A stretch of 64,000 nt of DNA from Ktedonobacterales bacterium. Lineage in GTDB: Bacteria; Chloroflexota; Ktedonobacteria; Ktedonobacterales; DATBGS01. A program made the translations under genes and the position numbers. Below, one piece after another: positions 1 through 64,000 of the stretch. The stretch covers positions 551 through 64,550 of the forward strand of contig DATBHW010000073.1 in NCBI GenBank assembly GCA_036557285.1. Direction: 5' to 3'. Under the pieces are notes generated by a model. It made no database searches and was not told where the DNA came from. It saw only the letters and a program-made list of their open reading frames with translations. How positions within the stretch are numbered: position 1 is the first letter of the stretch; each line of letters begins with the position of its first letter.

Positions 1-2
1 AA

Positions 3-611
3 GAGGCGTTTGACCCGACGGAGTATGCTCGTTGGGTACGATCATTTGCAACACAGCAAGCGCGTGCTGAAGGGGGCAGCAGAGTTGAGCAGGCGCTTCG
101 TGCTTGTTGGGTGGCGCACCAGCCCACGATTCAGGCGGCAGTGACTTCTCTGGAAACGCTGGCAGATGTGCTGCAAAGGCGATCAGGGCCGCGCGTCATC
201 TGCCACGCTGACTTGCATCCAGGCAATATGATCCGTGACCAGACCGGCCAGGTCTTTGTGATTGATTGGGAGGATGTAATGCTGGCCCCCAAAGAGCGCG
301 ATTTCCTCTTTGTGGGGGAACCGCCAGCGGATGGCTCAGCGGGAGAGGACACCGCCCCTTTTTTTCAAGGGTACGGGCAGACGGAGATAGATTGGATCGC
401 GCTCACGTATTATCGCTGGGAACGGGTTATTACAGACCTGATCGAGGACGCTGGGCAAGTGTTTTTCCGGGATGATCTCGGAGAAGAATCCAGGGCTGAT
501 GCCGTCCAGCGGTTCAGCGACACCTTTGCGGCAGGCTATCAAGTGGATGTGGCCTGGGCCGCTGCGGCCCATCTCCCATCAGACCTCAGCTTTCTCAGTA
601 GACCACAATAG
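3..611 (+). CDS. APH/choline-kinase-like phosphotransferase, C-terminal part (5' end lies outside the window)
   Basis: The frame stays open back to the window start. It carries the catalytic loop HADLHPGNMI and the VIDWED metal-binding motif of the aminoglycoside phosphotransferase family. Confidence 0.7.
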   Translation, partial: EAFDPTEYARWVRSFATQQARAEGGSRVEQALRACWVAHQPTIQAAVTSLETLADVLQRRSGPRVICHADLHPGNMIRDQTGQVFVIDWEDVMLAPKERDFLFVGEPPADGSAGEDTAPFFQGYGQTEIDWIALTYYRWERVITDLIEDAGQVFFRDDLGEESRADAVQRFSDTFAAGYQVDVAWAAAAHLPSDLSFLSRPQ

Positions 612-637
612 ACTTCGATAGAAAGGAAGCGTCACGA

Positions 638-1816
638 TCAGCGCGAACCCCGCGACGTAAGCAGCAGCGCCCGCTCTTCCTGGCTGGTTTCGTGGTTCAG
701 GTTGTCCCCGATGAGGTCTTCCACTTCGGTCAGGCTGTTGGTCTGGACAAGCTGTCGGCGCAGCGAGACAGCATCGAAGAAATCGCGGCAGTACCAGGAA
801 AGGTGCTTGCGCAGTTCAACCCAGCGGTGGCCGGGCAGCAGCCTGGCGAACAGGCGAGCGTGATAGAGGGCGGTGCGCAAGCGTTCCTGGCTGGTAGGGC
901 GCGCGGCTGGAGCGAGCGTCCCGTCATGTAGAGCGCCCGTGCCGCTGGCTCCCAGGTGGGGGGCCGCCAGGGTGGCGCGCATGGCCCGCAGGTCGCGGAA
1001 CAGCCAGGGGTTGCCCATGCTGGCGCGGCCAATGAGGACGCCATGCACACCTGTTTCCAGAATGCGGCGGCGGGCGTCTTCGACGGTGTGGATGTCTCCG
1101 TTGCCCAGGATGAGGGTAGGCGTCTGGCGCACGATGGCGGCTGCTCGTCCGATGGCGTCCCAATTGGCTGATCCGGTATACATCTGGCGCAGCGTGCGCC
1201 CATGGAGCGAGATCGCTACCGGCTCCACCTCCAGCAGCACCTTGACCCAATCCTCGATGACAATCGAGTCATAGCCCAGGCGTGTCTTGACGGAGACTGG
1301 CAGAAGCCGCCGCGCAGTGGGCGCGTGCCGGGCCGCGTTCATCTGGCGGATGCGCGCGATGCGTTCCGACGCCAGGCCGATGCCTTCCAATGTCTGGCCG
1401 TTGGCCCAATCCTCCACGCCCCGTTTGACGGCGCGCACGATCTCTTGCGCCAGCAGCGGCTCGCGGATGAGCGCCGCGCCGCCGCCCTTGCCGGTGACAC
1501 ATTTGGAGGGGCAGCCCATGTTGATGTCCACGCCATCGAAGCCCAGTTCGCAGACCATGATCGCGGAGCGATAAAAGTCCTGCGGCGTCGCGCCGAAGAT
1601 TTGCGCGACTACCGGACGCTCCGCGTCATCGAACAGGAAGGCGTCCAGCAGCCGCACATCACCGCGCCAGAGTCCCTCTACATTGGTGAACTCGGTGAAC
1701 ACGATGTCGGGGCGGCCAATTTCGGCGTGAACCTGCCGAAAAGGCGCGTCGCTTACCCCGTCCATAGGGGCCAGGGCAATGATGGGCTGTGGAAGGGTCT
1801 GCCAGAACGAGGACAC
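638..1816 (-). CDS. dus: tRNA-dihydrouridine synthase
   Basis: LAPMDGVSDAPFR N-terminus, the DINMGCP motif and TIM-barrel flavoenzyme features. Confidence 0.85.
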   Translation of the reverse strand: MSSFWQTLPQPIIALAPMDGVSDAPFRQVHAEIGRPDIVFTEFTNVEGLWRGDVRLLDAFLFDDAERPVVAQIFGATPQDFYRSAIMVCELGFDGVDINMGCPSKCVTGKGGGAALIREPLLAQEIVRAVKRGVEDWANGQTLEGIGLASERIARIRQMNAARHAPTARRLLPVSVKTRLGYDSIVIEDWVKVLLEVEPVAISLHGRTLRQMYTGSANWDAIGRAAAIVRQTPTLILGNGDIHTVEDARRRILETGVHGVLIGRASMGNPWLFRDLRAMRATLAAPHLGASGTGALHDGTLAPAARPTSQERLRTALYHARLFARLLPGHRWVELRKHLSWYCRDFFDAVSLRRQLVQTNSLTEVEDLIGDNLNHETSQEERALLLTSRGSR

Positions 1817-1949
1817 GCATCACTCCTTACATCAGAAGAATAGGCCGCAGCACAGGCTGCCATGCAGGCATCATGCAGGTATATCGAATGTCTTCTCATT
1901 GTGTCCCAACGGAGCGGCTGCTGTCAAGGGAAGCAGGCAAGCGCCTATT

Positions 1950-2128
1950 TGTAGCGCCGCTCCCCTTCGGGGAGGGCCGCTTGCCTCGGCTGGGCCTCGG
2001 CACTCTCGCTCGCTGCGCTCGCTCGCGCGTCCCTTCCAGGCGGCTCAACGCTGGCCTGCTGGTACGTTGGCTTGGAGGGCGAACGCTCGCGCTGGCGAAT
2101 CGTTGGCCGCCTGGAAGGCGGCGCTACA
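1950..2128. repeat. Family-A GC-rich nested-palindrome repeat (core copy, partial flanks)
   Basis: Starts TGTAGCGCCGC and ends GCGGCGCTACA. The interior is shared with copies at 26486-26663 and 48262-48530. Confidence 0.85.
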
Positions 2129-2167
2129 GGTATAAGGTTAGGCGGGGTTGTAACCGCCAGCCGATGG

Positions 2168-3220
2168 TCAGGTGAGGAAAGCGAAACTCTGCTCCATCGG
2201 CGTATAGAACTGTGTTTTATCGCTGTCAAAGGTCGTGATAGGCGAAAGGTAGCTCAGGCTGAAGAGGGTTCCTTTATAGACCAACGACTCCACGACGGCA
2301 TGCAGGCTGCTTTTCTCGCCACAGTCCAACTGATGCCACTGCTGGCCGCCAATGGTGACGGCTGCGGGGGTGGCGTCAGACGCATTCCCCACGACACTAC
2401 AGAAGCCTGTATTGAACAGGTCTTCTTGACCAGACCTCGCGCCTGCGCTAATCGTTACCTGGAAGACCTGGCCGCTGTCACTGGTGAATTCCTCGCCGCT
2501 CGTACCCTGAGCGTCTCCGACTGGCTTCCAATCACTGGGATAGGCAATGCTGAAGGTGCTGCCGGTGAACTTCTTGAAGCCTGCCGGGATGCTTGGGGTA
2601 GGCGTGGAGGCGCCTGGGCCGGTGCTGGTGGCTGGTTTTTTGCCGGTGAGTGCGATGGCAGCGACGATGCCGCCCGCGATCACAACGAGCAGGACAATGG
2701 CAATGATCGCAATGAGGCCGCCCCTGCCCTTTTTGGGCGGCGGCATCATTGGCCCGCCAGGGTATCCCGGCTGCGGCGGTGGAAACGGTGTCCCAGGGTA
2801 TCCCGGCTGCGGCGGTGGAAAGCCGCCCTGTGGCGCGCTGCCAAAGCCTGGAGGCGGCCCATAGCCTGGCTGCGGTGGTGGAAATTGTGGGCCAGGAGGC
2901 TGCGACGGAGGCCCATAGCCCGGCTGCGTGCCTGAGCCAAAGCCTGGTTGTGATGGCGGGAACTGCGGGCCAGGCATGCCCCCTGGCTGCGGCAGGATAT
3001 AGCCCGGCGGCGGCGCGGGCTGCGCTGGCGGGAACTGAGGCGGCGCGCCAAAGCCTGGCTGGGATGGCTGCGGCGGAAATCCATCCGGCTGCTGCCCATA
3101 GGGCGCGCCTGGCGTGGGCGTCTGCCCTGGCGTTGGGGGTCTCACTCGCGTCGTCGGCGACTCATCGTCACTGTTCCCCCCGCCTGGGGGGCCGGATTGA
3201 AATGGCTGATCTGATTGCAT
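2168..3220 (-). CDS. Pro/Gly/Gln-rich membrane-anchored protein with a C-terminal globular domain
   Basis: About 150 aa of PGYGPP/PQFPP repeats, one TM helix (LIAIIAIVLLVVIAGGIVAAIAL), then a non-repetitive extracytoplasmic domain. A 28-bp direct repeat with 36-nt period lies at 2758-2821. Confidence 0.6.
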   Translation of the reverse strand: MQSDQPFQSGPPGGGNSDDESPTTRVRPPTPGQTPTPGAPYGQQPDGFPPQPSQPGFGAPPQFPPAQPAPPPGYILPQPGGMPGPQFPPSQPGFGSGTQPGYGPPSQPPGPQFPPPQPGYGPPPGFGSAPQGGFPPPQPGYPGTPFPPPQPGYPGGPMMPPPKKGRGGLIAIIAIVLLVVIAGGIVAAIALTGKKPATSTGPGASTPTPSIPAGFKKFTGSTFSIAYPSDWKPVGDAQGTSGEEFTSDSGQVFQVTISAGARSGQEDLFNTGFCSVVGNASDATPAAVTIGGQQWHQLDCGEKSSLHAVVESLVYKGTLFSLSYLSPITTFDSDKTQFYTPMEQSFAFLT

Positions 3221-3263
3221 TATGGTTTGTCTGGCGCAGGCGGAAAGCCTGCGCGCCCTCCTT

Positions 3264-3297
3264 TATCGTGTTGGAGAAATTATCGTGTTGGAGAAAT
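3264..3297. repeat. Perfect tandem duplication of the 17-mer TATCGTGTTGGAGAAAT
   Basis: Two identical adjacent units 45-78 nt upstream of the Pro-rich protein start (minus strand). Confidence 0.9.
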
Positions 3298-3463
3298 GGT
3301 ACATTGTTCGCTAGTCTCTCTGAGGGGTTATGTGCTATTCCTATCATCGCGTGCTTTTTGCGCTCTCAAGACTCTAGCATCCACATCAGGGGTTGTCAAG
3401 CTTCCCACTCACACTCTCTTATGGTAGAGCATCATTTCAAGGCCGCTCTCTCGGAAGACGCGT

Positions 3464-3499
3464 AAAAACAGTTTCGTCGCGTGGTGCACGACGAAACTG
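3464..3499 (-). terminator. Intrinsic terminator of metK
   Basis: 11-bp perfect stem CAGTTTCGTCG/CGACGAAACTG followed by TTTTT on the minus strand, 30 nt after the stop. Confidence 0.7.
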
Positions 3500-3529
3500 A
3501 ATGGGCTGAGGATCCGTGCTGTATGGCTG

Positions 3530-4819
3530 CTACTGGCCCGCGACGGTCACGCTCGATGGAGCGCCGATGGCGCGCTTGAGGTCTTCGACCTTATCCAGCC
3601 GCTCCCAGGGGGCGTCAATGTCGGTGCGGCCAAAGTGGCCGTAGGCAGCGGTCGCCTGATAGATGGGCCGTCGCAGTTTGAGCGCCTGGATGATGCCCGC
3701 CGGGCGCAGATCGAAATGCTCGCGGATGAGCCGGGCCAGCGTATTATCATCAACCTTCCCGGTGCCGAACGTCTCTACGAAGATGGCGAGCGGGCGGGCG
3801 ACACCGATAGCATAGGCTACCTGAATCTCGCAGCGATCAGCCAGGCCAGCGGCGACAATATTCTTGGCGACGTGGCGCACCGCATAGGCCGCCGAGCGGT
3901 CAACCTTGGTGGGGTCTTTGCCGCTGAACGCGCCGCCGCCATGACGCGCCATGCCGCCGTAGGTGTCTACGATGATCTTGCGCCCGGTCAGCCCGGCGTC
4001 TCCCATCGGCCCGCCGACGACAAAGCGGCCCGTCGGGTTGACATGATAGGTAGTCTTCTCATCCAGCAGTTCGGGCGGGATGACCTTCTTGATGATATGC
4101 TCTTTCACGTCGGCTGTGATCTGTTGCAGAGAGGCATCCGGGGCATGCTGGGTGGAAATGACAACTGTATCAACGCGCACCGGCTTGCCAAACTCGTACT
4201 GCACCGTGACCTGGCTTTTGCCATCGGGGCGCAGATAGGGCATCGGGCCAGTGCCATCCACAGAAAGGCGGCGCACGCTGGCAAGCTGGCGGGTCAGTTT
4301 GTGGGCCAGGCTGATGGGCATAGGCATCAGTTCGGTGGTTTCGTTGCAGGCAAAGCCGATCATCATGCCCTGGTCGCCCGCGCCAATTTCTTCCAGTTCA
4401 TCATCGGTGAGCGGGCCACTTGACTGGCGCTCTTTCGCTTCCTTGGAACGCGAGACGCCCATATCAATGTCGGGCGATTGCTTGCCAATGGAGGTGGTGA
4501 CGCCGCAGGTGCGATAGTCGAAGCCATAGCGGGCGTCGGTATAGCCGATGTGTTCAATCGTCTGGCGAACAATAGCCGGAATATCGGCCCAGGCGGTGGT
4601 GGTGATTTCGCCGCAGACGAGGATCAGGCCAGTGGTGGTGGCCGTCTCGCAGGCCACGCGGGCGCTCTCGTCCTGGGCGATCAGATTATCCAGCACTGCA
4701 TCGCTGATCTGATCGCACAGCTTGTCGGGGTGTCCCTCGGTGACGCTTTCGCTGGTGAAGAACGTTTTGGGACTGGTCATAAAACTGGTCATGTCTGCTG
4801 GGGGTTTAGAAAAACCCAC
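3530..4819 (-). CDS. metK: S-adenosylmethionine synthetase
   Basis: [34 protein letters not shown] and [25 protein letters not shown] motifs. The true start may be the internal Met at 4792. Confidence 0.95.
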
Positions 4820-4857
4820 TCCTCCCTTCGGAATTCACACGTATGGCAATTGGCGGC

Positions 4858-6204
<1,347 letters not shown>

Positions 6205-6405
6205 TTATGATACTGGCCCTGCCTGCAAGACAAGAAGAGAGAGTGTGTTCTCTCTTTGTGGTAACGAATGACGGCGAAGAGAGTATGCCCGATATGAGGC
6301 GATTGCCAGCAAAAATGTTTCGCTCTGCCGCGCCGCGAGTACACATCATGAGGCGTCTGGGAACACGCTGTCATGCTCATACTTGCTTGTAGTTGGGAGA
6401 ATCTC

Positions 6406-7140
6406 ATGAGATTGGTTCGCTCACCTCTGGTAGCATCGGTGCTGTTGCTGCTGTGCCTTGCAGGGTGCCGATCTGGTGATTATGCTCCTTCAGTGGTTCC
6501 TGAGTGGCTGCTGGGATGGAACCCTCCGGCGAAAGGGATCGATGCTTCTGTGCCTCTTGATACAGCCTTCAAGATGGGAACTATTCTGGAGCATTGGTCT
6601 ACACCAGGCTCGTTACCAGATTCGGCAACTACCTGGCTCTTGCTGGGGAAGACGTTCGGCATTGGGCGGGTTCGGCTCGATGCTGAGGGGTTCTATCAAG
6701 ACCTCGCCTTTCTCTATGTTAATTCCCAGCAGCATACTTGGGATGCGAATGCTACTTCTATCGTCAGTGGGCAGCCCTGTAGCGATGGGAATAAGGTATC
6801 GGGTTCGCTCGTATTTCCTGAGCCTGTCTGCCCCAACGGTCTTTTAACATGGTTTAGCCAGCCTTTCAGCTTTACGCTGACAACCTGGCACTTTGCAACG
6901 CATATCTATGTGCTGATGCGAGCAGGAGTTCAGCTTCACAATGTTGATAGCGATGGTGTCCCCGTTCAGATCGGCTCATTTACCGGACACACGCGCCGAT
7001 CTGGAGAGTTTACCACGATCATCGTGCCAGTCGGTACGAACGAGAGTATGCTGATCGCCACTTCAGCCGGAAAAGAGGTCACAGCGCAGCTTGCCCAGGC
7101 GATGGTTGCTCAGAGGGATGATCTTGTGCCTCTGGATTAG
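6406..7140 (+). CDS. Hypothetical lipoprotein
   Basis: Signal peptide with lipobox LLLLCLAGC. GC content is lower than in the neighbours. Confidence 0.6.
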   Translation: MRLVRSPLVASVLLLLCLAGCRSGDYAPSVVPEWLLGWNPPAKGIDASVPLDTAFKMGTILEHWSTPGSLPDSATTWLLLGKTFGIGRVRLDAEGFYQDLAFLYVNSQQHTWDANATSIVSGQPCSDGNKVSGSLVFPEPVCPNGLLTWFSQPFSFTLTTWHFATHIYVLMRAGVQLHNVDSDGVPVQIGSFTGHTRRSGEFTTIIVPVGTNESMLIATSAGKEVTAQLAQAMVAQRDDLVPLD

Positions 7141-7167
7141 CCGGATGAGCAGAGAGACAGCCTCGTC

Positions 7168-7245
7168 TCACCCTCTGTTCCACAGGCGCGAGACCCAGCG
7201 GCGGCTGCCATGCGCTTCGACAAAGTGGCAGGCGCCGCTGTAGCC
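7168..7245 (-). pseudogene. Relic of a GNAT gene 3' end (last 25 codons plus stop), a direct repeat of 9811-9888
   Basis: 71/75 nt identical to 9814-9888. It translates to GYSGACHFVEAHGSRRWVSRLWNRG*, versus GYGDACRFVEAHGSRRWVSRLWNRG* for the intact gene. Confidence 0.8.
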
Positions 7246-7274
7246 ACAATAGGAACAATGAATCGGCAAAACTG

Positions 7275-7302
7275 TTGACTCTGGCAGCAACCCATTTATA
7301 AT
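7275..7302 (+). promoter_or_regulatory. Putative promoter at the left edge of the low-GC islet
   Basis: TTGACT-N16-TATAAT. Confidence 0.45.
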
Positions 7303-7350
7303 AGGTTATGTAAACGGACAAGCTCTTCCTTCCTTCCTGACGCTTCCAAA

Positions 7351-7860
7351 ATGGAAGGAGGGGTGGCCCTTGAAGCGTGCGGTCTTTCCCCGGTTTCTCA
7401 AACCCTGCACTGGATAATGAGTGTTTCTATCGAGCGCAATTTCACGGAGGATGGCAAAGAAATGTCTGCTCTCGACACCCCGGCAGCCCAGGGTGCTTCT
7501 GGATTCCTGCCTGATAGGCGCTCTGTAGCCCCATTGCTCCTTGGCCCCGCTTGCTGGCATGAGCCAGCCCTTGCCAGGATGGTGAGCCAGGGCAAGGAAA
7601 TCCTGCTTACCCCACGCGAGAATGCCCTGCTCCTGCTCTTGCTGAGCGCGCCCTATGAATGGCACAAGACTGGCGACCTGGCGGCTTTGCTTGGTGAACG
7701 TCTCGGTATGGCAGAGGTTTCTCTGCAATCCGTCCGGCAGACCATGCTGGGCCTGCGCCGCAAACTGGATAGCTGTGCTGTATCCTCTGACCTGCTGCGC
7801 TGCCGTCCTGGGCATGGCTATGGCATTTTCCCGCCCACCATTACCGATCCGCTCTCTTGA
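7351..7860 (+). CDS. Stand-alone OmpR/PhoB-type winged-helix DNA-binding protein (no receiver domain)
   Basis: C-terminal LTPRENALLLLLL...SVRQTMLGLRRKL...RPGHGYGIF resembles the trans_reg_C domain. The start codon is uncertain (7351, 7363 or 7417). Confidence 0.55.
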   Translation: MEGGVALEACGLSPVSQTLHWIMSVSIERNFTEDGKEMSALDTPAAQGASGFLPDRRSVAPLLLGPACWHEPALARMVSQGKEILLTPRENALLLLLLSAPYEWHKTGDLAALLGERLGMAEVSLQSVRQTMLGLRRKLDSCAVSSDLLRCRPGHGYGIFPPTITDPLS

Positions 7861-8089
7861 TACCACGCGGTCAATTCACACCAACACAACACAGATCTGA
7901 CGCAATTACAACGCTATCTTGACGCGCCGCGCTCAATGCTCAGGTTAAACTCTATGCAGCGAAGGAAAGAGGCGGATCGGAGCTTGTAGCCAAGACTGCC
8001 GACGCGATCTCCCGGCAGCATACCTGCTTGAGCTACACTTGTGATCGCTTAATGCGACGGACTTTTTGCATAGTGAAAGGAGACCCAGG

Positions 8090-8617
8090 ATGGGAACACG
8101 GCGAACTCCTGATGCGTCTGCGAAGATAGCTGCCAGGCATATTCTTTCTTGGCGCAGCAGACGCGGATTGATAGCCGTCCTTGTAACTTGCCTGGTTGCG
8201 CTGATGGCATCCAGTGTGAGTTTTGGTGTCGGTGGACATACCCCCGTGGCTCACGCCTCTTCGTGCAATGGTTACTACCGGCAGAGCAACCACTGGGGGG
8301 CCTGGTTTGAGATCGACGGAAGCACAAGCTGTCTCGGAACTCCGCCACAAGGTGTAGCATGGGTTCAACCATGCGGTGCATCGATCACGGTAAACGCGGA
8401 TGTCTGGCTCAGTCAAGGTACTACACCTGGAAGCAATCGCCTTGCGGAGTCTGGACGAACGGGCAACGTGACATATCAAGGCAATTGCAACTGGCATCTA
8501 GCTATCCAGTTAATTGGTTGGGGCCAAATTTTCACGACGCCGCTGTACGCCTGTATGTGGGCCTTAAATCCGAGTAACAATCAATCATTTGATTGGTTTT
8601 GTGTACAGGACTCCTGA
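8090..8617 (+). CDS. Small secreted Cys-rich protein (possible Tat signal)
   Basis: AAAGGAG SD 7 nt upstream of the ATG. N-terminal SWRSRRGLIAVLV...AHA signal, and a mature ~125-aa part with 7 Cys. No family recognised. Confidence 0.5.
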   Translation: MGTRRTPDASAKIAARHILSWRSRRGLIAVLVTCLVALMASSVSFGVGGHTPVAHASSCNGYYRQSNHWGAWFEIDGSTSCLGTPPQGVAWVQPCGASITVNADVWLSQGTTPGSNRLAESGRTGNVTYQGNCNWHLAIQLIGWGQIFTTPLYACMWALNPSNNQSFDWFCVQDS

Positions 8618-8643
8618 GCCATGATTGACGGCCATCATGGCTC
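8616..8643 (+). terminator. Hairpin overlapping the stop codon of the Cys-rich protein gene
   Basis: 10-bp perfect stem GAGCCATGAT/ATCATGGCTC with an 8-nt loop. No U tract. Confidence 0.3.
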
Positions 8644-8854
8644 GGCTTATGCGGTGACCCCTAGAAGGGTGACTCCTCACATTGAGCCATTTGCATCATG
8701 TTCGAGGCCGCGAGACCGCGCGAGACGCGCTGGGGGAGTGTGACGAGAGGCTCAATCCTTTGGCATTCTGCACTAGACATGCTGTCTGGACATCCCAGGC
8801 ATCAGCAATGTTGAGCGTGGCCGAAGCGCCACATGAAGGGAGACTGCACACGCC

Positions 8855-9478
8855 ATGCGGATACGAACCCTACCATTCTTGTTGGTTGCAATCGGGACTC
8901 CAGTGCTGCTGATCATCGCGATCCTCGTGGGGATTTTCTTCTCGCGGACATTGCTCCCGATCACAGCACAACCACTAGGTATCTCCGGATCCCAACCAAC
9001 CCCTATACATCATTACGGCCCTGAAGCTGGAAATATCAGCGATTCACTGATCTCGCCAGACAATGTGACATTTCAGATCGTGGACATCCAACGCGACGCA
9101 ACCAAGTGGCTGTTTCACATCCATGCACATAACAATGCAGATCTTGACACGAAAATCCTGGATGCTGGAACAAGCCACTACTTCATGCTAGGGCTCCAGG
9201 GTCCTGCTGGCACGCCAATCCCGCCCGACCAGGGTGAAGTCATACTGGCTGCGCCAGCGCAGCCAGATGCGGCAGCACACCCAGCATTGCCCGCTGTGGT
9301 CGCGTCGAATGCGGATGTAGATGGATGGCTAGTTGCTGACCTAACGAACGCTAAGTATAAGCCGTTCCAGTTGTTTTACGTGTATGGAACGGTACCGACT
9401 GTAGCGTGCGCGAACCCGAGGGACACGAGCACCTGTCACACAGAAACTGCCTGGAGGACGCTCGTCTGGATGTTGTAG
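8855..9478 (+). CDS. Membrane-anchored hypothetical protein (N-terminal TM plus beta-rich ectodomain)
   Basis: TM helix LPFLLVAIGTPVLLIIAILVGIFF followed by a soluble domain. No family recognised with confidence. Confidence 0.5.
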   Translation: MRIRTLPFLLVAIGTPVLLIIAILVGIFFSRTLLPITAQPLGISGSQPTPIHHYGPEAGNISDSLISPDNVTFQIVDIQRDATKWLFHIHAHNNADLDTKILDAGTSHYFMLGLQGPAGTPIPPDQGEVILAAPAQPDAAAHPALPAVVASNADVDGWLVADLTNAKYKPFQLFYVYGTVPTVACANPRDTSTCHTETAWRTLVWML

Positions 9479-9810
9479 TGTAAGTGACTCGGCATACTAG
9501 TCAGTATCGGGCCATTGAGCCCGCAAAAAGAATTTACAACGTTCAGCATTACGGTCCCTGAAATAGAGCGCATTGGTAGGAGACAAGCGATGGAGGCGAT
9601 GATTCCCAAAAGCATCGCCTCCTTCATCATTGGAGGAGGAGGAGGAGGAATTTCCAGGTCTCCGAGTTCAGTATGAACCCTCGACGTTGTAAATTGCACG
9701 GACGGGCCAAATAGGCCAGGCTGTACTTGCGCTGCCCTGCGTCTTCGCGCAACAAGGTCAAGTGCGAGGCGGCGGCTGACCTGAGACGGAAGCGATAGGG
9801 CTGCTGCGCC

Positions 9811-10698
9811 TTACCCTCTGTTCCACAGACGCGAGACCCAGCGGCGGCTGCCATGCGCTTCGACAAAGCGGCAGGCGTCGCCGTAGCCGATGTTCTTATA
9901 GGCACGAATGGCGGGCGTGTTATCGGCGCGCACGTTCAAGATCGCCAGCGCCTCCGATTGGCCTGGTTCGTCCGGCCCGAAGCCGCGCAGCGCCTCTGCT
10001 GTTACGGCGGCAGTGACGGCCTGCGCGAAGCCGCGCCCACGAAAATGCGGATGGGTGAAGACATTGCCTACAGCGGCAATGCGCTGCGAGGGCGAGATGA
10101 CGTGTGTGCCAGCGGTGGAGACGAGCCGCCCATCCACTTTGATGCCGTAGAAGATGCCACTCTCCAGTTGATAGGCGGCAAAGGCGCTGGCCGAGGCCAT
10201 GCGATAGATGCGATTCAGTTCAGGCAGATCGCGCGCGGTCAAGGGCGCGGCGCGCTCCTGCTCTCTGGCAGGCCGAAAGGCGGCCTTGCTCACGGTCATG
10301 CGCAGCATGTCGCGGATGTGGCGCAGGCGGTAGCGTTTCTCCAGCGTGGGAAGATGCGCTGATTGGGCGGTGATCTGGATAAAAGCGGGGGTTAGCTCTT
10401 GCTCCAGCGGAGCGCACACGGCCCCAGGCTCGCCCATCAGAAAGAGGACCACCGGATCCAGTCGCCCGAACTCCATGGTCAGCCCACGCGCCTCGCCCTG
10501 GGCATCGCTGATCAGAAACCATTGACAGGCGCTAAAATACCCCTCTTCCAGATCGCAGAGGGCGTATCCGGCGTAGAAGCGATCACGGTTCAGGAACGCC
10601 GCGATCTGGTCTTTGTCGGTGGTCTGGCGCACCGTGTAGCGGGCGTGGGTGAATGTCGTCATCAGATTATCTGGCCCCGTTGACCCAATCGGGGTCAA
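9811..10698 (-). CDS. GNAT family N-acetyltransferase
   Basis: Acetyl-CoA motif A VFTHPHFRGRGFAQAV. An alternative start lies at 10662. Confidence 0.8.
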   Translation of the reverse strand: MTPIGSTGPDNLMTTFTHARYTVRQTTDKDQIAAFLNRDRFYAGYALCDLEEGYFSACQWFLISDAQGEARGLTMEFGRLDPVVLFLMGEPGAVCAPLEQELTPAFIQITAQSAHLPTLEKRYRLRHIRDMLRMTVSKAAFRPAREQERAAPLTARDLPELNRIYRMASASAFAAYQLESGIFYGIKVDGRLVSTAGTHVISPSQRIAAVGNVFTHPHFRGRGFAQAVTAAVTAEALRGFGPDEPGQSEALAILNVRADNTPAIRAYKNIGYGDACRFVEAHGSRRWVSRLWNRG

Positions 10699-11608
10699 AG
10701 TGGGTGAAGTTCAGAAATTCGTGGTAGCGCGTGTTGATCTCTCCGGGCGAAAGCGTCTTCAGGCGGCTCATGCCGAAGTCTTCGCAGTGGAACGACCCCA
10801 TGATGTTGCCATGAACTAAGGCGCGCTTAAAGTCGGTAGTCGTCAGATCGCCATTCTTCTGGGAGGCGCGAGCGAGATAGCCGATGAAGCCGCCCGCAAA
10901 GGCATCGCCCGCGCCAGTCGGGTCGCGCACCTCTTCCAGGGGGTAAGCTGGCGCGGCAAAGAAGCTGCCATCTTTGCTGAAGAGCAGCGCGCCATAGGAG
11001 CCTTGCTTGATGACGATCATACGCGGGCCATCGGCCAGGATTTTATGCGCGGCTGTCACCAGGCCGGGTACGTCGGCGTACTGGCGCGCTTCCTCTTCGG
11101 ACATCAGCAGCACGTCAACTTTGCCGATCACCTCTTTGAGTTCTTTGGGCGTGCTGCTGATCCAGAAGTTCATGCTGTCCAGCACGCGCAGGCGCGCGCT
11201 GGTAGTTTGATCCAGCACTTCGTTTTGCAGCGAGGGATGGATATTGGCGAGAAAGAGGATGGGCGCGCTGCGATAGCTGGCGGGGATGATCGGGTGGAAA
11301 TCGGCAAAGACGCCCAGTTCGGTATAGAGTGTGTCGCGGGTGTTCATATCCAGGTGATAGCGCCCGCCCCAGCGGAAGGTACTCCCTTCCACGATCTGGA
11401 TGCCCGCGATGTCTGCGCCCCGGCTGCGGAAGTAGTCCAGGTACGCCTGGGGGAAATCGGTGCCGACGACGCCGATCATGTTGACGGTATCGTAAAACGA
11501 GGCGGCGGCGCAGAAGTGGGCGGCTGCGCCGCCCAGTATATCTTCGGCCCGGCCAAAGGGCGTTTCGACCAGATCAATGCCAATCGAGCCAACAACGAGA
11601 ATCGCCAT
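10667..11608 (-). CDS. PfkB-family carbohydrate/nucleoside kinase
   Basis: N-terminal VVGSIGIDLV and the C-terminal PfkB signature DPTGAGDAFAGGF. Start trimmed to ATG 11608. Confidence 0.85.
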   Translation of the reverse strand: MAILVVGSIGIDLVETPFGRAEDILGGAAAHFCAAASFYDTVNMIGVVGTDFPQAYLDYFRSRGADIAGIQIVEGSTFRWGGRYHLDMNTRDTLYTELGVFADFHPIIPASYRSAPILFLANIHPSLQNEVLDQTTSARLRVLDSMNFWISSTPKELKEVIGKVDVLLMSEEEARQYADVPGLVTAAHKILADGPRMIVIKQGSYGALLFSKDGSFFAAPAYPLEEVRDPTGAGDAFAGGFIGYLARASQKNGDLTTTDFKRALVHGNIMGSFHCEDFGMSRLKTLSPGEINTRYHEFLNFTHFDPDWVNGAR

Positions 11609-11646
11609 TATGAAAATATGCTCCTTATCCACTTGTAGCATCCACT

Positions 11647-11701
11647 TGTAGCGCCGCCTTCCAGGCGGCCAGCGACCAGCCGCCTGGAAGGCGGCGCTAC
11701 A
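11647..11701. repeat. Family-A minimal hairpin copy (55 bp)
   Basis: TGTAGCGCCGCCTTCCAGGCGGC-loop-GCCGCCTGGAAGGCGGCGCTACA, a ~23-bp perfect stem between the HD and PfkB genes. Confidence 0.85.
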
Positions 11702-11709
11702 GGTAGCTT

Positions 11710-12321
11710 TTAGACCTCAGAGCTACCTGTCAATTGCTCCAGAACGCCATCCAGAAAGGCCAGCGTGCGCCCAAACTTTTCGCGGCAGAGTTCTTTGGCG
11801 GTGTCGGTATAGAGCGACTGGAAGAGTTCAACGTAGCGTTCCTCGATATGGTGCAGGATAGCAGAGAGTGCCTCGTTGGTAAAGGTGCGATCAGGATATT
11901 TCGCGCCCAGTTCAATCAGCGAAGTGACGACGGCCAGCCCACCCAGGCGGCTGATTTTATCGGCATCGTAGAGGATTTGGCCCTCGATGGGTACGAGGTC
12001 GCGTTCTTCGGCGGGGGCGGCGAAGCTGTGTACCATGATGGCAGCCTGCACGCAGGCCACGCGCTCCTCTGGCACCCCCCATTCCCTCAGAAACGCCGCA
12101 GCCATTTCGGCGGAGCGCCGGTGATGCTCTTCTTTGCCATAGACGCCCGTGGAAATGTCGTGAAGATACGCCGCCATGACCAGCCCATCGTGGTCAACGT
12201 CTTCCTGGTCAACGGCCAGCATCTTACAGTTGGCGACGATGGTGCTGGCGTAGAGCAGCCCTTCAGGGCCGAGCATCTCTTGCACGTATTGGGTGATTGC
12301 GTCCTGAAGTTCGGGTTCCAT
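11710..12321 (-). CDS. HD-domain phosphohydrolase
   Basis: AAYLHDIS (HD dyad) plus a downstream His/Asp pattern. Confidence 0.75.
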   Translation of the reverse strand: MEPELQDAITQYVQEMLGPEGLLYASTIVANCKMLAVDQEDVDHDGLVMAAYLHDISTGVYGKEEHHRRSAEMAAAFLREWGVPEERVACVQAAIMVHSFAAPAEERDLVPIEGQILYDADKISRLGGLAVVTSLIELGAKYPDRTFTNEALSAILHHIEERYVELFQSLYTDTAKELCREKFGRTLAFLDGVLEQLTGSSEV

Positions 12322-12354
12322 CTCTGCCTCGCGTACCTCGTGTGTCTTGCTGGA

Positions 12355-13458
12355 TCAGGATTTGAGCGCGGCGCGTTGATCGCTGCTGATCCGTGCCAGC
12401 GCCTGGTCGAACGGTGGTCGGGCAATGCCACAATCGGTGATGATGGCGGTGATATAGCGATGCGGCGTGACATCAAAGGCCGGATTAGCTGCGTTGACGC
12501 CCTGCGGCGCGATGCGCACGCCGCGCAGATGGGTTACTTCGTCGGGCGGGCGCTCTTCAATCGTGATCTGCTCGCCAGAAGAGAGCGAGAGATCAATGGT
12601 CGAGCGCGGCGCGACAACATAGAAAGGAATGGTATGTTCCCGCGCCAGGATCGCCAGGCCATAGGTACCAATTTTATTAGCGACATCGCCGTTGGCGGCG
12701 ATGCGGTCTGCGCCCACAAACACGGCGTTGATACCCGCTTTGCGCATGAAGTGCGCGGCCATGTTGTCGGTAATCAGCGTGAGCGGGATGCCTTCCTGCT
12801 GCAATTCCCAGGTGGTAAGGCGCGCCCCCTGTAAGACGGGGCGCGTCTCGTCAACAAAGACATGGACGCGCTTGCCCTGGGCGCGCGCGACAAAGATAGG
12901 CGCCAGCGCGGTCCCGCGCCCGGCGGTGGCGAGCGCGCCCGCGTTGCAATGCGTCAGCAGCGTATCGCCATCGTGAATCAGCGCGGCCCCATAGTCGCCC
13001 ATACGCTGGCAGGCGTCGGCGTCTTCCCTGGCGATAGCCTCGGCTTCCGCCAGTAGACGCGCTGGCAGCCCTGGAGGTGCGCAGCCTTCCGCCAGCGCGG
13101 TCTGCGCCGCGCCGCGCATGCGCTCCAGCGCCCAGGGCAGATTGACCGCCGTCGGGCGGGTGCGCCGCAAGAGGGCGGCTATCTCATCGAACCGTGCCAG
13201 CGCGGCTCCGGCGCTTTCCAGCGCAGCCGATGACGCGCTGAGCAGCCCCAGCGCCAGGCCATAGGCCGCTGCTACGCCAATAGCTGGCGCGCCGCGCACT
13301 TTGAGTGTAATGATGGCTTCAGCAACCTCTTCTGCGCTGCGGCAGGCGAGGATGCTGACCTCATCGGGCAGGCGCGACTGATCGATCATGCGCAGGACGC
13401 CGCGCTGCGTGGCTGGCTCGGTTTCCCACCAGAGCGTTTGGAAAGCTTGGGCTTTCAT
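12355..13458 (-). CDS. mtnA: Methylthioribose-1-phosphate isomerase (eIF-2B alpha/beta/delta family)
   Basis: LRMIDQSRLP, RGAPAIGVAAAYG, THCNAGALAT and GADRIAANGDVANKIGTY. Start trimmed to MKAQAF at 13458. Confidence 0.85.
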   Translation of the reverse strand: MKAQAFQTLWWETEPATQRGVLRMIDQSRLPDEVSILACRSAEEVAEAIITLKVRGAPAIGVAAAYGLALGLLSASSAALESAGAALARFDEIAALLRRTRPTAVNLPWALERMRGAAQTALAEGCAPPGLPARLLAEAEAIAREDADACQRMGDYGAALIHDGDTLLTHCNAGALATAGRGTALAPIFVARAQGKRVHVFVDETRPVLQGARLTTWELQQEGIPLTLITDNMAAHFMRKAGINAVFVGADRIAANGDVANKIGTYGLAILAREHTIPFYVVAPRSTIDLSLSSGEQITIEERPPDEVTHLRGVRIAPQGVNAANPAFDVTPHRYITAIITDCGIARPPFDQALARISSDQRAALKS

Positions 13459-13570
13459 TTTTTGCCGCCTGATCTCGTATTCCTGGCGAGTGGAGCGTCC
13501 ATTGCTTGGGTTATTTCCCCCTCCATTATAGGATAAGTGGCGCTTCCTCACAAGCCGGACGCTCAGGCAG

Positions 13571-13776
13571 GGTTCCACCACCTATCGGGGGGGACTTGTA
13601 GCGCCACCTTCCAGGCGGCTAGCCACCTGTAGCGCCGCCGGGACGGCGGCCAGCGTTGGCCTGCTGGCGCCGTGGCCCGGAGGGCGAACGCTCGCCCTGG
13701 CGCAGCGTTGAGCCGCCAGGATGGCGGCGCTACAAGTAACACGTCTCGCCTACCAACCCCTCGTGTTTGGTGGGAC
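13571..13776. repeat. Family-A element with both flank modules
   Basis: Left GGTTCCACCACCTATCGGGGGGG, a TGTAGCGCC...GGCGCTACA core, and a right flank homologous to the reverse complement of GGTTCTCCCAAATCTGAGGTGTTGGCAAGCGAGGCGTGTTA. Confidence 0.75.
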
Positions 13777-14048
13777 TAAAAAGGCAAGAGAAAAACAATT
13801 CTCAAGATACTTGCGGGACTTTAGTCCTACAAACCGGCGTTTTTCTTTGTTACTGCTCAGACATATGCTACCATTTCACCCGTTGAGTTGTTTTTATCAG
13901 CGCCATTTTTTTAGCGCGTCTTGTTACCCACTTCTCTGTTGTCCGTCACACTATCAGGAGGACCGACACAGCACGTCTGTGTGCCTGCTGATAGGCTGGG
14001 CGGAGCGTATTGCTCTTATCTAGCTATCTTCTGAAGGGGCGCAGTCGT

Positions 14049-14582
14049 ATGGCCAGGGTGGAATCGGAGACCACATGGTCCTTCGAGCGTATCTACGAAG
14101 AATTTAAAACGCCAATCTACAATTATATCTATCATCTGGTCGGGAATCGGGAACAGGCGGATGATCTGACCCAAGACACCTTCTTGAAGGCGTTCAAGGC
14201 GTTACCCAAGATGGATGCGAGCCTGAAGTTGTCTGCCTGGCTGTACCGCATCGCCACTAATACGGCCTATGATGCGCTTCGTCGGCGGAAGCTGATTGCC
14301 TGGCTGCCCTGGCAAGACCTGGATCACGAACCCGCCGATGTGGAAAGCGCCGACCCGCAAGAAACCATTGGGACTACTGAACTGGTGCGCGGCGCGCTCA
14401 AACGCATGCCCGCCCAGTATCGGGCCGCGCTCTTACTGTATACGCAGGAGGGCTTTTCCTATGGTGAGATTGCCCAGACCTTGAGTATTGCAGAGAGCGG
14501 CGTAAAGATGTACCTCTCTCGCGCGCGGCAGTCGTTTCGAGAACACTTCCGGGCGCTGGAGCAGGGAGGAGCTTTGAGATGA
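14049..14582 (+). CDS. ECF-type RNA polymerase sigma-70 factor
   Basis: Region 2 (DDLTQDTFLKAF) and region 4 HTH (FSYGEIAQTLSIAESGVKMYLSRAR). Confidence 0.9.
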   Translation: MARVESETTWSFERIYEEFKTPIYNYIYHLVGNREQADDLTQDTFLKAFKALPKMDASLKLSAWLYRIATNTAYDALRRRKLIAWLPWQDLDHEPADVESADPQETIGTTELVRGALKRMPAQYRAALLLYTQEGFSYGEIAQTLSIAESGVKMYLSRARQSFREHFRALEQGGALR

Positions 14583-16426
14583 ACTGTGATCGGGCTGGAG
14601 AATTGCTCGGCGTGTATCTGCGCGACGAGTTGATGCCCTCCACCCGAGCAGAGGTACAGGCGCACCTGGACCACTGCGCATCCTGTCGCGCTGATCTTGA
14701 TCTTGACCGGCTAGTATTTGAGCTACCCAGGGTCGAACCCTCGGCAGCCTTGCATGAACGCATCTTTTCCTCCCCCGAATTTCGGGAAATCGCGCGAGCG
14801 GTTCGCCTGCAAAACAATCCAGGCGACACGTTCTCCGAGGGCCGATCCTCCGGTGAAAGCCATGCACCGGCTGGAGATAAGATTAGCGCCAATGGCGCCT
14901 ATTCGCATCTGAAGGTGCTGCGTCCCAGTGGGCCAGTGGCCCGCGAGGGAGGCAATGGGCATCATCGCCCGGTTGCCCGGACTGAGCGGAATATTCGGCG
15001 GATAGATTGGCAAGGGATGGCGCTGCGTCTGGTGGCGGCGGCGGCGGTGCTGGTGCTTGTCCTTGGCTCGGCGCTGGTGGCGAAAAACCTGCTGCAAACC
15101 CAGCCTCCCGTTGCTGCTATCCCCACTTTTGACCCGGCTGGCCCGGTGACTGGCCCGTTGGCTGCTGGCAATCGGGCCGTCTATCTGCATAATGGGCGGC
15201 TCTGGAGCGCGCCTGAACACGGCCCACAGATTCGCTCGCCGCTGACTGATAGATCAGTGACGGTGGCTCCCGGTTGGACGGTGGCTCCGGCGGCTGGCTC
15301 GAATGGGGCGCATCACCTGGCGTATATTGATCTGAAGACGGGGACGCTCCATATTATCCAGACGGATGATCGCGCCGACCTGACGGTTGGGCGCGTGGCC
15401 CCGCAGGGCGCTGACCAGGCAACCTTCTGGCAAAGCGCCGAGGGCCGGGCGATTCTGGCCGGACTGGCCTGGGCGCCAGATGCGCGGCAGCTCGCTTTCG
15501 TGGCTGACCGCGATGGCGCGGGCGCGGCGCTGTGGGTTGCCAATGCTGATGGTTCAGCGGCGCGCCCTGTGAGCGGCCCTGCTGCCCCTGGTGTGCTGCC
15601 ATCATTGCCAGCCTGGGCATTGGATGGCTCGGACCTCGCCTATGTGCTGATCGGGAATGACGCTCCCAGCATTTGGAACTATGCCTTTGATGCTAATCCG
15701 CCGCAGATGCTGGAGCAGCGCGCCTGGCCTGGGGGCAATGCCCAGGATGTTGTGCGCGGCCTCTTCTGGACCAGCGATACGCTCAATCCGACGATCACCT
15801 GGAGCGTCGGCACGTCGGATGGAAAGCTGATCAAGGGCCTGTGGTCATATCGGCTTAACCAGACGCCGCATCTGGCGCGGCTGACCTCGCCAGGGGCCAC
15901 CTTTAGCATGGTTGATTATAGCGCGCAGGCTGGCGGTACGGGTTCGTGGCTGGTGGCGCAGGTGAACGTGGGGCTGCGCTCTATCCATGCGGATGGCTCG
16001 GCGGTGATGGGGCTGGCTTCGGGACATATAGCCGCTGTGCGCTGGTCGCCTGATGGTCCCAACGCGCTGTATGTGGTGGCCGAAACTGGCGCGAAGAAGG
16101 GTACGCTCTGGACCTGGACGCCCCTGCTGGGGCAGCGCCAGATCGCCGGGAATGTGTCCCTGAACCCCTTGCCCGCCTGGTCGCCAGATGGCCGATATGT
16201 GCTCTATGTGGCGGACAGCCATGTCTGGAATGCGCTTGCCAGCGGGAGCAGCGAACCGCTCGCTGGCTCAGACGCGGCGACCGCCTTGAGTTGGGCGCCA
16301 GACGGTGCGCGTGTGGCCCTGGCAGGCGCAAGGGGCATTACCATCAGCGATTCAGATGGGAGTTCGCCCAGCCAGGTTGATAACGTGAGCGGCGTAGATG
16401 CAGTGATCTGGACCGCTGTGCCGTAA
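14579..16426 (+). CDS. Anti-sigma factor: zf-HC2 domain, one TM helix and a TolB-like beta-propeller ectodomain
   Basis: ATGA overlap with the sigma gene. HLDHCASC zinc motif, a TM at ~aa 150, and repeated WSPDG/WAPDG propeller motifs. Confidence 0.8.
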   Translation: MNCDRAGELLGVYLRDELMPSTRAEVQAHLDHCASCRADLDLDRLVFELPRVEPSAALHERIFSSPEFREIARAVRLQNNPGDTFSEGRSSGESHAPAGDKISANGAYSHLKVLRPSGPVAREGGNGHHRPVARTERNIRRIDWQGMALRLVAAAAVLVLVLGSALVAKNLLQTQPPVAAIPTFDPAGPVTGPLAAGNRAVYLHNGRLWSAPEHGPQIRSPLTDRSVTVAPGWTVAPAAGSNGAHHLAYIDLKTGTLHIIQTDDRADLTVGRVAPQGADQATFWQSAEGRAILAGLAWAPDARQLAFVADRDGAGAALWVANADGSAARPVSGPAAPGVLPSLPAWALDGSDLAYVLIGNDAPSIWNYAFDANPPQMLEQRAWPGGNAQDVVRGLFWTSDTLNPTITWSVGTSDGKLIKGLWSYRLNQTPHLARLTSPGATFSMVDYSAQAGGTGSWLVAQVNVGLRSIHADGSAVMGLASGHIAAVRWSPDGPNALYVVAETGAKKGTLWTWTPLLGQRQIAGNVSLNPLPAWSPDGRYVLYVADSHVWNALASGSSEPLAGSDAATALSWAPDGARVALAGARGITISDSDGSSPSQVDNVSGVDAVIWTAVP

Positions 16427-16501
16427 AGCGTGCTTCTTCATATCTTTACTGAAGAGGGGACAGTCAAATACCCCCGCTTGAAAGCGGGAGCTTGCAGTTC
16501 G

Positions 16502-17581
16502 CTAAGCAGCAGCGACTACGATAGGCTGTTTGACAGCAGCCCTGGAAATATTGATGGCAGCGTTGTAGTCGGCAGGCGCAGCGTACCCACACGACTGACA
16601 GACGAACTCAGCCTGGCTCTTGCGATTGGCTTTCTCGCAGTGTCCACAGACTGAGCAGGTGCGAGACGTATTGCGCGGGTCTACCAGATGGAGGCAGACG
16701 CCAGCAAGCGCGGCCTTATAGGAGAGGAAGGCACGGAGTTGGGCAAAGGACCAGGAGGCATGGCGATGACGCTGCGACCTTCTAACCGTGCTGTCCGTCC
16801 GTTGACGGATGTGTCTTAGGTCTTCAATCGCTATGCCGCGATGACTGGCCCTGGCTTTGGCAACCAGCTTTTTGCTGAGAACGTGGTTGGTGTTCGTATG
16901 AAAGCGGCGCTCTTTGCGCCGGAGGCGTTTGAGATGGCGTTTGGCCGATTTCGTACCTCGCTTTTGCAGGGCGGCCCGTAACTTCAAGAGGCGCGCTCTG
17001 GTGTGTTCCACCGCTTGCCCGCTGAAGGTGTCTCCGTCGCTGTCGGTGGCGAGGTTGACAATGCCCAGATCAACACCCAGCGTATCGGTAGGCTGCTCTG
17101 CGGGCGGCGTTGGCGCCTCCAGGGTTACGGCCAGAAAAAACACGCCGTTGCGGTAGATCAAATCAGCCTGGCCCTGGATGGCTTGCAGACGCGCCTCTTG
17201 ATACCCGCCAATGAGGAAGGGAACCAGGACACGCCCGGCGCGCGTCAAGAGCGAGACCTGATTCAGCCCCTTGAAGGACATCACCCGCTGGTCATAGACG
17301 ATGGCCCCTTCTGGGCGAAACGCGGGCTTGATGGCCTTATCGCGTTTGTAGACTTCGCTGGTCTTGCTGATGGCGCGTATCGCCAGTTGAGCGGGCAGCC
17401 TAAACTCAGCACGCAGGCGGGCATAGACGTGCTTCTGAAGTGCAAACTTGTTGGCGCTTTTCAGGGTAAATGCCTCTTCTGCTACCGCGTTGCAGGCGGC
17501 GTTAAAAGCGTGCATCACGTCCAAGAGGGCGCGATGCTGCGATGGCGCAGGGGCTAACTTCAAAAGCATGGTCTGTTTCAT
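16502..17581 (-). CDS. tnpB: TnpB (IS200/IS605-family OrfB, RuvC-like RNA-guided nuclease), apparently intact
   Basis: RuvC triad candidates LGVDLGIVN (D), GIAIEDLRHI (E) and ADYNAAINI (D). Zn ribbon CSVCGH...CQSCG. Confidence 0.9.
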   Translation of the reverse strand: MKQTMLLKLAPAPSQHRALLDVMHAFNAACNAVAEEAFTLKSANKFALQKHVYARLRAEFRLPAQLAIRAISKTSEVYKRDKAIKPAFRPEGAIVYDQRVMSFKGLNQVSLLTRAGRVLVPFLIGGYQEARLQAIQGQADLIYRNGVFFLAVTLEAPTPPAEQPTDTLGVDLGIVNLATDSDGDTFSGQAVEHTRARLLKLRAALQKRGTKSAKRHLKRLRRKERRFHTNTNHVLSKKLVAKARASHRGIAIEDLRHIRQRTDSTVRRSQRHRHASWSFAQLRAFLSYKAALAGVCLHLVDPRNTSRTCSVCGHCEKANRKSQAEFVCQSCGYAAPADYNAAINISRAAVKQPIVVAAA

Positions 17582-17587
17582 ACAGAC

Positions 17588-17617
17588 AGTATAACATAGT
17601 TAGAAGTATTATGTCAA
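17588..17617 (-). promoter_or_regulatory. Promoter inside IS element 1 driving tnpB (predicts a leaderless mRNA)
   Basis: On the minus strand, TTGACA-N18-TATACT, with the -10 box ending 6 nt before ATG 17581. Confidence 0.5.
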
Positions 17618-17753
17618 TAGGTAGCAATAGCGAAAGGGGGCGCGGCTTCCTCCCCGGTCTCAAGACACGAGGGCTTCCGCCGCGCAAAATCTGTGATCAG
17701 GCGCTGTTCCCTCCCTTTTTTGCTCTGTGGAAGCTGAAGGGGTCTGCTGGCGT

Positions 17754-18584
17754 ATGAGTAGTCTGGTCTTGAAGCTCATCCTGACTCCGGCGTTGATCGG
17801 GGCAGCCAGCCTGGCTGGTCGGCGGTGGGGGTCAACGGTGAGCGGCTGGCTGGTCGGCCTCCCGCTCACTTCCGGGCCGGTGGCTTTCTTTCTCGCCCTG
17901 AATCACGGCGCGGCGTTTGCTGCCGCTGCTGCTGTCGGCACACTGACCGGAACCATGTCGCAAGCCCCTTTTTGCCTGACCTATGGGTGGCTGGCCCGCC
18001 GCTCTGGCTGGCCGCTCACTCTTGGGATAGGCTATCTTGCCTTCGCCGCAGCAACCGTTGCCCTGCAAAACCTGGCTATCCCCCTGGTCTGGCTCTTTCT
18101 GCTGGTGATCACTGCGCTTGTCCTGGCGCTCTGTCTGATGCCGCGCGGCGCTGAATCTACGCCGAAAGCCGCGCCGCCGCCTCCGCGTTGGGACATCCCC
18201 GCCAGGATGGTTGTGGCGACGGCGTTTGTTCTGCTGCTCACCGGCCTTGCGCCGGTCCTGGGCGCGCGGCTGACCGGGCTGCTGGCTCCGTTCCCGCTCT
18301 ATGCCTCTATTCTGGCGGTCTTTGCGCATCGGCTTCAGGGAGGGGCTTCGGCGGTCAAGGTGCTGCGCGGCCTGCTTTTTGGCCTGTTTGCCTTTGCCGG
18401 GTTCTTTTTGGCGCTGGCGCTGCTGATCGAGCGGGTGGGTATCGCGCCTGCCTTCGCGCGGCCATCGCCGTCGCGCTCACGATCCAGGCTGTCTCACTCT
18501 GGGCGCTTCGCCGCGCCTGAGAACATTTCACTTGTAGCGCCGCCATCTTGGCGGCCAGCCGCTGCGCCAGCGCGCCACTTGTAG
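17754..18584 (+). CDS. Polytopic integral membrane protein (possible -1 frameshift near 18456-18461)
   Basis: At least 7 hydrophobic helices. The last ~40 aa run into a repeat and look non-native. The alternative frame gives a hydrophobic end AAIAVALTIQAVSLWALRRA with a stop at 18520. Confidence 0.55.
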   Translation: MSSLVLKLILTPALIGAASLAGRRWGSTVSGWLVGLPLTSGPVAFFLALNHGAAFAAAAAVGTLTGTMSQAPFCLTYGWLARRSGWPLTLGIGYLAFAAATVALQNLAIPLVWLFLLVITALVLALCLMPRGAESTPKAAPPPPRWDIPARMVVATAFVLLLTGLAPVLGARLTGLLAPFPLYASILAVFAHRLQGGASAVKVLRGLLFGLFAFAGFFLALALLIERVGIAPAFARPSPSRSRSRLSHSGRFAAPENISLVAPPSWRPAAAPARHL

Positions 18585-18686
18585 CGCCGCCTTCCAGGCG
18601 GCCAACGATTCGTCAGAGCGAGCGTTCGCCTTCCAGGCCAACCTACTGACAGGCCAGCGACCAGCCGCCTGGAAGGCGGCGCTACC
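18533..18686. repeat. Family-A repeat (two head motifs, no terminal flanks)
   Basis: TTGTAGCGCCGCC occurs twice (18532 and 18578), and the copy ends GCCGCCTGGAAGGCGGCGCTACC. Confidence 0.8.
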
Positions 18687-18828
18687 AGTCGAAGCCGCCA
18701 GCATGCAACGGGATTTGATATAAGAGACAAAAGAACCCTTGGGCAAGATGGCGTTGTCTGCTACAATAGAAGGTGTCAGGCTGGCATCGAGGCCAACCTC
18801 GCAAACCGAAGAAAGCGGGTAAGGTGTT

Positions 18829-20916
18829 ATGCGTCGAGTGGAGCGAGTGACAGCAGACAGCGCAGTAGGTGTCGAGCCGCGCTATCGGGCTATCAGTGAC
18901 TATGGGGTGATTGGCGATTGCCGCACGGCGGCGCTGGTTGGGCCGGATGGCTCGATTGATTGGTGCTGCCTGCCGCATTTCGACAGCCCCGCGATCTTCT
19001 GCCGTTTGCTCGATGCCGAGCGAGGCGGCTTTTTTCGGATGAATCTGGCGGGCGGCGCGCAATCAGCAATGGCCTATCTACCAGGGACCAATATCCTGGA
19101 AACGACGTTGACCAACGCCAGCGGGCGGCTGCGTCTGCTGGATTTTATGCCTATTCGCAAGCGGCGGCCAAATGCCCGCCTGGCCCGCCATGTGGGCGTG
19201 GCGCTGCTTTCGCGGGCATCTCAGAAGCGGAGCGCGGAGATAGAGCGCGATCTGGGCAACGATGTCGCGGCGTCGCATCGCCTCCAGCGGATGGCGGCCT
19301 GCCTGGAGGGGAGTGTTGAGGTTGAATTGACGCTCAAGGCCACGTTTGATTACGCGCGCCAGGAAGCGCAGATCGAGCGCCAGCATCTTTCGGACGATAT
19401 GACCGGCGCGCTGCTCTGGGACGATGGGCGCTACCTGGCGCTGGTGGTTCGGCGTATACGCGCCAGCGCGGATGGTCTCCAGGCTGCGCCGCTGGCGCTT
19501 GAGCAATCGGATCACACGCTGCGTCTGCGCGCGACTTTGCGGGCGGGCGATCAGTTGGTGGCCGCGCTGAATTACGCGCGAGATCGCGCCGAGGCGCGGC
19601 TGCTGCTGGCCCACTTGGCCCGGCATTCGTTCGAGAAAGACCTGGAGGAGACGCAAGCCTACTGGTTGGATTGGTCGAAAAAGTGCCACTACAGCGGCCC
19701 CTATCGGCAGGCGGTGCTGCGTTCGGCGCTGGCCCTGAAGCTTTGCACCTTTGAGCCAACGGGCGCGATTGTCGCGGCGCCCACGATGTCCTTGCCGGAA
19801 TGGATAGGCGGCGTGCGCAACTGGGACTATCGCTATACCTGGCTGCGCGATTCAAGCTTCACGCTGGCGGCGCTGGCAAACCTGGGCTATCACGAAGAGG
19901 CGTGTCATTACTTTCATTTCCTGCACGACCTGCACCTGCGGCGCGGCGACGATGTACGCATTATGTATAACATTCGCGGGGAATCGGAAGATCACCTGGA
20001 AGAGCGGATACTGGATCACCTGGAAGGCTATCAGGGATCGCGGCCTGTGCGTATTGGCAACGGCGCGGCCCAGCAGCGCCAGCTTGACATCTACGGCGAA
20101 CTGCTGGACGCCGCTTACAGCTACCTGCGCCACGCGGGCTTCCGCCCCAAAAATATTACGCGGTTCAACCGTGATCTCTGGACATTCTGTTCGATGGTGG
20201 CCGATTATGTTATCGAACACTGGCAAGACCTGGATCGCGGTATCTGGGAGGTGCGCGGCGACCCACAGGCGTTCGTCTATTCGCGGGTCATGTGCTGGGT
20301 GGCGCTGGATCGCGCCTGCAAACTGGCCCGTCATTATCAACATGATCACCACGCGGATCGCTGGGAAACGTGCCGCGATGCGATTCATCAGGACATTCTG
20401 AAACACGGCTACAGCGAGCAATTACAGAGCTTTACGCAGGCATATGGGAACACTGCGCTGGACGCCGCCAACCTGCGCCTGCTGCTGGTCAAGTTTTTAT
20501 CGCCGGACAGCCCGCGCATCAAGAAGACCGTTGAGGAGACCCTGCGCACGCTGTCGGGGCCGCATGGGGTGGTCTATCGCTATCGCTCAGCCGCCGACTC
20601 GGAACCAGATGGCACGACGGATGATGGCCTGCCAGGCAAAGAGGGCGCGTTCCTGGCCTGCGCTTTCTGGCTCGTTGATAATCTGTGCTATCTTGGCCGA
20701 ACCGACGAGGCCCGCGAACGCTTTGAGGGGCTGCTGCGCTTCGCCAGCCCGCTTGGCCTGTTTGCGGAGGAAGTGGACCCCGATACCGGCGCGCACCTGG
20801 GCAACTATCCCCAGGCGTTTACGCACATCGGGCTGATTAACAGCGCCGTGACCCTCCATCGGGCGAATGATGGTATCCTGGTTGTCCACCCCAACGCGGC
20901 AACGCATGGCCGGTAA
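18829..20916 (+). CDS. Glycoside hydrolase family 15 (glucoamylase/trehalase-like)
   Basis: N-terminal ISDYGVIGDCRTAALVGPDGSIDWCCLPHFDSPAIF, the NWDYRYTWLRDS catalytic region and an (alpha/alpha)6 C-terminus. Confidence 0.85.
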   Translation: MRRVERVTADSAVGVEPRYRAISDYGVIGDCRTAALVGPDGSIDWCCLPHFDSPAIFCRLLDAERGGFFRMNLAGGAQSAMAYLPGTNILETTLTNASGRLRLLDFMPIRKRRPNARLARHVGVALLSRASQKRSAEIERDLGNDVAASHRLQRMAACLEGSVEVELTLKATFDYARQEAQIERQHLSDDMTGALLWDDGRYLALVVRRIRASADGLQAAPLALEQSDHTLRLRATLRAGDQLVAALNYARDRAEARLLLAHLARHSFEKDLEETQAYWLDWSKKCHYSGPYRQAVLRSALALKLCTFEPTGAIVAAPTMSLPEWIGGVRNWDYRYTWLRDSSFTLAALANLGYHEEACHYFHFLHDLHLRRGDDVRIMYNIRGESEDHLEERILDHLEGYQGSRPVRIGNGAAQQRQLDIYGELLDAAYSYLRHAGFRPKNITRFNRDLWTFCSMVADYVIEHWQDLDRGIWEVRGDPQAFVYSRVMCWVALDRACKLARHYQHDHHADRWETCRDAIHQDILKHGYSEQLQSFTQAYGNTALDAANLRLLLVKFLSPDSPRIKKTVEETLRTLSGPHGVVYRYRSAADSEPDGTTDDGLPGKEGAFLACAFWLVDNLCYLGRTDEARERFEGLLRFASPLGLFAEEVDPDTGAHLGNYPQAFTHIGLINSAVTLHRANDGILVVHPNAATHGR

Positions 20917-20924
20917 TCGCTCAG

Positions 20925-21099
20925 GGTTCTCCCAAATCTGAGGTGTTGGCAAGCGAGGCGTGTTATTTGTAGCGCCGCCATCTTGGCGGCCAGCGTTGGC
21001 CTGCTGGTCCGCTGGCCTGGAGGGCGAACGCTCGCTCTAGCGAATCGTTGGCCGCCTGGAAGGCGGCGCTACAAGTAACCCCCGATAATTGGTGGAACC
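20925..21099. repeat. Family-A full MITE-like element with a perfect 9-bp TSD
   Basis: Termini GGTTCTCCCAAATC...GATAATTGGTGGAACC. ATCGCTCAG occurs at 20916-20924 and again at 21100-21108. Confidence 0.9.
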
Positions 21100-21104
21100 A
21101 TCGC

Positions 21105-21551
21105 TCAGGGGAGCGCGTGATCGAGCTTGCGCAAGAGGGAGAGGAGTTGAGTTTGCTCCTCTGGCGAGAGGGCAGAGAACTGCCTGGCGACAAACCCCTC
21201 CTGAGCAGGTACGGCCTCCCGATAGAGGCGCTGTCCCGCGTCGGTCAGAAAGAGGCGGTTGACCCGTCCCTCTTGCTGTCGGCGAATCAGCCCATGCTGC
21301 TCCAGCCGGTCCAGAAGCTGGCAGATGTTGCCCTTGGTTACGAGGAGTTTGTCGGCCAATTCCTGCTGGGTGATGCCTTCGGCGGAACCGATGCGGGCAA
21401 TCACGTCGAACTGGGCCACGCTCACCCCCCAGGCGCGCAGATGCTCTGCCGAGGCGCGATCCATCTTCTGGAAGACGCGGGCGAGCCGCATCCAGGCCAG
21501 GACGGCTGGCTCGCGCAGCTTCTCCGCGCTTGTTATCGGTTTGCTCTCCAT
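21105..21551 (-). CDS. MarR-family transcriptional regulator
   Basis: Winged HTH ITQQELADKLLVTKGNICQLLDRLEQHGLIRR. Divergent from the PAP2 gene, with a palindrome in the intergenic region. Confidence 0.85.
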   Translation of the reverse strand: MESKPITSAEKLREPAVLAWMRLARVFQKMDRASAEHLRAWGVSVAQFDVIARIGSAEGITQQELADKLLVTKGNICQLLDRLEQHGLIRRQQEGRVNRLFLTDAGQRLYREAVPAQEGFVARQFSALSPEEQTQLLSLLRKLDHALP

Positions 21552-21569
21552 GCCTATAGTTAAGACCTA

Positions 21570-21590
21570 AACCTTGATTTTGTCAAGGTT
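21570..21590. promoter_or_regulatory. Palindromic candidate MarR operator
   Basis: AACCTTGA-N5-TCAAGGTT perfect inverted repeat in the MarR/PAP2 divergent intergenic region. Confidence 0.55.
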
Positions 21591-21630
21591 TTCTACGATA
21601 CTTTGGAAAAAGATGGATTCAGGAGTCTGG

Positions 21631-22485
21631 ATGAAACGGGTGATGGTGATAAAAGCGCGCGTCCTCTCCCCTTTTGGTAAAGGCTGGCATTCGTCGGCCT
21701 CTCCCTGGTTTATCCTGGCAGCAGCACTCCTGCTGCTCTGCCTGTGCTATACCTTCCTGCTCACCAGGGGGGCGCTGAACGCTTCGACGGTGCAGATGGA
21801 GCAGTGGCTCTTAGGCCGTCCGATTACGCGCGCGGATTGCGTGCTGTTAGAGTGGCGGAATGTGGGGAATGCGCTCTTCATCTTGCTGGGAACGATTCTG
21901 CTGGGGGTTGTCTGCATGCTCCTGGGCTATCGCTGGCCGGTGCTGCCATCCCTCGTGGCGCTGCTGTTCATCTGCCTGGTCTGTGAGGGTACGGGCAAGG
22001 TTGTCTTGAGGCAGCCGATCCCCCAGGCGGTGAGCGCGAGCATGCCGGCGCTGGGCTGCCCACAAATCTATACGCAGCCGTCTTCGGCGCGGCTGAGCGC
22101 GGCAGCGGGGATGTGGTGGAACATTCCCCCGGCTTCTCAGGAGGTGGTCGAGCGCATCCACGCGCTTTCCGAGCAGCCATTGCTTTCTGAATGGTACTAT
22201 AGGGCGCGGAGTTATCCAGGCGGCCACGCGATGCGCGGCAGCTTTCTAGGAATACTGGTCTGCTGGTTCTGCTGGAGGCATATCAAGCGCCGGGCCATTC
22301 GCGTGCCGTTGATGGCGCTGGCGCTGCTGGTGGCTTTTGGCGTCGGCTTTATCCAGTTTTATATCGGTGCGCATCTCATCACCGATACGATAGCGGGCTA
22401 TCTGCTCGGCATCGCGGCGGCGTGCTGCGCGATTGGCCTCCTGCTCCTGAATGCGCCCAGACAGCAGCGCGCAGCACCCTCTTGA
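21631..22485 (+). CDS. PAP2-superfamily membrane phosphatase (putative)
   Basis: Multi-TM protein with YPGGH and GAHLITDTIAG resembling PAP2 motifs C2/C3. Start chosen at the ATG with CAGGAG upstream. Confidence 0.55.
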   Translation: MKRVMVIKARVLSPFGKGWHSSASPWFILAAALLLLCLCYTFLLTRGALNASTVQMEQWLLGRPITRADCVLLEWRNVGNALFILLGTILLGVVCMLLGYRWPVLPSLVALLFICLVCEGTGKVVLRQPIPQAVSASMPALGCPQIYTQPSSARLSAAAGMWWNIPPASQEVVERIHALSEQPLLSEWYYRARSYPGGHAMRGSFLGILVCWFCWRHIKRRAIRVPLMALALLVAFGVGFIQFYIGAHLITDTIAGYLLGIAAACCAIGLLLLNAPRQQRAAPS

Positions 22486-22501
22486 CGCCACCACCATCTG
22501 A

Positions 22502-22560
22502 GAAAGAGCAGGCTCGCTGCTCTGCGCCTTGCCGGTGCGAAGCAGCAAGCCTGCTCTTTC
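22502..22560 (+). terminator. Long hairpin downstream of the PAP2 gene
   Basis: 13-bp perfect outer stem GAAAGAGCAGGCT/AGCCTGCTCTTTC with an imperfect inner stem. No clear U tract. Confidence 0.4.
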
Positions 22561-22596
22561 GATGGTTGATTCCGTTGCTGAGCTATTCCTTAGAGC

Positions 22597-22694
22597 GCCT
22601 CACACAACCTCCGCGCGAGCAGAGGCGGGGTTGCAGCGCCGTCCTTCCAGGCGGCAGGGGTGGAGCCAACCGTCGGTTTTGTGAGGCATTCTTA
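22597..22694. repeat. Family-B hairpin repeat abutting the stop codon of phosphoesterase paralog 1
   Basis: GCCTCACACAACC...GGTTTTGTGAGGC outer stem with an inner GCGCCGTCCTTCCAGGCGGC motif. By eye ~93% identical to 37538-37635. Confidence 0.85.
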
Positions 22695-23753
22695 GCCGCG
22701 TGGGCCAACCAGATCGCTCATGGGCTGAACATTGGCGGTGTCGCAGGTGAAGGCCAGGCAGCCCAGTTTCCAGCCGCCCTGGATGGTTGCGAGCATGGAG
22801 AAATGGTTATAGGCCACGTTGGACGTGCGCGGCGCGTGGTCAGAGTGTGAGATGACCAGCGTGACGACATGGCCGCCGCCATTGCCCGGTTCGGCGTCGC
22901 AGCAGCCGCTGGTGTCGCCAAAGCCAGAGTGGGTAGGAGAGCCAGTGAAGTCGCTCTCGTCCCAGGTGACGAAGATCACGGAGTTGCCCGTCCAGGCATG
23001 CGAGTTCATAATCGCGCTGACGGTATTGTTCAGGAAAGCATCACCAGCGGCAATCAACTCCTGGATGTGTCCGAAGCTGCACAGGTCGGTGGCGGGTCCG
23101 CCTCTGCCGTGCATATCGTTGCACTGGTCGGGGCTAATCCAGGTAAAGTCGGCGACATTTTTTTTGCTTGCCAGATCAGTACTCAACTGGCTGAAATCAA
23201 CGATATTTGCTGTGCGTGCCGGGTTTGTCTGGACATCCTGATAGGAGATGAAGGGGTTGTGCTTGCGTTCGTAAAGCTGATTGCCGCAGGCAGACGCCAG
23301 TATATTCCCGTTGCACAAAGAATAGGATTGCATATAGGCTTTCCAGGTCTTGCCATGCGCCTCAAGCTGGTCCACGATGTTGGGTACGGCGATGGTATGG
23401 TCGTTATCATCGAGAATGCCGTTCGTCGCGCCAGATGTGGCCGCGATATAGTTGGGCTGGCTAGGATGGATGACGCCTGTGTAGTTGGTGGCAAGCCCAT
23501 ACCTGGCGGCGGCATCGTTAATCCAGGGCGCGTTGGGATTGCCGATCAGGGCGTCGAAGCCGGTGTTCTCCATCATGATGACGAAGACATGCTGGAAGTT
23601 CTTGAGGTCCGAGCGGTTCCCGGCGGCTGCCTGGACTCCGGCAGCGGGGGCGAATAGCATGACAAAAAGCCCCAGCATGGACAAGGCAACTGCTCCAGGG
23701 ATGCCTACCCTGGTCACGAGACGACTCATGCGCCTATTCCTGTTCATGAGCAT
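22692..23753 (-). CDS. Secreted phosphoesterase-family protein (PLC/AcpA-like), paralog 1
   Basis: Signal peptide, HVFVIMMENTGFDALIG, HPSQPNY and FVTWDESD motifs. Confidence 0.8.
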   Translation of the reverse strand: MLMNRNRRMSRLVTRVGIPGAVALSMLGLFVMLFAPAAGVQAAAGNRSDLKNFQHVFVIMMENTGFDALIGNPNAPWINDAAARYGLATNYTGVIHPSQPNYIAATSGATNGILDDNDHTIAVPNIVDQLEAHGKTWKAYMQSYSLCNGNILASACGNQLYERKHNPFISYQDVQTNPARTANIVDFSQLSTDLASKKNVADFTWISPDQCNDMHGRGGPATDLCSFGHIQELIAAGDAFLNNTVSAIMNSHAWTGNSVIFVTWDESDFTGSPTHSGFGDTSGCCDAEPGNGGGHVVTLVISHSDHAPRTSNVAYNHFSMLATIQGGWKLGCLAFTCDTANVQPMSDLVGPRG

Positions 23754-23981
23754 AGCCCTCCTAACGACGATGTAAAATGACTCAAACGCTGAGACCCGCC
23801 AGGTTGTATCTCCGCAGCGATGGCTGCCCTGATTGCTGAGCAGCCCCTCAGCAGTTCAAGTCTACCATACTAGTATCAAGAACCAGTAGTGATCTCGTGA
23901 TGATAAGGTTAAGGTACTATTATCAGGGGCCGCGTAAAACCCCGCCTTTTAAGGCTGGGGATAGAAGCGGCCACGTTCCGG

Positions 23982-24011
23982 TTGACATGAATGTATAAAC
24001 TATGATAGAAT
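23982..24011 (+). promoter_or_regulatory. Promoter inside IS element 2 driving RHH-tnpB (predicts a leaderless mRNA)
   Basis: TTGACA-N18-TAGAAT, with the -10 box ending 6 nt before ATG 24018. Confidence 0.5.
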
Positions 24012-24017
24012 ACGTAC

Positions 24018-24209
24018 ATGAAGAAATCAACCGAACCCAAGTTGCCACGCTGGACCATCACCATTTCGCCTGCCTTGATTGATGAGTTTCGTACCCTGGC
24101 CGCCGAACATAAACGGTCCTTAAACAGTGAACTGGTCTGGGCCTTAGAGCAATACGCCAAAGCTGAGCGGCGGACAGGGAAGAAGGATGCTGACCCGCAA
24201 GGCGTTTAA
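24018..24209 (+). CDS. Arc/MetJ-type ribbon-helix-helix protein encoded inside the tnpB element
   Basis: RWTITISPALIDEFRTLAAEHKRSLNSELVWALEQY fits beta-strand/helix/helix with the RS-N-E Arc signature. TTGACA-N18-TAGAAT promoter lies 6 nt upstream. The 3' end overlaps tnpB by 23 nt. Confidence 0.7.
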   Translation: MKKSTEPKLPRWTITISPALIDEFRTLAAEHKRSLNSELVWALEQYAKAERRTGKKDADPQGV

Positions 24210-25367
24210 GTATCGCCTCTCCCCGACTCGCGCTCAGGAGCGTATCTTGCTCTGGACGCTTACCCGCTGTCGAGAACTCTACAACGCCGCCCTGCAAGAG
24301 CGCCGTGATGCCTATCGTATGGGGGGCGTTTCTATCCGCGGCTTCCATCAAATCAACCAACTGCCGGAAATCAAGCAAGAGCGACCGGAATATGCCGACA
24401 TCCACAGCCAGATCTTGCAAGATGTCTTGCGTCGGGTGGATAAGGCCATGCAAGGGTTTTTTCGGCGCGTGAAGGTGGGCCAAAAGCCCGGCTATCCGCG
24501 TTTTCAGGGGCGCAACCGCTACGATAGTTTCATGTATCCCCAGGCGGGCTTTGCGCTGGCGGGCGAACGCTTGACGCTCTCCAAACTTGGAGACGTCAAG
24601 GTGCGCCTGCATCGCCCGCTAGTGGGGCAGGTAAAAACCTGCACGATCAAGCGCGAAGCCGATCAATGGTATGTCTGCTTCTCCTGTGAGGTGGAAGAAG
24701 AACCGGTGCCCGTGAGTGATGAAGCGGTTGGCCTGGATTTGGGCCTGCTGCATTTTGCCACGCTCTCCACTGGGGAAACCATCGAAAACCCGCGCCACTA
24801 CCGCAAAGGACTGAAGAAGTTAGCGCTAGCGCAGCAGAAGGTGTCCCGCTGCAAACGTGGTTCCCATCGGCGGGAACGGGCCAGGAAGGCCGTAGCGCGT
24901 GCCCATCGCAAGATTCGTAACCAGCGCCATGACTTCCTGCACAAAGCGGCGCGCTCCCTGGTCAATCGCTATGGCCTGATCGTCATGGAAGACCTGAAAA
25001 TCACGAATATGAGTGCCGCGCCCGCACCCAAGCCCGCCCCAAACCAGGACGGCGCGTATTTGCCTAACGGAGCCAGCGCCAAGGCTGGCTTGAATCTGTC
25101 GATTCTTGATGCTGGTTGGGGCCAGTTCCAAACCCTCTGTGTCGCCAAGGCTGCAAGTGCCGGACGCCTAGTAGAGTTTGTGGACCCCGCTATACAAGCC
25201 AGCGGTGTAGCCAATGCGGAGCGATTGCCAAGAAAGAGCTTTCTGAACGCTGGCATAGTTGCTCCTGTGGCTGCGAACTAGACCGCGATCACAACGCGGC
25301 GATCAACATTCTTCAGGCTGGGAAGCAGCCCACAGGTCTACGGGCCTGGAGAAGCCCCCTGCTTTAG
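24187..25367 (+). pseudogene. tnpB: TnpB (IS200/IS605 OrfB) interrupted by a 1-nt frameshift in a C4 run (25185-25188)
   Basis: Frame 1 (24187-25281) has the N-terminus MLTRKAFKYRLSPT, VGLDLG (D) and LIVMEDL (E). Frame 0 (to 25367) has PRYTSQRCSQCG...CSCGCELDRDHNAAINI (Zn ribbon plus the third Asp). Confidence 0.8.
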
Positions 25368-25481
25368 CAGTGGGGTACTTCACATACATCTCATGAAAGA
25401 AGGGATGGCACAGCCGTTGCAGAGCCATGAGCGGACTGTAGGATGCCGCTCTTCCCAAAGGCTGAGCGTAGAGGAGAACAC

Positions 25482-26432
25482 ATGAGCGCAGAGATGATTG
25501 GGCTTTGGATCGGCTTTAATCTGGCGGTGCTGGCTCTGCTGGCGCTGGACCTGGGGGTGTTTAATCGCCAGGCGCACGAGGTTTCTCTGCGCGAAGCCGC
25601 GATCTGGAGCGCCGTGTGGGTGGGGCTTTCACTGCTCTTTAATCTCTTTATCTTCTTCTGGCGAGGGACCGACACCGGCCTCGATTTTCTAACCGCCTAT
25701 CTGATCGAGAAGTCGCTCAGCGTTGATAATATCTTTGTGTTTGTCTTGATCTTTTCGGCCTTTAGCGTGCCTGCCAGGTATCAGCATCGCGTCCTCTTCT
25801 GGGGGGTGCTGGGCGCGATTGTGATGCGCGGCCTGCTGATTCTGGCGGGTACGACATTGATCGCCCTCTTTCACTGGCTGCTCTACGTATTTGGCGCGTT
25901 CCTGATTCTGACGGGCATTCGGCTGGCCTGGCGGCAAGAGCAGCAGATGCACCCTGATAAGCATCCGCTGGTGCGGCTGGCCCGGCGCTTCGTGCCTGTG
26001 ACCGCCGATTTTGAGGGGCCGCACTTTTTTGCGCGCAAAGAGGGGCGTCTCTTCATCACGCCGCTGCTGCTGGTGCTGCTGGTGGTGGAGAGCGCCGATC
26101 TGCTCTTTGCGCTCGATTCTATTCCGGCGGTCTTTGCCATCACGCTTGATCCGTTTATTGTCTATACCTCCAATGTCTGCGCGATCCTGGGGCTGCGCGC
26201 GCTCTATTTCCTGCTGGCCGATCTGGTGGAGCGTTTCCACTACCTCAAGTTCGGGCTGGCGGTGATTCTGACGCTGGTCGGCTTCAAGCTGCTGCTGGCC
26301 GACCTCTATCACATTCCCATTGGCATCTCGCTGGGAGCGATTGCTCTCGTCCTCACGGCTGCTGTTATAGCTTCGCTCCTGCGCCCGCCAAAAAAGCCAG
26401 CGCGCGAAGCAGAAAAGAAGGCGCCGGTCTAA
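25482..26432 (+). CDS. TerC/Alx-family integral membrane protein
   Basis: YLIEKSLSVDNIFVF and ADLLFALDSIPAV repeats. GAGGAG SD upstream of ATG 25482. Confidence 0.85.
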   Translation: MSAEMIGLWIGFNLAVLALLALDLGVFNRQAHEVSLREAAIWSAVWVGLSLLFNLFIFFWRGTDTGLDFLTAYLIEKSLSVDNIFVFVLIFSAFSVPARYQHRVLFWGVLGAIVMRGLLILAGTTLIALFHWLLYVFGAFLILTGIRLAWRQEQQMHPDKHPLVRLARRFVPVTADFEGPHFFARKEGRLFITPLLLVLLVVESADLLFALDSIPAVFAITLDPFIVYTSNVCAILGLRALYFLLADLVERFHYLKFGLAVILTLVGFKLLLADLYHIPIGISLGAIALVLTAAVIASLLRPPKKPAREAEKKAPV

Positions 26433-26456
26433 CCGCCAGCGTCAAGGGTCAGGATG

Positions 26457-26688
26457 GGTTCCACCAATTATCGGGGGTTGCCACTTGTAGCGCCGCCCCC
26501 CTTCGGGAAGGGCCGCTTGCCTCGGCTATGCCTCGGCATGCTCGCTCCCGTTGGTCGCTCGCGCGTCCCTCCAGGCGGCTCAACGCTGGCCTGCTGGTGT
26601 GTTGGCCCGCAGGGCAAACGCTCGCGCTGGCGCAGCGGTGGCCGCCTGGAAGGCGGCGCTACAAGTGGCCCCGCTTTTTGCTAGAACC
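26457..26688. repeat. Family-A full MITE-like element with a perfect 9-bp TSD
   Basis: Termini GGTTCCACCAATTATCGGGGG...GCTAGAACC. GTCAGGATG occurs at 26448-26456 and again at 26689-26697. Confidence 0.9.
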
Positions 26689-26784
26689 GTCAGGATGCCC
26701 TTCCTTGCTCGCTGCCTTGGGATGCGATACAATCTGGTTAAGAGTTTCTCATACGCTGTCGAGACTGGAGTGGAGTTGTTCTGG

Positions 26785-27549
26785 ATGAGAACGCCGATTA
26801 TCGCGGGCAACTGGAAGATGCACTATGGCCCCGTGGAGGCTGAGGAGTTTGTGGCGGGGATTCTGCCTGGCCTGCATGAACTGCATGAAGTCGAGCGGGT
26901 GCTGTGCCCGCCTGCTGTCTCTCTGACCTCGGTGGCTGGCGCGATTGCCGGGAGCGAGGTGAAGCTGGGCGCGCAAAATATGTTCTATGAAGCCCAGGGG
27001 GCGTATACCGGCGAGATTTCACCCACGATGCTGCAAGGTCTGTGCGCGTATGTCATCCTGGGCCATTCAGAGCGGCGCGGCTATTTTGGCGAGACCGATG
27101 AACTGGTGAATAAAAAGGTCCATGCCGCGCTGAGGTATCATCTGCGGCCCATTGTCTGCGTGGGCGAGCGGCTGGAGCAGCGCGAGGCAGGGCAGACCGA
27201 GCAGGTTATTCGCGCACAGGTGCATGGAAGCCTGGGTGGGCTGCCTGCGGAGCGCGTCGCTGAGGTGGTGGTAGCCTACGAGCCGATCTGGGCGATTGGC
27301 ACAGGCCGCGCCGCAACCGCCCAGGATGCTGTGGCGGTCGTGCAGTTGATTCGCGCTGTGCTGGCCGATCTCTATGGCGCGGGGACGGCCCAGGCGGTGC
27401 GCGTGCAATATGGTGGCAGCGTCACGGCGGCCAACATCAGCGAATTTGTCTCCCAGCCCGACATTGACGGCGCGCTGGTCGGCGGAGCTTCGTTGAAACC
27501 AGAGTTTGTTGAGATTGTGCGTGCCACAGTTGAAGCGAAGGGTCATTAA
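26785..27549 (+). CDS. tpiA: Triosephosphate isomerase
   Basis: IAGNWKMH, ILGHSERR, AYEPIWAIGTG and GGASL motifs. The annotated ORF's N-terminal extension lies in a repeat and was trimmed. Confidence 0.95.
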   Translation: MRTPIIAGNWKMHYGPVEAEEFVAGILPGLHELHEVERVLCPPAVSLTSVAGAIAGSEVKLGAQNMFYEAQGAYTGEISPTMLQGLCAYVILGHSERRGYFGETDELVNKKVHAALRYHLRPIVCVGERLEQREAGQTEQVIRAQVHGSLGGLPAERVAEVVVAYEPIWAIGTGRAATAQDAVAVVQLIRAVLADLYGAGTAQAVRVQYGGSVTAANISEFVSQPDIDGALVGGASLKPEFVEIVRATVEAKGH

Positions 27550-27550
27550 C

Positions 27551-28390
27551 GTGGGCAACATTTACGATGGCATCCAATCGGCGCTGAATCGGGGCGAACA
27601 GGTAGCGGTGGTGACGATTGTTAAGACGACTGGCTCGTCGCCACGCCCGGCAGGAACGAAGATGCTGGTGCATCTGGATGGCCGGGTGGTGGGTACGCTG
27701 GGCGGCCCACTGCTGGACAGCCGGGGCGCGCAAGACGCGCTGGAAACGCTGAAAGATGGCGTTCCACGCGCGGCGCGCTATACCATCGAGGCCGATACCG
27801 GCGAGACGGCTGGAAGCTGCGGCGGCACGATGGAGGTGTTTGTCGAGGCGGTGCGCCCGGAGCAGCGGTTGATTCTGGTTGGCGGCGGCTATGTGGCCCA
27901 GGCGTTGGCGCGCTTTGCCGAGCATCTGGATTTTCGGCTGCTGGTGGTTGATGATCGCCGCGATCTGGTGAACCCTCAGACGTTCCCCGAAAGCGCGCAG
28001 CTTCATTTTGGCGAGATTCCGCAGATGATTGCGGAGTTGCAGCCCGATAGCTCCACCTGGATTGTGGTGGTCACACGCGGGCATACCCTGGATAAAGAGG
28101 CGCTGCGCGTGGCCTTGCAATCGCCCGCGCCCTACGTGGGCATGATTGGCAGCCCCGGCAAGGTGCGGCGCATCTTCCGCGAGCTACTGCACGAGGGCAT
28201 CCCCCGCGAGCGGCTGGAGCAGGCGCACGCGCCGATTGGCCTGGACCTGGGCGCGGAAACGCCCGATGAGATCGCTCTGGCGATTGCCGCCGAGATGCTG
28301 CTGCTGCGGCGCGGCGGCACAGGCCGTCCGCTGCATCAGATTCATCGCATGCTCGAAGAGGTTGAGGCCAGGGAAACGGCTGGCGGTTGA
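27551..28390 (+). CDS. XdhC/CoxI-family accessory protein
   Basis: N-terminal AVVTIVKTTGSSPRPAGTKMLV and a Rossmann-like LILVGGGYVAQALARFA. GTG start 1 nt after the tpiA stop. Confidence 0.8.
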   Translation: MGNIYDGIQSALNRGEQVAVVTIVKTTGSSPRPAGTKMLVHLDGRVVGTLGGPLLDSRGAQDALETLKDGVPRAARYTIEADTGETAGSCGGTMEVFVEAVRPEQRLILVGGGYVAQALARFAEHLDFRLLVVDDRRDLVNPQTFPESAQLHFGEIPQMIAELQPDSSTWIVVVTRGHTLDKEALRVALQSPAPYVGMIGSPGKVRRIFRELLHEGIPRERLEQAHAPIGLDLGAETPDEIALAIAAEMLLLRRGGTGRPLHQIHRMLEEVEARETAGG

Positions 28391-28407
28391 GATTGCGTCC
28401 CGCCGCC

Positions 28408-28923
28408 TCACTTGCTCGCTTCGACAGAAATGGTGACATCTGTGGTCTGGGTGTCCGATTCGTGCTGCGTGAGCGTGATGGTAGCGAAACGCTGCGCCTT
28501 AAAATACTCCTGGACCAATCCCTGCGGGCCTTCAGGGTTATCATGCAAGAGCCGCCAATGGTTCTTGCCCATCTGCGTCTTGAAAAAGTCGTCCAGCGTT
28601 TTCAAGTCCTGGGGGATGCGATACGCGCAGCTGGTGGTTGCGCCCGTGATTGCGGTGGACCCGACCTGAACGGCGTTATCGGGGATGACAATATCGGGCA
28701 GCTTGCCGCTGCAAGCGGTAAATGGGATGGGGGTGGGGGATGGCGTGCCGCCGACTGTGGGCGTGCCGCCAGGGGTGGCGCTGCCCACAGTGCCTGGGCT
28801 GCTGGCGGCTGTCGGCGTCTGGCTTGCGCCTCTGGTATCCGATTGGCAGCCTGACAGGGCTGCGATCATGAGCAGGGCCAGCAGAACAAAGACGGCGCCC
28901 AGGCGCCGGGTAGGTTGTGACAT
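28408..28923 (-). CDS. Hypothetical lipoprotein
   Basis: Lipobox LMIAALSGC. GGAGG SD upstream of ATG 28923. Confidence 0.6.
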   Translation of the reverse strand: MSQPTRRLGAVFVLLALLMIAALSGCQSDTRGASQTPTAASSPGTVGSATPGGTPTVGGTPSPTPIPFTACSGKLPDIVIPDNAVQVGSTAITGATTSCAYRIPQDLKTLDDFFKTQMGKNHWRLLHDNPEGPQGLVQEYFKAQRFATITLTQHESDTQTTDVTISVEASK

Positions 28924-29003
28924 AGCATCCTCCGCTGCAAACATACTCCTTACCAGTTTCATCTTCCTCACCTCAAAACCTCATCTATTATACCAAATCC
29001 GCG

Positions 29004-29057
29004 TGTAGCGCGTCCCCCCTGCGACGAAACGCTGGCCGCCTGGAAGGCGGCGCTGCA
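29004..29057. repeat. Family-A degenerate fragment
   Basis: TGTAGCGCGTCC...GCCGCCTGGAAGGCGGCGCTGCA. Confidence 0.6.
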
Positions 29058-29186
29058 AGTACAACGCGCCTCTTCAAGCGAACTTAGGATAAACTGTCCT
29101 TCTAGTTCTGTCCTTTTGACCGGGGTATCGCCAGGCGAGGCATGTTACAATCTGAGGAGTAAACGCTTCGATCAGAGGAGTGTACC

Positions 29187-30485
29187 ATGTTGCTTGACCG
29201 CCTGGGTTGGCGGCGCTTTGGGCGCGATGTCTGGCTGTTGTTGATCTTTACGTTGGGCAAAGGTTTTCAATTGAGCATCGGCGCGGTGACGATTAACCTG
29301 TATGTCTATAGCCTGGGCTATCGGCAAGATTTTGTGGGTCTGTTTGCCGGAATGTCGGCGCTGGGTGGACTCTTGATGGCGGTTCCGGCGGGCATGATTT
29401 CTGATCGGCTGGGCAGAAAGCCGGTGCTGCTCTTTACCGGCCTGATTACCCCGCTGACCCTGGTCGCTATTGCCTTCAGTACTTCCGAGTCGGCGCTGCT
29501 GGTTTCTGCCCTGCTCAATGGCCTGTTTGCCTCGTTCTACTGGGTGACGGCGATACCGATGCTGGCGGAAAGCGTGGGCGATGACGAGCGTGTCGGGGCG
29601 CTGGCGATGAACAGCTTTTTATTGCTGGGCCTTGGCGCGCTGGGCAGCCTGGTCGGAGGCTTTGTCCCTGAGCTTGTGGCGATGGTGATTCATCAGCCCG
29701 CTACCGATCCTGTGCCGCTGCGTATCGGGGTGCTGGCGGCGGCGGCGATAGTCGTACTGGCCGCGCTGCCGCTGTTCTGGCTGCGCGCGCCAGCAGCCAG
29801 AAAGCAGCGAAAAACCAGAAGCGGCGAACAGCCCGCATCACCACGCCAGGGGCAGGCCGAAATCCGCCAGGACGCGCAGACCAGGACGCCCCCGGCAGCT
29901 TCGCGGCGCTCGATTCTGGTCCTGTTTGCCATGCTGCTCATCCCTGATCTGTTCATTACGTTTGGTGAGGGCATCGTGGTGGGCTTGCTGCAACTCTTCT
30001 TTTTCCTCAAGTTTGGCTTGCAGCCAGGCGCGCTGGGCGGCCTGTTCACCATTGCCGGGCTTTTGGGCGGGCTGGGCGGGCTGGGCGCGCCCCTGGTGGT
30101 GAAACGCTGGGGGAAACTGCGCACAACGACCAGCTTGCAACTGGCGACGGCTCCGGTAATGCTGATTACCGGCTTTGCGCCCTGGCTGGCTGTTGCGGCA
30201 GGGGGCGAATATACGCGCACGCTGATGCGGGCGCTGATCGATCCGGTGTATTCGGCCTTCGCTCTTGAGCAGCTTCCCGAAGAACGCCGCGCAACCGGCT
30301 TCGGCTTTTATTCCGTGACCTGGGGCCTGGGCTACAGCCTGGGTCCGGCGCTGGGTGGCTGGCTTCAGGCGCGGGTGGGCCTGTCGGCGTCGTTTATCGT
30401 GGGGGCGCTCTGCCTGACGATAGCTCCCACGCTGCTGCTCATGTTCTTTGGCCGCCGCCGGGGCGCAGCATCATTGCCTGTGTGA
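29187..30485 (+). CDS. MFS transporter
   Basis: 12-TM profile, with the MISDRLGRKP loop motif between TM2 and TM3. Confidence 0.8.
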   Translation: MLLDRLGWRRFGRDVWLLLIFTLGKGFQLSIGAVTINLYVYSLGYRQDFVGLFAGMSALGGLLMAVPAGMISDRLGRKPVLLFTGLITPLTLVAIAFSTSESALLVSALLNGLFASFYWVTAIPMLAESVGDDERVGALAMNSFLLLGLGALGSLVGGFVPELVAMVIHQPATDPVPLRIGVLAAAAIVVLAALPLFWLRAPAARKQRKTRSGEQPASPRQGQAEIRQDAQTRTPPAASRRSILVLFAMLLIPDLFITFGEGIVVGLLQLFFFLKFGLQPGALGGLFTIAGLLGGLGGLGAPLVVKRWGKLRTTTSLQLATAPVMLITGFAPWLAVAAGGEYTRTLMRALIDPVYSAFALEQLPEERRATGFGFYSVTWGLGYSLGPALGGWLQARVGLSASFIVGALCLTIAPTLLLMFFGRRRGAASLPV

Positions 30486-30532
30486 TGAGTTTCAGCAGGG
30501 AAGGCTAGAAATAGAATGAGAGCAATTTCCCT

Positions 30533-31795
30533 ATGTTGCGCAACCGGACGCTGCTCGCAGTTTCGATAGCTGTCTGCGCGGCTTATATTGGTATTGGCAT
30601 GGTGGTGCCGGTGCGCGTCTTGTACGCGCAGTCTCAGGGGGCCACTCTGGCGATCATCGGGGCGATGGCCTCAGCCTATCTGATCTCGAATTTCATCTTT
30701 CAATATCCAAGCGGCTGGTTGGCGGATCGCTGGGGGCGCAAGCCGATGATTGTGTGCAGCCTGCTGCTTCAAGCCGCGCTCTCGCTGGTCTATCTGGTAA
30801 TTGTTGACCCTCTCTTGTTTGTCGTGCTGCGCTTCGCCGAGGGCATGGTCGCAGCCGCGTTTCTGCCTTCAGCGCGGGCGCTGATTGCGGATGCCGTGCC
30901 TACGGAGAAACGCGGCGAGTCCTACGGCATTTTTAGCGCCTTTTTCAACGCTGGCTTTCTCGTCGGGCCGGCGCTGGGTGGCCTGCTCGGTGGCCTGGGC
31001 TATACCCTGCCGTTTATCGGCGCGGCCCTCTTTCGTCTGGTGGCGCTGGCGCTGGTCCTGGTGATGATTCAGGCGCCAGCGCGGCGGCAGCAGCATGAAG
31101 AAAGCGAGTCCTCTGTCCGGCTGCGCGCGCTCTTTACTATGCCGCTGGTTGGCAGTTATCTGCTGGCCTTTGGTGACTATCTCTACCTGGGTTTTGATCT
31201 GGCGCTGGTCCCCCTGTGGATGCACGACCATTTAGGGGCGTCGGTGGAATGGATCGGCGCATCCTATATTTTCTGGGCGATTCCGGGGATTCTGCTGGCG
31301 CCGCTCGCCGGACGCATTGCAGACCGGCGACGGCGCTCGACGATGATGCTGGTCTTTGGCTTGAGCCAGGTACCGCTCTATATGGTGTATGGCCTCTCAA
31401 ACTGGTTTTTCCTGGTAGCGGCGCTTTATCTGGCGCATGGGACATTGTATGCTTTTATCCAGCCCGCCGTTGATTCGCACGTGGCGACAGCAGCCGCCAG
31501 CCAGGCGCGGGCGCGGGTTATGGGGATGTATTCGACCTTCGGTCTGCTTGGCGCGTTCGTTGGGGCGAACGGCTTGAGCCTGCTCTATGGCTGGAACTTT
31601 CGCGCTCCGCTCTTCGCTATGGGTATCGGCTATGGCGCGTGCGTCTTGATCGGTGGCCTGCTGATCCGCCAGGCGGAGAAACAGCATCGCTGGCTCTACC
31701 AGCCCAGGGATGGCGCAGCCCAGGCGGCGCTTCCGGCAGGCGTCCAGGCAGGTATGCAAGCGGCTGAGCGCCACGAAGCGGAAGTAACTGACTAA
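30533..31795 (+). CDS. MFS transporter (drug/H+ antiporter-like)
   Basis: GWLADRWGRKP motif and a 12-TM profile. Confidence 0.85.
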   Translation: MLRNRTLLAVSIAVCAAYIGIGMVVPVRVLYAQSQGATLAIIGAMASAYLISNFIFQYPSGWLADRWGRKPMIVCSLLLQAALSLVYLVIVDPLLFVVLRFAEGMVAAAFLPSARALIADAVPTEKRGESYGIFSAFFNAGFLVGPALGGLLGGLGYTLPFIGAALFRLVALALVLVMIQAPARRQQHEESESSVRLRALFTMPLVGSYLLAFGDYLYLGFDLALVPLWMHDHLGASVEWIGASYIFWAIPGILLAPLAGRIADRRRRSTMMLVFGLSQVPLYMVYGLSNWFFLVAALYLAHGTLYAFIQPAVDSHVATAAASQARARVMGMYSTFGLLGAFVGANGLSLLYGWNFRAPLFAMGIGYGACVLIGGLLIRQAEKQHRWLYQPRDGAAQAALPAGVQAGMQAAERHEAEVTD

Positions 31796-31829
31796 TCGCA
31801 GGCCAGCAATAGAAAGAGGTAGTCTTCTG

Positions 31830-32897
31830 GTGAACATCGCCTTGAACAGTTCAACGGGAATTGAACAGGTTAACAATATTTTGCGCGAGGTGATTGGCCG
31901 CTTCGAGCTATCCTTCCCAGGACGCATACGAAGCTACTTGCTCGGCGGCAGCTACAGCGATGGAAGCGCGGTTGGTTACAACCGTTCCCCTAACTCCAGC
32001 GATATTGACCTGTTCGTCATCTTCCGGGGTACCATCAAGGAAACTGAGGAGTCGGCCTTCCACAGCGTGGTGGAGGAGTGCCAACGCCTCAGCCCGCTGG
32101 CGCTCGACGCGCATGCCTATTCGGAGGATGACCTGTTGCAGCCGCCGCGCCCTGAAGCCACCCAGACGAGCTTTCTCACCGCGCTCATCAAGGGCGCCAG
32201 TCTGCTCGTCTATGGCAACGACCTTCGGATGGAGTTGCCCGCTGTGCCATTCTCGCGCTACGTCCTCGATGTCATCGAATCCGGGGTGTTCCACCTGGGC
32301 ATTCCGCGCCAGAGGGAAGCGCTCGCTTACCCGTTAATGACACCCCTCGCGCCGCCGCTCGCATACCCTGATCCTGAGGGTGAGTTTTATGGCTATGATG
32401 CTGTACCCGCGCGGCCAGATGCCCCACGCGGGACGCGTGTGCTGGTTGCTATTACCGCATGGATCGCTACGCTAATCCTCGCGCTGGAGACCGGGCGTTA
32501 TGCCGGCCAGAAGACTCAGAGCATCCGACTGTGCAAAGAGCATCTTCCCAACGATCATAGGGCGCAACTCGCGGCGACCATCTATATCGCTTGCAAGGGG
32601 GCATGGCGCTATGGGCTTCCTGAAGGCAAAGAGGGCCGTGAGCGGCTGCGCGGCTGGTGTCAAGAGACGCTTGCCCTGGAGAACGAATATTTGCGGCTCT
32701 GTCGCGGCTACATACTGGCTCAATTGCAGCAGGGTGGGACAGATGAGCAGCGGCAGGCGGCCAGTATCTTGCAGAGTGTCATCTATAGGGATAAAGAGAT
32801 TGTGTCGGCCCTCACTGCTCTGGCGCAGCCCCCACCTCAGATGGGGTCTCTCGACTTTCGAGAGACCCCATCTGAAAGGTTTGGCAAGCAGCGTTGA
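31830..32897 (+). CDS. Nucleotidyltransferase-domain protein (ANT/pol-beta-like)
   Basis: GGSYSDGSAV...SDIDLFVIF matches the GS-(x)n-DxD NTase signature. The C-terminal helical domain is of unknown function. Confidence 0.6.
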   Translation: MNIALNSSTGIEQVNNILREVIGRFELSFPGRIRSYLLGGSYSDGSAVGYNRSPNSSDIDLFVIFRGTIKETEESAFHSVVEECQRLSPLALDAHAYSEDDLLQPPRPEATQTSFLTALIKGASLLVYGNDLRMELPAVPFSRYVLDVIESGVFHLGIPRQREALAYPLMTPLAPPLAYPDPEGEFYGYDAVPARPDAPRGTRVLVAITAWIATLILALETGRYAGQKTQSIRLCKEHLPNDHRAQLAATIYIACKGAWRYGLPEGKEGRERLRGWCQETLALENEYLRLCRGYILAQLQQGGTDEQRQAASILQSVIYRDKEIVSALTALAQPPPQMGSLDFRETPSERFGKQR

Positions 32898-32903
32898 ACA
32901 GGT

Positions 32904-34517
32904 CTATTTGGCTTTCACCATCTCGGCGGCCTCGCTGTGGCGCGGTTCCGGGCGGATGCCTGGGCAGCGTTGGGCCAGGGCATGGACTACCAGCGGCAGC
33001 GTCAGGGTCGAGTCGGCGCTGGAGAGCATCGCTTCCAGCGCGGGGAATGGCTCCGTTCCGCCCAGCGTGACGCTGTAGCGATAGGCCAGGGGCGTCGGGC
33101 TGAGCCGCGCCGCCTGGCGCAGCATCTCCGCAGGCGCGGCTGCGCGGCTGCCCACCAGGATCACGCCTGAATGCCGGGCGCTGGCGAGCGTGCCAGCCAG
33201 TTCCAGCGCGTCGCCGGTGGTGTCGAACTGGATGTGTCCCTTGCCCTGAGTGCGCGCGGCGGCCAGCGCCACCCCAATGGGGCTGCTGGCGATGTCGGGC
33301 GCGTAGATCGGGATGCCCATCTCGGCGGCGGCCTGAATGATGCCCTTGCGTGGGGCCATGTGTCGCAGCGCCGCGCCCAGCCGCCGAAAAAATGCGCTCG
33401 TCGTCAGGGTGGTCGCCTCCGCCAGCGTGGCGCTGAAATCAATCAGCAGCGTTTCGGTCTGGCGCAGTTCCTCGCGGGAGGCAGCCAGATCGGCGGTGCG
33501 TTCATAGCCGCTGGCAAAGAGCGCCACATCGGTGACGTGCGCGGCGCTCTGATAATGCCTGGAGCCGCGCGCCTCGTGCAGATCATGGAAGAGATTTTCG
33601 GCGCTGACGATCAGCCCGTTGATGGCGCGATGCTCGATCAGATAGACGAGCAGTTCGCGCAGCCCGGCGGGAATCAGCGGGCCGGAAAGTCCCAGCAAGA
33701 TCGTAGAGTCTGCGTCGCGCAGCATGCGTTCCCAGAGGTTGAGCGCGGCGGCGAGCCGCTGTCCTTCGGAACCCAGCCCGCTCATTTTGTCCAGCAGACC
33801 ACTGATCGAGGCGGTTGGGTTGATCTGGATCGGTTCGGTGGGGAGCATCTCTGGCGCAGCGGCGGGCGTGGCGCTGGCTCTGTGCGCCTTGCCCTTGCTG
33901 TTCCCTTTGTCGGCGCTGTGCGCCGGGTCCGGCGCTGCTGCTCCGTAGGTTCCGTAGTCGGGAGTGACCCCATATTGCGGCCAGATCATACGACCTGTCT
34001 GATTGAACTGCTCGTCACGTCGGGCCAGATGCTCGCGCACGCCATCTTTCTTGTCTGCCAGGGATGCGAGGTCTGCGGCGCGGCGGCCAGCAGCCCTCAG
34101 CAGCGGTTGGCCGGTTTCGGCGTCGCTGCCAAACGCACCATGATGTGGCCCATGAAAGCTGAGACCGCGCTGCAACAGGACGCGATCCATCTCCTGCACC
34201 TCAAGGGCTTCTTTGATATAGGTGATGGCGGTCTCGTGGTCGAAGTTGCGACACGAGAAAATGTCCATCGTAAAGTAGTCGAGTTCGGGGAAGGTGTGGA
34301 TGGCGATATGGCTTTCGGCGATGACAACAAGGCCAGACACGCCGGAGTATTCCGGGTCGGGGGCCTGGTATTCGAACATATACGGCCCGCCGATTTTCGT
34401 CATGCCAATCGCGCGAGGGTAGTCGTTGAGGAGTTGTTCAATCAGAATCCGGTCGCCAAGCTTTTGGGTGTTGCACTTGCTCCCATCAATAATCAGGTGA
34501 GGGCCGAACAACTTCAC
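32904..34517 (-). CDS. Fusion protein: pyruvoyl AdoMetDC/SpeD-like decarboxylase (N-terminal) plus deoxyhypusine-synthase-like domain (C-terminal)
   Basis: N-terminal ~120 aa: GPHLIIDG...VSGLVVIAESHIAIHTFPE (ES|H self-cleavage site). A ~110-aa Ala/Pro-rich linker follows. C-terminal: ILLGLSGPLIPAGLRELLVYLIEHRAINGLIVSAENLFHDL...RHY, GIPIYAPDIASSPIG and DSTLTLPL, like DHS family motifs. GTG start with AAGGAG. Confidence 0.75.
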   Translation of the reverse strand: MKLFGPHLIIDGSKCNTQKLGDRILIEQLLNDYPRAIGMTKIGGPYMFEYQAPDPEYSGVSGLVVIAESHIAIHTFPELDYFTMDIFSCRNFDHETAITYIKEALEVQEMDRVLLQRGLSFHGPHHGAFGSDAETGQPLLRAAGRRAADLASLADKKDGVREHLARRDEQFNQTGRMIWPQYGVTPDYGTYGAAAPDPAHSADKGNSKGKAHRASATPAAAPEMLPTEPIQINPTASISGLLDKMSGLGSEGQRLAAALNLWERMLRDADSTILLGLSGPLIPAGLRELLVYLIEHRAINGLIVSAENLFHDLHEARGSRHYQSAAHVTDVALFASGYERTADLAASREELRQTETLLIDFSATLAEATTLTTSAFFRRLGAALRHMAPRKGIIQAAAEMGIPIYAPDIASSPIGVALAAARTQGKGHIQFDTTGDALELAGTLASARHSGVILVGSRAAAPAEMLRQAARLSPTPLAYRYSVTLGGTEPFPALEAMLSSADSTLTLPLVVHALAQRCPGIRPEPRHSEAAEMVKAK

Positions 34518-34671
34518 GCTCCTTACACGGCCACAGGGCCGCTAACTATTGCCTGTATGGAAGCAGGCGATATACCAGGAAAGATAGCTGCCAAGCAAGG
34601 TATTGGGCAGTTTGCGGGTGGTCAGCGTACTGCCATCGGTACTCATACAGTCGGTCCTTTCGTACTCCGAC

Positions 34672-34709
34672 AAAAAACACCCCAAAAACACGCGCGTTCG
34701 CATGTTTTT
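34672..34709 (-). terminator. Terminator/attenuator-like hairpin inside the SpeD-DHS leader
   Basis: Minus-strand AAAAACATGCG-AACG-CGCGTGTTTTTGGGGTGTTTTTTG. The 7-bp core stem includes a G-U pair that would be a C-A mismatch on the plus strand. Confidence 0.3.
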
Positions 34710-34832
34710 GCCAGGGCCTGCCCAGCGAGGGGTGCGCGGGTGTCCGTTCGGTTGAAGTCCTGCGTTTGTGGAGCGGCGCCCACACTGACGCCTGCTCAGG
34801 TAAACTACGATGAACTACAAGGCACTGGTGAG

Positions 34833-34862
34833 AGTATAGCATATGGCGCTATGAATACGCAA
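34833..34862 (-). promoter_or_regulatory. Putative promoter of the SpeD-DHS fusion gene leader
   Basis: On the minus strand, TTGCGT-N18-TATACT with a TGC extended -10 box. It lies ~310 nt upstream of the GTG start. Confidence 0.4.
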
Positions 34863-34970
34863 AGGGAACGGCGCGGGTTGCAGCACGTTGCCAATGCGCA
34901 GCGAGCAGCGTACAATTAGAAACAATCTTTCTAAGAACACCATCTTTCTACTCAGGAGACGAAGCCGCCA

Positions 34971-36047
34971 ATGACGGATTTCAAGTCTTTTCCCATCTTT
35001 GATGGACACAACGATACGCTGCTGGCTCTGCATTTTGCCGAGCGCGGGGGCGGACGGAGTTTCTTTACTCAGAGCGAAAGCGGCCACCTTGATCTGCCTC
35101 GCGCCCGGCTCGGTGGGTTTGGTGGAGGCTTCTTCGCTATCTTTCCGGCTGCTCCTTCGACAAATCGGCACATGAAAGAGCAACTCGCCACAAGCGAAAC
35201 CGGCTACGAGGTCCAGCCCTTCCCGGCCATCGATCCGGCCTATGCCCAGCAATTCACGCTCGCGGTGGCGGCGCGCCTGTTCCGGCTGGAGGCCGAGTCA
35301 GCCGGGCAGGTCAGGGTGGTGCGCGGCGTTGATGCCCTTCGTTCCTGCCTTCAGGAAGGCGTTCTGGCGGTTGTCTTGCATTTCGAGGGGGCTGAGGCGA
35401 TTGCCCCGGACCTCGATGCGCTGGAGGTCTTTTACCAGGCGGGATTGCGTTCGTTGGGCATCGTCTGGAGCCGCCCGAATATCTTTGGGCATGGCGTTCC
35501 CTTCAAGTTTCCCCATTCGCCCGATACCGGCCCAGGACTCACCGACGCTGGCCGTGAACTGGTGCGCGCCTGCAACCGATTGGGCATTATGCTTGATCTG
35601 GCGCACCTGAACGAACAGGGCTTTTGGGACGTGGCGCGCCTGTCGGACGCGCCGCTGGTGGTGACGCATGCCGCCGCGCACGCGCTCTGCCCCTCGACGC
35701 GCAACCTGACCGATAAGCAATTGGAGGCGATCAGGGCGTCCGAAGGGATGGTCGGGCTGATCTTCGAGACGGCGAATTTGCGCGAGGACGCTGCTGAGAA
35801 CCCTGATACCCCGCTGGACGTGCTGATTCGCCACCTGGAGTATCTGGTAGAGCATCTAGGTATAGACAGCGTTGGTTTTGGCTCGGACTATGATGGCGGG
35901 ATTGTTCCCCCACAAGACCTGCATGATGTTTCAGGGCTGCCCAGGCTGCTGGCCGCCTTGCAGGCGCGTGGCTATGATGACGCGGCCCTGCGCAAAATCA
36001 CCCACGAGAACTGGTTACGGGTGCTGGGCAAAAGCTGGCGCGCCTGA
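34971..36047 (+). CDS. Membrane (renal-type) dipeptidase, peptidase M19
   Basis: FDGHNDTLL, the HFEGAE pattern and the DYDG motif. Confidence 0.9.
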   Translation: MTDFKSFPIFDGHNDTLLALHFAERGGGRSFFTQSESGHLDLPRARLGGFGGGFFAIFPAAPSTNRHMKEQLATSETGYEVQPFPAIDPAYAQQFTLAVAARLFRLEAESAGQVRVVRGVDALRSCLQEGVLAVVLHFEGAEAIAPDLDALEVFYQAGLRSLGIVWSRPNIFGHGVPFKFPHSPDTGPGLTDAGRELVRACNRLGIMLDLAHLNEQGFWDVARLSDAPLVVTHAAAHALCPSTRNLTDKQLEAIRASEGMVGLIFETANLREDAAENPDTPLDVLIRHLEYLVEHLGIDSVGFGSDYDGGIVPPQDLHDVSGLPRLLAALQARGYDDAALRKITHENWLRVLGKSWRA

Positions 36048-36182
36048 AGCGGGCTGACCAGATACCGCTCTCATGTTCTGACGTTTCGGCATCAAGTTTT
36101 CCGATTCTGGCGCGCGCGAACGGAAGTATCATCTTGGAAGCGCCAGCCATGATGACGAGATGTTCGGTTCAAGATGGCCCTC

Positions 36183-36211
36183 TTGACACTGTAGAATGAG
36201 TGTTCTATAAT
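36183..36211 (+). promoter_or_regulatory. Consensus sigma-70-type promoter
   Basis: TTGACA (36183-36188), a 17-nt spacer and TATAAT (36206-36211). Confidence 0.6.
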
Positions 36212-36218
36212 GAGAGGG

Positions 36219-36340
36219 CAATGGAGTGGGTGATCCCCATTGGCGGAACCTGCTCCTTCATCATCTTCAGTACATTACTGTGTGCTTCCGTGTGCGAGAG
36301 GGCAGCGGCTACGTATTGGCCGCTGCCCTCTCGTTTTTCT
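36219..36340 (+). ncRNA. Candidate ~120-nt sRNA or terminated leader (unknown family)
   Basis: Consensus promoter TTGACA-N17-TATAAT (36183-36211). Intrinsic terminator with a 14-bp perfect stem GAGAGGGCAGCGGC/GCCGCTGCCCTCTC (36296-36332) followed by GTTTTTCTTG. Confidence 0.45.
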
Positions 36341-36368
36341 TGCTTAAAATATCGCATTACGATAGAAT
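36340..36368 (+). promoter_or_regulatory. Putative promoter of the HEAT-repeat gene
   Basis: TTGCTT-N17-TAGAAT directly after the terminator. Confidence 0.4.
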
Positions 36369-36441
36369 GAATTGTGCGGTAGAGAAGGAGAGAGCCGTTT
36401 CTTTCTGTCCGGCTTTTGCGCTTTCAGAGGGGAGGTTTCTT

Positions 36442-37527
36442 ATGCTGTCAGGTCATGAATCTGTATCCTCCCGGCCTTCTGATGATCTGCCCGACGATCT
36501 GATTGAGCCAGGCGCATCAGAGAACCAGAACGCGGCCCCTGAAACGCCTCCGCCTCCAGTGGGGACGACACCTCCGGCGGAGCTGGTGGAGCTGGCTGCC
36601 CAGGGAAAACGTGGCGCCGCCTGGCGTTTGCTGCACTGGATTGGCGAGGATAACCGCGAGGCCATTGAGGCGATCAGGCGATTTCCAGACCAGCGCCTGC
36701 TGAAGTTGTTACTGGAGTGGTTGGCGGTAGGTACCTGGGGAGGGAAACCTTTTACTGTGCCACGAGCCATGCGCCAGCCGCATTTTCGCACGCAGGTGAG
36801 TACGTTCTTTTTGCCTGGTTCGGGCGCGCCAGAGGGGCATGTCAAAGAGGTATTGTGCGCCGGGCTGCGCCATCCCCAGGGGGCGGTGCGCGCAACCGCC
36901 GCGCACCTGCTGGGAGTGCTGGGCGATCCGGCGGCAGCGCCCGATCTCGTCGAGGCGCTGCGTGACCCTCTATCGGCGGTGCGGGTGCAGGCAGCGAAAG
37001 CGTTGGGGCGGCTGCATGTCCCTCAGACGGCTGCTGCGCTGGTGAGCGCCTTCCACTCTCATGATGAGGCGCTGGCGAGTCAGGCGCATCAGGCGCTGCT
37101 TCAGCCTGGCCTGGCATCGGTGCCGCCATTGATAGCGGCAGCCCACGCGCCTGACGCCTGGGTGCGCTGGCAGGCGGTGCGCACGTTGGGCGACCTCCAT
37201 GACGCGCGTGGCCTGGCTCCTCTGGTGGAGCGGCTGACCGATAGCGATCATGCGGTTGCCTGGATGGCGGCACGAGTATTGGCTTCGATGGGCGCTCCGG
37301 TGGTTGAGGAGGTGCTGGGCCTGTTGTTGCGCGCGCCGGATACGCCCCAACTGATGGAGACGGCGGCTTATGTTTTGCGCGCTCAGCGCAACCCACAGGT
37401 GAAGAACGTGCTGGCGCCGGTCATTCGCAGCATGCACGACGTTGATTATCGGGTGGTGGTCCCGCTGGAGGTTCAACGCGCGCTGAAAACGTTGGCCGGG
37501 AGCGGCGTCAGGAGTGCTTCGGGCTGA
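36442..37527 (+). CDS. HEAT/PBS-lyase-like repeat protein
   Basis: Repeated VRxxAAxALGxLGDPxAxxxL units. Start trimmed to ATG 36442 (GGGGAGG SD). Confidence 0.75.
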   Translation: MLSGHESVSSRPSDDLPDDLIEPGASENQNAAPETPPPPVGTTPPAELVELAAQGKRGAAWRLLHWIGEDNREAIEAIRRFPDQRLLKLLLEWLAVGTWGGKPFTVPRAMRQPHFRTQVSTFFLPGSGAPEGHVKEVLCAGLRHPQGAVRATAAHLLGVLGDPAAAPDLVEALRDPLSAVRVQAAKALGRLHVPQTAAALVSAFHSHDEALASQAHQALLQPGLASVPPLIAAAHAPDAWVRWQAVRTLGDLHDARGLAPLVERLTDSDHAVAWMAARVLASMGAPVVEEVLGLLLRAPDTPQLMETAAYVLRAQRNPQVKNVLAPVIRSMHDVDYRVVVPLEVQRALKTLAGSGVRSASG

Positions 37528-37537
37528 GGCTTAAGCG

Positions 37538-37635
37538 CACCTCACACAACCTCCGCACGAGCAGGGGCGGGGTTGTAGCGCCGTCCTTCCAGGCGGCAGG
37601 GGTGGGGCCAACCGTCGGTTGTGTGAGGCATTCTA
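37538..37635. repeat. Family-B hairpin repeat abutting the stop codon of phosphoesterase paralog 2
   Basis: CCTCACACAACC...GGTTGTGTGAGG outer stem. Direct repeat TAAGCGC at 37532-37538 and 37634-37640. Confidence 0.85.
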
Positions 37636-38601
37636 AGCGCCAGCGAAAAAATCGCGCATGGGATGCGTGCAGGAGCAGGCGGCATCGCCCAGTTTGCCAA
37701 GACCCCAGGCTTCTTCAATGGTCAGCAGCAGCGACGCATGGTTATAGGCCACATGAGACACAAACCCCGGCTTGCTGAGCGGCGAAATCACCAGCATGGG
37801 GATATGGCCGCCATCCGCGATCTGACAGCAGCCCGCATCGCTGCTGCCTTCGTCCCAGATCAGAAACAATACGCTCGATTGCCAGTCCGGGGAGCGGAGA
37901 ATCTGGGGCAGGAAGCTTTTCAGCCAGGCGTCGCCGGTTGCCACGCCGCAATCGTGCATATCATGGCAAAGATTGGGCGTGATCCAGACAAAATTGGGCA
38001 GGGCGTGCGCTCTGAGGTTGCTGGCAAAACTAGAGAGCGGGACGACGTTGGCGCAGCGTTTCGGGTTGGTGCGGATGTTATCAAAGTAGATAAAGGGGTT
38101 ATGCCGCTGGGCATAGTCTCCGTCGTCACCGACGAAGCAGGGCGACGGCATATCCTCCATGTAGGCTTTCCAGCTTTTTCTGGCGGTCTCTAACTGGTCC
38201 ACCAGATTGGGCGCATGCACAAAACAGGTCTCGCAATCGCTGTCTATCCCAAAGGTGCTGCCGCCCAGCAGTTCGAGATAATTGGGCAGGCTGGGATGAG
38301 TGATGCCAAAGTAATTGGCGGCTCTGCTGTAGCGATGGGCCAGGCTGTTGATGTAAGGCGCTTCACTATTGCCTATTACGTCGCTGGATTCTTCGTTTTC
38401 CATCACGAGAACGAAGATATGCTTGAAGTTGGGAAGCCCTGAAGCGGCAGGCTGAGCGGTTGCGGTTGCAGTGGGCGTATGGGGGCTGCCTGTGGGTGTC
38501 GCCGCTGATGGTGGAGATGGTGCCTGCCCGATTGATGATGATGAGCAGCTTGCGAGCAGCAAAAGCACCAGGCTGGAAGCCGCACTTATGCGCTTCAGCA
38601 T
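37633..38601 (-). CDS. Phosphoesterase-family lipoprotein (PLC/AcpA-like), paralog 2
   Basis: Lipobox LLLLASCSS, HIFVLVMENEESSDVIG, HPSLPNY and FLIWDEGS. By eye ~45% identical to paralog 1. Confidence 0.8.
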   Translation of the reverse strand: MLKRISAASSLVLLLLASCSSSSIGQAPSPPSAATPTGSPHTPTATATAQPAASGLPNFKHIFVLVMENEESSDVIGNSEAPYINSLAHRYSRAANYFGITHPSLPNYLELLGGSTFGIDSDCETCFVHAPNLVDQLETARKSWKAYMEDMPSPCFVGDDGDYAQRHNPFIYFDNIRTNPKRCANVVPLSSFASNLRAHALPNFVWITPNLCHDMHDCGVATGDAWLKSFLPQILRSPDWQSSVLFLIWDEGSSDAGCCQIADGGHIPMLVISPLSKPGFVSHVAYNHASLLLTIEEAWGLGKLGDAACSCTHPMRDFFAGA

Positions 38602-38605
38602 ATAA

Positions 38606-38707
38606 ACAACCCTCCTCTTTCTGTAGACTCATGTGGGCTGATGCAATTTCTGTTCCTAAAATAAGCATAGCCGATGCTGTCCAGCCCACAGAAAAGAGGA
38701 GGGTTGT
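38606..38707 (-). promoter_or_regulatory. Long-range anti-SD/SD hairpin in the 5' UTR of phosphoesterase paralog 2
   Basis: On the mRNA, ACAACCCTCCTCTTTTCTGT (reverse complement of 38688-38707) pairs with ACAGAAAGAGGAGGGTTGT (reverse complement of 38606-38624). The second arm contains the SD GAGGAGGG, 4 nt from the ATG. The stem is extended by GGGCTG/CAGCCC. Confidence 0.5.
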
Positions 38708-38733
38708 CGGCGCGGGGCGCGGAATAACGCGCG

Positions 38734-39630
38734 TTATTCCGCGCCCTTGCGGCTGAGGACGGCGGGAACGGTAAGCGCCAGCAGTTTCAGATCATACCAG
38801 AAGGATTGCTTTTGTATATATTCCAGGTCCATTTGCACCATTTCTTCGAAGCTGACCCTGCTGCGCCCGTGTACCTGCCAGGGTCCGGTCATCCCCGGCA
38901 GGGTATCCAGCCGCCTCAGATGCCAGGAATCATAGAGGCCGACCTCATAGGGAATGGGTGGGCGTGGCCCCACCAGGCTCATATCACCACGCAGCACATT
39001 GAACAACTGCGGCAGTTCGTCGAGGCTGGTGTGCCGCAGCACATGGCCTAATGGCGTCACGCGAGGGTCGCGCGGGGCGCCGCCGCGCCTGGGCGTATTC
39101 GCCTGGGGCTGCTCGTTAGCTACCTGCGCGCCATCAACTTTGCCAGATGATCGCTCGCCTCGTAAAAATTGTTCGTAGGCCAGTTGATGTAAGCGTTCAT
39201 CGCAGTTGACATACATAGAGCGGAACTTATACATCACAAAATGGCGTCCGCCAAAGCCGACGCGCTTCTGGCAAAAGAGTGCTGGCCCGCGCGAAGTCAG
39301 GCGGATCAGCAGGGCTGCCACCAGGAGTACTGGCGCGCATGCGATGAGGGCGATCAAAGCAACCGAGCAATCCAGGCAGCGTTTTGCGAGAAAATAGCCT
39401 GGTCGGCCTGTGGCTCGCGCCACAGCCTGCCAGGGCTGCAACTGGACGGGTTCATCTGGTGTGGAGACAACCGCAAACCGGCTGGAGTGGAACTCAGCAG
39501 CCGCTAGCGGATTCTGGGCTGTTGTTGTGTTCGCTGCCGGGGGGATGGCGACGGTTGGCCCCGAAGGTCTGCGCTCACCTCCTCCAAATGGAGGGCGGTA
39601 CTGACGATCTACTACTTCTTCATGTATCAT
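38734..39630 (-). CDS. Polyprenyl-phosphate sugar phosphotransferase (bacterial sugar transferase family)
   Basis: [42 protein letters not shown] and PGMTGPWQV. Confidence 0.85.
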
Positions 39631-39864
39631 CTATGAATGTCTCCCTACCATACGCCGACTTGATCTACCTATCTTTCATAGAATACCCGCTCCGCTGGTC
39701 TATCGGGTTATCCCCGCGTTGCAAGATGGTAGAGAAGCTGATAGGTAAGGTGGTAGTTCGCTAACATTGGGATGACATTTCTTTCATCTTTTCTTCATGT
39801 CGCCATCATCTCCCTTTAATTTCGTTGGGAGGATACAAGGCTCAGATACCGCCCGCACAGAGCG

Positions 39865-40857
39865 TCACTTGCCGGAGGATCTCGCAGACACAGGGGTTAG
39901 CTGGTTAGCGCGGCGAGAGCGAGTGGGTTGGGCAAGCGCCTCCAGGGCATCGGGATCGGTCATGACTGGGAAAATGTTGAGGCCGGTGATCTCGCGCAGT
40001 TGATGCAGGACGCCGCTGTCGGTGGGATCAGCCAGCGCCACCGTCAGCGCGTTACGGTCGCGGCCAATGGGCAGGCATTGGAGTTGGCGCATCACTTCCA
40101 CCGGGAGCAAATTGCGGACGCTGCCTGGAATACGCTGTGGCGGCGCTATATAGGGAACCCCCAGCGTCCGCGCCCGCGCCCGCGCGAGCGGCTCGGCCCG
40201 CTGCATCGGCTCCCTGCCTCTCAGCGCCAGCCGCGCTTCAGATGAAAACTCCGCTGCGAAGGGTACGGTCAGTGGGGGGCGCAGGTGGGTGGCCGCTTTG
40301 CTGGCCTTCTCCTGGGCGGCGCTGGGCTGGCCCTGGGCCAGCGTCATGGCTGGCTCGCGCTCGACAAGCTGATCCAGCCTGGGCAGCGTGCCTTTCCCGG
40401 CGCCAGTCGCGGGTACCATTCGCAGGCGCGGCTTCAATGCCAAAGCCACCAGGGTCTGACTCTCGGCAGCCTGTTCCGGCGCAGAGGCGATCCCTATCTG
40501 AAGGGAACTGGTCAGCGGCTTGCATTTACTGAGCATGCGCCGGAAGCGCCTCACCGCATGCAGCGCCCCATCGCCTTCAGCGCCCAGGAGGATTGCCGCG
40601 CAGCTTCTCTCGCCGCAGCGTATGACGACATCTGATCGGCGGAAGCAGGCGATCAATAGCTGCTCAACATCATCCATGCAAGCCTTCGCCTTGCCGCACG
40701 CATCAGCGCCAGCCTCGGCGGAGACCTCCCCAACCAACACCAGCAACGTCAGCGTCGGCCACGTCGCCAGCAACAATCGCAAAGTGTCTGTCAGCGCCTG
40801 ATAGGGGCCTGGTTCTAACGAGTGGGGCTGAACAGAATCTCTCACCTCTGTACCCAT
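39865..40857 (-). CDS. Degenerate GGDEF-like domain fused to a T2SSE_N (GspE N-terminal-like) domain
   Basis: RRSDVVIRCGERSCAAILLG follows the RxGGDEFxxLL pattern with CGERS in place of GGDEF. C-terminal LPIGRDRNALTVALADPTD...ITGLNIFPVMTD is T2SSE_N-like. Start set at 40857 (AAGGAGAG SD). Confidence 0.55.
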   Translation of the reverse strand: MGTEVRDSVQPHSLEPGPYQALTDTLRLLLATWPTLTLLVLVGEVSAEAGADACGKAKACMDDVEQLLIACFRRSDVVIRCGERSCAAILLGAEGDGALHAVRRFRRMLSKCKPLTSSLQIGIASAPEQAAESQTLVALALKPRLRMVPATGAGKGTLPRLDQLVEREPAMTLAQGQPSAAQEKASKAATHLRPPLTVPFAAEFSSEARLALRGREPMQRAEPLARARARTLGVPYIAPPQRIPGSVRNLLPVEVMRQLQCLPIGRDRNALTVALADPTDSGVLHQLREITGLNIFPVMTDPDALEALAQPTRSRRANQLTPVSARSSGK

Positions 40858-41166
40858 GCAGATGCTCTCCTTGTCTACAGCACAGAACCTTGATAGAGGC
40901 TGGCGGGGTCGCAGTGCGTCGTGGCGCAAGTGAACACGGCGCTGTTATCACCCGCCGCAAAGAGTTGGGCAAGCCAGGCGAAATCCTCTCTATTGGCTGC
41001 TCCAGTACCGGTTTGGCCGCAAGCTCTATTACAGAAGAGTGTAGTGAACAGGGGGGGTAATCCGGGTGAGGGTATGTTGCGATATGGTTGAGAACGGGAA
41101 GCGCCAGGTGATACTCTCAATCCCCTGGTGGAGATGAGCTTTCTGGCGGTATTGGAGACGGGATCA

Positions 41167-42342
41167 TCAGCGGCGTATCGCGCGCGCCTGGAGCAGACTT
41201 TCCGCGCCGAACTGTCGGCGCAGCAGGCCGGTAAAGGCGTCCCGCAGCACGGCTTTCAACAGCAGGCGCTGAGCCAGAATACCAACGCGGCTGGTGGGCG
41301 CGAAAGATTTGGCAAGCCCGCGCGCGTGCTTCTGCTGGGTCTGGACGTGTGGGCGCATCCGCTGCTCATAGCGGCGAAAGGCTTCCTGATACGCGGCGGC
41401 TTCGCGCAAGGCTTCGGCCAGGAGATAGGCTCCTCCCATAGCGAGTGAAGCCCCTTGCCCCGAAACCAGCGTGGGACAGCCGCAGGCATCGCCGACGAGG
41501 GCCACCCGGCCCTGAGACCAGGAAGGCATGCGAATCTGGCTCACGGCGTCGAGGAAGATATGCTCAGAGGGAGAAACGTCAGCAAGCAACTGCGGTGTAA
41601 TCCAGCCCATCTCCGCGAACACCTGGCGCAGCCGTGTCAGACGCTGCTCTTGCGGCAGCCGATCCGGCTCCGCCTGATGATACAGGAAAAAGGTGATGAT
41701 CTCGCCTTCCTGTCGGCTGACATACGCGCCCACTGTGCGACCAGGCACGCTGTACATCTGCCAGCTACGACCGATGCCATAGCGGTCGGCAAGCGGATAG
41801 CTCGCCACCATGTAGCCAAGGAAATGGCTAAAGCGGTCTTCCGGCCCAAACACCAGTTCCCGGGTCAGGGAATGCACACCGTCCGCGCCGATGAGGAGAT
41901 CGAACGACTCACTCGTCCCGTCGGTGAAGGCCACATCCACCGCATCAGCGCCGGTATGGATGGAAGCGAGTGAGCGGTCAAAACGAACTTCGACCTGCCC
42001 GCCCAGCGCGTCATAGAGCGCCTCTTCGAGCGTCCAGTGCATGAGTCCCAGGTACTTTCCCTGCGTGACACGCTGCAAGAGCGCCCTTTCCAGTGTCGCA
42101 ATCGGCTTTCCTGCTCGATTGACGTAGGCAATCGTGTCCAGCGGAATCTGCTGAGACGCCAGCCGGTCAATGAGGCCCATGCGCCGGGCGACATCGTAGC
42201 CTGTGCCGAAAAAGTCAATCGCATATCCGTCCCGACGGAGACCTGTCGCTTGTTCAATGACCACTGCGGGAATGGCGTATTGATGGAGCCAATAGGCCAG
42301 CGTGAGTCCGGCGATGCCGCCGCCGGAAATTAGGACGCGCAT
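41167..42342 (-). CDS. FAD-dependent aromatic-ring monooxygenase
   Basis: MRVLISGGGIAGLTLAYWL dinucleotide fold, GADGVHS and LVGDACG motifs. Confidence 0.85.
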   Translation of the reverse strand: MRVLISGGGIAGLTLAYWLHQYAIPAVVIEQATGLRRDGYAIDFFGTGYDVARRMGLIDRLASQQIPLDTIAYVNRAGKPIATLERALLQRVTQGKYLGLMHWTLEEALYDALGGQVEVRFDRSLASIHTGADAVDVAFTDGTSESFDLLIGADGVHSLTRELVFGPEDRFSHFLGYMVASYPLADRYGIGRSWQMYSVPGRTVGAYVSRQEGEIITFFLYHQAEPDRLPQEQRLTRLRQVFAEMGWITPQLLADVSPSEHIFLDAVSQIRMPSWSQGRVALVGDACGCPTLVSGQGASLAMGGAYLLAEALREAAAYQEAFRRYEQRMRPHVQTQQKHARGLAKSFAPTSRVGILAQRLLLKAVLRDAFTGLLRRQFGAESLLQARAIRR

Positions 42343-42380
42343 GATCGGCTGCTCTCTGTCAAGCCATCAGGAGAGGCTGT

Positions 42381-43085
42381 TTAATCCTGTCCTGGCCCCG
42401 ATATAGGCGGGCTAAACGTATAGCCAACGCCGGGGACCGTCAGCACATAGCGTGGGCTGCCCGGTTCGGGTTCCACCTTCTGGCGCAAATGGCGGATATG
42501 GGTCTTCACCAGCCCGCCGTCGCCAACCTCATTATAGCCCCAGACGCGCTCGATAATGGTATCGGTGGTTAGCACCTGCCCGGCATGGGTGAGCAGCAGG
42601 TGCAGCAGCCGACTCTCTGTCGGCGTCAGGCGCATGCGTGCACCGTTGCGGCTGACCTCATGGCGGCTGACATCCAGGCTGATGGGGCCGATGGTGATAG
42701 AGGAGCCGTTCATCGGGCTGCTCACGCTCACGGCGCGGCGGGCCGCCGCCTGAATGCGGGCCAGCAACTGGCGCGGACGAAAAGGCTTGCGCAGAAAATC
42801 ATCGGCCCCCAACTCCAGCGCGCGCACCTCATCATCCTCGCGGTCCAGGCAGGTCAGGACGATGACCAGGGCATTGGATTCGCCGCGCATGCGACGAACC
42901 ACCTCAAATCCATCGAATTTGGGCATCTGAATATCAAGGAGAACCAGATCGGGGGGCTGCTCGCGCCACCGCTTCATAGTCTGCTCACCGTCAAAGGCCA
43001 CCGTCACTTGATGCCCATGCGCCCGCAGCCAATACATCAACATGTCAACCAATTCGCGGTCATCGTCAGCGATCAGAATCCTCAT
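42381..43085 (-). CDS. OmpR-family response regulator
   Basis: Receiver MRILIADDD...DLVLLDIQMPKFDG plus a winged-helix C-terminus (VLTVPGVGYTF). Confidence 0.9.
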   Translation of the reverse strand: MRILIADDDRELVDMLMYWLRAHGHQVTVAFDGEQTMKRWREQPPDLVLLDIQMPKFDGFEVVRRMRGESNALVIVLTCLDREDDEVRALELGADDFLRKPFRPRQLLARIQAAARRAVSVSSPMNGSSITIGPISLDVSRHEVSRNGARMRLTPTESRLLHLLLTHAGQVLTTDTIIERVWGYNEVGDGGLVKTHIRHLRQKVEPEPGSPRYVLTVPGVGYTFSPPISGPGQD

Positions 43086-43250
43086 GGTATGGCGCCCTTT
43101 CCTAGCAACACACTCCAATTCGTGTCAATTATAGCCGCTCAATCCAACTTCACGCAATTATCCTGGCCCATATCATCCTTGCAGACGAGGGGAGCAGCAG
43201 GCGGAAGCGCCCAGCCCCGGCATAGATCTATCGAATGGTTTGGATCAGCG

Positions 43251-44825
43251 TCAGCGCATTGACGCTGCCCCGTGTGATGCCCCCATTCCGAGGGCGGCGG
43301 CGCTGTCTCTGCCAGGCTCGCTCCCCAAAAAATACATATGCGCGGCGGCGTCCAGCAGTTGGGGCGAAAGTTCCGCCGCCACGCCGTAATAGCGCGCCAG
43401 CGCCACCACATGCCTGAGCAAGTCACGCGGGTGACAGGCGCGCAGCGAGCGTCGTGTTTGTTGGTAGTGCTGGCTCAACAAATGAAGAAACCCCGTATCT
43501 GAGAAGGCCACGCCCATAGACCGACAGATGCGCATCAGAATCTCGCGGTACTGCTCTGGCGTTGGGTCGCTGATCCAGACTTTATTGGGGACGCGCCGCA
43601 GAAACGCCTCATCCACCAGATCGGCTGGCCGCAGGTTGGTCGAAAACACCACCATAGCGGCAAAGGGAAAGGCCACTTTCTGTCCATTCATCAAGGTCAT
43701 GAAATCAATGCCGCGCTCCAGTGGCACAATCCAGCGATTTAAGAGTTCCTGGGGGCGGGTCTGCTGGCGGCCAAAATCATCAATCAAGAAGACCCCGGCA
43801 GCCGCCTTCAACTGCAACGGGCATTCATAGAGACGCAGCCGGTCATTAAATTGGAGGTCGAGGCTGCTGATCACGAGTTCGCCGCCTGCGTGAACGAGCG
43901 GCGGCTGGCAGAAGACCCATCGCTCATCAATGCGCCCGCTCCCATCGGCTCCGTCCAGGGACATCGGCACATGGACTGAAGGGTCGAAGACCGGCAGCAC
44001 ATGGCCGCGTACCTCGATGGCATAGGGTACAAAAACCCCGCCAGCGAACATAGTGGTAATGGCTTCGGCAATCGCCGTCTTGCCGTTGCCTGGATGTCCC
44101 CACAGGAAAAGCGCCCCGCCGCGACTGATCGCTACCCCGATCTGATCGATAATATCATCAGCCAGCACCAGATGGCTGAGGCGCTGGCGCACAATGGCGC
44201 GCATCACGGCGGGCCGCGCCTGCACCTGCCCATTAAGCACAGAACAATAATTGACAAACGAGACGGGCGCTGGTCCCACATATCCGTTGCGCTCGAACGC
44301 TTCGCGCGCGCGGATACGCCCCTGTTCAGTGGGTCTGAAGCTCAAGGCGCTGCCGCCGACACCCATCCCAATGGAGCGGGCGCTGTCTGTCGCCCCGGCA
44401 GCCACCTCAATCAACCCATCCCGGCGTAAGACGGTCAGCAGATCATCCAGCACCCCGTTGAGCGGCAGGCGCAGTTGGGCAGATACGGCGGTGGCGCTCA
44501 GCGTCCCGCCCGCGTTGACGATCACCTTCAGCGCCAGTTCCTGAAGGAGACCAGGGTCCAGGTCGGTCTCCCCAACGGTGGTCGGGCGAAGCGGCGGCCC
44601 TTGCGTACCGCGTCGGTATCGGTCTCCTGACGTGGGGTCCATTGGCAGCGGGCCAGAGGTGCGCATGCCAGCCGACAGCGCCCCGGAGGGCCGCCCATCA
44701 CCTGATGCCGGAAGCGCGTGGGAGGGAGAAAGCGGCCCGGAAGTACGCCTTTCGCCGAGCGGGCCGCTCATGCCGCTGCCTGGGTGTCGGACGACTCCCC
44801 CCGTTTCACTGCCGCGATGTTGCAT
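43251..44825 (-). CDS. AAA+ ATPase with a disordered TSGPL-repeat N-terminus
   Basis: Walker A GHPGNGKT, Walker B VFLIDDFG and sensor-1 FSTN. The N-terminal ~90 aa is low complexity with 3 x (R)TSGPL. Confidence 0.7.
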   Translation of the reverse strand: MQHRGSETGGVVRHPGSGMSGPLGERRTSGPLSPSHALPASGDGRPSGALSAGMRTSGPLPMDPTSGDRYRRGTQGPPLRPTTVGETDLDPGLLQELALKVIVNAGGTLSATAVSAQLRLPLNGVLDDLLTVLRRDGLIEVAAGATDSARSIGMGVGGSALSFRPTEQGRIRAREAFERNGYVGPAPVSFVNYCSVLNGQVQARPAVMRAIVRQRLSHLVLADDIIDQIGVAISRGGALFLWGHPGNGKTAIAEAITTMFAGGVFVPYAIEVRGHVLPVFDPSVHVPMSLDGADGSGRIDERWVFCQPPLVHAGGELVISSLDLQFNDRLRLYECPLQLKAAAGVFLIDDFGRQQTRPQELLNRWIVPLERGIDFMTLMNGQKVAFPFAAMVVFSTNLRPADLVDEAFLRRVPNKVWISDPTPEQYREILMRICRSMGVAFSDTGFLHLLSQHYQQTRRSLRACHPRDLLRHVVALARYYGVAAELSPQLLDAAAHMYFLGSEPGRDSAAALGMGASHGAASMR

Positions 44826-45054
44826 AGTTCTAACCTCATCATCGGTACAGCGCGCAAACCTGCGCGAGACGCAGGAAATCGGCGCTGATCTTCCCTGGTT
44901 TTCCTTCCGTCGAACGTTTTCTGGCTATCGAAAGCTCCATTTATGCTCAAGTACTGATACGAATAACTGCCTCAAGAGTATCAGTGGGCGAGCGTGAACA
45001 GCTATGAGTACCAATGAAGAATACTGAAACATGCTGGAGAGCGAAGCACAAACG

Positions 45055-45096
45055 GGGCCAGTTGGCAAACGGACCGCTCCGTTTGCCAACTGGCCC
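45055..45096 (-). terminator. Strong hairpin downstream of the 4-TM protein gene
   Basis: 19-bp perfect stem GGGCCAGTTGGCAAACGGA/TCCGTTTGCCAACTGGCCC with a 4-nt loop, and a modest T-rich tail. Confidence 0.5.
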
Positions 45097-45124
45097 TGCT
45101 AACCTCTGAGGCGCAGCGAGTGCG

Positions 45125-45781
45125 CTAGAGGGCGTGGCTCTTGCCGCGCCACCCCTGCAAAGGTCGTGAACCGGCAATGCCACCTAATACTGCCAGAATC
45201 AGCCCGATCATCAGCGCAGTAAACATCGCCCAGGCGGTGGACGCCATGTTTCCACCCATAGTCATGGTAGGCGCGCCGATCCCCCCCGGAGTCCTCAATA
45301 TCACGGCAATATTGGCGCCCATAAAGCCAAGAATGCCGCCTGCGCCAATAACCACCAGAACCAGAATGGCTACGAGAGAAAGCGCCCAGGCCAGGGCGCT
45401 GTTCAGAATGGCCGCGCCCACGCCGCGCACGCCAGCGGCGCGCGCCGTGACCCAGCCGCCCAGGAAGTAGGCCACGATGCCAGTAAGGATACCCCAACCA
45501 TAAACAAAAGCAGTGGGTACGGAACCCCAGACGGTTGACCCAATAGCGGTGCCGAGTGCACCGATAACAGCCAGTGTCGCAACAATAGTGAAGAATCCAC
45601 TCCAGATCGGCCCCCAGCGAACCCAATCGCTCCAGGCCAGCGGCCCTGCCTGGCTTTTGGAGGCCGCTGAAACCCCTGGCGGTTGCTGCCCCTGGGCAGG
45701 CACGTTAGGCACGTTTGGCTGCTGGGGTATATACTCTCTCCGTAAGGGTTCTTGCTCCTGATACCCTGGTGCTTGTTGCAT
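45125..45781 (-). CDS. Gln/Pro-rich N-terminus plus 4-TM membrane protein
   Basis: Perfect AAGGAGG SD upstream of ATG 45781, and four hydrophobic helices. A strong hairpin lies downstream. Confidence 0.55.
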   Translation of the reverse strand: MQQAPGYQEQEPLRREYIPQQPNVPNVPAQGQQPPGVSAASKSQAGPLAWSDWVRWGPIWSGFFTIVATLAVIGALGTAIGSTVWGSVPTAFVYGWGILTGIVAYFLGGWVTARAAGVRGVGAAILNSALAWALSLVAILVLVVIGAGGILGFMGANIAVILRTPGGIGAPTMTMGGNMASTAWAMFTALMIGLILAVLGGIAGSRPLQGWRGKSHAL

Positions 45782-45897
45782 GAAATTCACCTCCTTAAAC
45801 CAGAGCGTATGCAGGGTCAACACCGTTACACATACTAAGAGGGTGCATAACCCATGCCACCAGGGCTGATTAGTCGCCTGGTCCATAAAGAGGGCAA

Positions 45898-45951
45898 ATA
45901 AACTTAATATTACTATTGACTTTATTAAAGCAAAGTGCTATAAACTTAATA
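45898..45951 (+). promoter_or_regulatory. DUF2089 operon promoter flanked by a 12-bp direct repeat
   Basis: TTGACT-N17-TATAAA (45916-45944). ATAAACTTAATA occurs at 45898-45909 and 45940-45951, and the second copy overlaps the -10 box. Confidence 0.45.
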
Positions 45952-46001
45952 GTTAGACCTGCACCGCAGCGCGCGAAGGCAGAGAAAGGACAGGAGCGGA
46001 T

Positions 46002-46427
46002 ATGTACGACGTAAGCGGACGTTGCCCGGTTTGTGGGGGACAAATGGCGATTACCCGCCTGGAGTGTGGGACGTGCCACAGCGCCCTGGAGGGGCAGTTT
46101 ACCGTGAATGGTTCAGGCCGAGGCGCTGGCGAAGGCGACAGCTACTTTGGCCGACTCGAACGCCTGAGCCGCGACCAGCTTGAGTTTGTTGAAGTATTCC
46201 TGCGTTGTCGCGGGATTATCAAAAATGTTGAGGCGATTCTTGATATTTCGTATCCTACCGTCAAAGCGCGGCTAAACAATGTGATTGAGAGCCTGGGTTT
46301 CCAGGTGGAAGAAGAGATGCCTGACCCTGAGCGCCGCCGCGAGCGCCGCGAAATCTTGCAGGAACTGGCCCAGGGCAAAATCACCACCGAAGAGGCCCAC
46401 CGCCGTCTGGCGGCGGAAAACGAATAA
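46002..46427 (+). CDS. DUF2089-like Zn-ribbon/HTH protein
   Basis: CPVCGGQM...CGTCH zinc ribbon and LSRDQLEFVEVFLRCRGIIKNVEAILDISYPTVKARL HTH. SHOCT-like tail QGKITTEEAHRRL. Confidence 0.75.
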   Translation: MYDVSGRCPVCGGQMAITRLECGTCHSALEGQFTVNGSGRGAGEGDSYFGRLERLSRDQLEFVEVFLRCRGIIKNVEAILDISYPTVKARLNNVIESLGFQVEEEMPDPERRRERREILQELAQGKITTEEAHRRLAAENE

Positions 46428-46447
46428 CACGACAGAGGGAGGGGATT

Positions 46448-48136
46448 ATGAGCAGCGAACAAACCGTCTCTGGCGGATTCAACCGTATCGAAATCGGGCG
46501 GGCCGAAGGCGAGCTAGAAGTGCTGGGCTGGGATGAGCCAACTATCCGTATTGTAGGGCATGATGAGGAGGACAGCCCCTACGCAGGCACTGAAGGCGTC
46601 CTGCGGCTGGAGCGTCTGCATGACGATGTGACCATCAGCGCGCCGCGCAGTGTCAGCCTCTATATCCTCAGTGCCAAGGGCGACGTGGTGATCCGTGGCA
46701 TTGGGGGGAACGTGCGCCTGGACGCGGGGGCTGGCGATGTGCAGGTACAGGACGTGGGCAGCGTGCAACTGGGCGCCATCAGCGGCGATACGCAGCTCGA
46801 AGGCTGCCAGGGGGACGCGCGCCTGAACGCTATTTCCGGCGATCTGGTGGCGCGCAACCTGGGGAGCCTGGAGATTACGGGCGCGGTCAACGGCGATCTT
46901 CAGGTGAACGATGTCGTTGGCGAGGTGAACTTGAGGCATACTGTCAATGGGGACGCGCACTTTGCCCATGTCGGCCATGTCGCTGTTTCTAACATGCGTG
47001 GCGATTGCCGCGTCACCCAGGCGGGCAGTGTGGTGGTCAGCAACCTGGGCGGGGATTTGGACGTAGAAGAGGTAGAAGGTTTCTGCCATATCCAGAACAT
47101 GCACGGCGACGCGAAGCTGCGGCAGTGCGGCGGGGTGGCGACGTTGGATAACGTGGGCGGCGATCTGCAAGCAACGGACATGCGCGGCGGCATTGCTACC
47201 GGCCATGTCAGCGGGGATGTCCGTCTGGATACTCCGCTGCTCAAAGACGCCGCCTATACGGTTCACGCTTCGGGCGACATTTCGCTGCGCGTGCGTGGCT
47301 CCTTGCACGCTCGCTTTGTGGCGCAGACGCTTGGGGGGACGATCCATACACGCCTGCCGCTTACGGTGGAGCGCGGGCGGCGGCGGCATCTGGTGGGGGC
47401 TATCGGACGAGCCGAGGCTGTTGTGACTTTGCAGAGTGATGGCGGCGACATCACGATCACCGCCGCCGATTCTACCCAGGAGGACTTCATGACCGACGAG
47501 TATAACGACACATTTGGGGACAGGGAAGAGGCTGCTACAGGCGGCGAAATGCGCTTTGGGCGCGGCTTTGGGCTCCGTTGGGACAGAGGACCAGGCCGCT
47601 TTACCTTTGCGACGGGCTATCGTGACGACCCTGATGGCCCAGGCGATCCGCGCATCCGCCGCGAGCGTGGCCGCAAGGGCAAGTTTCCTTTTGAGTGGGA
47701 CGAAACCCAGCGCGAAGACTATGAGCGCCGCATCCGCGAGATGAGTGATCGCACCGCTCAGGCCGCGCGCAAGGCCGCCGAGCGCGCCACTGAATATGCC
47801 GAGCGCGCCGCCAAGCGCGCCCGCGAAACCGATTGGGAATCCGTTGGCCGCGATGTGCGCAGTGCTATCGAGCGCGCGATGGGCGAGATGGAACATCTGC
47901 TTGAGCAGTTCCGAGGTGGCCCAGGCGCTCCTCCTCCCCCGCGCCCACCGCACGCGCCGCCCCCACCGCCCCGCCCCGGAAGCCAGGCGCAGCGCGTGCC
48001 AATTGAGCAAGATGAGCAGGCGGCTCCGCCCAACAAGGACGAGCAGGACGCGCGGCGGCGCACGATTCTTGAACAACTGCGCAGCGGCGCTATCTCGATG
48101 GATGAGGCCGAGCGCCAGCTTGATGGCCTGCGCTAA
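46448..48136 (+). CDS. DUF4097-like beta-helix repeat protein with a charged/Pro-rich C-terminal extension
   Basis: Many GD(V/L)xV repeats, then an RE-rich coiled segment, PPPPRPPHAPPPPPRP and a SHOCT-like SGAISMDEAERQL tail. GAGGGAGGGG SD. Confidence 0.7.
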   Translation: MSSEQTVSGGFNRIEIGRAEGELEVLGWDEPTIRIVGHDEEDSPYAGTEGVLRLERLHDDVTISAPRSVSLYILSAKGDVVIRGIGGNVRLDAGAGDVQVQDVGSVQLGAISGDTQLEGCQGDARLNAISGDLVARNLGSLEITGAVNGDLQVNDVVGEVNLRHTVNGDAHFAHVGHVAVSNMRGDCRVTQAGSVVVSNLGGDLDVEEVEGFCHIQNMHGDAKLRQCGGVATLDNVGGDLQATDMRGGIATGHVSGDVRLDTPLLKDAAYTVHASGDISLRVRGSLHARFVAQTLGGTIHTRLPLTVERGRRRHLVGAIGRAEAVVTLQSDGGDITITAADSTQEDFMTDEYNDTFGDREEAATGGEMRFGRGFGLRWDRGPGRFTFATGYRDDPDGPGDPRIRRERGRKGKFPFEWDETQREDYERRIREMSDRTAQAARKAAERATEYAERAAKRARETDWESVGRDVRSAIERAMGEMEHLLEQFRGGPGAPPPPRPPHAPPPPPRPGSQAQRVPIEQDEQAAPPNKDEQDARRRTILEQLRSGAISMDEAERQLDGLR

Positions 48137-48238
48137 AGACTGGCAGCAAAGACAAGGGCAGGCGTCCTCCAAAACAGGTGGAGGACGCCTGCCCTTGTCT
48201 TGTCGGCTGCTTTGACACCTCTTTTTGTCTGCCCTTAT

Positions 48239-48556
48239 GGTTCTCCCAAATCTGAGGTGTTGGCAAGCGAGGCGTGTTACTGGTAGCGCCGCCTCCCTTC
48301 GGGAAGGGCCGCTTGCCTCCCCCTGCGGGGAGCGGCCCTTGCGGGAACCAGGTTCCCGCATTCTCCCTCGCTGCGCTCGGTCGCGGGCCGCTGCTGTTGC
48401 CCCGTCCTCTCGCTCCCGGTGGTCGCTCGCGCGTCCCTCCTGGCGGCCAGCGTTGGCCTGCTGGTCCGCTGGCCTGGAGGGCGAACGCTCGCCAGGGCGC
48501 AGCGTTGGCCGCCTGGAAGGCGGCGCTACAAGTGGCCCCCGATAATTGGTGGAACC
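48239..48556. repeat. Family-A full MITE-like element (longest copy) with an 8-bp TSD
   Basis: Termini GGTTCTCCCAAATCTGAGG...CCCCCGATAATTGGTGGAACC. GCCCTTAT occurs at 48231-48238 and again at 48557-48564. Confidence 0.9.
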
Positions 48557-48646
48557 GCCCTTATGGGCGAGCTTGCGCAAAAGCCCTCAACCATGTTACA
48601 GTATGTAAGGTGAAGTGTTTTTTACACGAGGGGGAGGGAACATTAG

Positions 48647-48946
48647 ATGATCCGCCATGAACTCATCTTGCGCCTACGTAGTGATACCAATCGGGAGGTG
48701 ATTGATCGCACGCTGACCGATGTGAAAGAACTCCTGGCAGGCATTCCTGGCGTCATCGAGACGCGCTCTGGCGTCAATAACGCTCCGTCCTATCGGCACG
48801 CGCTGCTCGTTGTCTACGTGGAGAACGAGCGTGCGCTTCAGCGATTCAGCCGCCACCCGCTTCACGCGCGCGCGGTGCGCCTCCTCAGCCGTTTGACTGA
48901 ATCATATACCATTGCCAGCCTGCCCGTCGGCGTCCAGCCGAAATAA
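48647..48946 (+). CDS. Dabb (stress-responsive alpha/beta-barrel) domain protein
   Basis: MIRHELILRLR...GIPGVIETRSGVN...ALQRFSRHPLH pattern. Confidence 0.75.
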   Translation: MIRHELILRLRSDTNREVIDRTLTDVKELLAGIPGVIETRSGVNNAPSYRHALLVVYVENERALQRFSRHPLHARAVRLLSRLTESYTIASLPVGVQPK

Positions 48947-49070
48947 CCCGCTCTCTCTACTACCAATCAGCCATCTTCTGGCCGGAACATCGGATTGATG
49001 CTCCGGCTTTTTGCTGCCATCAGACGCCTGGCGGCGCCAGCCCTGCCCCGATAGGCGCAGCGTATGTACT

Positions 49071-49195
49071 TGCAGCGCCGCTCACTTGCGGCGCCGCCTG
49101 GAAGGTGGCTCATCGTCGGGCTACCGGAACGTTCGCGCTCCAGGGCAACCGCTCGCCCAGCCGCAGCGGCTAGCCGCCTGGAAGGCGGCGCTACA
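49071..49195. repeat. Family-A core copy (variant head TGCAGCGCCGC)
   Basis: Ends GCCGCCTGGAAGGCGGCGCTACA. Lies just downstream of the PPTase gene. Confidence 0.75.
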
Positions 49196-49259
49196 AGTAG
49201 GCAGCCGCCTGTCCGCCGCCGGGATGGCGGCGGTACCGGTACAGACGCCCGTAGGCGGT

Positions 49260-50021
49260 TTAACCGCCAGCCTGCTGCCAACATGTGAGAGAAGCAGGCT
49301 GCCCCTGCACAGCCAGCGCCGCAACGTAGCCGGGACCAGGAGAGAGCGCGTGGAGCGACCAATCTGAGCTATCCTGGCCCTCTTCTCTGGTCGCCAGAAG
49401 TGCCGCTGGCTCCCCAGGAGCGAGCGAAACATCGAACAGGTTCAGGTCGAGCGAAAGACCCAGACCCCTCGCTTTGACATAGGCTTCTTTGCGGGTCCAG
49501 CAATTCAGGAAGGCTTCTTGCTTGTCCTGCGCAGCAACCGCCTGGAGCGCGTACACCTCATGGGGGGAGAAGAACCGCGTGGCGATTTGCTCATAGTCTG
49601 CGCCAGCGGGGCTGATCTGTTCGAGATCAATGCCGATAGCTCCGCAGCGTGTGATCGCGTAGAGGGCCAGGTCGTGGGAGTGCGCCAGATTGAAAAGCAG
49701 CGGCTCACTCCCTACTTCATCGGCGAGGGCTGGCTTGCCATATTCGTTGTAGGAGAAGCGCAGTGTCTGCGGCTCCCTGCTCAGATAGCGGCCCAGGATG
49801 CTTCTGAGCATGCCCCGCGCCGCGATAAAGCGGGCGCGGTCCCGTGAGAAGCGAAACTGCGACGCTCGCTGCCGTTCATCGGCAGCGAGCGTCTGCTCCA
49901 GCGCCTGCATATGTGACGCCGACAGGTTCAGCCTGGCGCGCCAGATATGCGCCTCGTCGGATGCTAAGATGGGTCGCTCTGGCGCCGCGCTCCAGAGGGA
50001 CTCCTGCGCGCTCAGCGTCAT
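49260..50021 (-). CDS. Sfp-type 4'-phosphopantetheinyl transferase
   Basis: GIDLEQI and WTRKEAYVKARG motifs. Start ATG 50021 overlaps the NRPS stop (ATGA). Confidence 0.85.
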   Translation of the reverse strand: MTLSAQESLWSAAPERPILASDEAHIWRARLNLSASHMQALEQTLAADERQRASQFRFSRDRARFIAARGMLRSILGRYLSREPQTLRFSYNEYGKPALADEVGSEPLLFNLAHSHDLALYAITRCGAIGIDLEQISPAGADYEQIATRFFSPHEVYALQAVAAQDKQEAFLNCWTRKEAYVKARGLGLSLDLNLFDVSLAPGEPAALLATREEGQDSSDWSLHALSPGPGYVAALAVQGQPASLTCWQQAGG

Positions 50022-53000
50022 ACCCGCTCTAGCTCGGCCTCCTGAACTTTTGCCAGGCAGGCGCTGAACTCTTCGGCCAGGCTGGAAAGGTGTTTGGTGA
50101 GGCAGCTCAGATGATCGCCAGGAATGACGTGCAGTTCCGTTTCTTGCGCGGCATCGGCAAGCCCGCGCCATTCGCTGGAGTCAGCGACTTCCTCTTTTGC
50201 CCAGAAGAACGTGATCTTGCCAGGATAAGCGCCAGGCGTATAAGCGGCTAACATCCAGGCAGTCATTGACCAGCGATCCCGGCAAAGCGTCGCCAGGGTT
50301 GGGAAAATCGCGCGGAGGCTGGGAAACGCCGCGCTCCCCTTGCCACGCCTGCGCCCGGCCTTGTTCATCTCCCGCCGGTACGGCGCAAACCGCAGGTACT
50401 TATAGAGGTGCCGTACCCACAGGAACGAATAGAACTGGCGATATTCTCCGATCCGCAGCGCCTTGCCAGGCAGGCTGATCGCGCGGCGCGTCAATTTGTC
50501 GGAGGCCGGAGCAGGCGGTGTGGGGTCAATCAAAACCAGCAAATCAACCTGCTGCCCTTGCCCTTGAAGCTGCCGGGCTATTTCATAGGCCAGCAGACCG
50601 CCGATGCAAAAGCCGCCCAGCAGATACGGACCTTCCGGCTGAATGGCCTGGATTGACCTTACATGCGTGGCCGCCATCGCCTCGAATGTGGGCGGAGCCT
50701 GCCGGGTATCAAACTTATACGGCTCGACGGTGTAGAAAGGCTGTTCTGGCCCCAGGTGATCAGCCAGGGGGAAGCAGTAGTAAGCGCCGCCGATGCGATC
50801 CTCGTGCATATAGAAGATCGGGCGTCTGGAACCGCCGGATTGAACCGCCACCACCGGCGCTTCGGCGATGGTAATGTCTTGTGACAGAATCTCGGCAAGC
50901 TGTTCAATCGTTGGCCCCGCAAAGAAGGTCGCCAGCGGAATCTTTTTGCCAAAGACCTGCTCGATGCCATTGACCAGGCGGGCTGCAAGGAGTGAATGCC
51001 CGCCTAAGAAGAAGAAGTTATCCCTGATCCCGATGGGCCGCGCCTCCAACAGTTCCTCCCAGAGATGGATCAGTTGATAGTGGACCATAGACATGGGCGG
51101 AACATAGTGTTCTTCCGCCGCGCTGTCCAGTTCAGGCGCGGGCAAGGCGCGTCGGTCTATTTTGCCGTTGGGCGTCTCAGGGAAGGCATCCAGCGTGGTG
51201 AAGGCCGCAGGTATCATGTAATCCGGCAGGTATTCACGCAAAAAGCTGCGCAGTTCATTGGCCTTGATTTCTTGCTGCTGGTGCGCGACGACGTAGGCGA
51301 CCAGGCGTTTGTCGCCCGGTGTATCCTCGCGGGCCAGCACCACCGCCTGCCGCACCGCCGGGTGCTGGACCAGTGTCGTCTCGATTTCGCCCAGTTCGAT
51401 GCGGAAGCCGCGAATCTTCACCTGAAAATCAACGCGCCCCAAGTGATCGATCTGCCCATCGGCGCGATAGCGGGCCAGATCGCCGGTCCTGTAGAGGCGC
51501 GCGTCTGGCCTGGCGCTAAAGGGATGGGGAATGAATCGCTCGGCGGTTAACTCCGGGCGATTGAGATAGCCGCGAGCCAGGCCGTCGCCCCCAATATAGA
51601 GTTCGCCTGGCACGCCGATGGGCGTTGGATTCAGGTGGGCGTCAAGCACGTAGATTTCTGTGTTGGCAATCGGACGCCCAATCGAGAGATCGTCTGCCGA
51701 CTGAACCAGAGAAAGCGTAGACCAGATGGTCGTTTCCGTCGGGCCGTACATGTTCCAGACGGAACCCGCTCTCGGCAGAAGCTGCGCGGCCAGTTCCGGG
51801 GGGAAAGCTTCGCCGCCGCAGAGAATCTTCAAGTACGGGCTGCCCTGCCACCCGGCGGCCAGCAGCAGCCGCCAGGTAACGGGTGTCGCCTGCATCACCG
51901 TAGCGCCGGAACGGGCCATGAGTTCGGCCAGCGCCGCGCCGTTGACAGTCGTTTCCCGGCTGGCGATGATGACCCGCGCGCCGACGATCAGCGGCAGGAA
52001 GAGTTCAAGACCGGCAATATCGAATGAGAGCGTGGTGATAGCCAGCAGCCGATCATTCGCCGTCAGCCCTGGCTGCTGGCGCATCGAGAGCAGGAAGTTG
52101 ACGACGGCGCGATGGGGAATCTGAACGCCCTTTGGCTTCCCCGTCGAGCCAGAGGTATAAATCACATAGGCCAGGTTCTCGGGGTTGGCCTGGGAGACCG
52201 GATTGAGGCTGCTCTGCTGTTTGAGCAGCGCCGCGTCGGCATCCAGGCGAACAATTTTGGCTGCGCCAGCGGGCAGTTGTGTCGTCAGGCGCTGCTGTGT
52301 GACCAGCGCCATGACCTGGGCATCCTCCAGCATGAAGGCCAGCCGTTCCTGGGGAAAGGCCGGGTCCAGTGGAATGTAGGTTCCGCCCGCCTTGAGGATG
52401 CCCAGCAGGCCCACGACCATCTCCAAAGAGCGTTCCATATACAGGCCCACGCGCACATCCGGGCCGACTCCCAGCTTCTGGAGGTAATGAGCAAGCTGAT
52501 TTGCGCGCTGGTTCAGTGCTTGATAGGTCAGTTGTTCCTTCTCATACACCAGGGCTACCCCTTCTGGTGTTCGCTGCGCCTGCGCCTCAAAAAGCTGGTG
52601 AACACACTCGTTCTCAGGATAGGCTGCCTGGGTGGCATTCCATGCTACCAGCAGTTGGCTGCGCTCCGCTTCTGTCAGCAGCGGCAGCCGAGAAAGGGGC
52701 TGGTCGGGGTTGGCTGCGATGTCTTGGAGCAAGGTCTGGAAATGCCCGGCCATCCGCTCGATGGTGGCGGCCTCAAAGAGATCGATATTGTACTCCAGCG
52801 ATCCGACCAGGCTGCCCGCCTCTTCCCAGATGTAGAGGGTCAGATCGAACTTGGACATGCTGATCTCTACGTCTAGGGAAGAGAGCGACAACCCGGCAGC
52901 CTCGACAGCGGTTGGCGCGGCATTCTGGTCGGCAATGACCACCTGGAAGAGCGGCGAATGGCTCAGGCTGCGTTCGGGGTGCAGCGCCTCCACCAACTTC

Positions 53001-54118
53001 TCGAAGGGCAGTTCATGATGGGCATACGCCTCCAGCGCCATTTTGCGTACCCGCTTGAGCAGTTCCCGAAAGCCGGGGTCGCCCGAAAGATCGGTGCGCA
53101 GCACCAGCATCGTGACCAGATACCCGATCAACTCCTGAACCTCGCTGCGGTTGCGGTTGGCGATAGGCGAACCCACCACGATGTCTTCCTGCCCAGTATA
53201 GCGGGAAAGCAGCACGTTGAAAGCCGCCAGCAAAGTCATGAAGATCGTCGCGCCTTCCTGCTGACTCAACGTCTGAATCTGCTCGGTGAGCGCCCTGGAG
53301 AGTCGAAAATTGTGGACGGCCCCACGAAAGGTCTGGATGGCCGGGCGTGGATGATCGGTAGGCAAATCCAGCACTGCGGGAGCGTCGGCCAACTGCTGTT
53401 TCCAGTAGGTAAGCTGGTCTTCCATCCGCTCCCCTTGCAGCCACTCGCGGCGCCAGAGGGCATAATCAGCGTATTGGATGGGCAGTTCAGGCAGCGGTGA
53501 TGGCTGTCCGGCGGTGAAGGCGCTGTAGAGGGTGGTCAGTTCTCGGACCAGAATACCTACCGACCACCCATCAGAGATGATGTGGTGCATGAGCAGAAGC
53601 AGGATATGTTCCTGCTCCGTCAGCCGGAACAGCATGGTCCGCAGCAGCGGCCCCTGGGCAAGATCGAATGGGCGCGTTATCTCCTCATTGATGGACTGTA
53701 TGGCTCGCGGCCAGCGCGCGCGATCTTCCAGGTCGCGCAGGTCTACCACCGAAAAAGGTAACTGGAGGGAGGAGGCGATCATCTGCACCGGGCGACCCTC
53801 GATGGCGGGGAACGTGGTACGCAAGGACTCGTGGCGTTTCACGATTTCTTGCAGGCTTTGCTCAAGCGCGGCGAGGTCGAGCGGGCCACTCAGGCGCAGC
53901 GCGTAGGGCAGATTATACGCCGCGCTGCCTGGAGTCAGTTGGTCAATGAACCAGAGCGGCTCCTGGGCAAAGGAGAGCGGTGGGTTAGACATGACCTGGC
54001 TGCGGCGCGGGATCGCCGTCGGGGTGGTCGTCACTTTTTGCTGCTCGATGAGCCGCTTCAGCAGGATTTCGCGTTTCTCCGGGGAAAGGTCTGCAATGCG
54101 TTTTGACAGGTCACTCAT
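50018..54118 (-). CDS. NRPS module 3: C-A-T-TE
   Basis: C domain MHHIISDGWS. A domain LAYVIYTSGSTGKPKG, NMYGPTE, GELYIGG and PNGKIDRRALP. T domain FFFLGGHSLL. TE domain GPYLLGGFCIGG...IPGDH. Confidence 0.95.
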   Translation of the reverse strand: MSDLSKRIADLSPEKREILLKRLIEQQKVTTTPTAIPRRSQVMSNPPLSFAQEPLWFIDQLTPGSAAYNLPYALRLSGPLDLAALEQSLQEIVKRHESLRTTFPAIEGRPVQMIASSLQLPFSVVDLRDLEDRARWPRAIQSINEEITRPFDLAQGPLLRTMLFRLTEQEHILLLLMHHIISDGWSVGILVRELTTLYSAFTAGQPSPLPELPIQYADYALWRREWLQGERMEDQLTYWKQQLADAPAVLDLPTDHPRPAIQTFRGAVHNFRLSRALTEQIQTLSQQEGATIFMTLLAAFNVLLSRYTGQEDIVVGSPIANRNRSEVQELIGYLVTMLVLRTDLSGDPGFRELLKRVRKMALEAYAHHELPFEKLVEALHPERSLSHSPLFQVVIADQNAAPTAVEAAGLSLSSLDVEISMSKFDLTLYIWEEAGSLVGSLEYNIDLFEAATIERMAGHFQTLLQDIAANPDQPLSRLPLLTEAERSQLLVAWNATQAAYPENECVHQLFEAQAQRTPEGVALVYEKEQLTYQALNQRANQLAHYLQKLGVGPDVRVGLYMERSLEMVVGLLGILKAGGTYIPLDPAFPQERLAFMLEDAQVMALVTQQRLTTQLPAGAAKIVRLDADAALLKQQSSLNPVSQANPENLAYVIYTSGSTGKPKGVQIPHRAVVNFLLSMRQQPGLTANDRLLAITTLSFDIAGLELFLPLIVGARVIIASRETTVNGAALAELMARSGATVMQATPVTWRLLLAAGWQGSPYLKILCGGEAFPPELAAQLLPRAGSVWNMYGPTETTIWSTLSLVQSADDLSIGRPIANTEIYVLDAHLNPTPIGVPGELYIGGDGLARGYLNRPELTAERFIPHPFSARPDARLYRTGDLARYRADGQIDHLGRVDFQVKIRGFRIELGEIETTLVQHPAVRQAVVLAREDTPGDKRLVAYVVAHQQQEIKANELRSFLREYLPDYMIPAAFTTLDAFPETPNGKIDRRALPAPELDSAAEEHYVPPMSMVHYQLIHLWEELLEARPIGIRDNFFFLGGHSLLAARLVNGIEQVFGKKIPLATFFAGPTIEQLAEILSQDITIAEAPVVAVQSGGSRRPIFYMHEDRIGGAYYCFPLADHLGPEQPFYTVEPYKFDTRQAPPTFEAMAATHVRSIQAIQPEGPYLLGGFCIGGLLAYEIARQLQGQGQQVDLLVLIDPTPPAPASDKLTRRAISLPGKALRIGEYRQFYSFLWVRHLYKYLRFAPYRREMNKAGRRRGKGSAAFPSLRAIFPTLATLCRDRWSMTAWMLAAYTPGAYPGKITFFWAKEEVADSSEWRGLADAAQETELHVIPGDHLSCLTKHLSSLAEEFSACLAKVQEAELERV

Positions 54119-54124
54119 CTCACG

Positions 54125-57100
54125 TCATCTCTCCGTTCGCTTGCTCTCAATTACCAGGATGTCTTGCGCTTCATGATCGGAAAGCTGCTCAAGCTCTGCG
54201 AGCAACTGGGCCGTTACTCCATCTTCGATCTGGTCGGCCTGACACTGCACAATTCTTATAGCCAGGCTGGCTATCGTTGGCGCCTCAAAGAGACTGGACA
54301 ACGGAAGCTCTATATTGAAGATGTCATGCGCCCGCGAGAGGGCGCGCACCGCCAGGAGCGAATGCCCCCCCAACTCAAAGAAGTTCTCGTTGATGCCCAC
54401 CTGCTTGAGTCCCAGCAGTTCTGTCCAGATCGCGGCCAGTTGTTCCTCGGTAGGGGTGCGCGGCGCTGCAAGAGCCGCTTCTGGCTGTTCTCTGTCGCCC
54501 TCCGGGGCAGGCAGCGCCCGCCGGTTCAGTTTGCCGTTGGGGGTCAGCGGCACATATTCTAACATAACAAATGCCGATGGGATCATATGCTCTGGCAGGT
54601 GTTCCTTCAAGAAGCCGCGCAGGGCGCTGCTGGTGGGGGACTGGCCCGCAGCAGGCACAAGATACGCCACCAGGCGCTTCTCGCCAGGGGTGTCTTCGCG
54701 GGCCACGACCACTGCCTCGCGGACCTGGGGATGCTGGCTCAGGATACTCTCGATCTCGCCTGGTTCGATACGGAAGCCCCGAATCTTCACCTGGAAGTCG
54801 GCGCGCCCGATGTACTCCAGATTGCCATCGGGATGATAGCGGGCGAGATCGCCGGTCTTGTAGAGGCGCGCGCCTGGCTCCTGACTGAACGGGTTGGGGA
54901 TAAACCGCTCGGCGGTCAGTTCCGGGCGGTTCAGATAGCCACGCGCCAATCCGTCGCCGCCGATATAGAGTTCGCCAGGCACACCGATAGGGACAGGCTG
55001 AAGGTGGGCGTCAAGCGCGTAAACCTGCAAGTTGGCGTTAGGCCGACCAATGAGTATCGTGGAAACCTCCTGATCTTCGCCCTCCCTCACCAGATCATAG
55101 GTGGTTGCGCCGATGGTTGCCTCGGTTGGGCCATAGCAGTTGCTCCAGCGAACGCGCTTAGGGACGCGCTCCTGCCAGAGCGTCAGACGCTGTAGCAGGG
55201 CTTGCTCGCCCCCCGTGATGACCCAGCGCAGGCTCTCCGGCAGCGGTGTGTTTGCTTTGGCGAGTTCATAGGTCCAGGTATGCCAGTAGGCTGTCGGGAG
55301 GTTCAGAATGCTCAGCCGCTCATGCTCTATGAGCCGGAACAATTCCTCGAAGGTCAGGGCAACCTGTACAGGCCGCAGCACCAGCGCGGCCCCCGCCAGC
55401 CAGCATGGGAAGATTTCCTCTGCTGCCGTATCAAAGCTGAGCGAAGCAAATTGCAAGATGCGATCAGCAGGCCGGACATCGAAGTGTTTGATAAAGGCCA
55501 GGTTATGGTTGACGAGCGCGCGATGGGCAATCTGAACGCCCTTCGGTTTCCCCGTAGAGCCAGAGGTGTAGATGACATAGGCCAGGTTGTCGGCCTGGAC
55601 CGCGCTGACGGGGTTCGTCGTGGGTTCTTGAGCGATTTCTGCCCACTGCCCATCCAGGCAAATGACGCGAGCGTTCTGCGCGGGAAGCTGCGCCAGCAGA
55701 TGCTGCTGCGTGAGTAGAACGGCTGCCTGGCTGTCCTCCAGCATGAAGGCCAGGCGCTCTGTGGGATAGCTGGGGTCCAGCGGCACATACGCGCCGCCCG
55801 CCTTGAAAATACCGAGGAGTCCCACCGCCATTTCCAGCGAACGCTCCACACAGAGGCCCACGAGTGTCTCTGGCCCCACCCTTTGCTTTTGGAGATGATG
55901 GGCCAGTTGGTTGGCGCGCGCGTTCAGTTCCCCATAGGTAAGCTGGCGCCCCTCGCTGACAAGAGCTACTGCGTCTGGCGCGCGCGCCACCTGCTGCTCG
56001 AAGAGCCAGTGGACACACTGGTCCTGGGGGTAATCGGCTTGGGTAGCATTCCACTCTACCAGCATCTGCTCTCGCTCGGCCTCTGGTAAGAGCAAAAGCT
56101 GGGAGATAGGTTGGTCGGGATCAACCGCGATGCCTTCCAGCAGCGTCTGGAAATGCCCAGCCATCCGCTCGATGGTCGCCGCCTCGAACAGATCGGTGTT
56201 GTAATCGAACGTGCCGCTGAGATCCTCTGGCCGCTCCTTTAAGGCGAGGCTCAGGTCAAACCCGGCGTCGAGGCCAGCCCCGATATGCAGCAGGGCGGCA
56301 GCCCACCCGGAAGGCAGGGCAGGCGGCGGCGATTCAAGCGTAAACATCGTCTGGAAGAAGGGGTTCTGCCGTGGCGCGCGCTCCGGGTGGAGTTCTTTGA
56401 CCAGATGCTCGAAGGGCATGTCCTCGTGATCCAGCGTGGAGAGCGTGGTCTCGCGTACCCGCTGAAGCAGCGCCCGGAAGCCTGGATCGCCAGAGAGGTC
56501 CAGACGCAGGGCCAGGGTATTGATGAAGACGCCCAACAGCCCACGGACTTCTTCCTGCTTGCGGCCAGCGGAAGGGGTACCAATAATGAGGTCCTCCTGG
56601 CCGGAACAGCGCGCCAACAGGACAGCGTAGGCGGCCAGCAGAGTCATGAAAAGGGTAGCGCCCCCCTGCTGGCTGAGGGCTTTGAGGGCAGCGGTTGTCT
56701 GTGCAGGCAGGGTGAACGAATGCGCGCACATCTGGCCTTTGGAGGCGACGGGACGCGGGTGATCGCCAGGCAGCGCAAGATCGGTTGGCGCTCCGGCCAG
56801 ATGATGCTTCCAGAAATCCAGATGCTCTGCCAATGCCCTTTCGTCGAGCGTTTCGCGCTGCCAGCAGGCGTAATCGGCATATTGGATGGGCAGCTCTGGC
56901 AAGAGCGAGGGCTGGCCGGTCGCATACGCCTGGTAGAGAGCATATAGCTCTGGCAGGAGTATCTGCGAGACAGAGAAGCCATCGGAGATGATGTGATGGA
57001 GGGTTAAGAACAGCCGATGCTCCTCATCGTCCAGGCAAACGAGGCGGGCGCGCAGCGGGGGCGCCTGCGAGAGATCAAAGGGCGCGGTGGTATTCTCTGC

Positions 57101-57517
57101 TGCCAGTCGCAGCGCCTCAGCTTCGCGTTCAGTCCTGGGCAGGCGGCGCAGGTCCGTGAAGGGCAGCCGGAAGATGGAGGGCGGATGAATTTGTTGGACA
57201 GGCTGCCCCTCTATCAGTGGAAAACTGGTGCGCCAAACTTCGTGACGCCGGATGAGTTCGTTGAAGCTCTGTTCAAGAGCCGCTCGATCGAGCGGCCCAG
57301 GCAGAGAGATACTCACACTCAGGTGATAGACAGGAAGATGCGGGGTGAGTCGGCTCAGCAGCCAGAATTGCTGCTGCGCAAAGGACAGCGGCACAGGCCC
57401 ATCGTGGGCGCGTCGAGTGATTGTTTCAGCATCCACGCTTGTCGGAAACAGCTTGCCCCGCAAGAGCTTTTCCAGCAGGGCGCGTTTGGCCTCAGAGAGA
57501 TTGCTTGTGTCTGACAT
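54125..57517 (-). CDS. NRPS module 2: C-A-T
   Basis: C domain LHHIISDGFS. A domain LAYVIYTSGSTGKPKG, NCYGPTE and PNGKLNRRALP. T domain FFELGGHSLL. Confidence 0.95.
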   Translation of the reverse strand: MSDTSNLSEAKRALLEKLLRGKLFPTSVDAETITRRAHDGPVPLSFAQQQFWLLSRLTPHLPVYHLSVSISLPGPLDRAALEQSFNELIRRHEVWRTSFPLIEGQPVQQIHPPSIFRLPFTDLRRLPRTEREAEALRLAAENTTAPFDLSQAPPLRARLVCLDDEEHRLFLTLHHIISDGFSVSQILLPELYALYQAYATGQPSLLPELPIQYADYACWQRETLDERALAEHLDFWKHHLAGAPTDLALPGDHPRPVASKGQMCAHSFTLPAQTTAALKALSQQGGATLFMTLLAAYAVLLARCSGQEDLIIGTPSAGRKQEEVRGLLGVFINTLALRLDLSGDPGFRALLQRVRETTLSTLDHEDMPFEHLVKELHPERAPRQNPFFQTMFTLESPPPALPSGWAAALLHIGAGLDAGFDLSLALKERPEDLSGTFDYNTDLFEAATIERMAGHFQTLLEGIAVDPDQPISQLLLLPEAEREQMLVEWNATQADYPQDQCVHWLFEQQVARAPDAVALVSEGRQLTYGELNARANQLAHHLQKQRVGPETLVGLCVERSLEMAVGLLGIFKAGGAYVPLDPSYPTERLAFMLEDSQAAVLLTQQHLLAQLPAQNARVICLDGQWAEIAQEPTTNPVSAVQADNLAYVIYTSGSTGKPKGVQIAHRALVNHNLAFIKHFDVRPADRILQFASLSFDTAAEEIFPCWLAGAALVLRPVQVALTFEELFRLIEHERLSILNLPTAYWHTWTYELAKANTPLPESLRWVITGGEQALLQRLTLWQERVPKRVRWSNCYGPTEATIGATTYDLVREGEDQEVSTILIGRPNANLQVYALDAHLQPVPIGVPGELYIGGDGLARGYLNRPELTAERFIPNPFSQEPGARLYKTGDLARYHPDGNLEYIGRADFQVKIRGFRIEPGEIESILSQHPQVREAVVVAREDTPGEKRLVAYLVPAAGQSPTSSALRGFLKEHLPEHMIPSAFVMLEYVPLTPNGKLNRRALPAPEGDREQPEAALAAPRTPTEEQLAAIWTELLGLKQVGINENFFELGGHSLLAVRALSRAHDIFNIELPLSSLFEAPTIASLAIRIVQCQADQIEDGVTAQLLAELEQLSDHEAQDILVIESKRTER

Positions 57518-57641
57518 GATGCTCTATCACTCCTAGTGGAGAGCGTCTTTCGCTGTCAATGGCGGCTTCCAAATCAGCCCCTGATGTGCTCAGCTTAAGC
57601 GAGAGACGATTCCACTATTAAAACGGGTTCGCAGTGCCCTT

Positions 57642-60600
57642 TTAACTCAATAACTGCTGCAATTCTTCGTCGCTCAGCGTCTCTAGTTTGGTCAAAATCA
57701 CTTCTTCAATGGTGGCGGCCAACTCGCGGACTGTGGGCGCGTCGAAAAGGGTGCGCAAGGAAAGCTTTACCTTGAAGGTTTCGTTCATCCGCGCGATAGC
57801 CTGAGTACCCAACAAAGAATTGACCCCGATCATAAAGAAGTTCTCGTCGAGGCCAACCTGCTCCACTTTCAGGAAGCCAGCCAGGATCGCCGCCACTTCA
57901 ATTTCCATAGGCGTGCTGGGCAGTGCGCCGATCTCATCACGCACGAGATGATCGGTATCTGGCGCGGGCAGGGCGCGGCGATCCACTTTGCCGTTGGGGG
58001 TCAGCGGCATCTGCTCTACCATTACAAAGGCCGATGGTATCATGTAATCCGGCAAATACTCCTTCAGAAAGCTGCGCAGCCCCGCGTGAGCAGGCGGGTC
58101 TCCTTCGCCTGCTACGAAATAGGCCACCAGGCGCTTATCGCCTGGGGTATCTTCGCGGGCCACCACGACAGCCGCGCGTATTGCCGGATGCTGCCGGAGC
58201 AGCGTCTCGACTTCGCCCAGTTCGATGCGGAAGCCGCGCACCTTCACCTGATGATCCAAGCGTCCTAGAAAATCAATTTCCCCTGTAGGCAAATAGCGTG
58301 CCAGATCGCCTGTTCTGTAGAGCCGCGCCCCTGGATCGGCGCTAAACGGGTCGGGAACAAATCGCTCAGCCGTCAATTCCGGGCGATTGAGATACCCGCG
58401 CGCCAGACCGGCCCCGCCAATATAGAGTTCGCCAGAGACGCCAATGGGGACAGGCTGAAGGGAAGCATCGAGCAGATAGACCTGAGTGTTGGCAATCGGG
58501 ACGCCGATGGTGATCAGATTGGTATCGGGCGTGATCTGGCGGATGGTGGACCAGATGGTCGTCTCCGTTGGGCCGTAGAGGTTCCACAAAGACGCGCACT
58601 TGTTCAGCAATTGCTGAGCCAGGTCACGCGGCAGGGCTTCGCCCCCACAGAGCATCTTCAGGCGCGGGTCTCCCGACCAGCCCGCCTCCAACAGCAGCCG
58701 CCAGGTAACGGGTGTCGCCTGCATTACGGTTGTTCCGGTACGCGCCATCGTCTCCGCCAGCACCGTCCCGCTCACCGCTGTTTCGCGGCTGGCGATAACC
58801 ACCCGCGCGCCGACCAGCAGCGGCAGGAAAAGTTCAAGGGCAGCAATATCGAAGGATAACGTAGTGACGGCCAGCCAGGTATCCTCCGCCGTCAGTCCGG
58901 GCCGCTCGCGCATGGACAACAAAAAGTTCACCACCGTGCGCTGGAGTATCTGGACTCCTTTGGGCCGCCCTGTGGACCCCGAAGTGTAGATGACATAGAC
59001 CAGATTCTCGGCAGTGGACAGGCTGGCAGGGTTCGTCTGATCTTGCTCGGCCAGCAGCCGCGCGTCGGCGTCAAGGCGCACGACCTGTGCATTCTGTGTG
59101 GGCAGCAAGGACGCCAGCGTGGCTTGCGTGACGAGGACCGGAACCTGGGCATCTGTCAGCATGAAGGCCAGCCGCTCAGCCGGATATGTGGGGTCCAACG
59201 GCACATACGCGCCGCCCGCCTTGAGAATGCCCAGCAGGCCAACCTCCATCTCCAGCGAACGCTCCAGACACAGGCCCACCAGTACGTCTGGACCCACGCC
59301 AAGCTGGCGCAGGTAGTGAGCCAGTTGATTGGCACGCGCATTGAGTTCTTGATAGGTAAATGCAGCGCCCTCATAGATCACGGCTGTGGCCTGCGGTGTG
59401 CGCGCCGCCTGCTCCTCGAAAAGCTGATGAATACAGACATTGGTGGGGAACGCTCGTTGGGTGGCGTTCCACTCCTCCAGCAGTTTTTGCTCCGCTGGCG
59501 TCAGGATAGGTAAAGCAGAAAGGGGCCGATTGGGGTCAGCGACGATGCTCTCCAGCAGCGTCTGCCAGTGTCCGACCATGCGCTCGATGGTTGTCCTATC
59601 GAACAGGTCCGAGTTGTACTCGAAGCGGCCAATAAGCCCCTCTGGTCGGTCATCGAGTTCGAGGGACAGATCGAACTTGGACGTTCCGACGGTCACATCC
59701 ATCTGCGTCAGCGTCCACCCGGAGGGCAGCGCCGTCAGCGGAGGCTCCAGGGTCAGCAACACCTGGAAGAGCGGATTCTGAGCGAGGTTTCGCTCCAGTT
59801 GCAGTTCCTTGATGAGATACTCGAAAGGTACCTCTTCATAGGTAATCGCCGAGGTCGTCACTTCGCGCACGCGCATCAGCAGTTCGCGGAAGGTCGGGGC
59901 ACCGGATAAGTTGGTGCGCAGCACCAGGGTATTGAGGAAAAAGCCGATCATGCGCTCGACTTCGGGGCGCTTGCGTCCTCCGGTGGCTGTGCCGATGACC
60001 ATATCATCCTGCGCCGTATAGCGGTAAAGCAGCGTGTTGAATGCCGCCGCCAACAGGATATAGAAGGTCACGCCCTCCTGGCGGCTCAGGGCTTTGAGCG
60101 CGTCAGTCAAGGGCTTTCCAATCGCAAAGGGGCGCATGGACCCGGCGTAGGTCTGTGCTGGCGGGCGCGGGCGATCAAAAGGCAATTCTAGGGTGGCGGG
60201 CGCGCCTTCAAGCTGTTTTTTCCAATAGACAAGCTGGTCGTCGAACTTTTCCTTTGGGAGCCATTCACGCTGCCAGGCGGCGTAATCGGTATATTCGATC
60301 TCTAATGGGGGCAGCGGAGAAGGCTGGCCTGCTAAAAAAGCCTCGTAAAGCGCGCGCAGTTCTGGAAGAAACACCTGATAAATGGCAACCCCATCAAAAA
60401 TGATATGGTGCATCGTCAGGAACAGGCGATGCTCCTCATCCGCCAGTTGTATAAAGAGCGCGCGCAGCAGCGGCCCCTGGGCAAGATCGAAGAGAATGCG
60501 CGCGTCTTCTGTTGCCAGCCGCAGCGCCTCGGCCTCTCGTTCAGCTTCAGGCAGGCGCCGCAGGTCCACCAGGGGCAGCCTGACGGTTGAGGGAGGATGC

Positions 60601-60929
60601 ACCATCTGGACCGGCTGCCCATCCACCAGCGGAAAGCTGGTGCGCCAGGCTTCGTGGCGCTTGATGAATTCATTAAAACTCTGCTCCAGCGTTGCTACAT
60701 CCAGCGGGCCAGGCAGGTGAATGGTGACGCACTCGTTGTAGACAGGAATATCAGGCATCATTTGGGCGAGCAGCCACAATTGCTGCTGTCCAAAAGACAG
60801 CGGCGCAAAGCCTGTCTGAGTCCGCCGGGAGATAGCAGGGATACCTGTGGTAGCCTGCGGGAGATTGCCCCGCATCAGTTTATCCAGCAGGGCGCGTTTA
60901 GCCTCTGAGAGATTGCTTGTATCTGACAT
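57642..60929 (-). CDS. NRPS module 1: C(starter)-A-T
   Basis: Start trimmed to ATG 60929 (GGAGAAGGAA SD). C domain MHHIIFDGVA. A domain LVYVIYTSGSTGRPKG, NLYGPTE and PNGKVDRRALP. T domain with an atypical FFMIGVNSLL core. Confidence 0.95.
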   Translation of the reverse strand: MSDTSNLSEAKRALLDKLMRGNLPQATTGIPAISRRTQTGFAPLSFGQQQLWLLAQMMPDIPVYNECVTIHLPGPLDVATLEQSFNEFIKRHEAWRTSFPLVDGQPVQMVHPPSTVRLPLVDLRRLPEAEREAEALRLATEDARILFDLAQGPLLRALFIQLADEEHRLFLTMHHIIFDGVAIYQVFLPELRALYEAFLAGQPSPLPPLEIEYTDYAAWQREWLPKEKFDDQLVYWKKQLEGAPATLELPFDRPRPPAQTYAGSMRPFAIGKPLTDALKALSRQEGVTFYILLAAAFNTLLYRYTAQDDMVIGTATGGRKRPEVERMIGFFLNTLVLRTNLSGAPTFRELLMRVREVTTSAITYEEVPFEYLIKELQLERNLAQNPLFQVLLTLEPPLTALPSGWTLTQMDVTVGTSKFDLSLELDDRPEGLIGRFEYNSDLFDRTTIERMVGHWQTLLESIVADPNRPLSALPILTPAEQKLLEEWNATQRAFPTNVCIHQLFEEQAARTPQATAVIYEGAAFTYQELNARANQLAHYLRQLGVGPDVLVGLCLERSLEMEVGLLGILKAGGAYVPLDPTYPAERLAFMLTDAQVPVLVTQATLASLLPTQNAQVVRLDADARLLAEQDQTNPASLSTAENLVYVIYTSGSTGRPKGVQILQRTVVNFLLSMRERPGLTAEDTWLAVTTLSFDIAALELFLPLLVGARVVIASRETAVSGTVLAETMARTGTTVMQATPVTWRLLLEAGWSGDPRLKMLCGGEALPRDLAQQLLNKCASLWNLYGPTETTIWSTIRQITPDTNLITIGVPIANTQVYLLDASLQPVPIGVSGELYIGGAGLARGYLNRPELTAERFVPDPFSADPGARLYRTGDLARYLPTGEIDFLGRLDHQVKVRGFRIELGEVETLLRQHPAIRAAVVVAREDTPGDKRLVAYFVAGEGDPPAHAGLRSFLKEYLPDYMIPSAFVMVEQMPLTPNGKVDRRALPAPDTDHLVRDEIGALPSTPMEIEVAAILAGFLKVEQVGLDENFFMIGVNSLLGTQAIARMNETFKVKLSLRTLFDAPTVRELAATIEEVILTKLETLSDEELQQLLS

Positions 60930-61143
60930 ATTTTTGTTATTTCCTTCTCCTACTTCCTTCTCCTCATGAGAAGGGAAATGGCGCCGGGGATGGTAGAAAG
61001 GACTTGCCTTTGTCCTGAAGAAATACCATAGAGCCTCTCTCTTGAGAAGAGAGAGAAGATGGGTTGAGATATGGTTATGACTATGCCCAAGAGGGGTATG
61101 AATTGTGATACTGCGTCCCGCTCGTCGAGGCATGAGCAGACTC

Positions 61144-61384
61144 GGTTCCACCAACTATCGGAGGCGTCACCTGTAGCGCCGCCATCTTGGCGGCCACCGC
61201 TGCGCCAGGGCGAGCGTTCGCCCTCCAGGCCACCGGACCAGTGGGCCAACGTTGAGCCGCCTGGAGGGACGCGCGAGCGACCAACGGGAGCGAGAGTGCC
61301 GAGGCCCAGCCGAGGCAAGCGGCCCTTCCCGAAGGGATGGCGGCGCTACGAGTACCATGCCTCGCTTGCCAGATCTCATTTTTT
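61144..61384. repeat. Family-A full MITE-like element, inverted orientation, with an 8/9 TSD
   Basis: 11-bp perfect TIR GGTTCCACCAA...TTGGTGGAACC. Flanked by AGCAGACTC (61135-61143) and AGCGGACTC (61385-61393). Confidence 0.85.
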
Positions 61385-61517
61385 GGTGGAACCAGCGGAC
61401 TCTGCGTGGTTACAATTCTGAAGAGGACGTGTTATCCTTAGCATAAGGTCAAGAGTTTCTTCGGGTATGTGCAGCGTCTTCGTAGCGTGTACCTGTCAGA
61501 TAAAGAGATGATGTGGC

Positions 61518-62189
61518 ATGAGGGTGCTCATTGTAGAAGATGAACAACGCCTGGTCCGTTTGATGAAGCGGGTGTTGGAAGAAGAACGCTACGTGGTGGA
61601 TGTGGCCTATGACGGTGAGGAGGGCCTCGAAAAAGCTGGTTCGGGCGCTTATGACCTGATCGTGCTGGACATTATGCTGCCCTATCGGGATGGGGTCGCG
61701 GTCTGCCGCTGGCTGCGCAGGCATCAGATTGCGACGCCCATCCTCATGCTGACGGCGCGCGATCAGCTAGAGGATAAAGTCAACGGGCTGGATGCGGGAG
61801 CTGACGACTATCTGACCAAGCCGTTTGCTTTTGAGGAACTGCTGGCGCGGCTCCGCGCCCTGGCCCGCCGCGCGCCAGCGCCGCCGCAGGAGCCGGTGTT
61901 GCATGTGGGCAATCTGACGCTGGATGTACAGCGGCATGAGGTGCAGCGAGACGGCCAGCCGATTCCTTTGACGCTGCGCGAGTTTGCCTTGCTGGAATAT
62001 TTGATGCGCCATCCGGGCCAGGCGCTCTCGCGGACGCAGATTACCAACCATGTCTGGCCGGATGAGAGCGAGGCAGTCAGCAATATTGTGGATATTTATA
62101 TTCACTATCTGCGCGAAAAAGTGGATCGTGGCTTTGAGCCAGCCCTGATACGAACGGTGCGAGGCATTGGCTATAGTATGCGAGGATAA
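61518..62189 (+). CDS. OmpR-family response regulator
   Basis: MRVLIVEDE...DLIVLDIMLPYRDG receiver and a winged-helix C-terminus (RTVRGIGYSM). Confidence 0.9.
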   Translation: MRVLIVEDEQRLVRLMKRVLEEERYVVDVAYDGEEGLEKAGSGAYDLIVLDIMLPYRDGVAVCRWLRRHQIATPILMLTARDQLEDKVNGLDAGADDYLTKPFAFEELLARLRALARRAPAPPQEPVLHVGNLTLDVQRHEVQRDGQPIPLTLREFALLEYLMRHPGQALSRTQITNHVWPDESEAVSNIVDIYIHYLREKVDRGFEPALIRTVRGIGYSMRG

Positions 62190-62195
62190 TAGGGT

Positions 62196-63641
62196 ATGAG
62201 TTCGGCTTTATTCACTGTCACCCGCCGCCGCCTGGTGCTGTGGAATATTGCGGTGACGGGGGTGATTATCCTGGCCTTTGGCCTGGTGGCGTATGTCGTG
62301 GCTGACCGCGTGCTGTCCGGGGAGATGGATAATCAATTGGCTGCGCGCGCGGAGCAGGCGGAGAATAGTCTGAGCCAGGGCCGCACGCTCGATCTGGACA
62401 ATGATAACGATTATAATGTGGATATTCTCTTGCTGCTCAGCCCCGATGGCGACGTGTTGCAAAGCTCGCTGCACGAACCCCTGACGGGGCTGCCAGATTG
62501 GGAGGCGGCGCAGACCGCGCTGGCGAATGACTGGCCGGATGTGCGCACCGTGTCGGTTGGGGCGAGCGGGACCATCAGTGTGCGCTTATGGACAGAGGAG
62601 ATGAAGCGCGATGGCGCTCTGGTGGGGGTGCTGCAACTGGGGATTTGGACCCAGCCTTATGAGCATGAACTGCATCGGCTGCTGCTGGTACTGGCGCTGG
62701 TCAGCTTCGGCGCTCTCGCGCTGGCGCTGTTGGGGGGGATTTTCCTGGCGAGCCGCGCGCTGGCTCCCGTGCGAACCGCTTTTCAGCGCCAGCGCGATTT
62801 TGTGGGAGATGCCTCCCATGAACTACGAACGCCGCTGATGCTGATTCGAGCAGACATTGAGGTGTTGGGGCGTACCCTGCGCGCCAGCCGCGCCAGGCTG
62901 CCGGTGGCTACCCTGGCAGCGCGGCGAACAGGTGAATCGCTGCCCCTGCTGGCGCTGACAGCGCCAGATGAGCAAACGGAAGGCGTAGAGGGCGAATACC
63001 TGGAGGACCAGTTGGAGTTAGTCGGGGATGCGCTGGGGGAGATAGACCGGATGACTCGCCTGCTCAGGGAACTGCTCACGCTGGCGCGGCTGGATGGCGG
63101 CGCTGTGCAGGCGACGCATCAGCCTGTGGCGCTAAGCGAGCAGATGGCCGGGTTGGTGGCGCGCACGCGCCGCCGAGCGGAAGCGCACGGCTTGAAGATG
63201 GATGCCCATCTGGAACCAGGCATCGTCGTCTGGGGCGATGCCGATCAACTGCGGCAGCTCTGGCTGATCCTGCTGGAGAACGCCATACGCTATAACCGGC
63301 CAGCAGGCCGCATCACCGTGACTGGATGGACCGAAGAGCAGCAGGCGTGTGTTTGTGTGACGGATGGTGGGGTGGGTATCGCGCCGACGGACCTGCCGCG
63401 TGTGTTCGAGCGGTTCTATCGGGCCGATAAAGCGCACACGCGCGCGCCTGGCCCAAAAGCAGCGCGCGACCTGGAAGCGGAGCAGGCCGAGGCGTCCTGG
63501 CAGATGGGGGCAGGCGCCGGACTGGGGCTGGCGATTGCCCAGGAGATTGTGCAGGCCCATGCAGGCCAGATAAGCGTTACCAGCGCCCCGCATGAGGGGA
63601 CCAGCTTTACCGTCCGTCTCCCACTGGCGTCGCCTCGTTGA
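62196..63641 (+). CDS. Sensor histidine kinase (2 TM, HAMP, HisKA, HATPase_c)
   Basis: H-box GDASHELRTPL, N-box LLENAIRYN and G-box GLGLAIAQEIV. Insertions lie after the H-box and in the ATP lid. Confidence 0.9.
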   Translation: MSSALFTVTRRRLVLWNIAVTGVIILAFGLVAYVVADRVLSGEMDNQLAARAEQAENSLSQGRTLDLDNDNDYNVDILLLLSPDGDVLQSSLHEPLTGLPDWEAAQTALANDWPDVRTVSVGASGTISVRLWTEEMKRDGALVGVLQLGIWTQPYEHELHRLLLVLALVSFGALALALLGGIFLASRALAPVRTAFQRQRDFVGDASHELRTPLMLIRADIEVLGRTLRASRARLPVATLAARRTGESLPLLALTAPDEQTEGVEGEYLEDQLELVGDALGEIDRMTRLLRELLTLARLDGGAVQATHQPVALSEQMAGLVARTRRRAEAHGLKMDAHLEPGIVVWGDADQLRQLWLILLENAIRYNRPAGRITVTGWTEEQQACVCVTDGGVGIAPTDLPRVFERFYRADKAHTRAPGPKAARDLEAEQAEASWQMGAGAGLGLAIAQEIVQAHAGQISVTSAPHEGTSFTVRLPLASPR

Positions 63642-64000
63642 TAAGCCGCAGACTCCATAGCCCCTTTCCCCTGCATGCAGCCAACGCTCAGTAGCCCTTT
63701 GTGGGCAAATCAGCCTCGCTTGAATCCTCTCTCATCATTTTCCAATCATTCCTTGTTACAATCGAGGCAGATTGTATGCCAACCTTGCAGTATAGTATGC
63801 TTCGTAATGACTGGAAAGAAGAGTAGGACTGTGGCGATGATGGTAGAGCAACCTTCTGTAAGTAGGATGCAGAAGGGAGGCGCATCCCATGTGTTACGCC
63901 CCCTGAACCTCCTGAACGATTTTGCGGAACTCAGGACTTTACTCCTATCAACGCTGGAGATGGCCGCTGCCTCTCTCCCTTCACCGAACGGTTCAGCAAA

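Follow-up and report, generated by a model that had tools for sequence, protein, structure and literature searches.

A displaced copy of a gene end

What process left a second copy of the 3' end of a GNAT acetyltransferase gene 2.6 kb away from the gene itself? The locus lies in a 64,000-nt stretch of Ktedonobacterales DNA (the window), between two conserved anchor genes.

4858-6135, minus strand: ahcY (adenosylhomocysteinase), the conserved anchor opposite GNAT
6136-6322, no strand: ancestral ahcY upstream region
6406-7140, plus strand: lipoprotein cassette with signal peptide MRLVRSPLVASVLLLLCLAGC, outside the repeat bracket and inside the low-GC variable region
7164-7245, minus strand: relic, comprising the last 75 nt of GNAT, a TGA stop and 4 nt further, displaced
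9807-9888, minus strand: live copy of the repeat, the working GNAT 3' end with its TAA stop at 9811-9813
9811-10662, minus strand: GNAT acetyltransferase (Pfam Acetyltransf_1/FR47), one of the two conserved anchor genes that flank the variable region

The GNAT assignment comes from the Acetyltransf_1 match (E = 1.3e-9). The database form of the protein has 283 aa from the ATG at 10662 (P0001, 100% identical over 283 aa), and its reading frame may begin as far up as 10698.

The relic and the live copy form a direct repeat of 82 nt with 76 identical positions (93%). The initial annotation had counted 71 identities in 75 between 7171-7245 and 9814-9888, with in-frame minus-strand stops in both copies (TGA at 7168-7170 in the relic); both observations hold, the full repeat being slightly longer. 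Its edges are sharp, with flanking identity falling to 20-35% on either side, and gapped local alignment gave no extension at either edge. Inside the repeat, a 39-nt identical core has mismatches on both flanks. A 56-nt core pattern occurs at these two sites only in the window and in 0 of 100 shuffles.

The relic adjoins the 3' end of the lipoprotein gene. Together with the DNA downstream, it is collinear with a segment of a related lineage, L007, that comprises the end of GNAT and the lipoprotein gene; in L007 the junction of these two genes is uninterrupted and neither the DNA between the repeats (hereafter the islet) nor the relic is present. A relative of this kind had been predicted, and L007 is the one that was found. 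The comparison supports reading the 82-nt repeat as the scar of an insertion. That much of the earlier interpretation stands; its attribution to site-specific integration, with the repeats as attL and attR, is not supported.

Genes and elements of the islet

Between the repeats lie a regulator gene, a conserved non-coding element and two cargo genes, all genes in the same orientation as the element.

7246-7265, no strand: joint, the 20 nt from the relic edge to the start of the homology upstream of the winged-helix (wHTH) genes of other lineages
7275-7302, plus strand: sigma-70-like promoter ahead of the wHTH gene, TTGACT-16-TATAAT, agreeing with the consensus at 11 positions out of 12
7462-7860, plus strand: receiver-less OmpR/PhoB-type wHTH protein of 132 aa (Trans_reg_C, E = 4e-6)
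7883-7974, plus strand: conserved non-coding element after the wHTH gene, a predicted operator/promoter
8090-8617, plus strand: Cys-rich cargo protein of 175 aa, ATG at 8090, with a predicted N-terminal SRRGLI signal motif
8855-9478, plus strand: membrane-anchored (TM) cargo protein with one TM helix, a linker and an Ig-like beta-sandwich domain in an AlphaFold model
9479-9806, no strand: non-coding tail running from the TM gene up to the GNAT stop; it includes a (GGA)6 run and, at 9589-9625, a hairpin

The promoter and the regulator had both been annotated correctly. The promoter surroundings are 88% identical to L008 and 78% to L016, and homology of the wHTH-upstream DNA to L016 begins at 7266; no counterpart of 7246-7265 was found in the other lineages' loci compared. 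Domain searches of the wHTH protein returned weak matches to the C-terminal domains of PhoB and VirG, and no receiver domain. The L008 copy shares 72% aa identity with it. A start at 7462 is more likely because the relatives start at the equivalent codon.

Within the conserved element are two direct repeats, ATCTGACGC at 7895-7903 and ATCTTGACGC at 7916-7925; TTAAACT comes next, with TATACT at that place in other loci. It is found in every wHTH locus, and L016 has a second copy beside one of its relics (r2). The element is a candidate operator/promoter for whichever cargo comes next, and the wHTH protein may control the cargo through it.

Searches with the Cys-rich protein, which the initial annotation took as putatively Tat-exported and in which an SRRGLI motif can be seen, gave no Pfam or NCBIfam match and 24 representative homologs. 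The TM protein belongs to a family of 57 clusters, and its AlphaFold model (pLDDT 82) has no significant PDB neighbour. In lineages L012 and L024 the order is wHTH gene, Cys-rich homolog, TM homolog and then the GNAT end, the distant Cys-rich homolog occupying the same position as in the window and the TM homolog (31% identical) adjoining the relic. The tail at 9479-9806 had no DNA or translated counterpart in any fetched locus.

A variable gap between conserved genes

The gene order mtnA-HD-PfkB-GNAT-ahcY-metK is kept in all relatives. Those with an empty site have ahcY directly after GNAT, across a gap of 74-300 bp; the GNAT-ahcY spacer of one of them, L010, matches window positions 6190-6322 at 79% identity. 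The lipoprotein gene is missing from eight empty-site lineages. Orthologs occur in L007 (63% aa identity), beside the live GNAT end, and in L061 (68%), beside a GNAT relic within a wHTH array.

At least six other Ktedonobacterales lineages carry a wHTH gene, the operator-like element and variable cargo in this gap. The regulator gene and element always lie at the ahcY end, and the cargo, different in each lineage, runs toward GNAT and encodes lineage-specific secreted, membrane or transporter proteins (MFS_3; Rv2525c-like/DUF4232/ABC-2; ABC/GntR; Peptidase_A4; unknowns). The wHTH family comprises only 13 clusters and is the gene common to all occupied versions of the locus. All seven clusters with fetched context place it in the ahcY-GNAT gap or, on a cut contig, by ahcY. 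Across five contigs from the source population, the islet is present in every one and no empty allele was seen.

Because the wHTH locus occupies the same gap in at least six lineages with varying cargo, the islet is, on this comparison, not a discrete element. The ahcY-GNAT gap is probably best explained as a hotspot for gene cassettes, shared by several uncultured soil Ktedonobacterales of one clade. The initial annotation had named an islet syntenic and universal in relatives as a sign against its reading; the islet is indeed syntenic in at least six lineages, but it is not universal.

Base composition leads in the same direction. The bracket is AT-rich, as had been noted (54.7% GC versus 60.3% for the window), but the low-GC tract exceeds it, running from 6136 to 9806 and taking in the lipoprotein gene, whose segment has the lowest GC of all (51.9%). 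In all related lineages the variable region has 52-57% GC versus about 60%. Low GC is thus a property of the locus in every lineage.

The bracket contains no recombinase, in agreement with the annotation, and within about 10 kb on either side a TnpB gene is the only gene of recombinase type. No integrase or recombinase was found in about 15 fetched versions of the locus.

Relics with variable edges

Eight GNAT 3' relics were recorded in six or seven lineages, representing at least seven distinct junctions. Their extents are given relative to the last base of the GNAT stop codon (position 0).

Window: -77 to +4
L008: -39 to +1
L012 and L061: about -146, a single junction common to both
L016, three relics: -68 to -33, -126 to +8 and -172 to -102
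L060: about -237 to -3

The edge differs from junction to junction (-39, about -68, -77, -126, about -146, -172 and about -237), which argues against a fixed att core, since with such a core the edge should stay constant. None of the recorded joints is farther than about 240 nt from the GNAT stop. Most relics contain a conserved GGCAGCCGCCGCTGG core; L016-r1 (-172 to -102) does not, and it also lacks the terminal 100 nt. The other joint varies as well, lying upstream of the wHTH gene in the window (7246), within a second wHTH copy in L061 and within the second operator-element copy in L016.

Relics resemble the GNAT of other lineages, as two examples show. The L012 relic is 90% identical to the L018 gene versus 80% to its own, and L016-r2 is 85-87% identical to L007 and L008 versus 81% to its own. 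L016-r1, by comparison, is 97% identical to its own GNAT. The one close sister pair, L012 and L018, is well resolved. Their GNAT genes are 96-99% identical over positions 201-867 and 74% identical over the last 100 nt, with five mismatches clustered at -165 to -153, upstream of the relic edge (P = 0.002). In the live L012 gene, foreign sequence thus starts about 20 nt upstream of that edge. From the mismatch cluster, the L012 insert would therefore comprise the donor's GNAT from about -165 as far as its stop codon, together with two genes. This 20-nt offset could instead come from later trimming of the relic.

Origin of the scar

The reading that fits the duplicated gene end best is a scar of ordinary homologous recombination combined with illegitimate recombination at a shared gene-swapping hotspot, rather than the footprint of a mobile island driven by an integrase. 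We favour, at somewhat better than even probability, an additive recombination of two versions of the locus that left the 82-nt scar and involved no integrase. DNA from a related lineage would have recombined homologously within GNAT and brought a complete 3' end with it, while an illegitimate joint at -77 linked its non-homologous end to the 3' part of the resident GNAT. Because that joint fell inside it, the resident 3' end would survive as the relic, its last 77 nt still attached to the old neighbour, the lipoprotein gene. Such an event, homology-facilitated illegitimate recombination (HFIR), would require neither integrase nor att site, and either order of the two steps fits.

On this model the wHTH-Cys-TM block, not the lipoprotein side, would be the incoming DNA. 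The GNAT of the closest relative is only about 86% identical to that of the window, so the donor tract, homologous crossover point and polarity of the window event cannot be mapped. A relic left by an L007-like resident should be the more L007-like copy, and the six differing sites do not sort cleanly: the live copy agrees with L007 at repeat positions 7, 11, 20 and 80, the relic at 60 and 77 only. Two further features sit loosely with the additive model. Confinement of joints to the last 240 nt or so before the stop is not required by a purely random process, and L016-r1 is not explained by the model in its simple form.

The relic and lipoprotein gene could equally have been the arriving piece, instead of 7246-9806. 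The resident locus would then have been ahcY-wHTH-Cys-TM-GNAT, and the lipoprotein gene would have entered with a fragment of a donor GNAT end, by way of a homologous anchor in ahcY and an illegitimate joint upstream of the wHTH gene; the relic would never have belonged to the GNAT of this genome. The final structure is symmetrical, an L007-type segment (GNAT -77 to the stop, lipoprotein gene and ahcY upstream region) joined to a wHTH-type segment, and backbone identities do not discriminate between the two polarities. Consistent with this reversal, wHTH-type loci laid out like the islet are common (L012/L024), the lipoprotein segment has the lowest GC, and three proximal relic sites differ from the live copy and from L007 alike. 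L060 has the same topology, its relic sitting between ahcY and the wHTH gene. However, in the window and in L060 alike, the donor fragment would have to end by chance within the final 77-240 nt of GNAT, whereas every relic, including the well-resolved one of L012, fits a GNAT-anchored event. On balance, we regard the reversed polarity as unlikely.

A Campbell-type insertion is also doubtful. Here a circularised fragment from a related lineage (wHTH upstream DNA, wHTH, Cys and TM genes, tail and GNAT -77 to +4) would have entered by a single homologous crossover inside the 82-nt segment and duplicated it. This would account for the coincident, sharp edges of the two copies, for the identical core between mismatched flanks and for the abutment of L016-r2 on the second operator-element copy, as expected of a circle junction. 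Hybrid copies would also be compatible with the mismatches: at five of five coding sites, L007 is matched by the live copy in its proximal half and by the relic in its distal half. The pattern comprises only six sites in the window, however, and site 80 breaks it. A crossover within the duplicated segment could not yield the L012 foreign tract, which begins about 20 nt upstream of the relic edge. Minimal efficient processing segments make homologous recombination very inefficient over such short lengths, here 82 nt, or 146 nt at 80% identity. Recombination between the copies could also re-excise the fragment, yet all five source-population contigs carry the islet and none shows an empty allele.

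The site-specific alternative proposed initially, in which the 2.6 kb is a decayed island or a passenger resembling a cis-mobilisable element (CIME), mobilised in trans by a tyrosine or serine integrase with its att site in the GNAT 3' end, is improbable. Direct repeats of a gene 3' end around lower-GC DNA, the in-frame replacement end, the empty site in L007 and the core shared by most relics would all fit, and the relics in series look like the tandem accretion at a single att site described for the ssrA islands of Dehalococcoides (PMC3146451). However, relic edges differ at each junction, L016-r1 lacks the core, the outer joints are non-homologous (intergenic, inside wHTH or inside the operator element), and the L012 foreign tract is longer than its repeat. 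The supposed element is also resident and syntenic in sister lineages, none of about 15 versions of the locus encodes an integrase, and the core has no copy in a viral contig collection.

Finally, a local tandem duplication or a second, decayed GNAT paralogue, the latter raised in the initial annotation with homology beyond 75 bp, is highly improbable despite the preserved frame and stop of the GNAT-derived relic: the sharp loss of homology past 82 nt on either side excludes the paralogue, the flank past the stop is collinear with DNA downstream of the single-copy L007 GNAT, and relics elsewhere match foreign-lineage alleles rather than local duplicates.

Comparison with known systems

The additive model shares features with several described systems. 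'Minimal mobile elements', or recombination hotspots between conserved flanking genes, reportedly described by Saunders and Snyder in 2002 and by Oliveira and colleagues in 2017, likewise place differing whole-gene cassettes between the same conserved genes without mobility genes. Those cassettes are exchanged via flanking homology, and clean double-crossover replacement leaves no scars, whereas the traces of the additive events proposed here include relics as well as a duplicated operator element and part of a second regulator gene. Integrons also grow one-sided arrays of promoter-less-looking cassettes downstream of a conserved promoter region; this locus has gene-end relics as separators, and no intI, attI or attC hairpins.

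In tandem site-specific islands and CIMEs, copies of a gene 3' end similarly punctuate strain-specific, lower-GC blocks downstream, some without an integrase. Sixteen Dehalococcoides ssrA islands have an integration module, and insertion occurs between two defined bases with a constant 20-bp repeat; many islands carry a serine-recombinase module (PMC3146451). Accretion of ICE/IME-type elements has been reviewed (PMC5704250). In contrast to their constant length and position, relic edges here range from -39 to about -237, and no version has a recombinase.

HFIR itself is an experimental phenomenon in Acinetobacter, Streptococcus pneumoniae, Pseudomonas stutzeri and E. coli, according to PMC5361080 and PMC3240628 (de Vries & Wackernagel 2002; Prudhomme et al. 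2002; Meier & Wackernagel 2003, as cited in PMC5361080). One end of an incoming linear DNA takes part in homologous recombination, and the other is linked close to this anchor at a place that shares no homology, as proposed here, where the process is read from natural scars alone.

The orphan arrays of T6SS and Rhs loci are the closest described analogue. T6SS clusters of Vibrio cholerae contain orphan immunity genes in sequential displacement arrays, explained by a proposed model of HFIR type (Kirchberger et al. 2017, PMC5361080), and Rhs loci contain orphaned 3' regions (Jackson et al. 2009, as cited in PMC5361080). There, as here, modules from other strains are added beside a conserved gene while older material is pushed downstream and kept; the mechanism proposed combines a homologous anchor at one end with an illegitimate joint at the other and involves no dedicated recombinase. 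The T6SS and Rhs variable part is the effector's own 3' region plus its immunity gene. Here the anchor, GNAT, belongs to a SAM-cycle/methionine-salvage neighbourhood and its 3' end stays conserved; what varies are whole unrelated genes past its stop, without evident toxin or immunity function. The scars are short non-coding relics of that conserved end, and the far end of the array holds a conserved regulator and an operator-like element.

The GNAT 3′ end is duplicated around a low-GC islet

The 3′ end of the GNAT gene occurs twice in the window as an 82-nt direct repeat, with 76 of 82 positions identical. The initial annotation had described a near-identical duplicate matching at 71 of 75 positions, with in-frame stops on the minus strand in both the displaced copy, or relic (TGA, 7168-7170), and the live copy (TAA, 9811-9813). 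Both observations held. Outside either end of the repeat, identity drops at once to 20-35%, and gapped alignment gives no extension. A 56-nt core is present in the window only at the two repeat sites and never occurred in 100 shuffles. The six mismatches between copies (gene-oriented positions 7, 11, 20, 60, 77, and 80) are all transitions. The gene carrying the live copy matches Pfam Acetyltransf_1/FR47; its longest ORF encodes 295 aa, and the database form (P0001) has 283 aa from an internal ATG. The 82-nt repeat is real and is an insertion scar.

Features of the ahcY-GNAT region
4858-6135, minus strand: ahcY
6406-7140, plus strand: lipoprotein gene, outside the bracket
7164-7245: relic, the displaced GNAT 3′ end
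7246-9806: islet, the DNA bracketed by the repeat copies
7275-7302: TTGACT-16-TATAAT promoter
7462: probable start of the wHTH gene (132 aa), as in its relatives
7883-7974: conserved non-coding element, directly after the wHTH gene
8855-9478: TM protein gene
9589-9655: hairpin and (GGA)6 run in the non-coding tail
9807-9888: live copy of the repeat
9811-10662, minus strand: GNAT

The islet contains its own promoter and encodes a receiver-less Trans_reg_C protein, a Cys-rich protein, and a membrane-anchored (TM) protein, all as originally annotated. The bracketed DNA is AT-rich as claimed (54.7% GC against 60.3% for the whole window), but the low-GC tract actually spans 6136-9806 and includes the lipoprotein gene (51.9% GC). 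The window lacks tRNA and tmRNA genes, which rules out a tRNA-type att site. Rfam matched nothing in 5500-10500 (E ≤ 1); thus, neither the conserved element nor the 330-nt tail is explained by a riboswitch or other known RNA. Nothing in the fetched loci corresponds to the tail. Its hairpin (GGAGGCGATG...CATCGCCTCC) has no T-tract behind it and is followed by a (GGA)6 run.

The relic is a displaced gene end with its old neighbor attached

The window matches JGI contig Ga0376027_0000069, from an uncultured Ktedonobacterales population, and the arrangement, islet included, is identical in all five source-population contigs encoding an identical GNAT. Gene order in relatives is mtnA-HD-PfkB-GNAT-ahcY-metK. 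In eight lineages (L002/L023, L003, L006, L010/11, L020, L021, L022, and L059, the closest at 86%) GNAT and ahcY are separated by merely 74-300 bp, so that the whole of 6136-9810 is extra relative to them. In the first three relatives, the intergenic sequence had diverged beyond alignment.

A further lineage, L007, revealed the origin of the relic. There, 25 nt past the GNAT stop, an intact lipoprotein gene begins (an ortholog with 63% aa identity), and both islet and relic are missing. This is the uninterrupted GNAT-lipoprotein junction that the initial annotation had predicted. The window relic and its downstream DNA align to the L007 GNAT end and the DNA downstream of it. As the two are collinear, the relic represents a displaced GNAT 3′ end with its old neighbor still attached, and a decayed GNAT paralog is excluded.

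A wHTH regulator family marks a shared cassette hotspot

The wHTH protein matched PF00486 (Trans_reg_C) at 27.2 bits (E = 4e-6), above the cut-off of 26.2, and its residues 40-125 align to the C-terminal domains of PhoB and VirG. Only this C-terminal domain was matched within its 132 aa, with no Response_reg hit. Lacking an N-terminal receiver domain, it is not a two-component response regulator. Its family comprises just 13 clusters among 5.8 billion proteins, 12 of which carry PF00486 in precomputed annotation. All seven fetched contexts placed the gene in the ahcY-GNAT gap or, on cut contigs, beside ahcY or GNAT. Whenever both ends were visible, it lay at the ahcY end and was transcribed toward GNAT. 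The islet's position is therefore shared with other lineages, although it is not universal, being absent from L007 and the empty-site lineages.

Directly after the wHTH gene, every wHTH locus conserves a non-coding element of 60-90 nt. Within it, direct repeats ATCTGACGC and ATCTTGACGC are spaced by about 21 nt, and a -10-like box comes after them. We infer that this element is a candidate operator/promoter by which the wHTH regulator would drive the cargo that follows. That cargo is different in each wHTH lineage.

Relics and cargo at wHTH loci (relic coordinates take the last base of the GNAT stop codon as 0)
Window: relic -77..+4
L008: relic -39..+1; cargo ABC-2, ABC_tran, GntR, 180-aa protein
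L012: relic -146..-7; cargo Cys-rich homolog, TM homolog, MFS_3, 204-aa protein
L016: three relics, -68..-33 (r3), -126..+8 (r2), and -172..-102 (r1); cargo Rv2525c-like, DUF4232, 117-aa protein, ABC-2, 395-aa protein
L018: cargo three unknown proteins
L060: relic about -237..-3; contig too short for a view of cargo
L061: relic about -138..+26; cargo Peptidase_A4, lipoprotein ortholog, MFS_3, others

Individual cassettes were common to different arrays, including ABC-2 (L008 and L016), MFS_3 (L012 and L061), and the TM protein (window and L012). The lipoprotein gene is simply one more cassette of this system: it lies beside the live GNAT end in L007 and beside a relic in the window and L061. 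In every lineage the variable region has 52-57% GC against roughly 60% in the flanks, which indicates that the GC dip marks the locus and not one recent arrival.

From lineage to lineage, cargo proteins appear consistently extracytoplasmic or transport-related. The Cys-rich protein has 24 representative homologs, and L012/L024 carry a distant relative in the corresponding place. In a confident model of the TM protein (pLDDT 82), a disordered linker connects a TM helix to an Ig-like beta-sandwich. Searching the PDB with this model returned only generic beta-sandwiches, none significant (E ≥ 0.01, TM < 0.5). Neither Pfam (E ≤ 1) nor NCBIfam yielded a significant match for the Cys-rich protein, the TM protein, or the lipoprotein. 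Members of the TM family form 57 clusters, and some of them lie on contigs of megabase size. The closest relatives of the window protein, P0135 (88% identity) and P0136 (79%), are as close to it as, or closer than, any GNAT relative is to the window GNAT (86%), so this cassette may be moving among unsampled lineages that are nearer to the window.

Recurrent relics differ in their edges

Relics of the GNAT end define at least seven distinct junctions, no two with the same edge (-39, about -68, -77, -126, about -146, -172, and about -237). L012 and L061 have one junction in common: the relic-MFS_3 flanks are homologous, and the DNA on the other side of the relic differs. A -77 edge common to the window relic and L016-r3 was considered and dropped, as other alleles put the r3 edge at about -68. 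One relic lacks the common GNAT-end core.

The outer joints were equally variable. In the window, the joint falls in intergenic DNA upstream of the wHTH gene; homology to L016 begins at 7266, and 7246-7265 has no counterpart in the fetched loci. The L061 joint lies within a second, truncated wHTH copy, and that of L016 within a second copy of the operator-like element abutting r2. The non-homologous joints involve variable positions of the GNAT end on the resident side and intergenic DNA, wHTH, or operator-like element on the incoming side.

Two loci showed additional peculiarities. L016-r1 (10673-10741), between the Rv2525c-like gene and the operator-like element, contains GNAT -172..-102 only, is 97% identical to the host GNAT, and is missing the last 100 nt, which every other relic retains; a simple additive model does not account for it. 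In L061, a 191-aa ORF (6098-6673; P0133) fuses residues 46-115 of the second wHTH copy, its middle part (77% identical to the window wHTH), to the C-terminal part of a cargo protein, an L018-type 266-aa protein. It appears to be a chimeric gene from one illegitimate joint.

A sister pair suggests both joints of one recombination event

The relics match GNAT alleles of other lineages. For example, the L012 relic is 90% identical to the L018 GNAT versus 80% to L012's own, and the end of L016-r2 is nearly exactly as in the L007 gene. Together with the cassettes common to arrays, this indicates that the DNA that came in originated in versions of the locus carried by related strains.

Comparison of L012 with L018 located a breakpoint. 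(L024, 100% identical to L012, was left out as an independent case.) Their identity is 96-99% across GNAT positions 201-867 and 92-100% through PfkB. Within the last 200 nt of GNAT it falls to 89% and then, in the final 100 nt, to 74%. The first mismatches are five clustered at -165..-153 (P = 0.002 against a backbone rate of 2.8%), some 20 nt upstream of the L012 relic edge. The L012 gene therefore has a donor-type tract within an otherwise resident gene, with its breakpoint near -165, and its relic is L018-like. From this foreign tract and relic, we infer that L012 received a donor piece running from about -165 through the stop and including two cargo genes. One donor end would have recombined homologously within GNAT; the other would have been joined at about -146 of the resident gene, whose own end was thereby displaced. 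A homologous crossover combined with a single illegitimate joint is what defines homology-facilitated illegitimate recombination (HFIR).

Alternatives for the window event

On these comparisons, the most likely origin of the window repeat is a homologous crossover together with illegitimate recombination at a cassette hotspot that these lineages share; reading it as attL/attR of an island without an integrase explains the data less well. Its final structure joins an L007-type segment (GNAT -77..stop, lipoprotein, ahcY) to a wHTH-type segment (wHTH upstream DNA, wHTH, Cys-rich gene, TM gene, tail, GNAT). Gene by gene, the window backbone shows a flat 80-88% identity to ten relatives, with no mosaic signal that would map the homologous crossover or the polarity of this event. 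We favor the wHTH block as the incoming DNA, anchored in GNAT, since every other relic fits a GNAT anchor. The same final structure would arise equally if the lipoprotein and relic had been the incoming DNA, anchored in ahcY. A third variant is Campbell-type insertion of a circularized fragment through the 82 nt. The six mismatches are compatible with the hybrid repeat copies that this would leave. As a sign of either an att-type or a Campbell crossover, however, their sorting (six sites, all transitions, one discordant) was judged too weak.

On a discrete element with an empty site, the observations point both ways: in L007, GNAT meets the lipoprotein gene without an islet, and in other lineages the islet genes reside at this locus and the outer joint is not conserved. 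The attL/attR reading of the initial annotation is not supported by the relic edges, as at least seven junctions all differ and share no constant att core; the conserved GNAT-end core also had no hits in a viral contig collection. Cargo mobilized in trans (a CIME) is likewise not supported: the islet proteins lack a recombinase domain, as first noted, and the gene tables of the fetched versions of the locus contain neither a recombinase nor an integrase. An integron is dismissed by the missing integrase, the lack of an Rfam match in 5500-10500, and the absence of recurrent hairpin repeats between cassettes.

Neighboring repeats and variable spots

Other features of the neighborhood were recorded. 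A TnpB-like gene (about 16502-17581, corresponding to L004 3082-4161; 359 aa; OrfB_IS605 and Cas12f1-like_TNB domains) lies about 6 kb from GNAT; no other gene related to mobility occurs within 10 kb of the locus. The window also holds a family of REP-like palindromes (core GCCGCCTGGAAGGCGGC eight times, inverted variant GCCGCCTTCCAGGCGGC twice) at 2106, 11653-11704, 18586, 18664, 21051, 26641, 29035, 48508, and 49173. One copy (11644-11704), located after the HD stop and before the PfkB start, forms a hairpin whose 26-nt arms are 96% complementary and enclose a 9-nt loop.

This HD-PfkB spacer (11642-11709) adds another small variable spot to the synteny block. It is empty in the window, L010, and L012, and houses a 177-aa Acetyltransf_3 GNAT in L002 and L006, a SnoaL protein in L007, a 91-aa ORF in L018/L019, and that ORF plus a DUF4258 protein in L061. 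A few kb past mtnA, L012 encodes a HicA/HicB toxin-antitoxin pair (18832-19289), which is absent there in the window's lineage.

Discussion

A duplicated gene end around low-GC DNA is usually taken as proof of integrase-mediated insertion. Our comparative data correct this tempting inference, pointing instead to homologous and illegitimate recombination between sister lineages. The locus offers a natural, multi-lineage record of this process in Ktedonobacterales (Chloroflexota), an order with, to our knowledge, almost no genetics. The record comprises at least seven scars dated by position, a duplicated operator-like element, and a half-copy of the regulator. With its tiny locus-restricted regulator family, conserved candidate operator, and rotating secreted and membrane proteins, this compact hotspot could be used to study the exchange of surface or exported functions among these soil bacteria.

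A bolder and, in our judgment, improbable reading is that the locus is a dedicated, recombinase-free device for cassette capture, in which the regulator and operator would express arrivals and the conserved GNAT 3′ end would be the preferred landing pad. That pad could be a recombination-prone sequence or the target of an unrecognized host recombinase. If true, the array would grow from one side, like an integron without an integrase. It would follow that read-through from the lipoprotein or cargo genes produces RNA antisense to the 3′ end of the GNAT mRNA over 82 nt (93% complementary), coupling cargo expression to GNAT.

Current ideas are not overturned by these findings, since similar arrays are known. 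In Dehalococcoides, of the same phylum, tandem islands at ssrA are site-specific: their 20-bp repeat is constant, insertion occurs at a defined point, and 16 islands carry a serine-recombinase module (PMC3146451). The ahcY-GNAT locus showed none of these. It more closely resembles a recombination hotspot or the sequentially displaced arrays of T6SS and Rhs loci, for which the HFIR model has already been proposed (PMC5361080; PMC3240628). What is distinctive here is the use of conserved gene-end relics as separators and the regulator and putative operator at the far end.

Follow-up and report, generated by a model that had tools for sequence, protein, structure and literature searches.

An IS200/IS605-type element of Ktedonobacterales with an Arc-type ribbon-helix-helix gene overlapping a frameshifted tnpB

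The element, its ends and its relatives

The window analysed, a stretch of 64,000 nucleotides from a Ktedonobacterales (Chloroflexota) genome, contains an IS200/IS605-type element of 1,460 bp (23924–25383). Between the left end (LE) and tnpB the element carries a gene for an Arc-type ribbon-helix-helix (RHH) protein, whose 3' end overlaps the start of tnpB by 23 nt (Table 1). The TnpB domains of the IS200/IS605 family are present: HTH_OrfB_IS605, OrfB_IS605 (RuvC) and the Zn-ribbon/TNB domain, the last in a shifted frame. A sequence-only reading of the same DNA had described an IS200/IS605-type element at 23905–25385 with an RHH gene in place of tnpA and a 23-nt overlap between the genes. The type of element, the gene content and the overlap were borne out, and the overlap was found in all relatives; the limits were narrowed to those given above by comparison with ten or more relatives.

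Table 1. Features of the element and its immediate flanks (positions in the window)
Feature	Position	Strand	Remarks
TTAT, conserved target tetranucleotide and predicted TAM	23920–23923	+	just outside the left end
Left end (LE): nested, bulged subterminal hairpin (23926–23974), then promoter	23924–24017	+	homology with relatives begins at 23924
Sigma-70-type promoter TTGACA (23982–23987), N18, TG-n-TAGAAT (24006–24011)	23982–24011	+	11/12 matches
Candidate operator box 1, ATGTAT (ACGTAT in most relatives)	23991–23996	+	putative; repeat of box 2
Candidate operator box 2, ACGTAC, at the predicted transcription start	24012–24017	+	between -10 hexamer and ATG
Arc-type RHH gene, 63 aa	24018–24209	+	dN/dS, homologues, AF2, Foldseek
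tnpB, in-frame part, residues 1–334: HTH_OrfB_IS605, OrfB_IS605, RuvC-I D184, RuvC-II E268	24187–25188	+	
C4 run, 1-nt deletion relative to C5 (GAC CCC CGC) of relatives	25185–25188	+	shifts the tnpB frame
tnpB, 3' part, out of frame: Zn ribbon, RuvC-III, original stop (25365–25367)	25189–25367	+	aligns with intact relatives
Right end (RE) and 3' part of predicted omega-RNA scaffold	25316–25383	+	hairpins 25316–25330, 25332–25349 and 25351–25381 (the last is the RE hairpin)
Flank ATACATCTCATGAAAGAAGG, putative omega-RNA guide	25384–25403	+	predicted from TnpB/omega-RNA architecture

In nearly every related locus TTAT stands immediately 5' of the left end, while the DNA farther upstream varies, and element-only Logan contigs of one relative break at the junction of TTAT and LE, starting precisely with TTATCAAGGGCC. 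On the other side the element stops at ...GGGGTACTTCAC; this terminus is kept across relatives as GGGGTACTTCA(C), and the flanks diverge between loci directly after it. Apart from TTAT the flanks are unrelated between loci, which fits insertion 3' of a fixed target without duplication. Judged by how IS200/IS605 elements work, TTAT would also be the TAM. Folded as single-stranded DNA, the LE hairpin reached −15.7 kcal/mol (z = −3.0). Its inner stem follows the pattern CCCCxxxx-TTTA-xxxx(N)GGGG and differs between loci by compensatory changes. The RE hairpin has the same form; both are imperfect and subterminal, and terminal inverted repeats are absent. Consensus folding of nine loci with RNAalifold gave 36 pairs, among which 7 show double compensatory changes, with a concentration in the three right-end hairpins. 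Searches of Rfam returned neither an omega-RNA nor any other family, for the whole window at the gathering threshold and for the element at an E-value threshold. The putative guide has no second match in the window.

The element has no room for tnpA, and the gene is absent from every copy examined. A crude regex motif scan of the window and some 80 loci found no Y1/HUH TnpA, a weak negative. Because of the missing space and the lack of an HUH/Y-motif ORF, the element is filed as non-autonomous and IS1341-like. Two insertion sites were found in one genome for the copies L010 and L011, and likewise for the window copy and L072; by these differing sites and by the contigs that break at TTAT and LE, sequence comparison indicates that the family is mobile. 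A search for an empty site or other alleles via the exact TerC protein found none, all site-spanning contigs carrying both the insertion and the C4 run. In the PLSDB plasmid collection a distant DNA search found no related element; the matches were short stretches of tnpB only (66–71% identity), mostly from Actinobacteria.

An RHH gene followed by an overlapping tnpB was present in all five genome loci. The pair also occurs, at many genomic sites, in close relatives from metagenomes where the contig continues beyond the RHH gene, as well as in the 44%-identical branch L026/L027 and at loci L010–L015 and L072–L081. In the comparison of gene neighbourhoods, a check put forward in the sequence-only reading, the RHH gene was conserved beside tnpB in every close relative with a long enough contig. 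All close relatives with the pair are Ktedonobacterales or unassigned metagenome contigs. The promoter, its 6-nt spacing to the start codon, the RHH ORF and the gene overlap were kept in 16 of the 16 related loci examined, and since these are common to all loci and the ORF is under purifying selection (see below), the arrangement is more than chance. No association with a host gene is conserved across the relatives, the neighbours differing at every locus examined.

The RHH gene and its promoter

Comparison of homologous codons indicates strong purifying selection on the RHH ORF, with a median dN/dS of 0.11 over 41 pairs (range 0.02–0.2) at saturated synonymous sites. The homologues form about 54 clusters of constant length (59–64 aa). 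Against the Pfam Arc family the window protein scored just below the gathering cutoff (E = 1e-3; score 19.2, cutoff 20.4), while the relative L026 passed it with 22.8, and a profile of the RHH family searched against the PDB matched AmrZ (E = 4e-4) and, more weakly, Arc and CopG. In the AF2 model (pLDDT 80) residues 11–17 are extended and residues 18–31 and 35–57 form helices; a short, variable C-terminal tail of low confidence (pLDDT about 42–61) follows. The twelve best Foldseek matches in the PDB were Arc, CopG and AmrZ structures with probabilities of 0.98–1.0; NikA followed at rank 32. The fold named in the sequence-only reading was thus recovered both by structure prediction with Foldseek and by the profile search, and the 63-aa ORF is a real gene for an Arc-type RHH protein. 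Its short length, and the score of the window protein below the Pfam threshold, might be expected of a chance frame in the left end; this reading, which has next to no probability left, is refuted by the low dN/dS (about 0.1 with saturated dS), the 54 constant-length clusters and the RHH fold.

In a sister clade (L070/L071) a 53-aa ORF takes the place of the RHH gene. It had no match in Pfam or the PDB and no fold match; its AF2 model consists of two long helices, and alignment to the RHH family with hhalign gave a probability of 0.3%.

The promoter upstream of the RHH gene has an extended (TG) -10 element, and only the six nucleotides ACGTAC separate the -10 hexamer from the ATG. TTGAC and the -10 hexamer are kept in relatives, invariably 6 nt from the ATG, in agreement with the promoter (TTGACA-N18-TAGAAT) that had been read from the sequence beforehand. 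With this conserved promoter so close to the ATG, one would naturally expect a leaderless mRNA, and the RHH transcript is probably of this kind.

The hexamer next to the ATG (box 2) has a copy 21–23 bp upstream in each locus (box 1). The similarity between boxes is maximal at an offset of 21, with 3.2 of 6 positions matching against a background of about 1.4. Box 2 reads ACGTAC in nine of the nine loci whose RHH protein has an RWTITV/I β-strand. Loci of the RWMLYL class have ACTAGT or ACCAGT in its place, and those of the RWT(L/I)Y class have ATGTGT or ATGTAC. Both boxes vary together with the class of the β-strand, in about four independent classes, related sequences not being independent of one another.

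RHH proteins such as TraY and NikA assist HUH relaxases at oriT. By analogy, the RHH protein could be a transposition factor that acts near the LE hairpin and aids an HUH (Y1) TnpA supplied in trans: its gene lies at the LE of tnpA-less elements that need mobilisation in trans, and NikA is among the weaker fold matches. We consider this quite improbable, since it is the promoter, not the hairpin, that holds the conserved repeated boxes, and since the IS605-encoded Arc proteins tested, according to the preprint cited next, bind promoters. In that preprint, ChIP-seq places Arc proteins of IS605 elements, including elements with arc and tnpB only, on the element promoter, and the proteins repress an RFP reporter (Moon, Zedaveinyte, Wiegand & Sternberg, bioRxiv 2026, Sept; doi 10.64898/2026.09.24.754181). 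The role proposed there is repression of tnpB together with autoregulation, and the predicted sites overlap the element promoter. The guess made from the window alone, that the RHH protein may repress its own promoter, is consistent with these experiments and with the candidate boxes found here.

The frameshift in tnpB

The tnpB ORF extends from 24187 to 25281 and encodes 364 residues. The product retains the acidic residues of RuvC-I (D184, at 24736) and RuvC-II (E268, at 24988) and lacks the CxxC...CxxC zinc ribbon (25206–25274) and the DRDHNAA motif of RuvC-III (25281–25301). In Pfam/NCBIfam searches tnpB matched guided_TnpB (3e-74) and the tail matched Cas12f1-like_TNB (1e-13). The tail lies in the next frame, in an ORF that carries ...RYTSQRCSQCG... 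and ends at 25367, and it is conserved as well as the remainder of the gene. Addition of one C at the C4 run restores a TnpB of 393 residues, whose alignment with intact relatives runs over the full length; as it stands, the frameshift adds 30 unrelated residues. The relatives L011, L072 and L073 have a C5 run and read GTGGACCCCCGC. The break at this run, its repair by one extra C, and the loss of the zinc ribbon and third Asp with retention of the first two acidic residues had all been recognised from the sequence alone.

That the lesion might be an assembly or sequencing error, a possibility raised at that stage, is refuted: five independent assemblies of this locus all have C4, and one of the five has a SNP elsewhere in the element. 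The frameshift is real and fixed in the population, and it is recent, because the out-of-frame tail still encodes the conserved zinc ribbon and DRDHNAA. Programmed frameshifting or transcriptional slippage is unlikely, as the run is of only 4 nt, relatives have a single frame, and nothing conserved suggests recoding.

The sequence-only reading had drawn a speculative parallel to nuclease-dead TnpB-derived regulators (TldR), in which the 364-aa protein would be a functional RNA-guided regulator with the RHH protein as its partner. The retention of the RuvC-I and RuvC-II residues with loss of the zinc ribbon and RuvC-III, and the fixation of the lesion, are what such a protein would show, but several observations make this reading very improbable. 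About 8,000 TnpB homologues were found at E < 1e-30, and among the best 120, which were checked for the TNB domain, the protein of the window locus (P0061) is the only one without it. The change is a single base in a gene whose shifted tail still holds the conserved motifs, the unrelated residues added after it number 30, and LE, RE and TTAT are intact. The guide would be read from the adjoining flank and has no further target in the window, and a host-gene association that is conserved across relatives is missing. Other copies decay in other ways, L019 by a frameshift and L012 by a deletion together with C-to-W and D-to-G changes. Because the truncation is unique to this locus and one C short of the C5 relatives, comparison with these points to a recent pseudogene as the identity of the 364-aa TnpB, and the parallel to TldR is not upheld.

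Proposed regulation and comparison with known systems

Overall, we regard it as likely that the window holds a Ktedonobacterales-specific, non-autonomous IS200/IS605 copy in which the RHH protein represses the left-end promoter from which it is made, and in which tnpB was inactivated by the loss of one C. In the layout, the LE hairpin is followed by a strong promoter, a probably leaderless arc-like RHH gene, the overlapping tnpB, and the predicted omega-RNA and RE hairpins. The analysis shows which genes the element holds, where it ends, that the pair is conserved and the RHH gene under purifying selection with an RHH fold, and that the frameshift is real and unique; operator identity, repression, a leaderless start and omega-RNA expression we infer. 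An RHH dimer, or a dimer of dimers, may bind the two 6-bp boxes (ACGTAy), which lie about 21 bp apart and flank the -10 hexamer, and would thereby shut off the single promoter driving the RHH gene, tnpB and the omega-RNA. Nuclease levels would in this way be kept low and self-limiting, and other copies with the same boxes might be repressed in trans. The window copy, whose tnpB was inactivated when one C of the C5 run was lost, is a decaying element with the RHH gene and promoter still intact.

A bolder extension, to which we give a small chance, is that RHH protein from tnpB-dead copies represses all copies with ACGTAy boxes in trans (for example L072, the intact second copy of the same genome). 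Such copies would act as 'immunity' loci that set a family-wide ceiling on TnpB and omega-RNA, and the TITV, MLYL and TLYAD classes would be mutually blind incompatibility groups. Direct contact of the RHH protein with TnpB, as an addition to this extension, is less likely.

The element extends the Arc-TnpB transposon module to Chloroflexota in a compact variant, which has a single, apparently leaderless promoter and overlapping genes in one direction, and which lacks tnpA. The specificity classes, in which β-strand and boxes vary together, offer a convenient test system for recognition of the own promoter and for cross-regulation between copies. Annotation should treat the 63-aa ORF as a real gene and the 364-aa 'transposase' as a fragment of a pseudogene.

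VapB/FitA-type antitoxins carry a C-terminal toxin-binding extension, which the tail of the RHH protein of the window does not seem to resemble. This bears on the reading in which the RHH protein would be an antitoxin-like inhibitor of TnpB or of the TnpB–omega-RNA complex, and the pair would resemble a toxin-antitoxin system. Such a role was proposed for RHH/MazE-TnpB, which are archaeal and non-mobile, carry a RuvC-III rearranged from D to H and were put forward as toxin-antitoxin modules (Altae-Tran et al., PNAS 2023, PMC10691335). The family studied here shares with them an RHH gene directly upstream of tnpB and a 3' region that could specify a guide RNA; the overlap of the genes also resembles that of toxin-antitoxin pairs, and the nearest relatives of the RHH protein outside such elements are antitoxin-like and adjoin PIN-type ORFs (L040, L044, L051 and L063), which would be compatible with a protein–protein role. 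Against this, the protein has just 59–64 residues and a short, variable, low-confidence tail, the host is bacterial, the family is mobile with multiple insertion sites instead of immobilised, and intact members have the canonical D-E-D and DRDHNAA residues, not the archaeal D-to-H site. An antitoxin-like function is therefore unlikely in our view. Antitoxin-like and repressor roles of one RHH protein can coexist.

The preferred reading, autorepression, brings the element closest to Arc-encoding IS605 elements. The sequence-only reading knew of no described RHH-TnpB module; such modules have been published (doi 10.1101/2023.11.20.567912; PMC10691335; doi 10.64898/2026.09.24.754181), and the window element is a further member of this kind and not a new system. 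Arc-like ORFs in IS605 elements and IStrons were first noted by Zedaveinyte et al. 2023 (doi 10.1101/2023.11.20.567912). The elements that Moon et al. 2026 (doi 10.64898/2026.09.24.754181) tested, as far as the text consulted names them, are clostridial (Petroclostridium xylanilyticum and Clostridium botulinum). In common with Arc-encoding IS605 elements, the window family has the RHH gene within the element boundaries and beside tnpB, and candidate sites on its own promoter. In many elements of the clade of Moon et al., arc and tnpA diverge from tnpB across a bidirectional promoter, whereas arc and tnpB are co-directional and overlapping here. The Ktedonobacterales host, the single LE promoter abutting the ATG and the lack of tnpA also distinguish the window family from these elements.

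Like IS1341-type (tnpB-only) elements, the family lacks tnpA, has a bulged subterminal hairpin at either end, inserts 3' of a fixed tetranucleotide and has an omega-RNA, predicted here, at the 3' end of tnpB; unlike them, it has an extra conserved, putatively regulatory gene between LE and tnpB. According to Wiegand et al. (Nature 2024), TldRs are conserved and immobilised; they are associated with fliC or opp genes, and their guides direct them to promoters of the host. The TnpB of the window likewise has no complete RuvC site, but it was truncated by a recent lesion of one base that is unique to it, and the transposon is otherwise intact.

RHH gene and its pairing with tnpB

ORF reading, Pfam and NCBIfam searches and a promoter scan confirmed the sequence-level description made in the sequence-only reading, namely a 63-aa ORF, an overlapping tnpB, a promoter and a C run. 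The tnpB ORF matched HTH_OrfB_IS605, OrfB_IS605 and guided_TnpB (3e-74), and the tail ORF matched Cas12f1-like_TNB (1e-13); the Pfam Arc match of the 63-aa protein was weak (E=1e-3; 19.2 bits, cutoff 20.4). The −10 hexamer lies 6 nt (ACGTAC) from the RHH ATG, in front of which no Shine-Dalgarno sequence is present.

Features of the element and its surroundings (window positions)
Feature	Position	Remarks
Second tnpB	16502-17581 (− strand)	359 aa, unrelated, apparently intact
TTAT	23920-23923	read as target/TAM
First base of left end (LE)	23924	as read from TTAT
LE hairpin	23926-23974	nested, bulged
−35 TTGACA	23982-23987	11/12 promoter matches with −10; 18-nt spacer
Box 1 (candidate)	23991-23996
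−10 TAGAAT	24006-24011	preceded by TG
Box 2 (candidate)	24012-24017
RHH ORF	24018-24209	63 aa; ORF reading
tnpB ORF	24187-25281	364 aa; overlaps RHH ORF by 23 nt
C run	25185-25188	in tnpB
Tail ORF	end 25367	next frame; TnpB Zn-ribbon and RuvC-III part
Right end (RE), last base	25383
Element to TerC-family gene	25384-25482

The median dN/dS of the RHH ORF was 0.11 (Nei-Gojobori, 40 ungapped codons), falling to 0.02-0.05 in the most similar pairs; synonymous sites were nearly saturated. An AlphaFold2 model from the family alignment (pLDDT 80) has an extended segment (11-17) and two helices (18-31 and 35-57), and its best twelve Foldseek PDB matches were Arc, CopG and AmrZ; a search of PDB sequences with the family profile picked up Arc, CopG and, at E=4e-4, AmrZ. 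As had been proposed, the small ORF is a genuine RHH gene.

A hypothetical protein from a Ktedonobacterales MAG (locus tag VH599_20095) matches the RHH protein at 100% identity. With one genome scanned per species, five RHH loci were found, all in Ktedonobacterales MAGs and each followed directly by an intact single-frame tnpB. Homologues in the protein database formed 54 clusters (48-75 aa), and the same overlapping pair was seen in every fetched context extending far enough. Searched with the family alignment, metagenomes yielded 48 loci; tnpB lay downstream in relatives at least 57% identical whose contig continued past the RHH gene (that of L018 stops there), and also in the 44% identical L026/L027 branch, whose RHH has an hhalign probability of 98% and lies above the Pfam Arc cutoff. 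More distant matches had other contexts, several beside PIN-like ORFs. The recurrence of the overlapping pair across loci indicates that the pair is a conserved module belonging to a single transposon family; outside Ktedonobacterales genomes, the pair was found only on metagenome contigs whose origin is unassigned.

At loci L020-L023 (2363-2653), an RHH sharing 61% identity with the element RHH over 40 residues lies outside a tnpB context, with an unrelated ORF of 308 aa beside it; this RHH may represent a host relative or else a domesticated copy. The tnpB start varies with RHH length. In 63-aa-RHH elements the ATG lies within GAT-GCT-GAC, giving the 23-nt overlap (e.g. window 24150-24209). 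In 60-aa-RHH elements (e.g. L002 4130-4183) such an ATG is absent and an upstream one is called within invariant E-Q-Y-A-K codons, which lengthens the overlap to 47 nt and the TnpB N terminus by 11-12 residues; this upstream ATG has mutated to ACG in the window copy.

Frameshift in the window tnpB

Insertion of one C in the run restores a 393-aa TnpB that aligns over its full length with intact relatives, which bears out the proposed frameshift and loss of the zinc ribbon and RuvC-III. The 364-aa product retains D184 and E268; the CxxC...CxxC ribbon and DRDHNAA motif are lost, and 30 unrelated residues are added. Sequencing error, put forward earlier as a refutation, is excluded: the same locus (phosphoesterase/element/TerC) was recovered from five samples, each assembled independently (JGI 3300037153 and 3300036826; Logan SRR11613358, SRR11613032 and SRR11614855), all of which read GTGGACCCCGCT, one with a SNP elsewhere in the element. 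The close relatives L011, L072 and L073 read GTGGACCCCCGC, which indicates that the window copy has lost one C relative to them. The out-of-frame tail differs from relative L001 at 8 of ~60 residues, a level equal to that in the rest of the protein, and the lesion is thus recent. Other copies are broken otherwise, L019 by a frameshift and L012 by an N-terminal deletion with C-to-W and D-to-G changes. The lesion is ordinary pseudogenisation in a decaying copy.

The parallel drawn earlier with TldR, the nuclease-dead TnpB-derived regulators, does not hold. Among the 120 best TnpB relatives the TNB domain is absent only from the window's own protein (P0061), and TldR-type exaptation was rejected since the element ends are intact, the neighbour genes differ at every locus and the guide is the adjacent flank only, with no second match in the window. 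The earlier interpretation is partly supported, for the RHH gene and not for the TldR-like reading.

Element ends, mobility and neighbouring tnpB loci

Homology among the aligned 5' regions begins at TTATCAGGGGCC. TTAT is common even to a sister clade with different next bases, and element-only contigs of one relative begin exactly there; TTAT is therefore read as the target/TAM. As ssDNA the LE is predicted to form a hairpin (−15.7 kcal/mol, z = −3.0) whose inner stem shows compensatory substitutions among loci. The RE terminates at ...GGGGTACTTCAC, and the final 70 nt form three hairpins, the last with the same CCCC...TTTA...GGGG form as the LE hairpin; 7 pairs, mostly inside these hairpins, show compensatory double changes across 9 loci. 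The end structure is the IS200/IS605 signature, and the RE hairpins are a plausible omega-RNA 3' scaffold; Rfam gave no family match for the element. A crude motif scan of the element, the whole window and all fetched loci revealed no Y1 transposase, which indicates a non-autonomous, IS1341-like family. Signs of mobility are different insertion sites in one genome (L010/L011), separate sites of the window copy and L072 in the same MAG, and stand-alone contigs stopping at the element boundary.

RHH-tnpB elements also lie in the CysS-TatD intergenic neighbourhood of two genomes ~78% nucleotide-identical (L012 2907-4241 and L072 2402-3866), at slightly different positions. A 44-nt segment precedes the element in one genome and follows it in the other, and the copy in L012 is degenerate. 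The second window TnpB is ~30% identical to the element TnpB over 243 residues, and inspection upstream of its gene showed no RHH-like ORF. The sister clade (L070 2390-2660, L071 2353-2514; TnpB 65% identical) shares the TTAT target, LE hairpin, '−10 + 6 nt + ATG' layout and RE. Its RHH slot holds a different conserved 53-aa ORF (MDTNTYRTTRIWERT...; 14 clusters, Ktedonobacteraceae) with no Pfam or PDB match and 0.3% hhalign probability against the RHH family; its AlphaFold2 model (pLDDT 77) consists of two long helices without a fold match. The L064-L069 TnpB (L064 tnpB 2501-3667) is 68% identical to the window's and keeps the RE hairpin without LE, promoter or RHH; it occupies the same site, between ferredoxin and 2-oxoacid dehydrogenase E1 genes, on 18 contigs from several assemblies and may be an immobilised copy. 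A TerC-family membrane protein gene follows the element in the same orientation after ~60-100 nt, with no riboswitch or terminator detected between them, and read-through from the element's strong promoter could reach it.

Promoter boxes and known RHH-TnpB systems

All 16 distinct promoter regions keep the −35 TTGAC, the −10 hexamer and its 6-nt spacing from the ATG. The hexamer between −10 and ATG (box 2) recurs 21-23 bp upstream in each locus, between −35 and −10 (box 1), and direct similarity is highest at offset 21 (3.2/6 matches vs ~1.4 background). A 7-bp inverted repeat (ATyCTAT-G-ATAGrAT) overlaps the −10 hexamer, in L016 with one compensatory change (TAGGAT with ATCCTAT). The candidate boxes vary together with the RHH beta-strand residues, through which this fold reads DNA.

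RHH beta-strand and candidate boxes
Beta-strand or branch	Loci	Box 1	Box 2
RWTITV/I	9	ACGTAT-like	ACGTAC
RWMLYL	2	ACTGGT / ACTAGC	ACTAGT / ACCAGT
RWT(L/I)Y	3	AyGTry variants	AyGTry variants
L025-L027 branch	3	GCACGC-type	GCGTGT-type

From this covariation, behind which stand few independent lineages, we infer that RHH dimers would bind the boxes that flank the −10 hexamer and would repress the one promoter serving tnpB, the omega-RNA and the RHH gene itself. The window's MAG holds a second copy (L072 2501-3839, VH599 locus tags) with an intact 400-aa tnpB and the same promoter boxes (ACGTAT/ACGTAC), so that trans-repression between copies is plausible and the window RHH could act on L072. The natural beta-strand/box covariation, together with possible trans-repression by tnpB-dead copies, is the most useful lead.

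The earlier statement that no RHH-TnpB module had been described is contradicted by three sources. TnpB-associated Arc-like RHH ORFs were reported in 2023 from IS605/IS607 IStrons and IS elements (doi 10.1101/2023.11.20.567912), and an archaeal RHH/MazE-TnpB clade was interpreted in the same year as a toxin-antitoxin pair (PMC10691335). A September 2026 preprint (Moon et al., doi 10.64898/2026.09.24.754181), which also covers arc+tnpB-only elements, shows IS605-encoded Arc to be a promoter-binding repressor, with ChIP-seq peaks on the element promoter and promoter-specific RFP repression that is lost when beta-strand residues or the site are mutated. The repression proposed here agrees with those experiments. 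In this context, Ktedonobacteria and Chloroflexota go unmentioned in all three. The present family differs from the published systems in its host phylum, its co-directional overlapping arc-tnpB operon, its predicted leaderless promoter and its lack of tnpA. Such differences concern layout, not kind.

Follow-up and report, generated by a model that had tools for sequence, protein, structure and literature searches.

The window, a 64,000-nt stretch of DNA from the soil bacterium Ktedonobacterales bacterium, encodes a single-ORF fusion of a SpeD-fold pyruvoyl decarboxylase and a deoxyhypusine synthase (DHS)-like domain. Our best explanation, to which we assign a probability of roughly 0.65, is that this protein is a decayed SpeDA–SpeY fusion, probably active only as an arginine decarboxylase, with the former SpeY half retained as a scaffold or regulatory pseudo-domain and with expression of the gene controlled by a leader.

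The ORF list and Pfam place the SpeD–linker–DHS-like proenzyme on the minus strand. Read from a GTG at 34517, the ORF spans 32904-34517 and encodes 537 aa. A TTG at 34511 is more likely the start codon (32904..34511, 535 aa), because an AAGGAG Shine–Dalgarno (SD) sequence, read off at 34519..34524 on the minus strand, lies 7 nt upstream of it and because the 535-aa product is 100% identical to a public protein from a Ktedonobacterales MAG (P0001). Initiation at GTG or TTG is the rule in the family (45/45 scored fusion loci, with ATG in none), and across it an AGGAG-type SD lies 7–9 nt ahead of the GTG/TTG start. An earlier interpretation of this DNA, the sequence-only reading, had described one ORF fusing SpeD-like and DHS-like domains, and Pfam matches both (PF02675 and PF01916). 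Its coordinates, 32904-34517, also stand; the minus-strand orientation had gone unnoticed.

The same single-ORF fusion was found in at least 235 protein clusters, and every cluster with an organism name belongs to Ktedonobacterales. These clusters come from NCBI, JGI, ENA and Logan assemblies, contigs of 0.3–3 Mb among them, and the architecture recurs down to 46% identity. No published description of a SpeD–DHS fusion was found in PMC10407285, PMC13625781 or the other literature searched.

The SpeD/AdoMetDC-fold domain occupies aa 1-118 (34164..34517, minus strand). PF02675 (AdoMet_dc) matches aa 7-118 over its entire length (profile positions 1-107 of 107; 93.8 bits, E 1e-26), and structures of Thermotoga maritima AdoMetDC match this half with E 1e-11. 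The ES|H self-processing site, which had been recognized by eye in the first ~120 aa together with their SpeD/SpeH-like character, is invariant: alignment of 26 family members (A1) shows no variation at E68-S69-H70, H74 (34296-34298) or C89 (34251-34253, both minus strand). Self-cleavage is predicted between E68 and S69 (34311..34316, minus strand), with S69 giving rise to the pyruvoyl group. S69, H74 and C89 align with T. maritima S63, H68 and C83, which are the self-processing serine and the catalytic histidine and cysteine of that enzyme (PMC10407285). Judged by profile and active-site residues, the domain is a member of the PF02675 class 1b pyruvoyl SpeD superfamily. Within the fusion family its mean pairwise identity is 87%. 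Estimates of dN/dS are 0.04 for the SpeD domain, 0.20 for the linker and about 0.19 for the DHS half, all of them rough because dS is near saturation.

To which substrate class does this domain belong? It aligns without gaps, at 43–54% identity, to SpeD homologs encoded next to agmatinase or DHS/SpeY, compared to 31–35% identity with 2–4 gaps for validated or structural AdoMetDCs (the T. maritima, Desulfotignum and Omnitrophica domains) and 21–25% for validated SpeDC domains. Scores follow the same order, at 112–115 bits for cluster-type SpeDs, 54–67 for AdoMetDC domains and 24–27 for SpeDC domains. Gap-free identity is 48% to the SpeD of an AdoMet_dc–DS–agmatinase operon (L009) and 43% to the SpeD half encoded by a fusion gene from Woesearchaeota; Woesearchaeota is a phylum with a validated cluster-encoded SpeDA, and the SpeD relatives described here share the gene contexts of the validated enzymes (PMC10407285). 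We analyzed 80 genomic loci containing the closest standalone SpeD relatives. An agmatinase-family gene lies immediately downstream in 53 of them and a DHS homolog directly follows the SpeD gene in 10, while a spermidine synthase (SpeE) gene adjoins in none. Both SpeD-linked arginase-family proteins that we tested passed the agmatinase equivalog (206 and 239 bits vs a cut-off of 174) and failed the arginase equivalog. A phage gene cluster (MaAM05) with the order speH_2-speH_1-speE-speB contains two paralogs. The fusion SpeD half matches SpeH_1 (46%, no gaps), and SpeH_2 is the AdoMetDC-like paralog, 59% identical to T. maritima AdoMetDC.

All SpeD homologs tested from speD-speY-speB clusters are arginine-specific decarboxylases, as is the second SpeD paralog tested from a speD-speD-speE-speB cluster (PMC10407285). 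The SpeD half is also 80% identical to that of two fusion proteins whose SpeY domain is intact (P0033/P0034), which argues for a shared substrate, i.e. for agmatine supply. Its genomic associations are those of a SpeDA-type enzyme, with fusion to a SpeY-derived domain and with relatives linked to agmatinase or DHS rather than SpeE. Most likely, then, the SpeD half is a SpeDA-type pyruvoyl arginine decarboxylase converting arginine to agmatine, an assignment based on gene context and class similarity and not on likeness to one specific validated sequence.

Between the two domains, alignment A1 and AlphaFold2 (AF2) delimit a linker of ~110 aa (aa 119-228; 33834..34163, minus strand). As the sequence-only reading had it, this segment is Ala/Pro-rich, and it is predicted to be disordered (AF2 pLDDT 30–50). 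Most of it is variable, yet two motifs are kept family-wide, GLSFxGPHHG at aa 118-127 and WPQYGVTPDYGTYG at aa 179-192 (nt 33942-33983).

The remainder of the protein, aa 229-525 (32943..33833, minus strand), has the DHS/SpeY fold. PF01916 (DS) matches aa 241-457 with 147 bits and E 9e-43, covering only profile positions 2-217 of 288. AF2 models this half with pLDDT ~90, and the top Foldseek matches are all DHS (target-normalized TM 0.62–0.74, with 0.74 for 7CMC). The domain nonetheless scores far below all DHS/SpeY equivalog cut-offs, its best result being 187 vs 434 for NF002006, followed by 96 vs 450 for NF001980 and 92 vs 500 for NF002699.

To locate active-site residues, we aligned the domain with human DHS, five standalone homologs and the two intact fusions (P0033/P0034). 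A loop of ~19 residues is deleted around aa 490-494 (33036..33050, minus strand). It corresponds approximately to human F312-I330, which carries E323, W327 and the catalytic K329. This Lys loop (E-x-x-S-W-G-K) is missing from the window protein and from all 24 degenerate members, and it is present in the five standalone homologs and both intact fusions. At the NAD site, which in human DHS comprises G282-G284, D238, the 131–133 turn and D342, G283, G284 and D238 are replaced by S457, A460 and S411, respectively, and the position of human G133, a small residue in the 131–133 turn, is occupied by E307. Only one NAD-binding residue is kept, human D342, which is D502 here. Altogether, 84 of 114 ancestrally invariant positions are no longer conserved.

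Because the Lys loop is deleted and the Gly-rich motif and NAD-binding Asp are lost, the DHS half is, as judged from the alignment, catalytically dead. The sequence-only reading had already found the Gly-rich motif and the catalytic Lys missing and had suspected a pseudoenzyme, in agreement with our alignment. Its view of EAMLSS as a mutated EAxSWGK motif does not hold, since the entire loop has been removed and LEAMLSS aligns past the Lys. The DHS half is under purifying selection and retains its fold. Near-invariant residues not inherited from the ancestor, P280, D408 and L440, have appeared in its former active-site loops, a hint of remodeling rather than of a purely structural role.

P0033 and P0034, the two basal members of the fusion family, match the full DHS profile with about 400 bits and keep the motifs GGGTPKN and EAQSWGK. 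In a neighbor-joining tree, the intact forms are basal and the degenerate members constitute one clade with 100% bootstrap support. One caveat here is that this tree is possibly subject to long-branch attraction. We read the loss of the DHS catalytic loop as a single ancestral event, common to nearly the whole family, and the window protein as a decayed derivative of an intact ancestral SpeDA–SpeY fusion. The closest standalone DHS gene sits in operon L009, where the SpeD and DS genes overlap. More generally, the nearest standalone DHS genes pair with an arginine decarboxylase gene (SpeD-type or PvlArgDC), and 2/3 also with an agmatinase-family gene. One proposal of the sequence-only reading, that a neofunctionalized decarboxylase (here for arginine) feeds a DHS-like homospermidine enzyme, is supported as the origin of the fusion, based on the intact basal SpeY members, the L009 operon of the closest DHS and the paralog class of the SpeD half. 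An intact ancestral fusion was not part of that account.

The gene neighborhood was examined in the window and in related genomes. The window contains metK (3530-4819), ahcY (4858-6135) and an MtnA/IF-2B-family gene (12355-13581). These genes had been taken as local enrichment of SAM metabolism; their presence is confirmed, but they are 19–29 kb from the fusion gene, and in three other lineages (L001, L005, L006) no metK-, ahcY- or mtnA-type gene was seen within 10 kb of it. Within the 301 kb that surround 51 fusion genes, we found no agmatinase or other agmatine-consuming gene, no second DHS homolog and, except for a weak match of 27% identity in one locus (L116), no SpeE. No standalone Ktedonobacterales DHS appeared among the best 120 matches to the intact domain, most of which lack an organism name.

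Several alternative explanations were weighed against the decayed SpeDA–SpeY fusion. Were the SpeD half a genuine AdoMetDC, the fusion would tie the supply of dcSAM to a DHS-like module with spermidine as its substrate, much as the sequence-only reading had considered in coupling dcSAM production to aminopropyl or aminobutyl transfer. NCBI and JGI indeed label family members 'adenosylmethionine decarboxylase', and the fusion exceeds the TIGR03330 cut-off (83.4 bits vs 75.65). This cut-off has no discriminating power, because SpeY- and agmatinase-linked SpeDs also score 69–85 bits; the true AdoMetDC of T. maritima scores 156. The Pro of the HTFPE motif is retained as well, and it may or may not be the Pro reported to be invariant among true AdoMetDCs but to vary in SpeDA (PMC10407285). 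Against an AdoMetDC stand the low and gapped identity to such enzymes as opposed to the gap-free alignment with cluster-type SpeDs, the match to the non-AdoMetDC paralog in the two-paralog operon, and the lack of an adjoining SpeE in the 80 subfamily loci or around fusion genes. We consider this explanation unlikely; assignment as a bona fide AdoMetDC (EC 4.1.1.50) is not supported, both similarity and TIGR03330 score being unlike those of validated enzymes. Substrate changes have occurred repeatedly among SpeD homologs (PMC10407285), and one can imagine that the SpeD half acts on ornithine, lysine or another compound, with the DHS half having gained a new function independent of NAD and Lys. 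The near-invariant P280, D408 and L440 and the lack of a nearby agmatine-consuming gene would fit such a scenario. SpeDC enzymes are recognized by four diagnostic residues of their central region, Gln, Thr, Phe and Tyr, as in QLIETSL..GHFA..Y.D.FSC (PMC10407285). In the alignment, none of these is present in the fusion, whose corresponding segment is VVIAESHIAIHTFPELDYFTMDIFSC, with IAESHI in place of the residues around 'ETS'. Given also the low identity to SpeDC domains and the high identity to the SpeD half of intact SpeY fusions, a different substrate seems improbable.

The dead DHS domain might instead serve as a prozyme, activating a separate, weakly active SpeY/DHS so that homospermidine is still made. 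There is precedent in trypanosomatids, where a dead paralog forms a heterotetramer with DHS and activates it 3000-fold (PMC3663545); a trypanosomatid structure (6DFT) is among the fold matches of the DHS half, and the purifying selection on a retained fold is compatible with this role. The partner that it requires is nowhere to be seen in the 301 kb around the 51 fusion genes or, as a standalone Ktedonobacterales DHS, among the best 120 matches (mostly without organism names), making the prozyme explanation doubtful. Finally, the long low-complexity linker could hide a join between two adjacent genes, produced by frameshift, misassembly or read-through, and SpeD and DS genes do overlap in standalone operons such as L009. 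The single ORF recurs in at least 235 clusters drawn from independently assembled data, which argues against any join, as do the family-wide motifs of the linker and its dN/dS, and an artefact is effectively refuted.

Upstream of the decayed SpeDA–SpeY fusion gene, comparison of fusion loci revealed a conserved leader ORF of 34 codons, MSTDGSTLTTRKLPNTLLGSYLSWYIACFHTGNS, at 34542..34646 on the minus strand. A separate SD (AAGGA) serves its ATG start, and it ends in a UAG stop. Of 51 fusion loci, 45 carry this ORF upstream of the main gene, compared to 0 of 84 loci with standalone SpeD or DHS genes. It is conserved at the peptide level, most strongly at its C-terminus beside the stop (…YLSWYIACFxxGNS-UAG). 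In the final 14 codons, the entropy is 0.24 bit at codon position 1, 0.21 bit at position 2 and 1.00 bit at position 3, and codon differences comprise 116 synonymous vs 51 nonsynonymous. The stop is TAG in 35/35 unique sequences. An NCBIfam search with E up to 10 gave no match for the peptide, and it shows no resemblance to SpeFL, the leader peptide of speF; by these comparisons, the leader is previously undescribed.

Folding of the family spacers identified a GC-rich hairpin, GCGGCC-CUGU-GGCCGU, at 34527..34542 (minus strand). It begins with the G of the leader UAG and ends 2 nt ahead of the main SD. Nearly all unique spacers (34/35) fold into a stop-codon hairpin of this kind, typically with –7 to –11 kcal/mol and a mean z of –2. 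When counted in fixed columns, 76% of cells are paired, compared to 21–51% in slid controls, and 0 of 500 shuffles attained as many compensatory cells. Farther upstream, at 34672..34737 (minus strand), a terminator-like match and RNAfold (–31 kcal/mol) indicate a structured 5′ leader RNA in which two hairpins lie within an outer stem, CACCCC/GGGGUG, with a U-run after the stem. This arrangement looks like a terminator. A consensus of six sequences from the clade of the window has 32 pairs, 5 of them with compensatory changes (weak support). Its counterpart in clade B shares this topology, covariation being seen at 6 of 8 P1 pairs, and model R1 finds the clade-B RNA upstream of every clade-B fusion gene. 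No Rfam family matches the leader/5′ RNA region. Neither the conserved leader peptide nor the 5′ RNA figured in the sequence-only reading.

We propose the following mechanism. The fusion chain would cleave itself between Glu68 and Ser69 into a beta chain of ~7.6 kDa and an alpha chain of ~50 kDa. Ser69, at the N-terminus of the alpha chain, would become the pyruvoyl cofactor, with His74 and Cys89 completing the decarboxylase site. This module would most likely convert arginine to agmatine. In the ancestor, as in P0033/P0034, the C-terminal module would have used NAD and the catalytic Lys to convert two molecules of agmatine to N1,N9-bis(guanidino)homospermidine. In the lineage of the window protein, the loop with the catalytic Lys was lost through one ancestral deletion of ~19 residues and the NAD site degenerated, leaving a module no longer equipped for aminobutyl transfer. 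DHS forms tetramers and class-1b SpeD has to dimerize; most likely, the dead DHS fold has been kept as an oligomerization scaffold or a regulatory module of the decarboxylase.

Control of the fusion gene in cis would involve the leader peptide, the UAG-stop hairpin, the weak GTG/TTG start and the structured 5′ RNA. In our working model, the nascent leader peptide would stall the ribosome at the UAG, and the stalled ribosome would keep the hairpin beside the SD open and thereby modulate initiation at the main ORF. Both the ligand and the sign of leader-mediated control are inferred. A more elaborate version, which we regard as tentative, has an RF1-blocking leader peptide that senses arginine, agmatine or a polyamine together with the 5′ RNA, and a dead SpeY domain that acts as a covalent prozyme or sensor gating the decarboxylase. 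The remodeled former active site (P280, D408, L440) would then bind agmatine or a polyamine for feedback, and the leader system would have arisen in Chloroflexota independently of SpeFL, as its functional analogue.

Fusion of consecutive pathway enzymes is classic independent evidence of a functional link. The Ktedonobacterales fusions and the separate archaeal ones thus back the proposed route from arginine via agmatine and diagmatine to homospermidine, and both favor reassigning many 'AdoMetDC' annotations to arginine decarboxylase. For the fusion proteins themselves, the public labels 'adenosylmethionine decarboxylase' and 'deoxyhypusine synthase' are probably both wrong. The family is a clean natural case of the birth and persistence of a pseudoenzyme, in which one deletion was followed by loss of 84 of the 114 invariant positions and the dead DHS fold stayed under purifying selection throughout a bacterial order. 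As intact relatives can serve as controls, the reason why dead domains are kept is directly testable. The leader peptide, invariant UAG, stop-codon hairpin and non-AUG start make a candidate ligand-sensing arrest peptide outside Proteobacteria and Firmicutes; to our knowledge, very few peptides of this type have been described.

Among known systems, the nearest are the speDA-speY-speB clusters of the agmatine-dependent homospermidine ('diagmatine') pathway, in which SpeY is diagmatine synthase (PMC10407285, PMC13625781). The fusion comprises the same two families in the same order, a SpeD-fold arginine decarboxylase followed by SpeY; for each half, the closest standalone relatives are encoded in clusters of this kind, and the intact members P0033/P0034 keep all SpeY catalytic motifs. 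It differs in that the two proteins are joined via a ~110-aa linker, that no agmatinase or diagmatinase gene adjoins, and that the SpeY half of the window protein lacks the catalytic Lys loop and NAD residues. The SpeD–SpeDC fusion of Victivallis vadensis likewise combines an N-terminal decarboxylase with a retained C-terminal domain devoid of key active-site residues, but there the dead partner is a SpeD paralog and the active half a bona fide AdoMetDC (PMC10407285), whereas here the dead partner has the DHS fold. Trypanosomatids also retain a catalytically dead DHS-fold protein under selection in their polyamine metabolism (PMC3663545; 6DFT), and an AdoMetDC prozyme is known from them as well (PMC5201418); they offer a conceptual precedent for the C-terminal half of the window protein having a non-catalytic role. 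Their prozymes are independent chains, each activating a catalytic subunit homologous to itself (PMC3663545, PMC5201418), while the dead DHS fold described here is covalently joined to a non-homologous decarboxylase.

SpeD–DHS fusions also occur in DPANN archaea (P0260, which is MBW2993654.1 from Ca. Woesearchaeota, and P0361). These have the same domain order and a SpeD half of the same paralog class (43% identical, gap-free), but they are of independent origin, with a short linker (~27 aa), no leader peptide and a DHS half of archaeal/eukaryotic type whose active site is intact (GGGIAKHH, EAKSWNK). For the leader, the closest parallel is SpeFL (orf34), a 34-codon leader that gamma-proteobacteria carry upstream of their speF operon for ornithine decarboxylase; in E. 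coli it ends in a UAG stop at which RF1 is blocked, and an mRNA hairpin takes in the leader 3′ end (bioRxiv 10.1101/604074). The Ktedonobacterales leader similarly has 34 codons, precedes the gene for a polyamine-pathway decarboxylase, is conserved as a peptide most strongly near its C-terminus and, on sequence evidence, overlaps a hairpin at its 3′ end. The two differ in phylum (Chloroflexota here), share no sequence similarity, and contrast in their stop codon, which is invariant here and variable in SpeFL. The spacer to the main ORF is also far shorter, ~30 nt compared to 257 nt, suggesting that leader control here is probably translational rather than Rho-dependent.

The sequence-only reading had described a single-ORF fusion of a SpeD-like decarboxylase and a deoxyhypusine-synthase (DHS)-like domain at 32904–34517. 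The ORF is real, both Pfam domains match it, and it lies on the minus strand. Read from GTG it encodes 537 aa. A TTG at 34511, with an AAGGAG SD 7 nt upstream, is the likelier start and gives a 535-aa product identical to the public protein P0001 ('MAG TPA: adenosylmethionine decarboxylase [Ktedonobacterales bacterium]'). PF02675 (AdoMet_dc) matches aa 7–118 over the whole profile (E = 1e-26), and PF01916 (DS) matches aa 241–457 (E = 9e-43), covering only profile positions 2–217 of 288. Among solved structures, T. maritima AdoMetDC resembles the N-terminus, and P. horikoshii and human DHS the C-terminal half. The same two-domain architecture occurs in at least 235 protein clusters from independent assemblies, with identity down to 46%, which rules out an artefact such as a frameshift or assembly join; all organism-named fusion matches among these clusters are from Ktedonobacterales. 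A plus-strand ORF (33171–34919, 582 aa) is longer than the real gene and has no domain support; it is a typical GC-rich shadow ORF and could mislead gene callers.

We aligned 26 family members (alignment A1), of which two (P0033 and P0034) have an intact DHS half and 24 (the window protein and 23 others) are degenerate. P0033 and P0034 retain every canonical DHS motif (STGANLFHD, GDSS, GGGTPKN and YWGGLSGCTFxEAQSWGK), match DHS profiles end to end at ∼400 bits and can be aligned to human DHS through K329. In the window protein and the 23 other members, a shared ∼19-residue deletion takes out precisely the YWGGLSGCTFxEAQSWGK loop. A residue table in human DHS numbering, which also lists five standalone homologs and the two intact fusions for comparison, gives the extent of the loss. 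E323, W327 and K329 are deleted in 24 of 24 degenerate members; D238 is replaced in these members (S411 in the window protein); and in the window protein G283 and G284 have become S457 and A460, while the position of G133, normally a small residue, is E307. The sole survivor of the tabulated residues is D342 (D502 in the window protein). Hence the earlier suspicion of a pseudoenzyme, based on an absent lysine and glycine-rich motif, is borne out. The proposal that EAMLSS is the counterpart of EAxSWGK is not: the whole loop is gone, and EAMLSS is not its remnant. In clade B, one of two degenerate clades (e.g. P0059 and P0116), a second deletion removes ∼16 residues at human positions ∼150–170, and the His at the E137 position, kept in the window's clade, is lost.

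In a neighbor-joining tree of DHS domains (five standalone outgroups, 200 bootstraps), all fusions form one clade (94%), with the intact pair on short basal branches, and all degenerate members group together (100%) at the end of a long stem. The topology is consistent with one deletion, after which evolution accelerated. One caveat here is that such a tree may carry long-branch attraction, against which we set the shared ∼19-residue deletion, which agrees with the tree. The degenerate clade has lost conservation at 84 of the 114 positions that are invariant in seven functional sequences. The domain nevertheless does not appear to be decaying freely. AlphaFold models the DHS-like domain of the window protein at a pLDDT of ∼90, and its best Foldseek matches are all DHS (TM-score 0.74 to 7CMC). 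Between the window gene and its ortholog at another fusion locus (L005), dN/dS (Nei-Gojobori) is lowest in SpeD (0.04) and reaches 0.19 in the DHS-like half and 0.20 in the linker, figures that are rough because dS is 0.8–1.3. Three residues in the former NAD and substrate loops have become near-invariant, namely P280, D408 and L440 (nt ∼33678–33680, 33294–33296 and 33198–33200, minus strand), at positions that are invariantly Ala, Ala and Thr in functional homologs.

The SpeD half is nearly invariant, with a mean pairwise identity of 87% across the 26 members and with E68-S69-H70, H74 and C89 unchanged. Divergence is much greater in the linker (48% identity) and the DHS-like half (46–52%). 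Two linker motifs are conserved in intact and degenerate fusions alike: GLSFxGPHHG, whose GPHHG lies at 34137–34151 (aa 123–127), and WPQYGVTPDYGTYG, at 33942–33983 (aa 179–192). Outside these motifs the linker is variable, with disorder predicted.

Which substrate the SpeD half decarboxylates can be approached through its relatives. A search with the intact DHS domain of P0034 returned P0033 and then standalone DS proteins of 330–350 aa (53–59% identity). The gene for the best of these, P0121, sits in an operon of overlapping genes (L009) in the order AdoMet_dc (120 aa), DS, arginase family; two other standalone DS genes have a partner gene for a pyruvoyl arginine decarboxylase of the unrelated PvlArgDC fold. 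The L009 SpeD is 48% identical to the window SpeD domain without gaps, and the two share the distinctive motifs HLxIDG, IGMTKI, IAESHIxIHTFPE and FSC. A scan of species-representative genomes for this subfamily gave 80 loci, in Dehalococcoidia, Thermodesulfobacteriota, Eisenbacteria, Abditibacteriaceae and others. An arginase-family gene lies directly downstream of SpeD in 53 of them and a DHS homolog directly after it in 10; in none of the 80 is a spermidine synthase adjacent. Two of the linked arginase-family proteins, tested against NCBI equivalogs, passed the agmatinase model (206 and 239 bits; cut-off, 174) and failed the arginase model.

The window SpeD domain was also compared with validated enzymes, using the sequences in Fig. 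S5 of PMC10407285. It aligns to validated AdoMetDC domains with gaps (54–67 bits, 31–35% identity) and to domains of SpeDC, a SpeD-derived ornithine decarboxylase, at 24–27 bits; against cluster-type SpeDs it scores 112–115 bits. The diagnostic residues of SpeDC are not present in it. It does pass the TIGR03330 cut-off, with 83 bits. This is uninformative, because SpeY- and agmatinase-linked homologs score alike (69–85 bits); a true AdoMetDC scores 156. The SpeD homologs tested from speD-speY-speB clusters (Woesearchaeota, Solirubrobacter, Capsulimonas and Marinimicrobia) were all arginine-specific, as was the second SpeD paralog of the Vampirovibrio speD-speD-speE-speB cluster (PMC10407285), and SpeY, a DHS homolog, couples two agmatines to N1,N9-bis(guanidino)homospermidine (PMC13625781). 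We infer that arginine is the probable substrate, which would make the window SpeD half a SpeDA, i.e. a SpeD-derived pyruvoyl arginine decarboxylase. Since a search with an Armatimonadota homolog returned no validated SpeDA accession (e.g. Capsulimonas corticalis WP_119321511) among its matches or cluster members, the SpeDA assignment rests on gene context.

The fusion gene itself is monocistronic and has no conserved neighbourhood. Around 51 fusion genes (301 kb in all) we found no agmatinase, second DHS, second SpeD or clear spermidine synthase. The earlier reading had also seen a local enrichment of SAM metabolism. The window does hold a metK-ahcY pair (3530–6135, minus) and a group of GNAT, PfkB-kinase, unknown and MtnA-like (IF-2B family) genes (9811–13581, minus), but metK, ahcY and the MtnA-like gene are 19–29 kb from the fusion gene, positionally unrelated to it, and absent near the fusion in three other lineages. 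On these grounds we rejected the argument from neighbourhood. Elsewhere, the window carries three large non-ribosomal peptide synthetase genes with C-A-T modules, the last with a thioesterase domain (50018–61154, minus), a two-component system (61518–63641), and IS605 OrfB/TnpB-like genes at 16502–17581 (minus) and 24187–25281 (plus), one with a Cas12f1-like TNB domain. At another locus (L008, 6712–10285), three ATP-grasp genes and a GNAT acetyltransferase gene, possibly for polyamine or peptide modification, lie downstream of a DS-PvlArgDC pair.

Two more SpeD-DS fusions, P0361 and P0260, came up when the matches of the SpeD search were reduced to representatives at 50% identity. P0361 (441 aa) has a linker of ∼27 aa and matches the full DS profile at 363 bits; P0260 (MBW2993654.1, a partial protein) comes from a Ca. 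Woesearchaeota archaeon. In both, the DHS half is of the archaeal/eukaryotic type, with GGGIAKHH and an intact EAKSWNK loop. These represent an independent fusion in DPANN archaea, so the same families have been joined at least twice, which strengthens the case for a functional link. The speH_2-speH_1-speE-speB cluster of Microcystis phage MaAM05 (L090; MW495066.1, 246315–249093) is a natural control, holding both SpeD paralog classes. SpeH_2 is AdoMetDC-like (59% identical to the T. maritima enzyme), and SpeH_1 is SpeDA-like (29% to that enzyme; 46%, gap-free, to the window SpeD domain), which implies a putative phage-encoded route from arginine to spermidine. MaAM05 and a 735-kb phage, which host the closest phage homologs, are not covered in the PNAS 2023 virosphere paper.

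Upstream of the fusion gene is a leader ORF of 34 codons, MSTDGSTLTTRKLPNTLLGSYLSWYIACFHTGNS (34646–34542, minus), with its own SD and an ATG start. It precedes the intact-type gene and the genes of both degenerate clades (e.g. L001, 9858–9962; also L005, L006 and most of L091–L134), and is present in 45 of 51 fusion loci, 44 of which were added from metagenomes, versus 0 of 84 standalone SpeD/DHS loci. Conserved parts are the N-terminus (MSTD/G) and the final 14 residues (YLSWY[IL][AG]CF[HQ][ST]G[NDE]S); between them the sequence is variable, and whole leaders are 26 to 46 codons long. Over the last 14 codons of 29 unique sequences, entropy at codon positions 1, 2 and 3 is 0.24, 0.21 and 1.00 bit, and differences from the consensus codons are mostly synonymous (116 versus 51 nonsynonymous). 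Conservation is thus at the level of the peptide. The stop is TAG in 35 of 35 unique sequences, and the commonest spacer to the main ORF is 30 nt. Despite a good SD, the main ORF starts with GTG (26) or TTG (19) and never ATG, whereas the leader always starts with ATG.

A GC-rich hairpin (34527–34542, minus) begins at the G of the leader stop codon and ends 2 nt before the main SD. Folding gave a hairpin from this G in 34 of 35 unique spacers, typically at –7 to –11 kcal/mol (mean z, –2). Because stems and loops vary in length, RNAalifold found no consensus when the 30-nt spacers were aligned in fixed columns, and we therefore relied on per-sequence folding and an explicit pair count. In the fixed-column count, 76% of cells are paired, compared to 21–51% in slid controls, and compensatory changes reach a level seen in no shuffle; the arms covary. 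An alternative, in which the 3′ arm switches to pair with main-ORF codons 3–4 (CGGCC), would involve only 4–5 bp and was dropped; covariation cannot test it, as the target is fixed by coding for F-G-P. With a ribosome stalled at UAG, the hairpin's 5′ arm and its loop would be occupied. The SD lies 18 nt downstream and would then have no structure next to it, and initiation at the weak main start would probably rise.

Further upstream, a structured RNA precedes the leader ORF, with an outer stem closing two hairpins (34737–34672, minus). Its clade-B counterpart (e.g. L102, 1265–1371; L006, 9748–9860) has an outer helix, P1, in which 6 of 8 pairs covary. P1 stacks on an invariant CCUCCU/GGGYAGGGAG helix (CCUCCU/GGG·AGG pairing) that closes two variable hairpins. 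Searching with a covariance model of the clade-B RNA recovers it ahead of each clade-B fusion gene, and the sequences searched contain no further match. The window-clade RNA has the same topology and a divergent sequence, with weak covariation support, and ends in a U-run that gives it the look of a terminator. As the pathway handles guanidino compounds, we considered a guanidine-type riboswitch; the RNA has no ACGR loops and no match in Rfam, even at E up to 10, and we rejected this reading. Neither the leader peptide nor the RNA matches NCBIfam or Rfam.

Taken together, the window protein is best read as a putative self-processing arginine decarboxylase of the SpeDA type. On this reading its SpeY domain is catalytically dead, descends from an intact SpeDA-SpeY fusion and has presumably been kept for a non-catalytic role, and its gene would be under a previously undescribed leader-peptide and RNA control element. 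Both enzyme families and their pathway are already known. New, as far as the searchable literature shows, are the fusion, its order-wide decay into a pseudoenzyme domain, and the leader. We found no description of a SpeD-DHS or SpeD-SpeY fusion there, in keeping with the sequence-only reading, and nothing relevant on Ktedonobacteria polyamines; the sole SpeY 'fusion' in the literature searched is a TBLASTN query combining SpeY with an alanine-racemase-fold (AR-fold) ODC. SpeFL, the 34-codon leader peptide of the gamma-proteobacterial speF operon (bioRxiv 10.1101/604074), is the closest known analogue of the leader described here; the two sequences are not similar.
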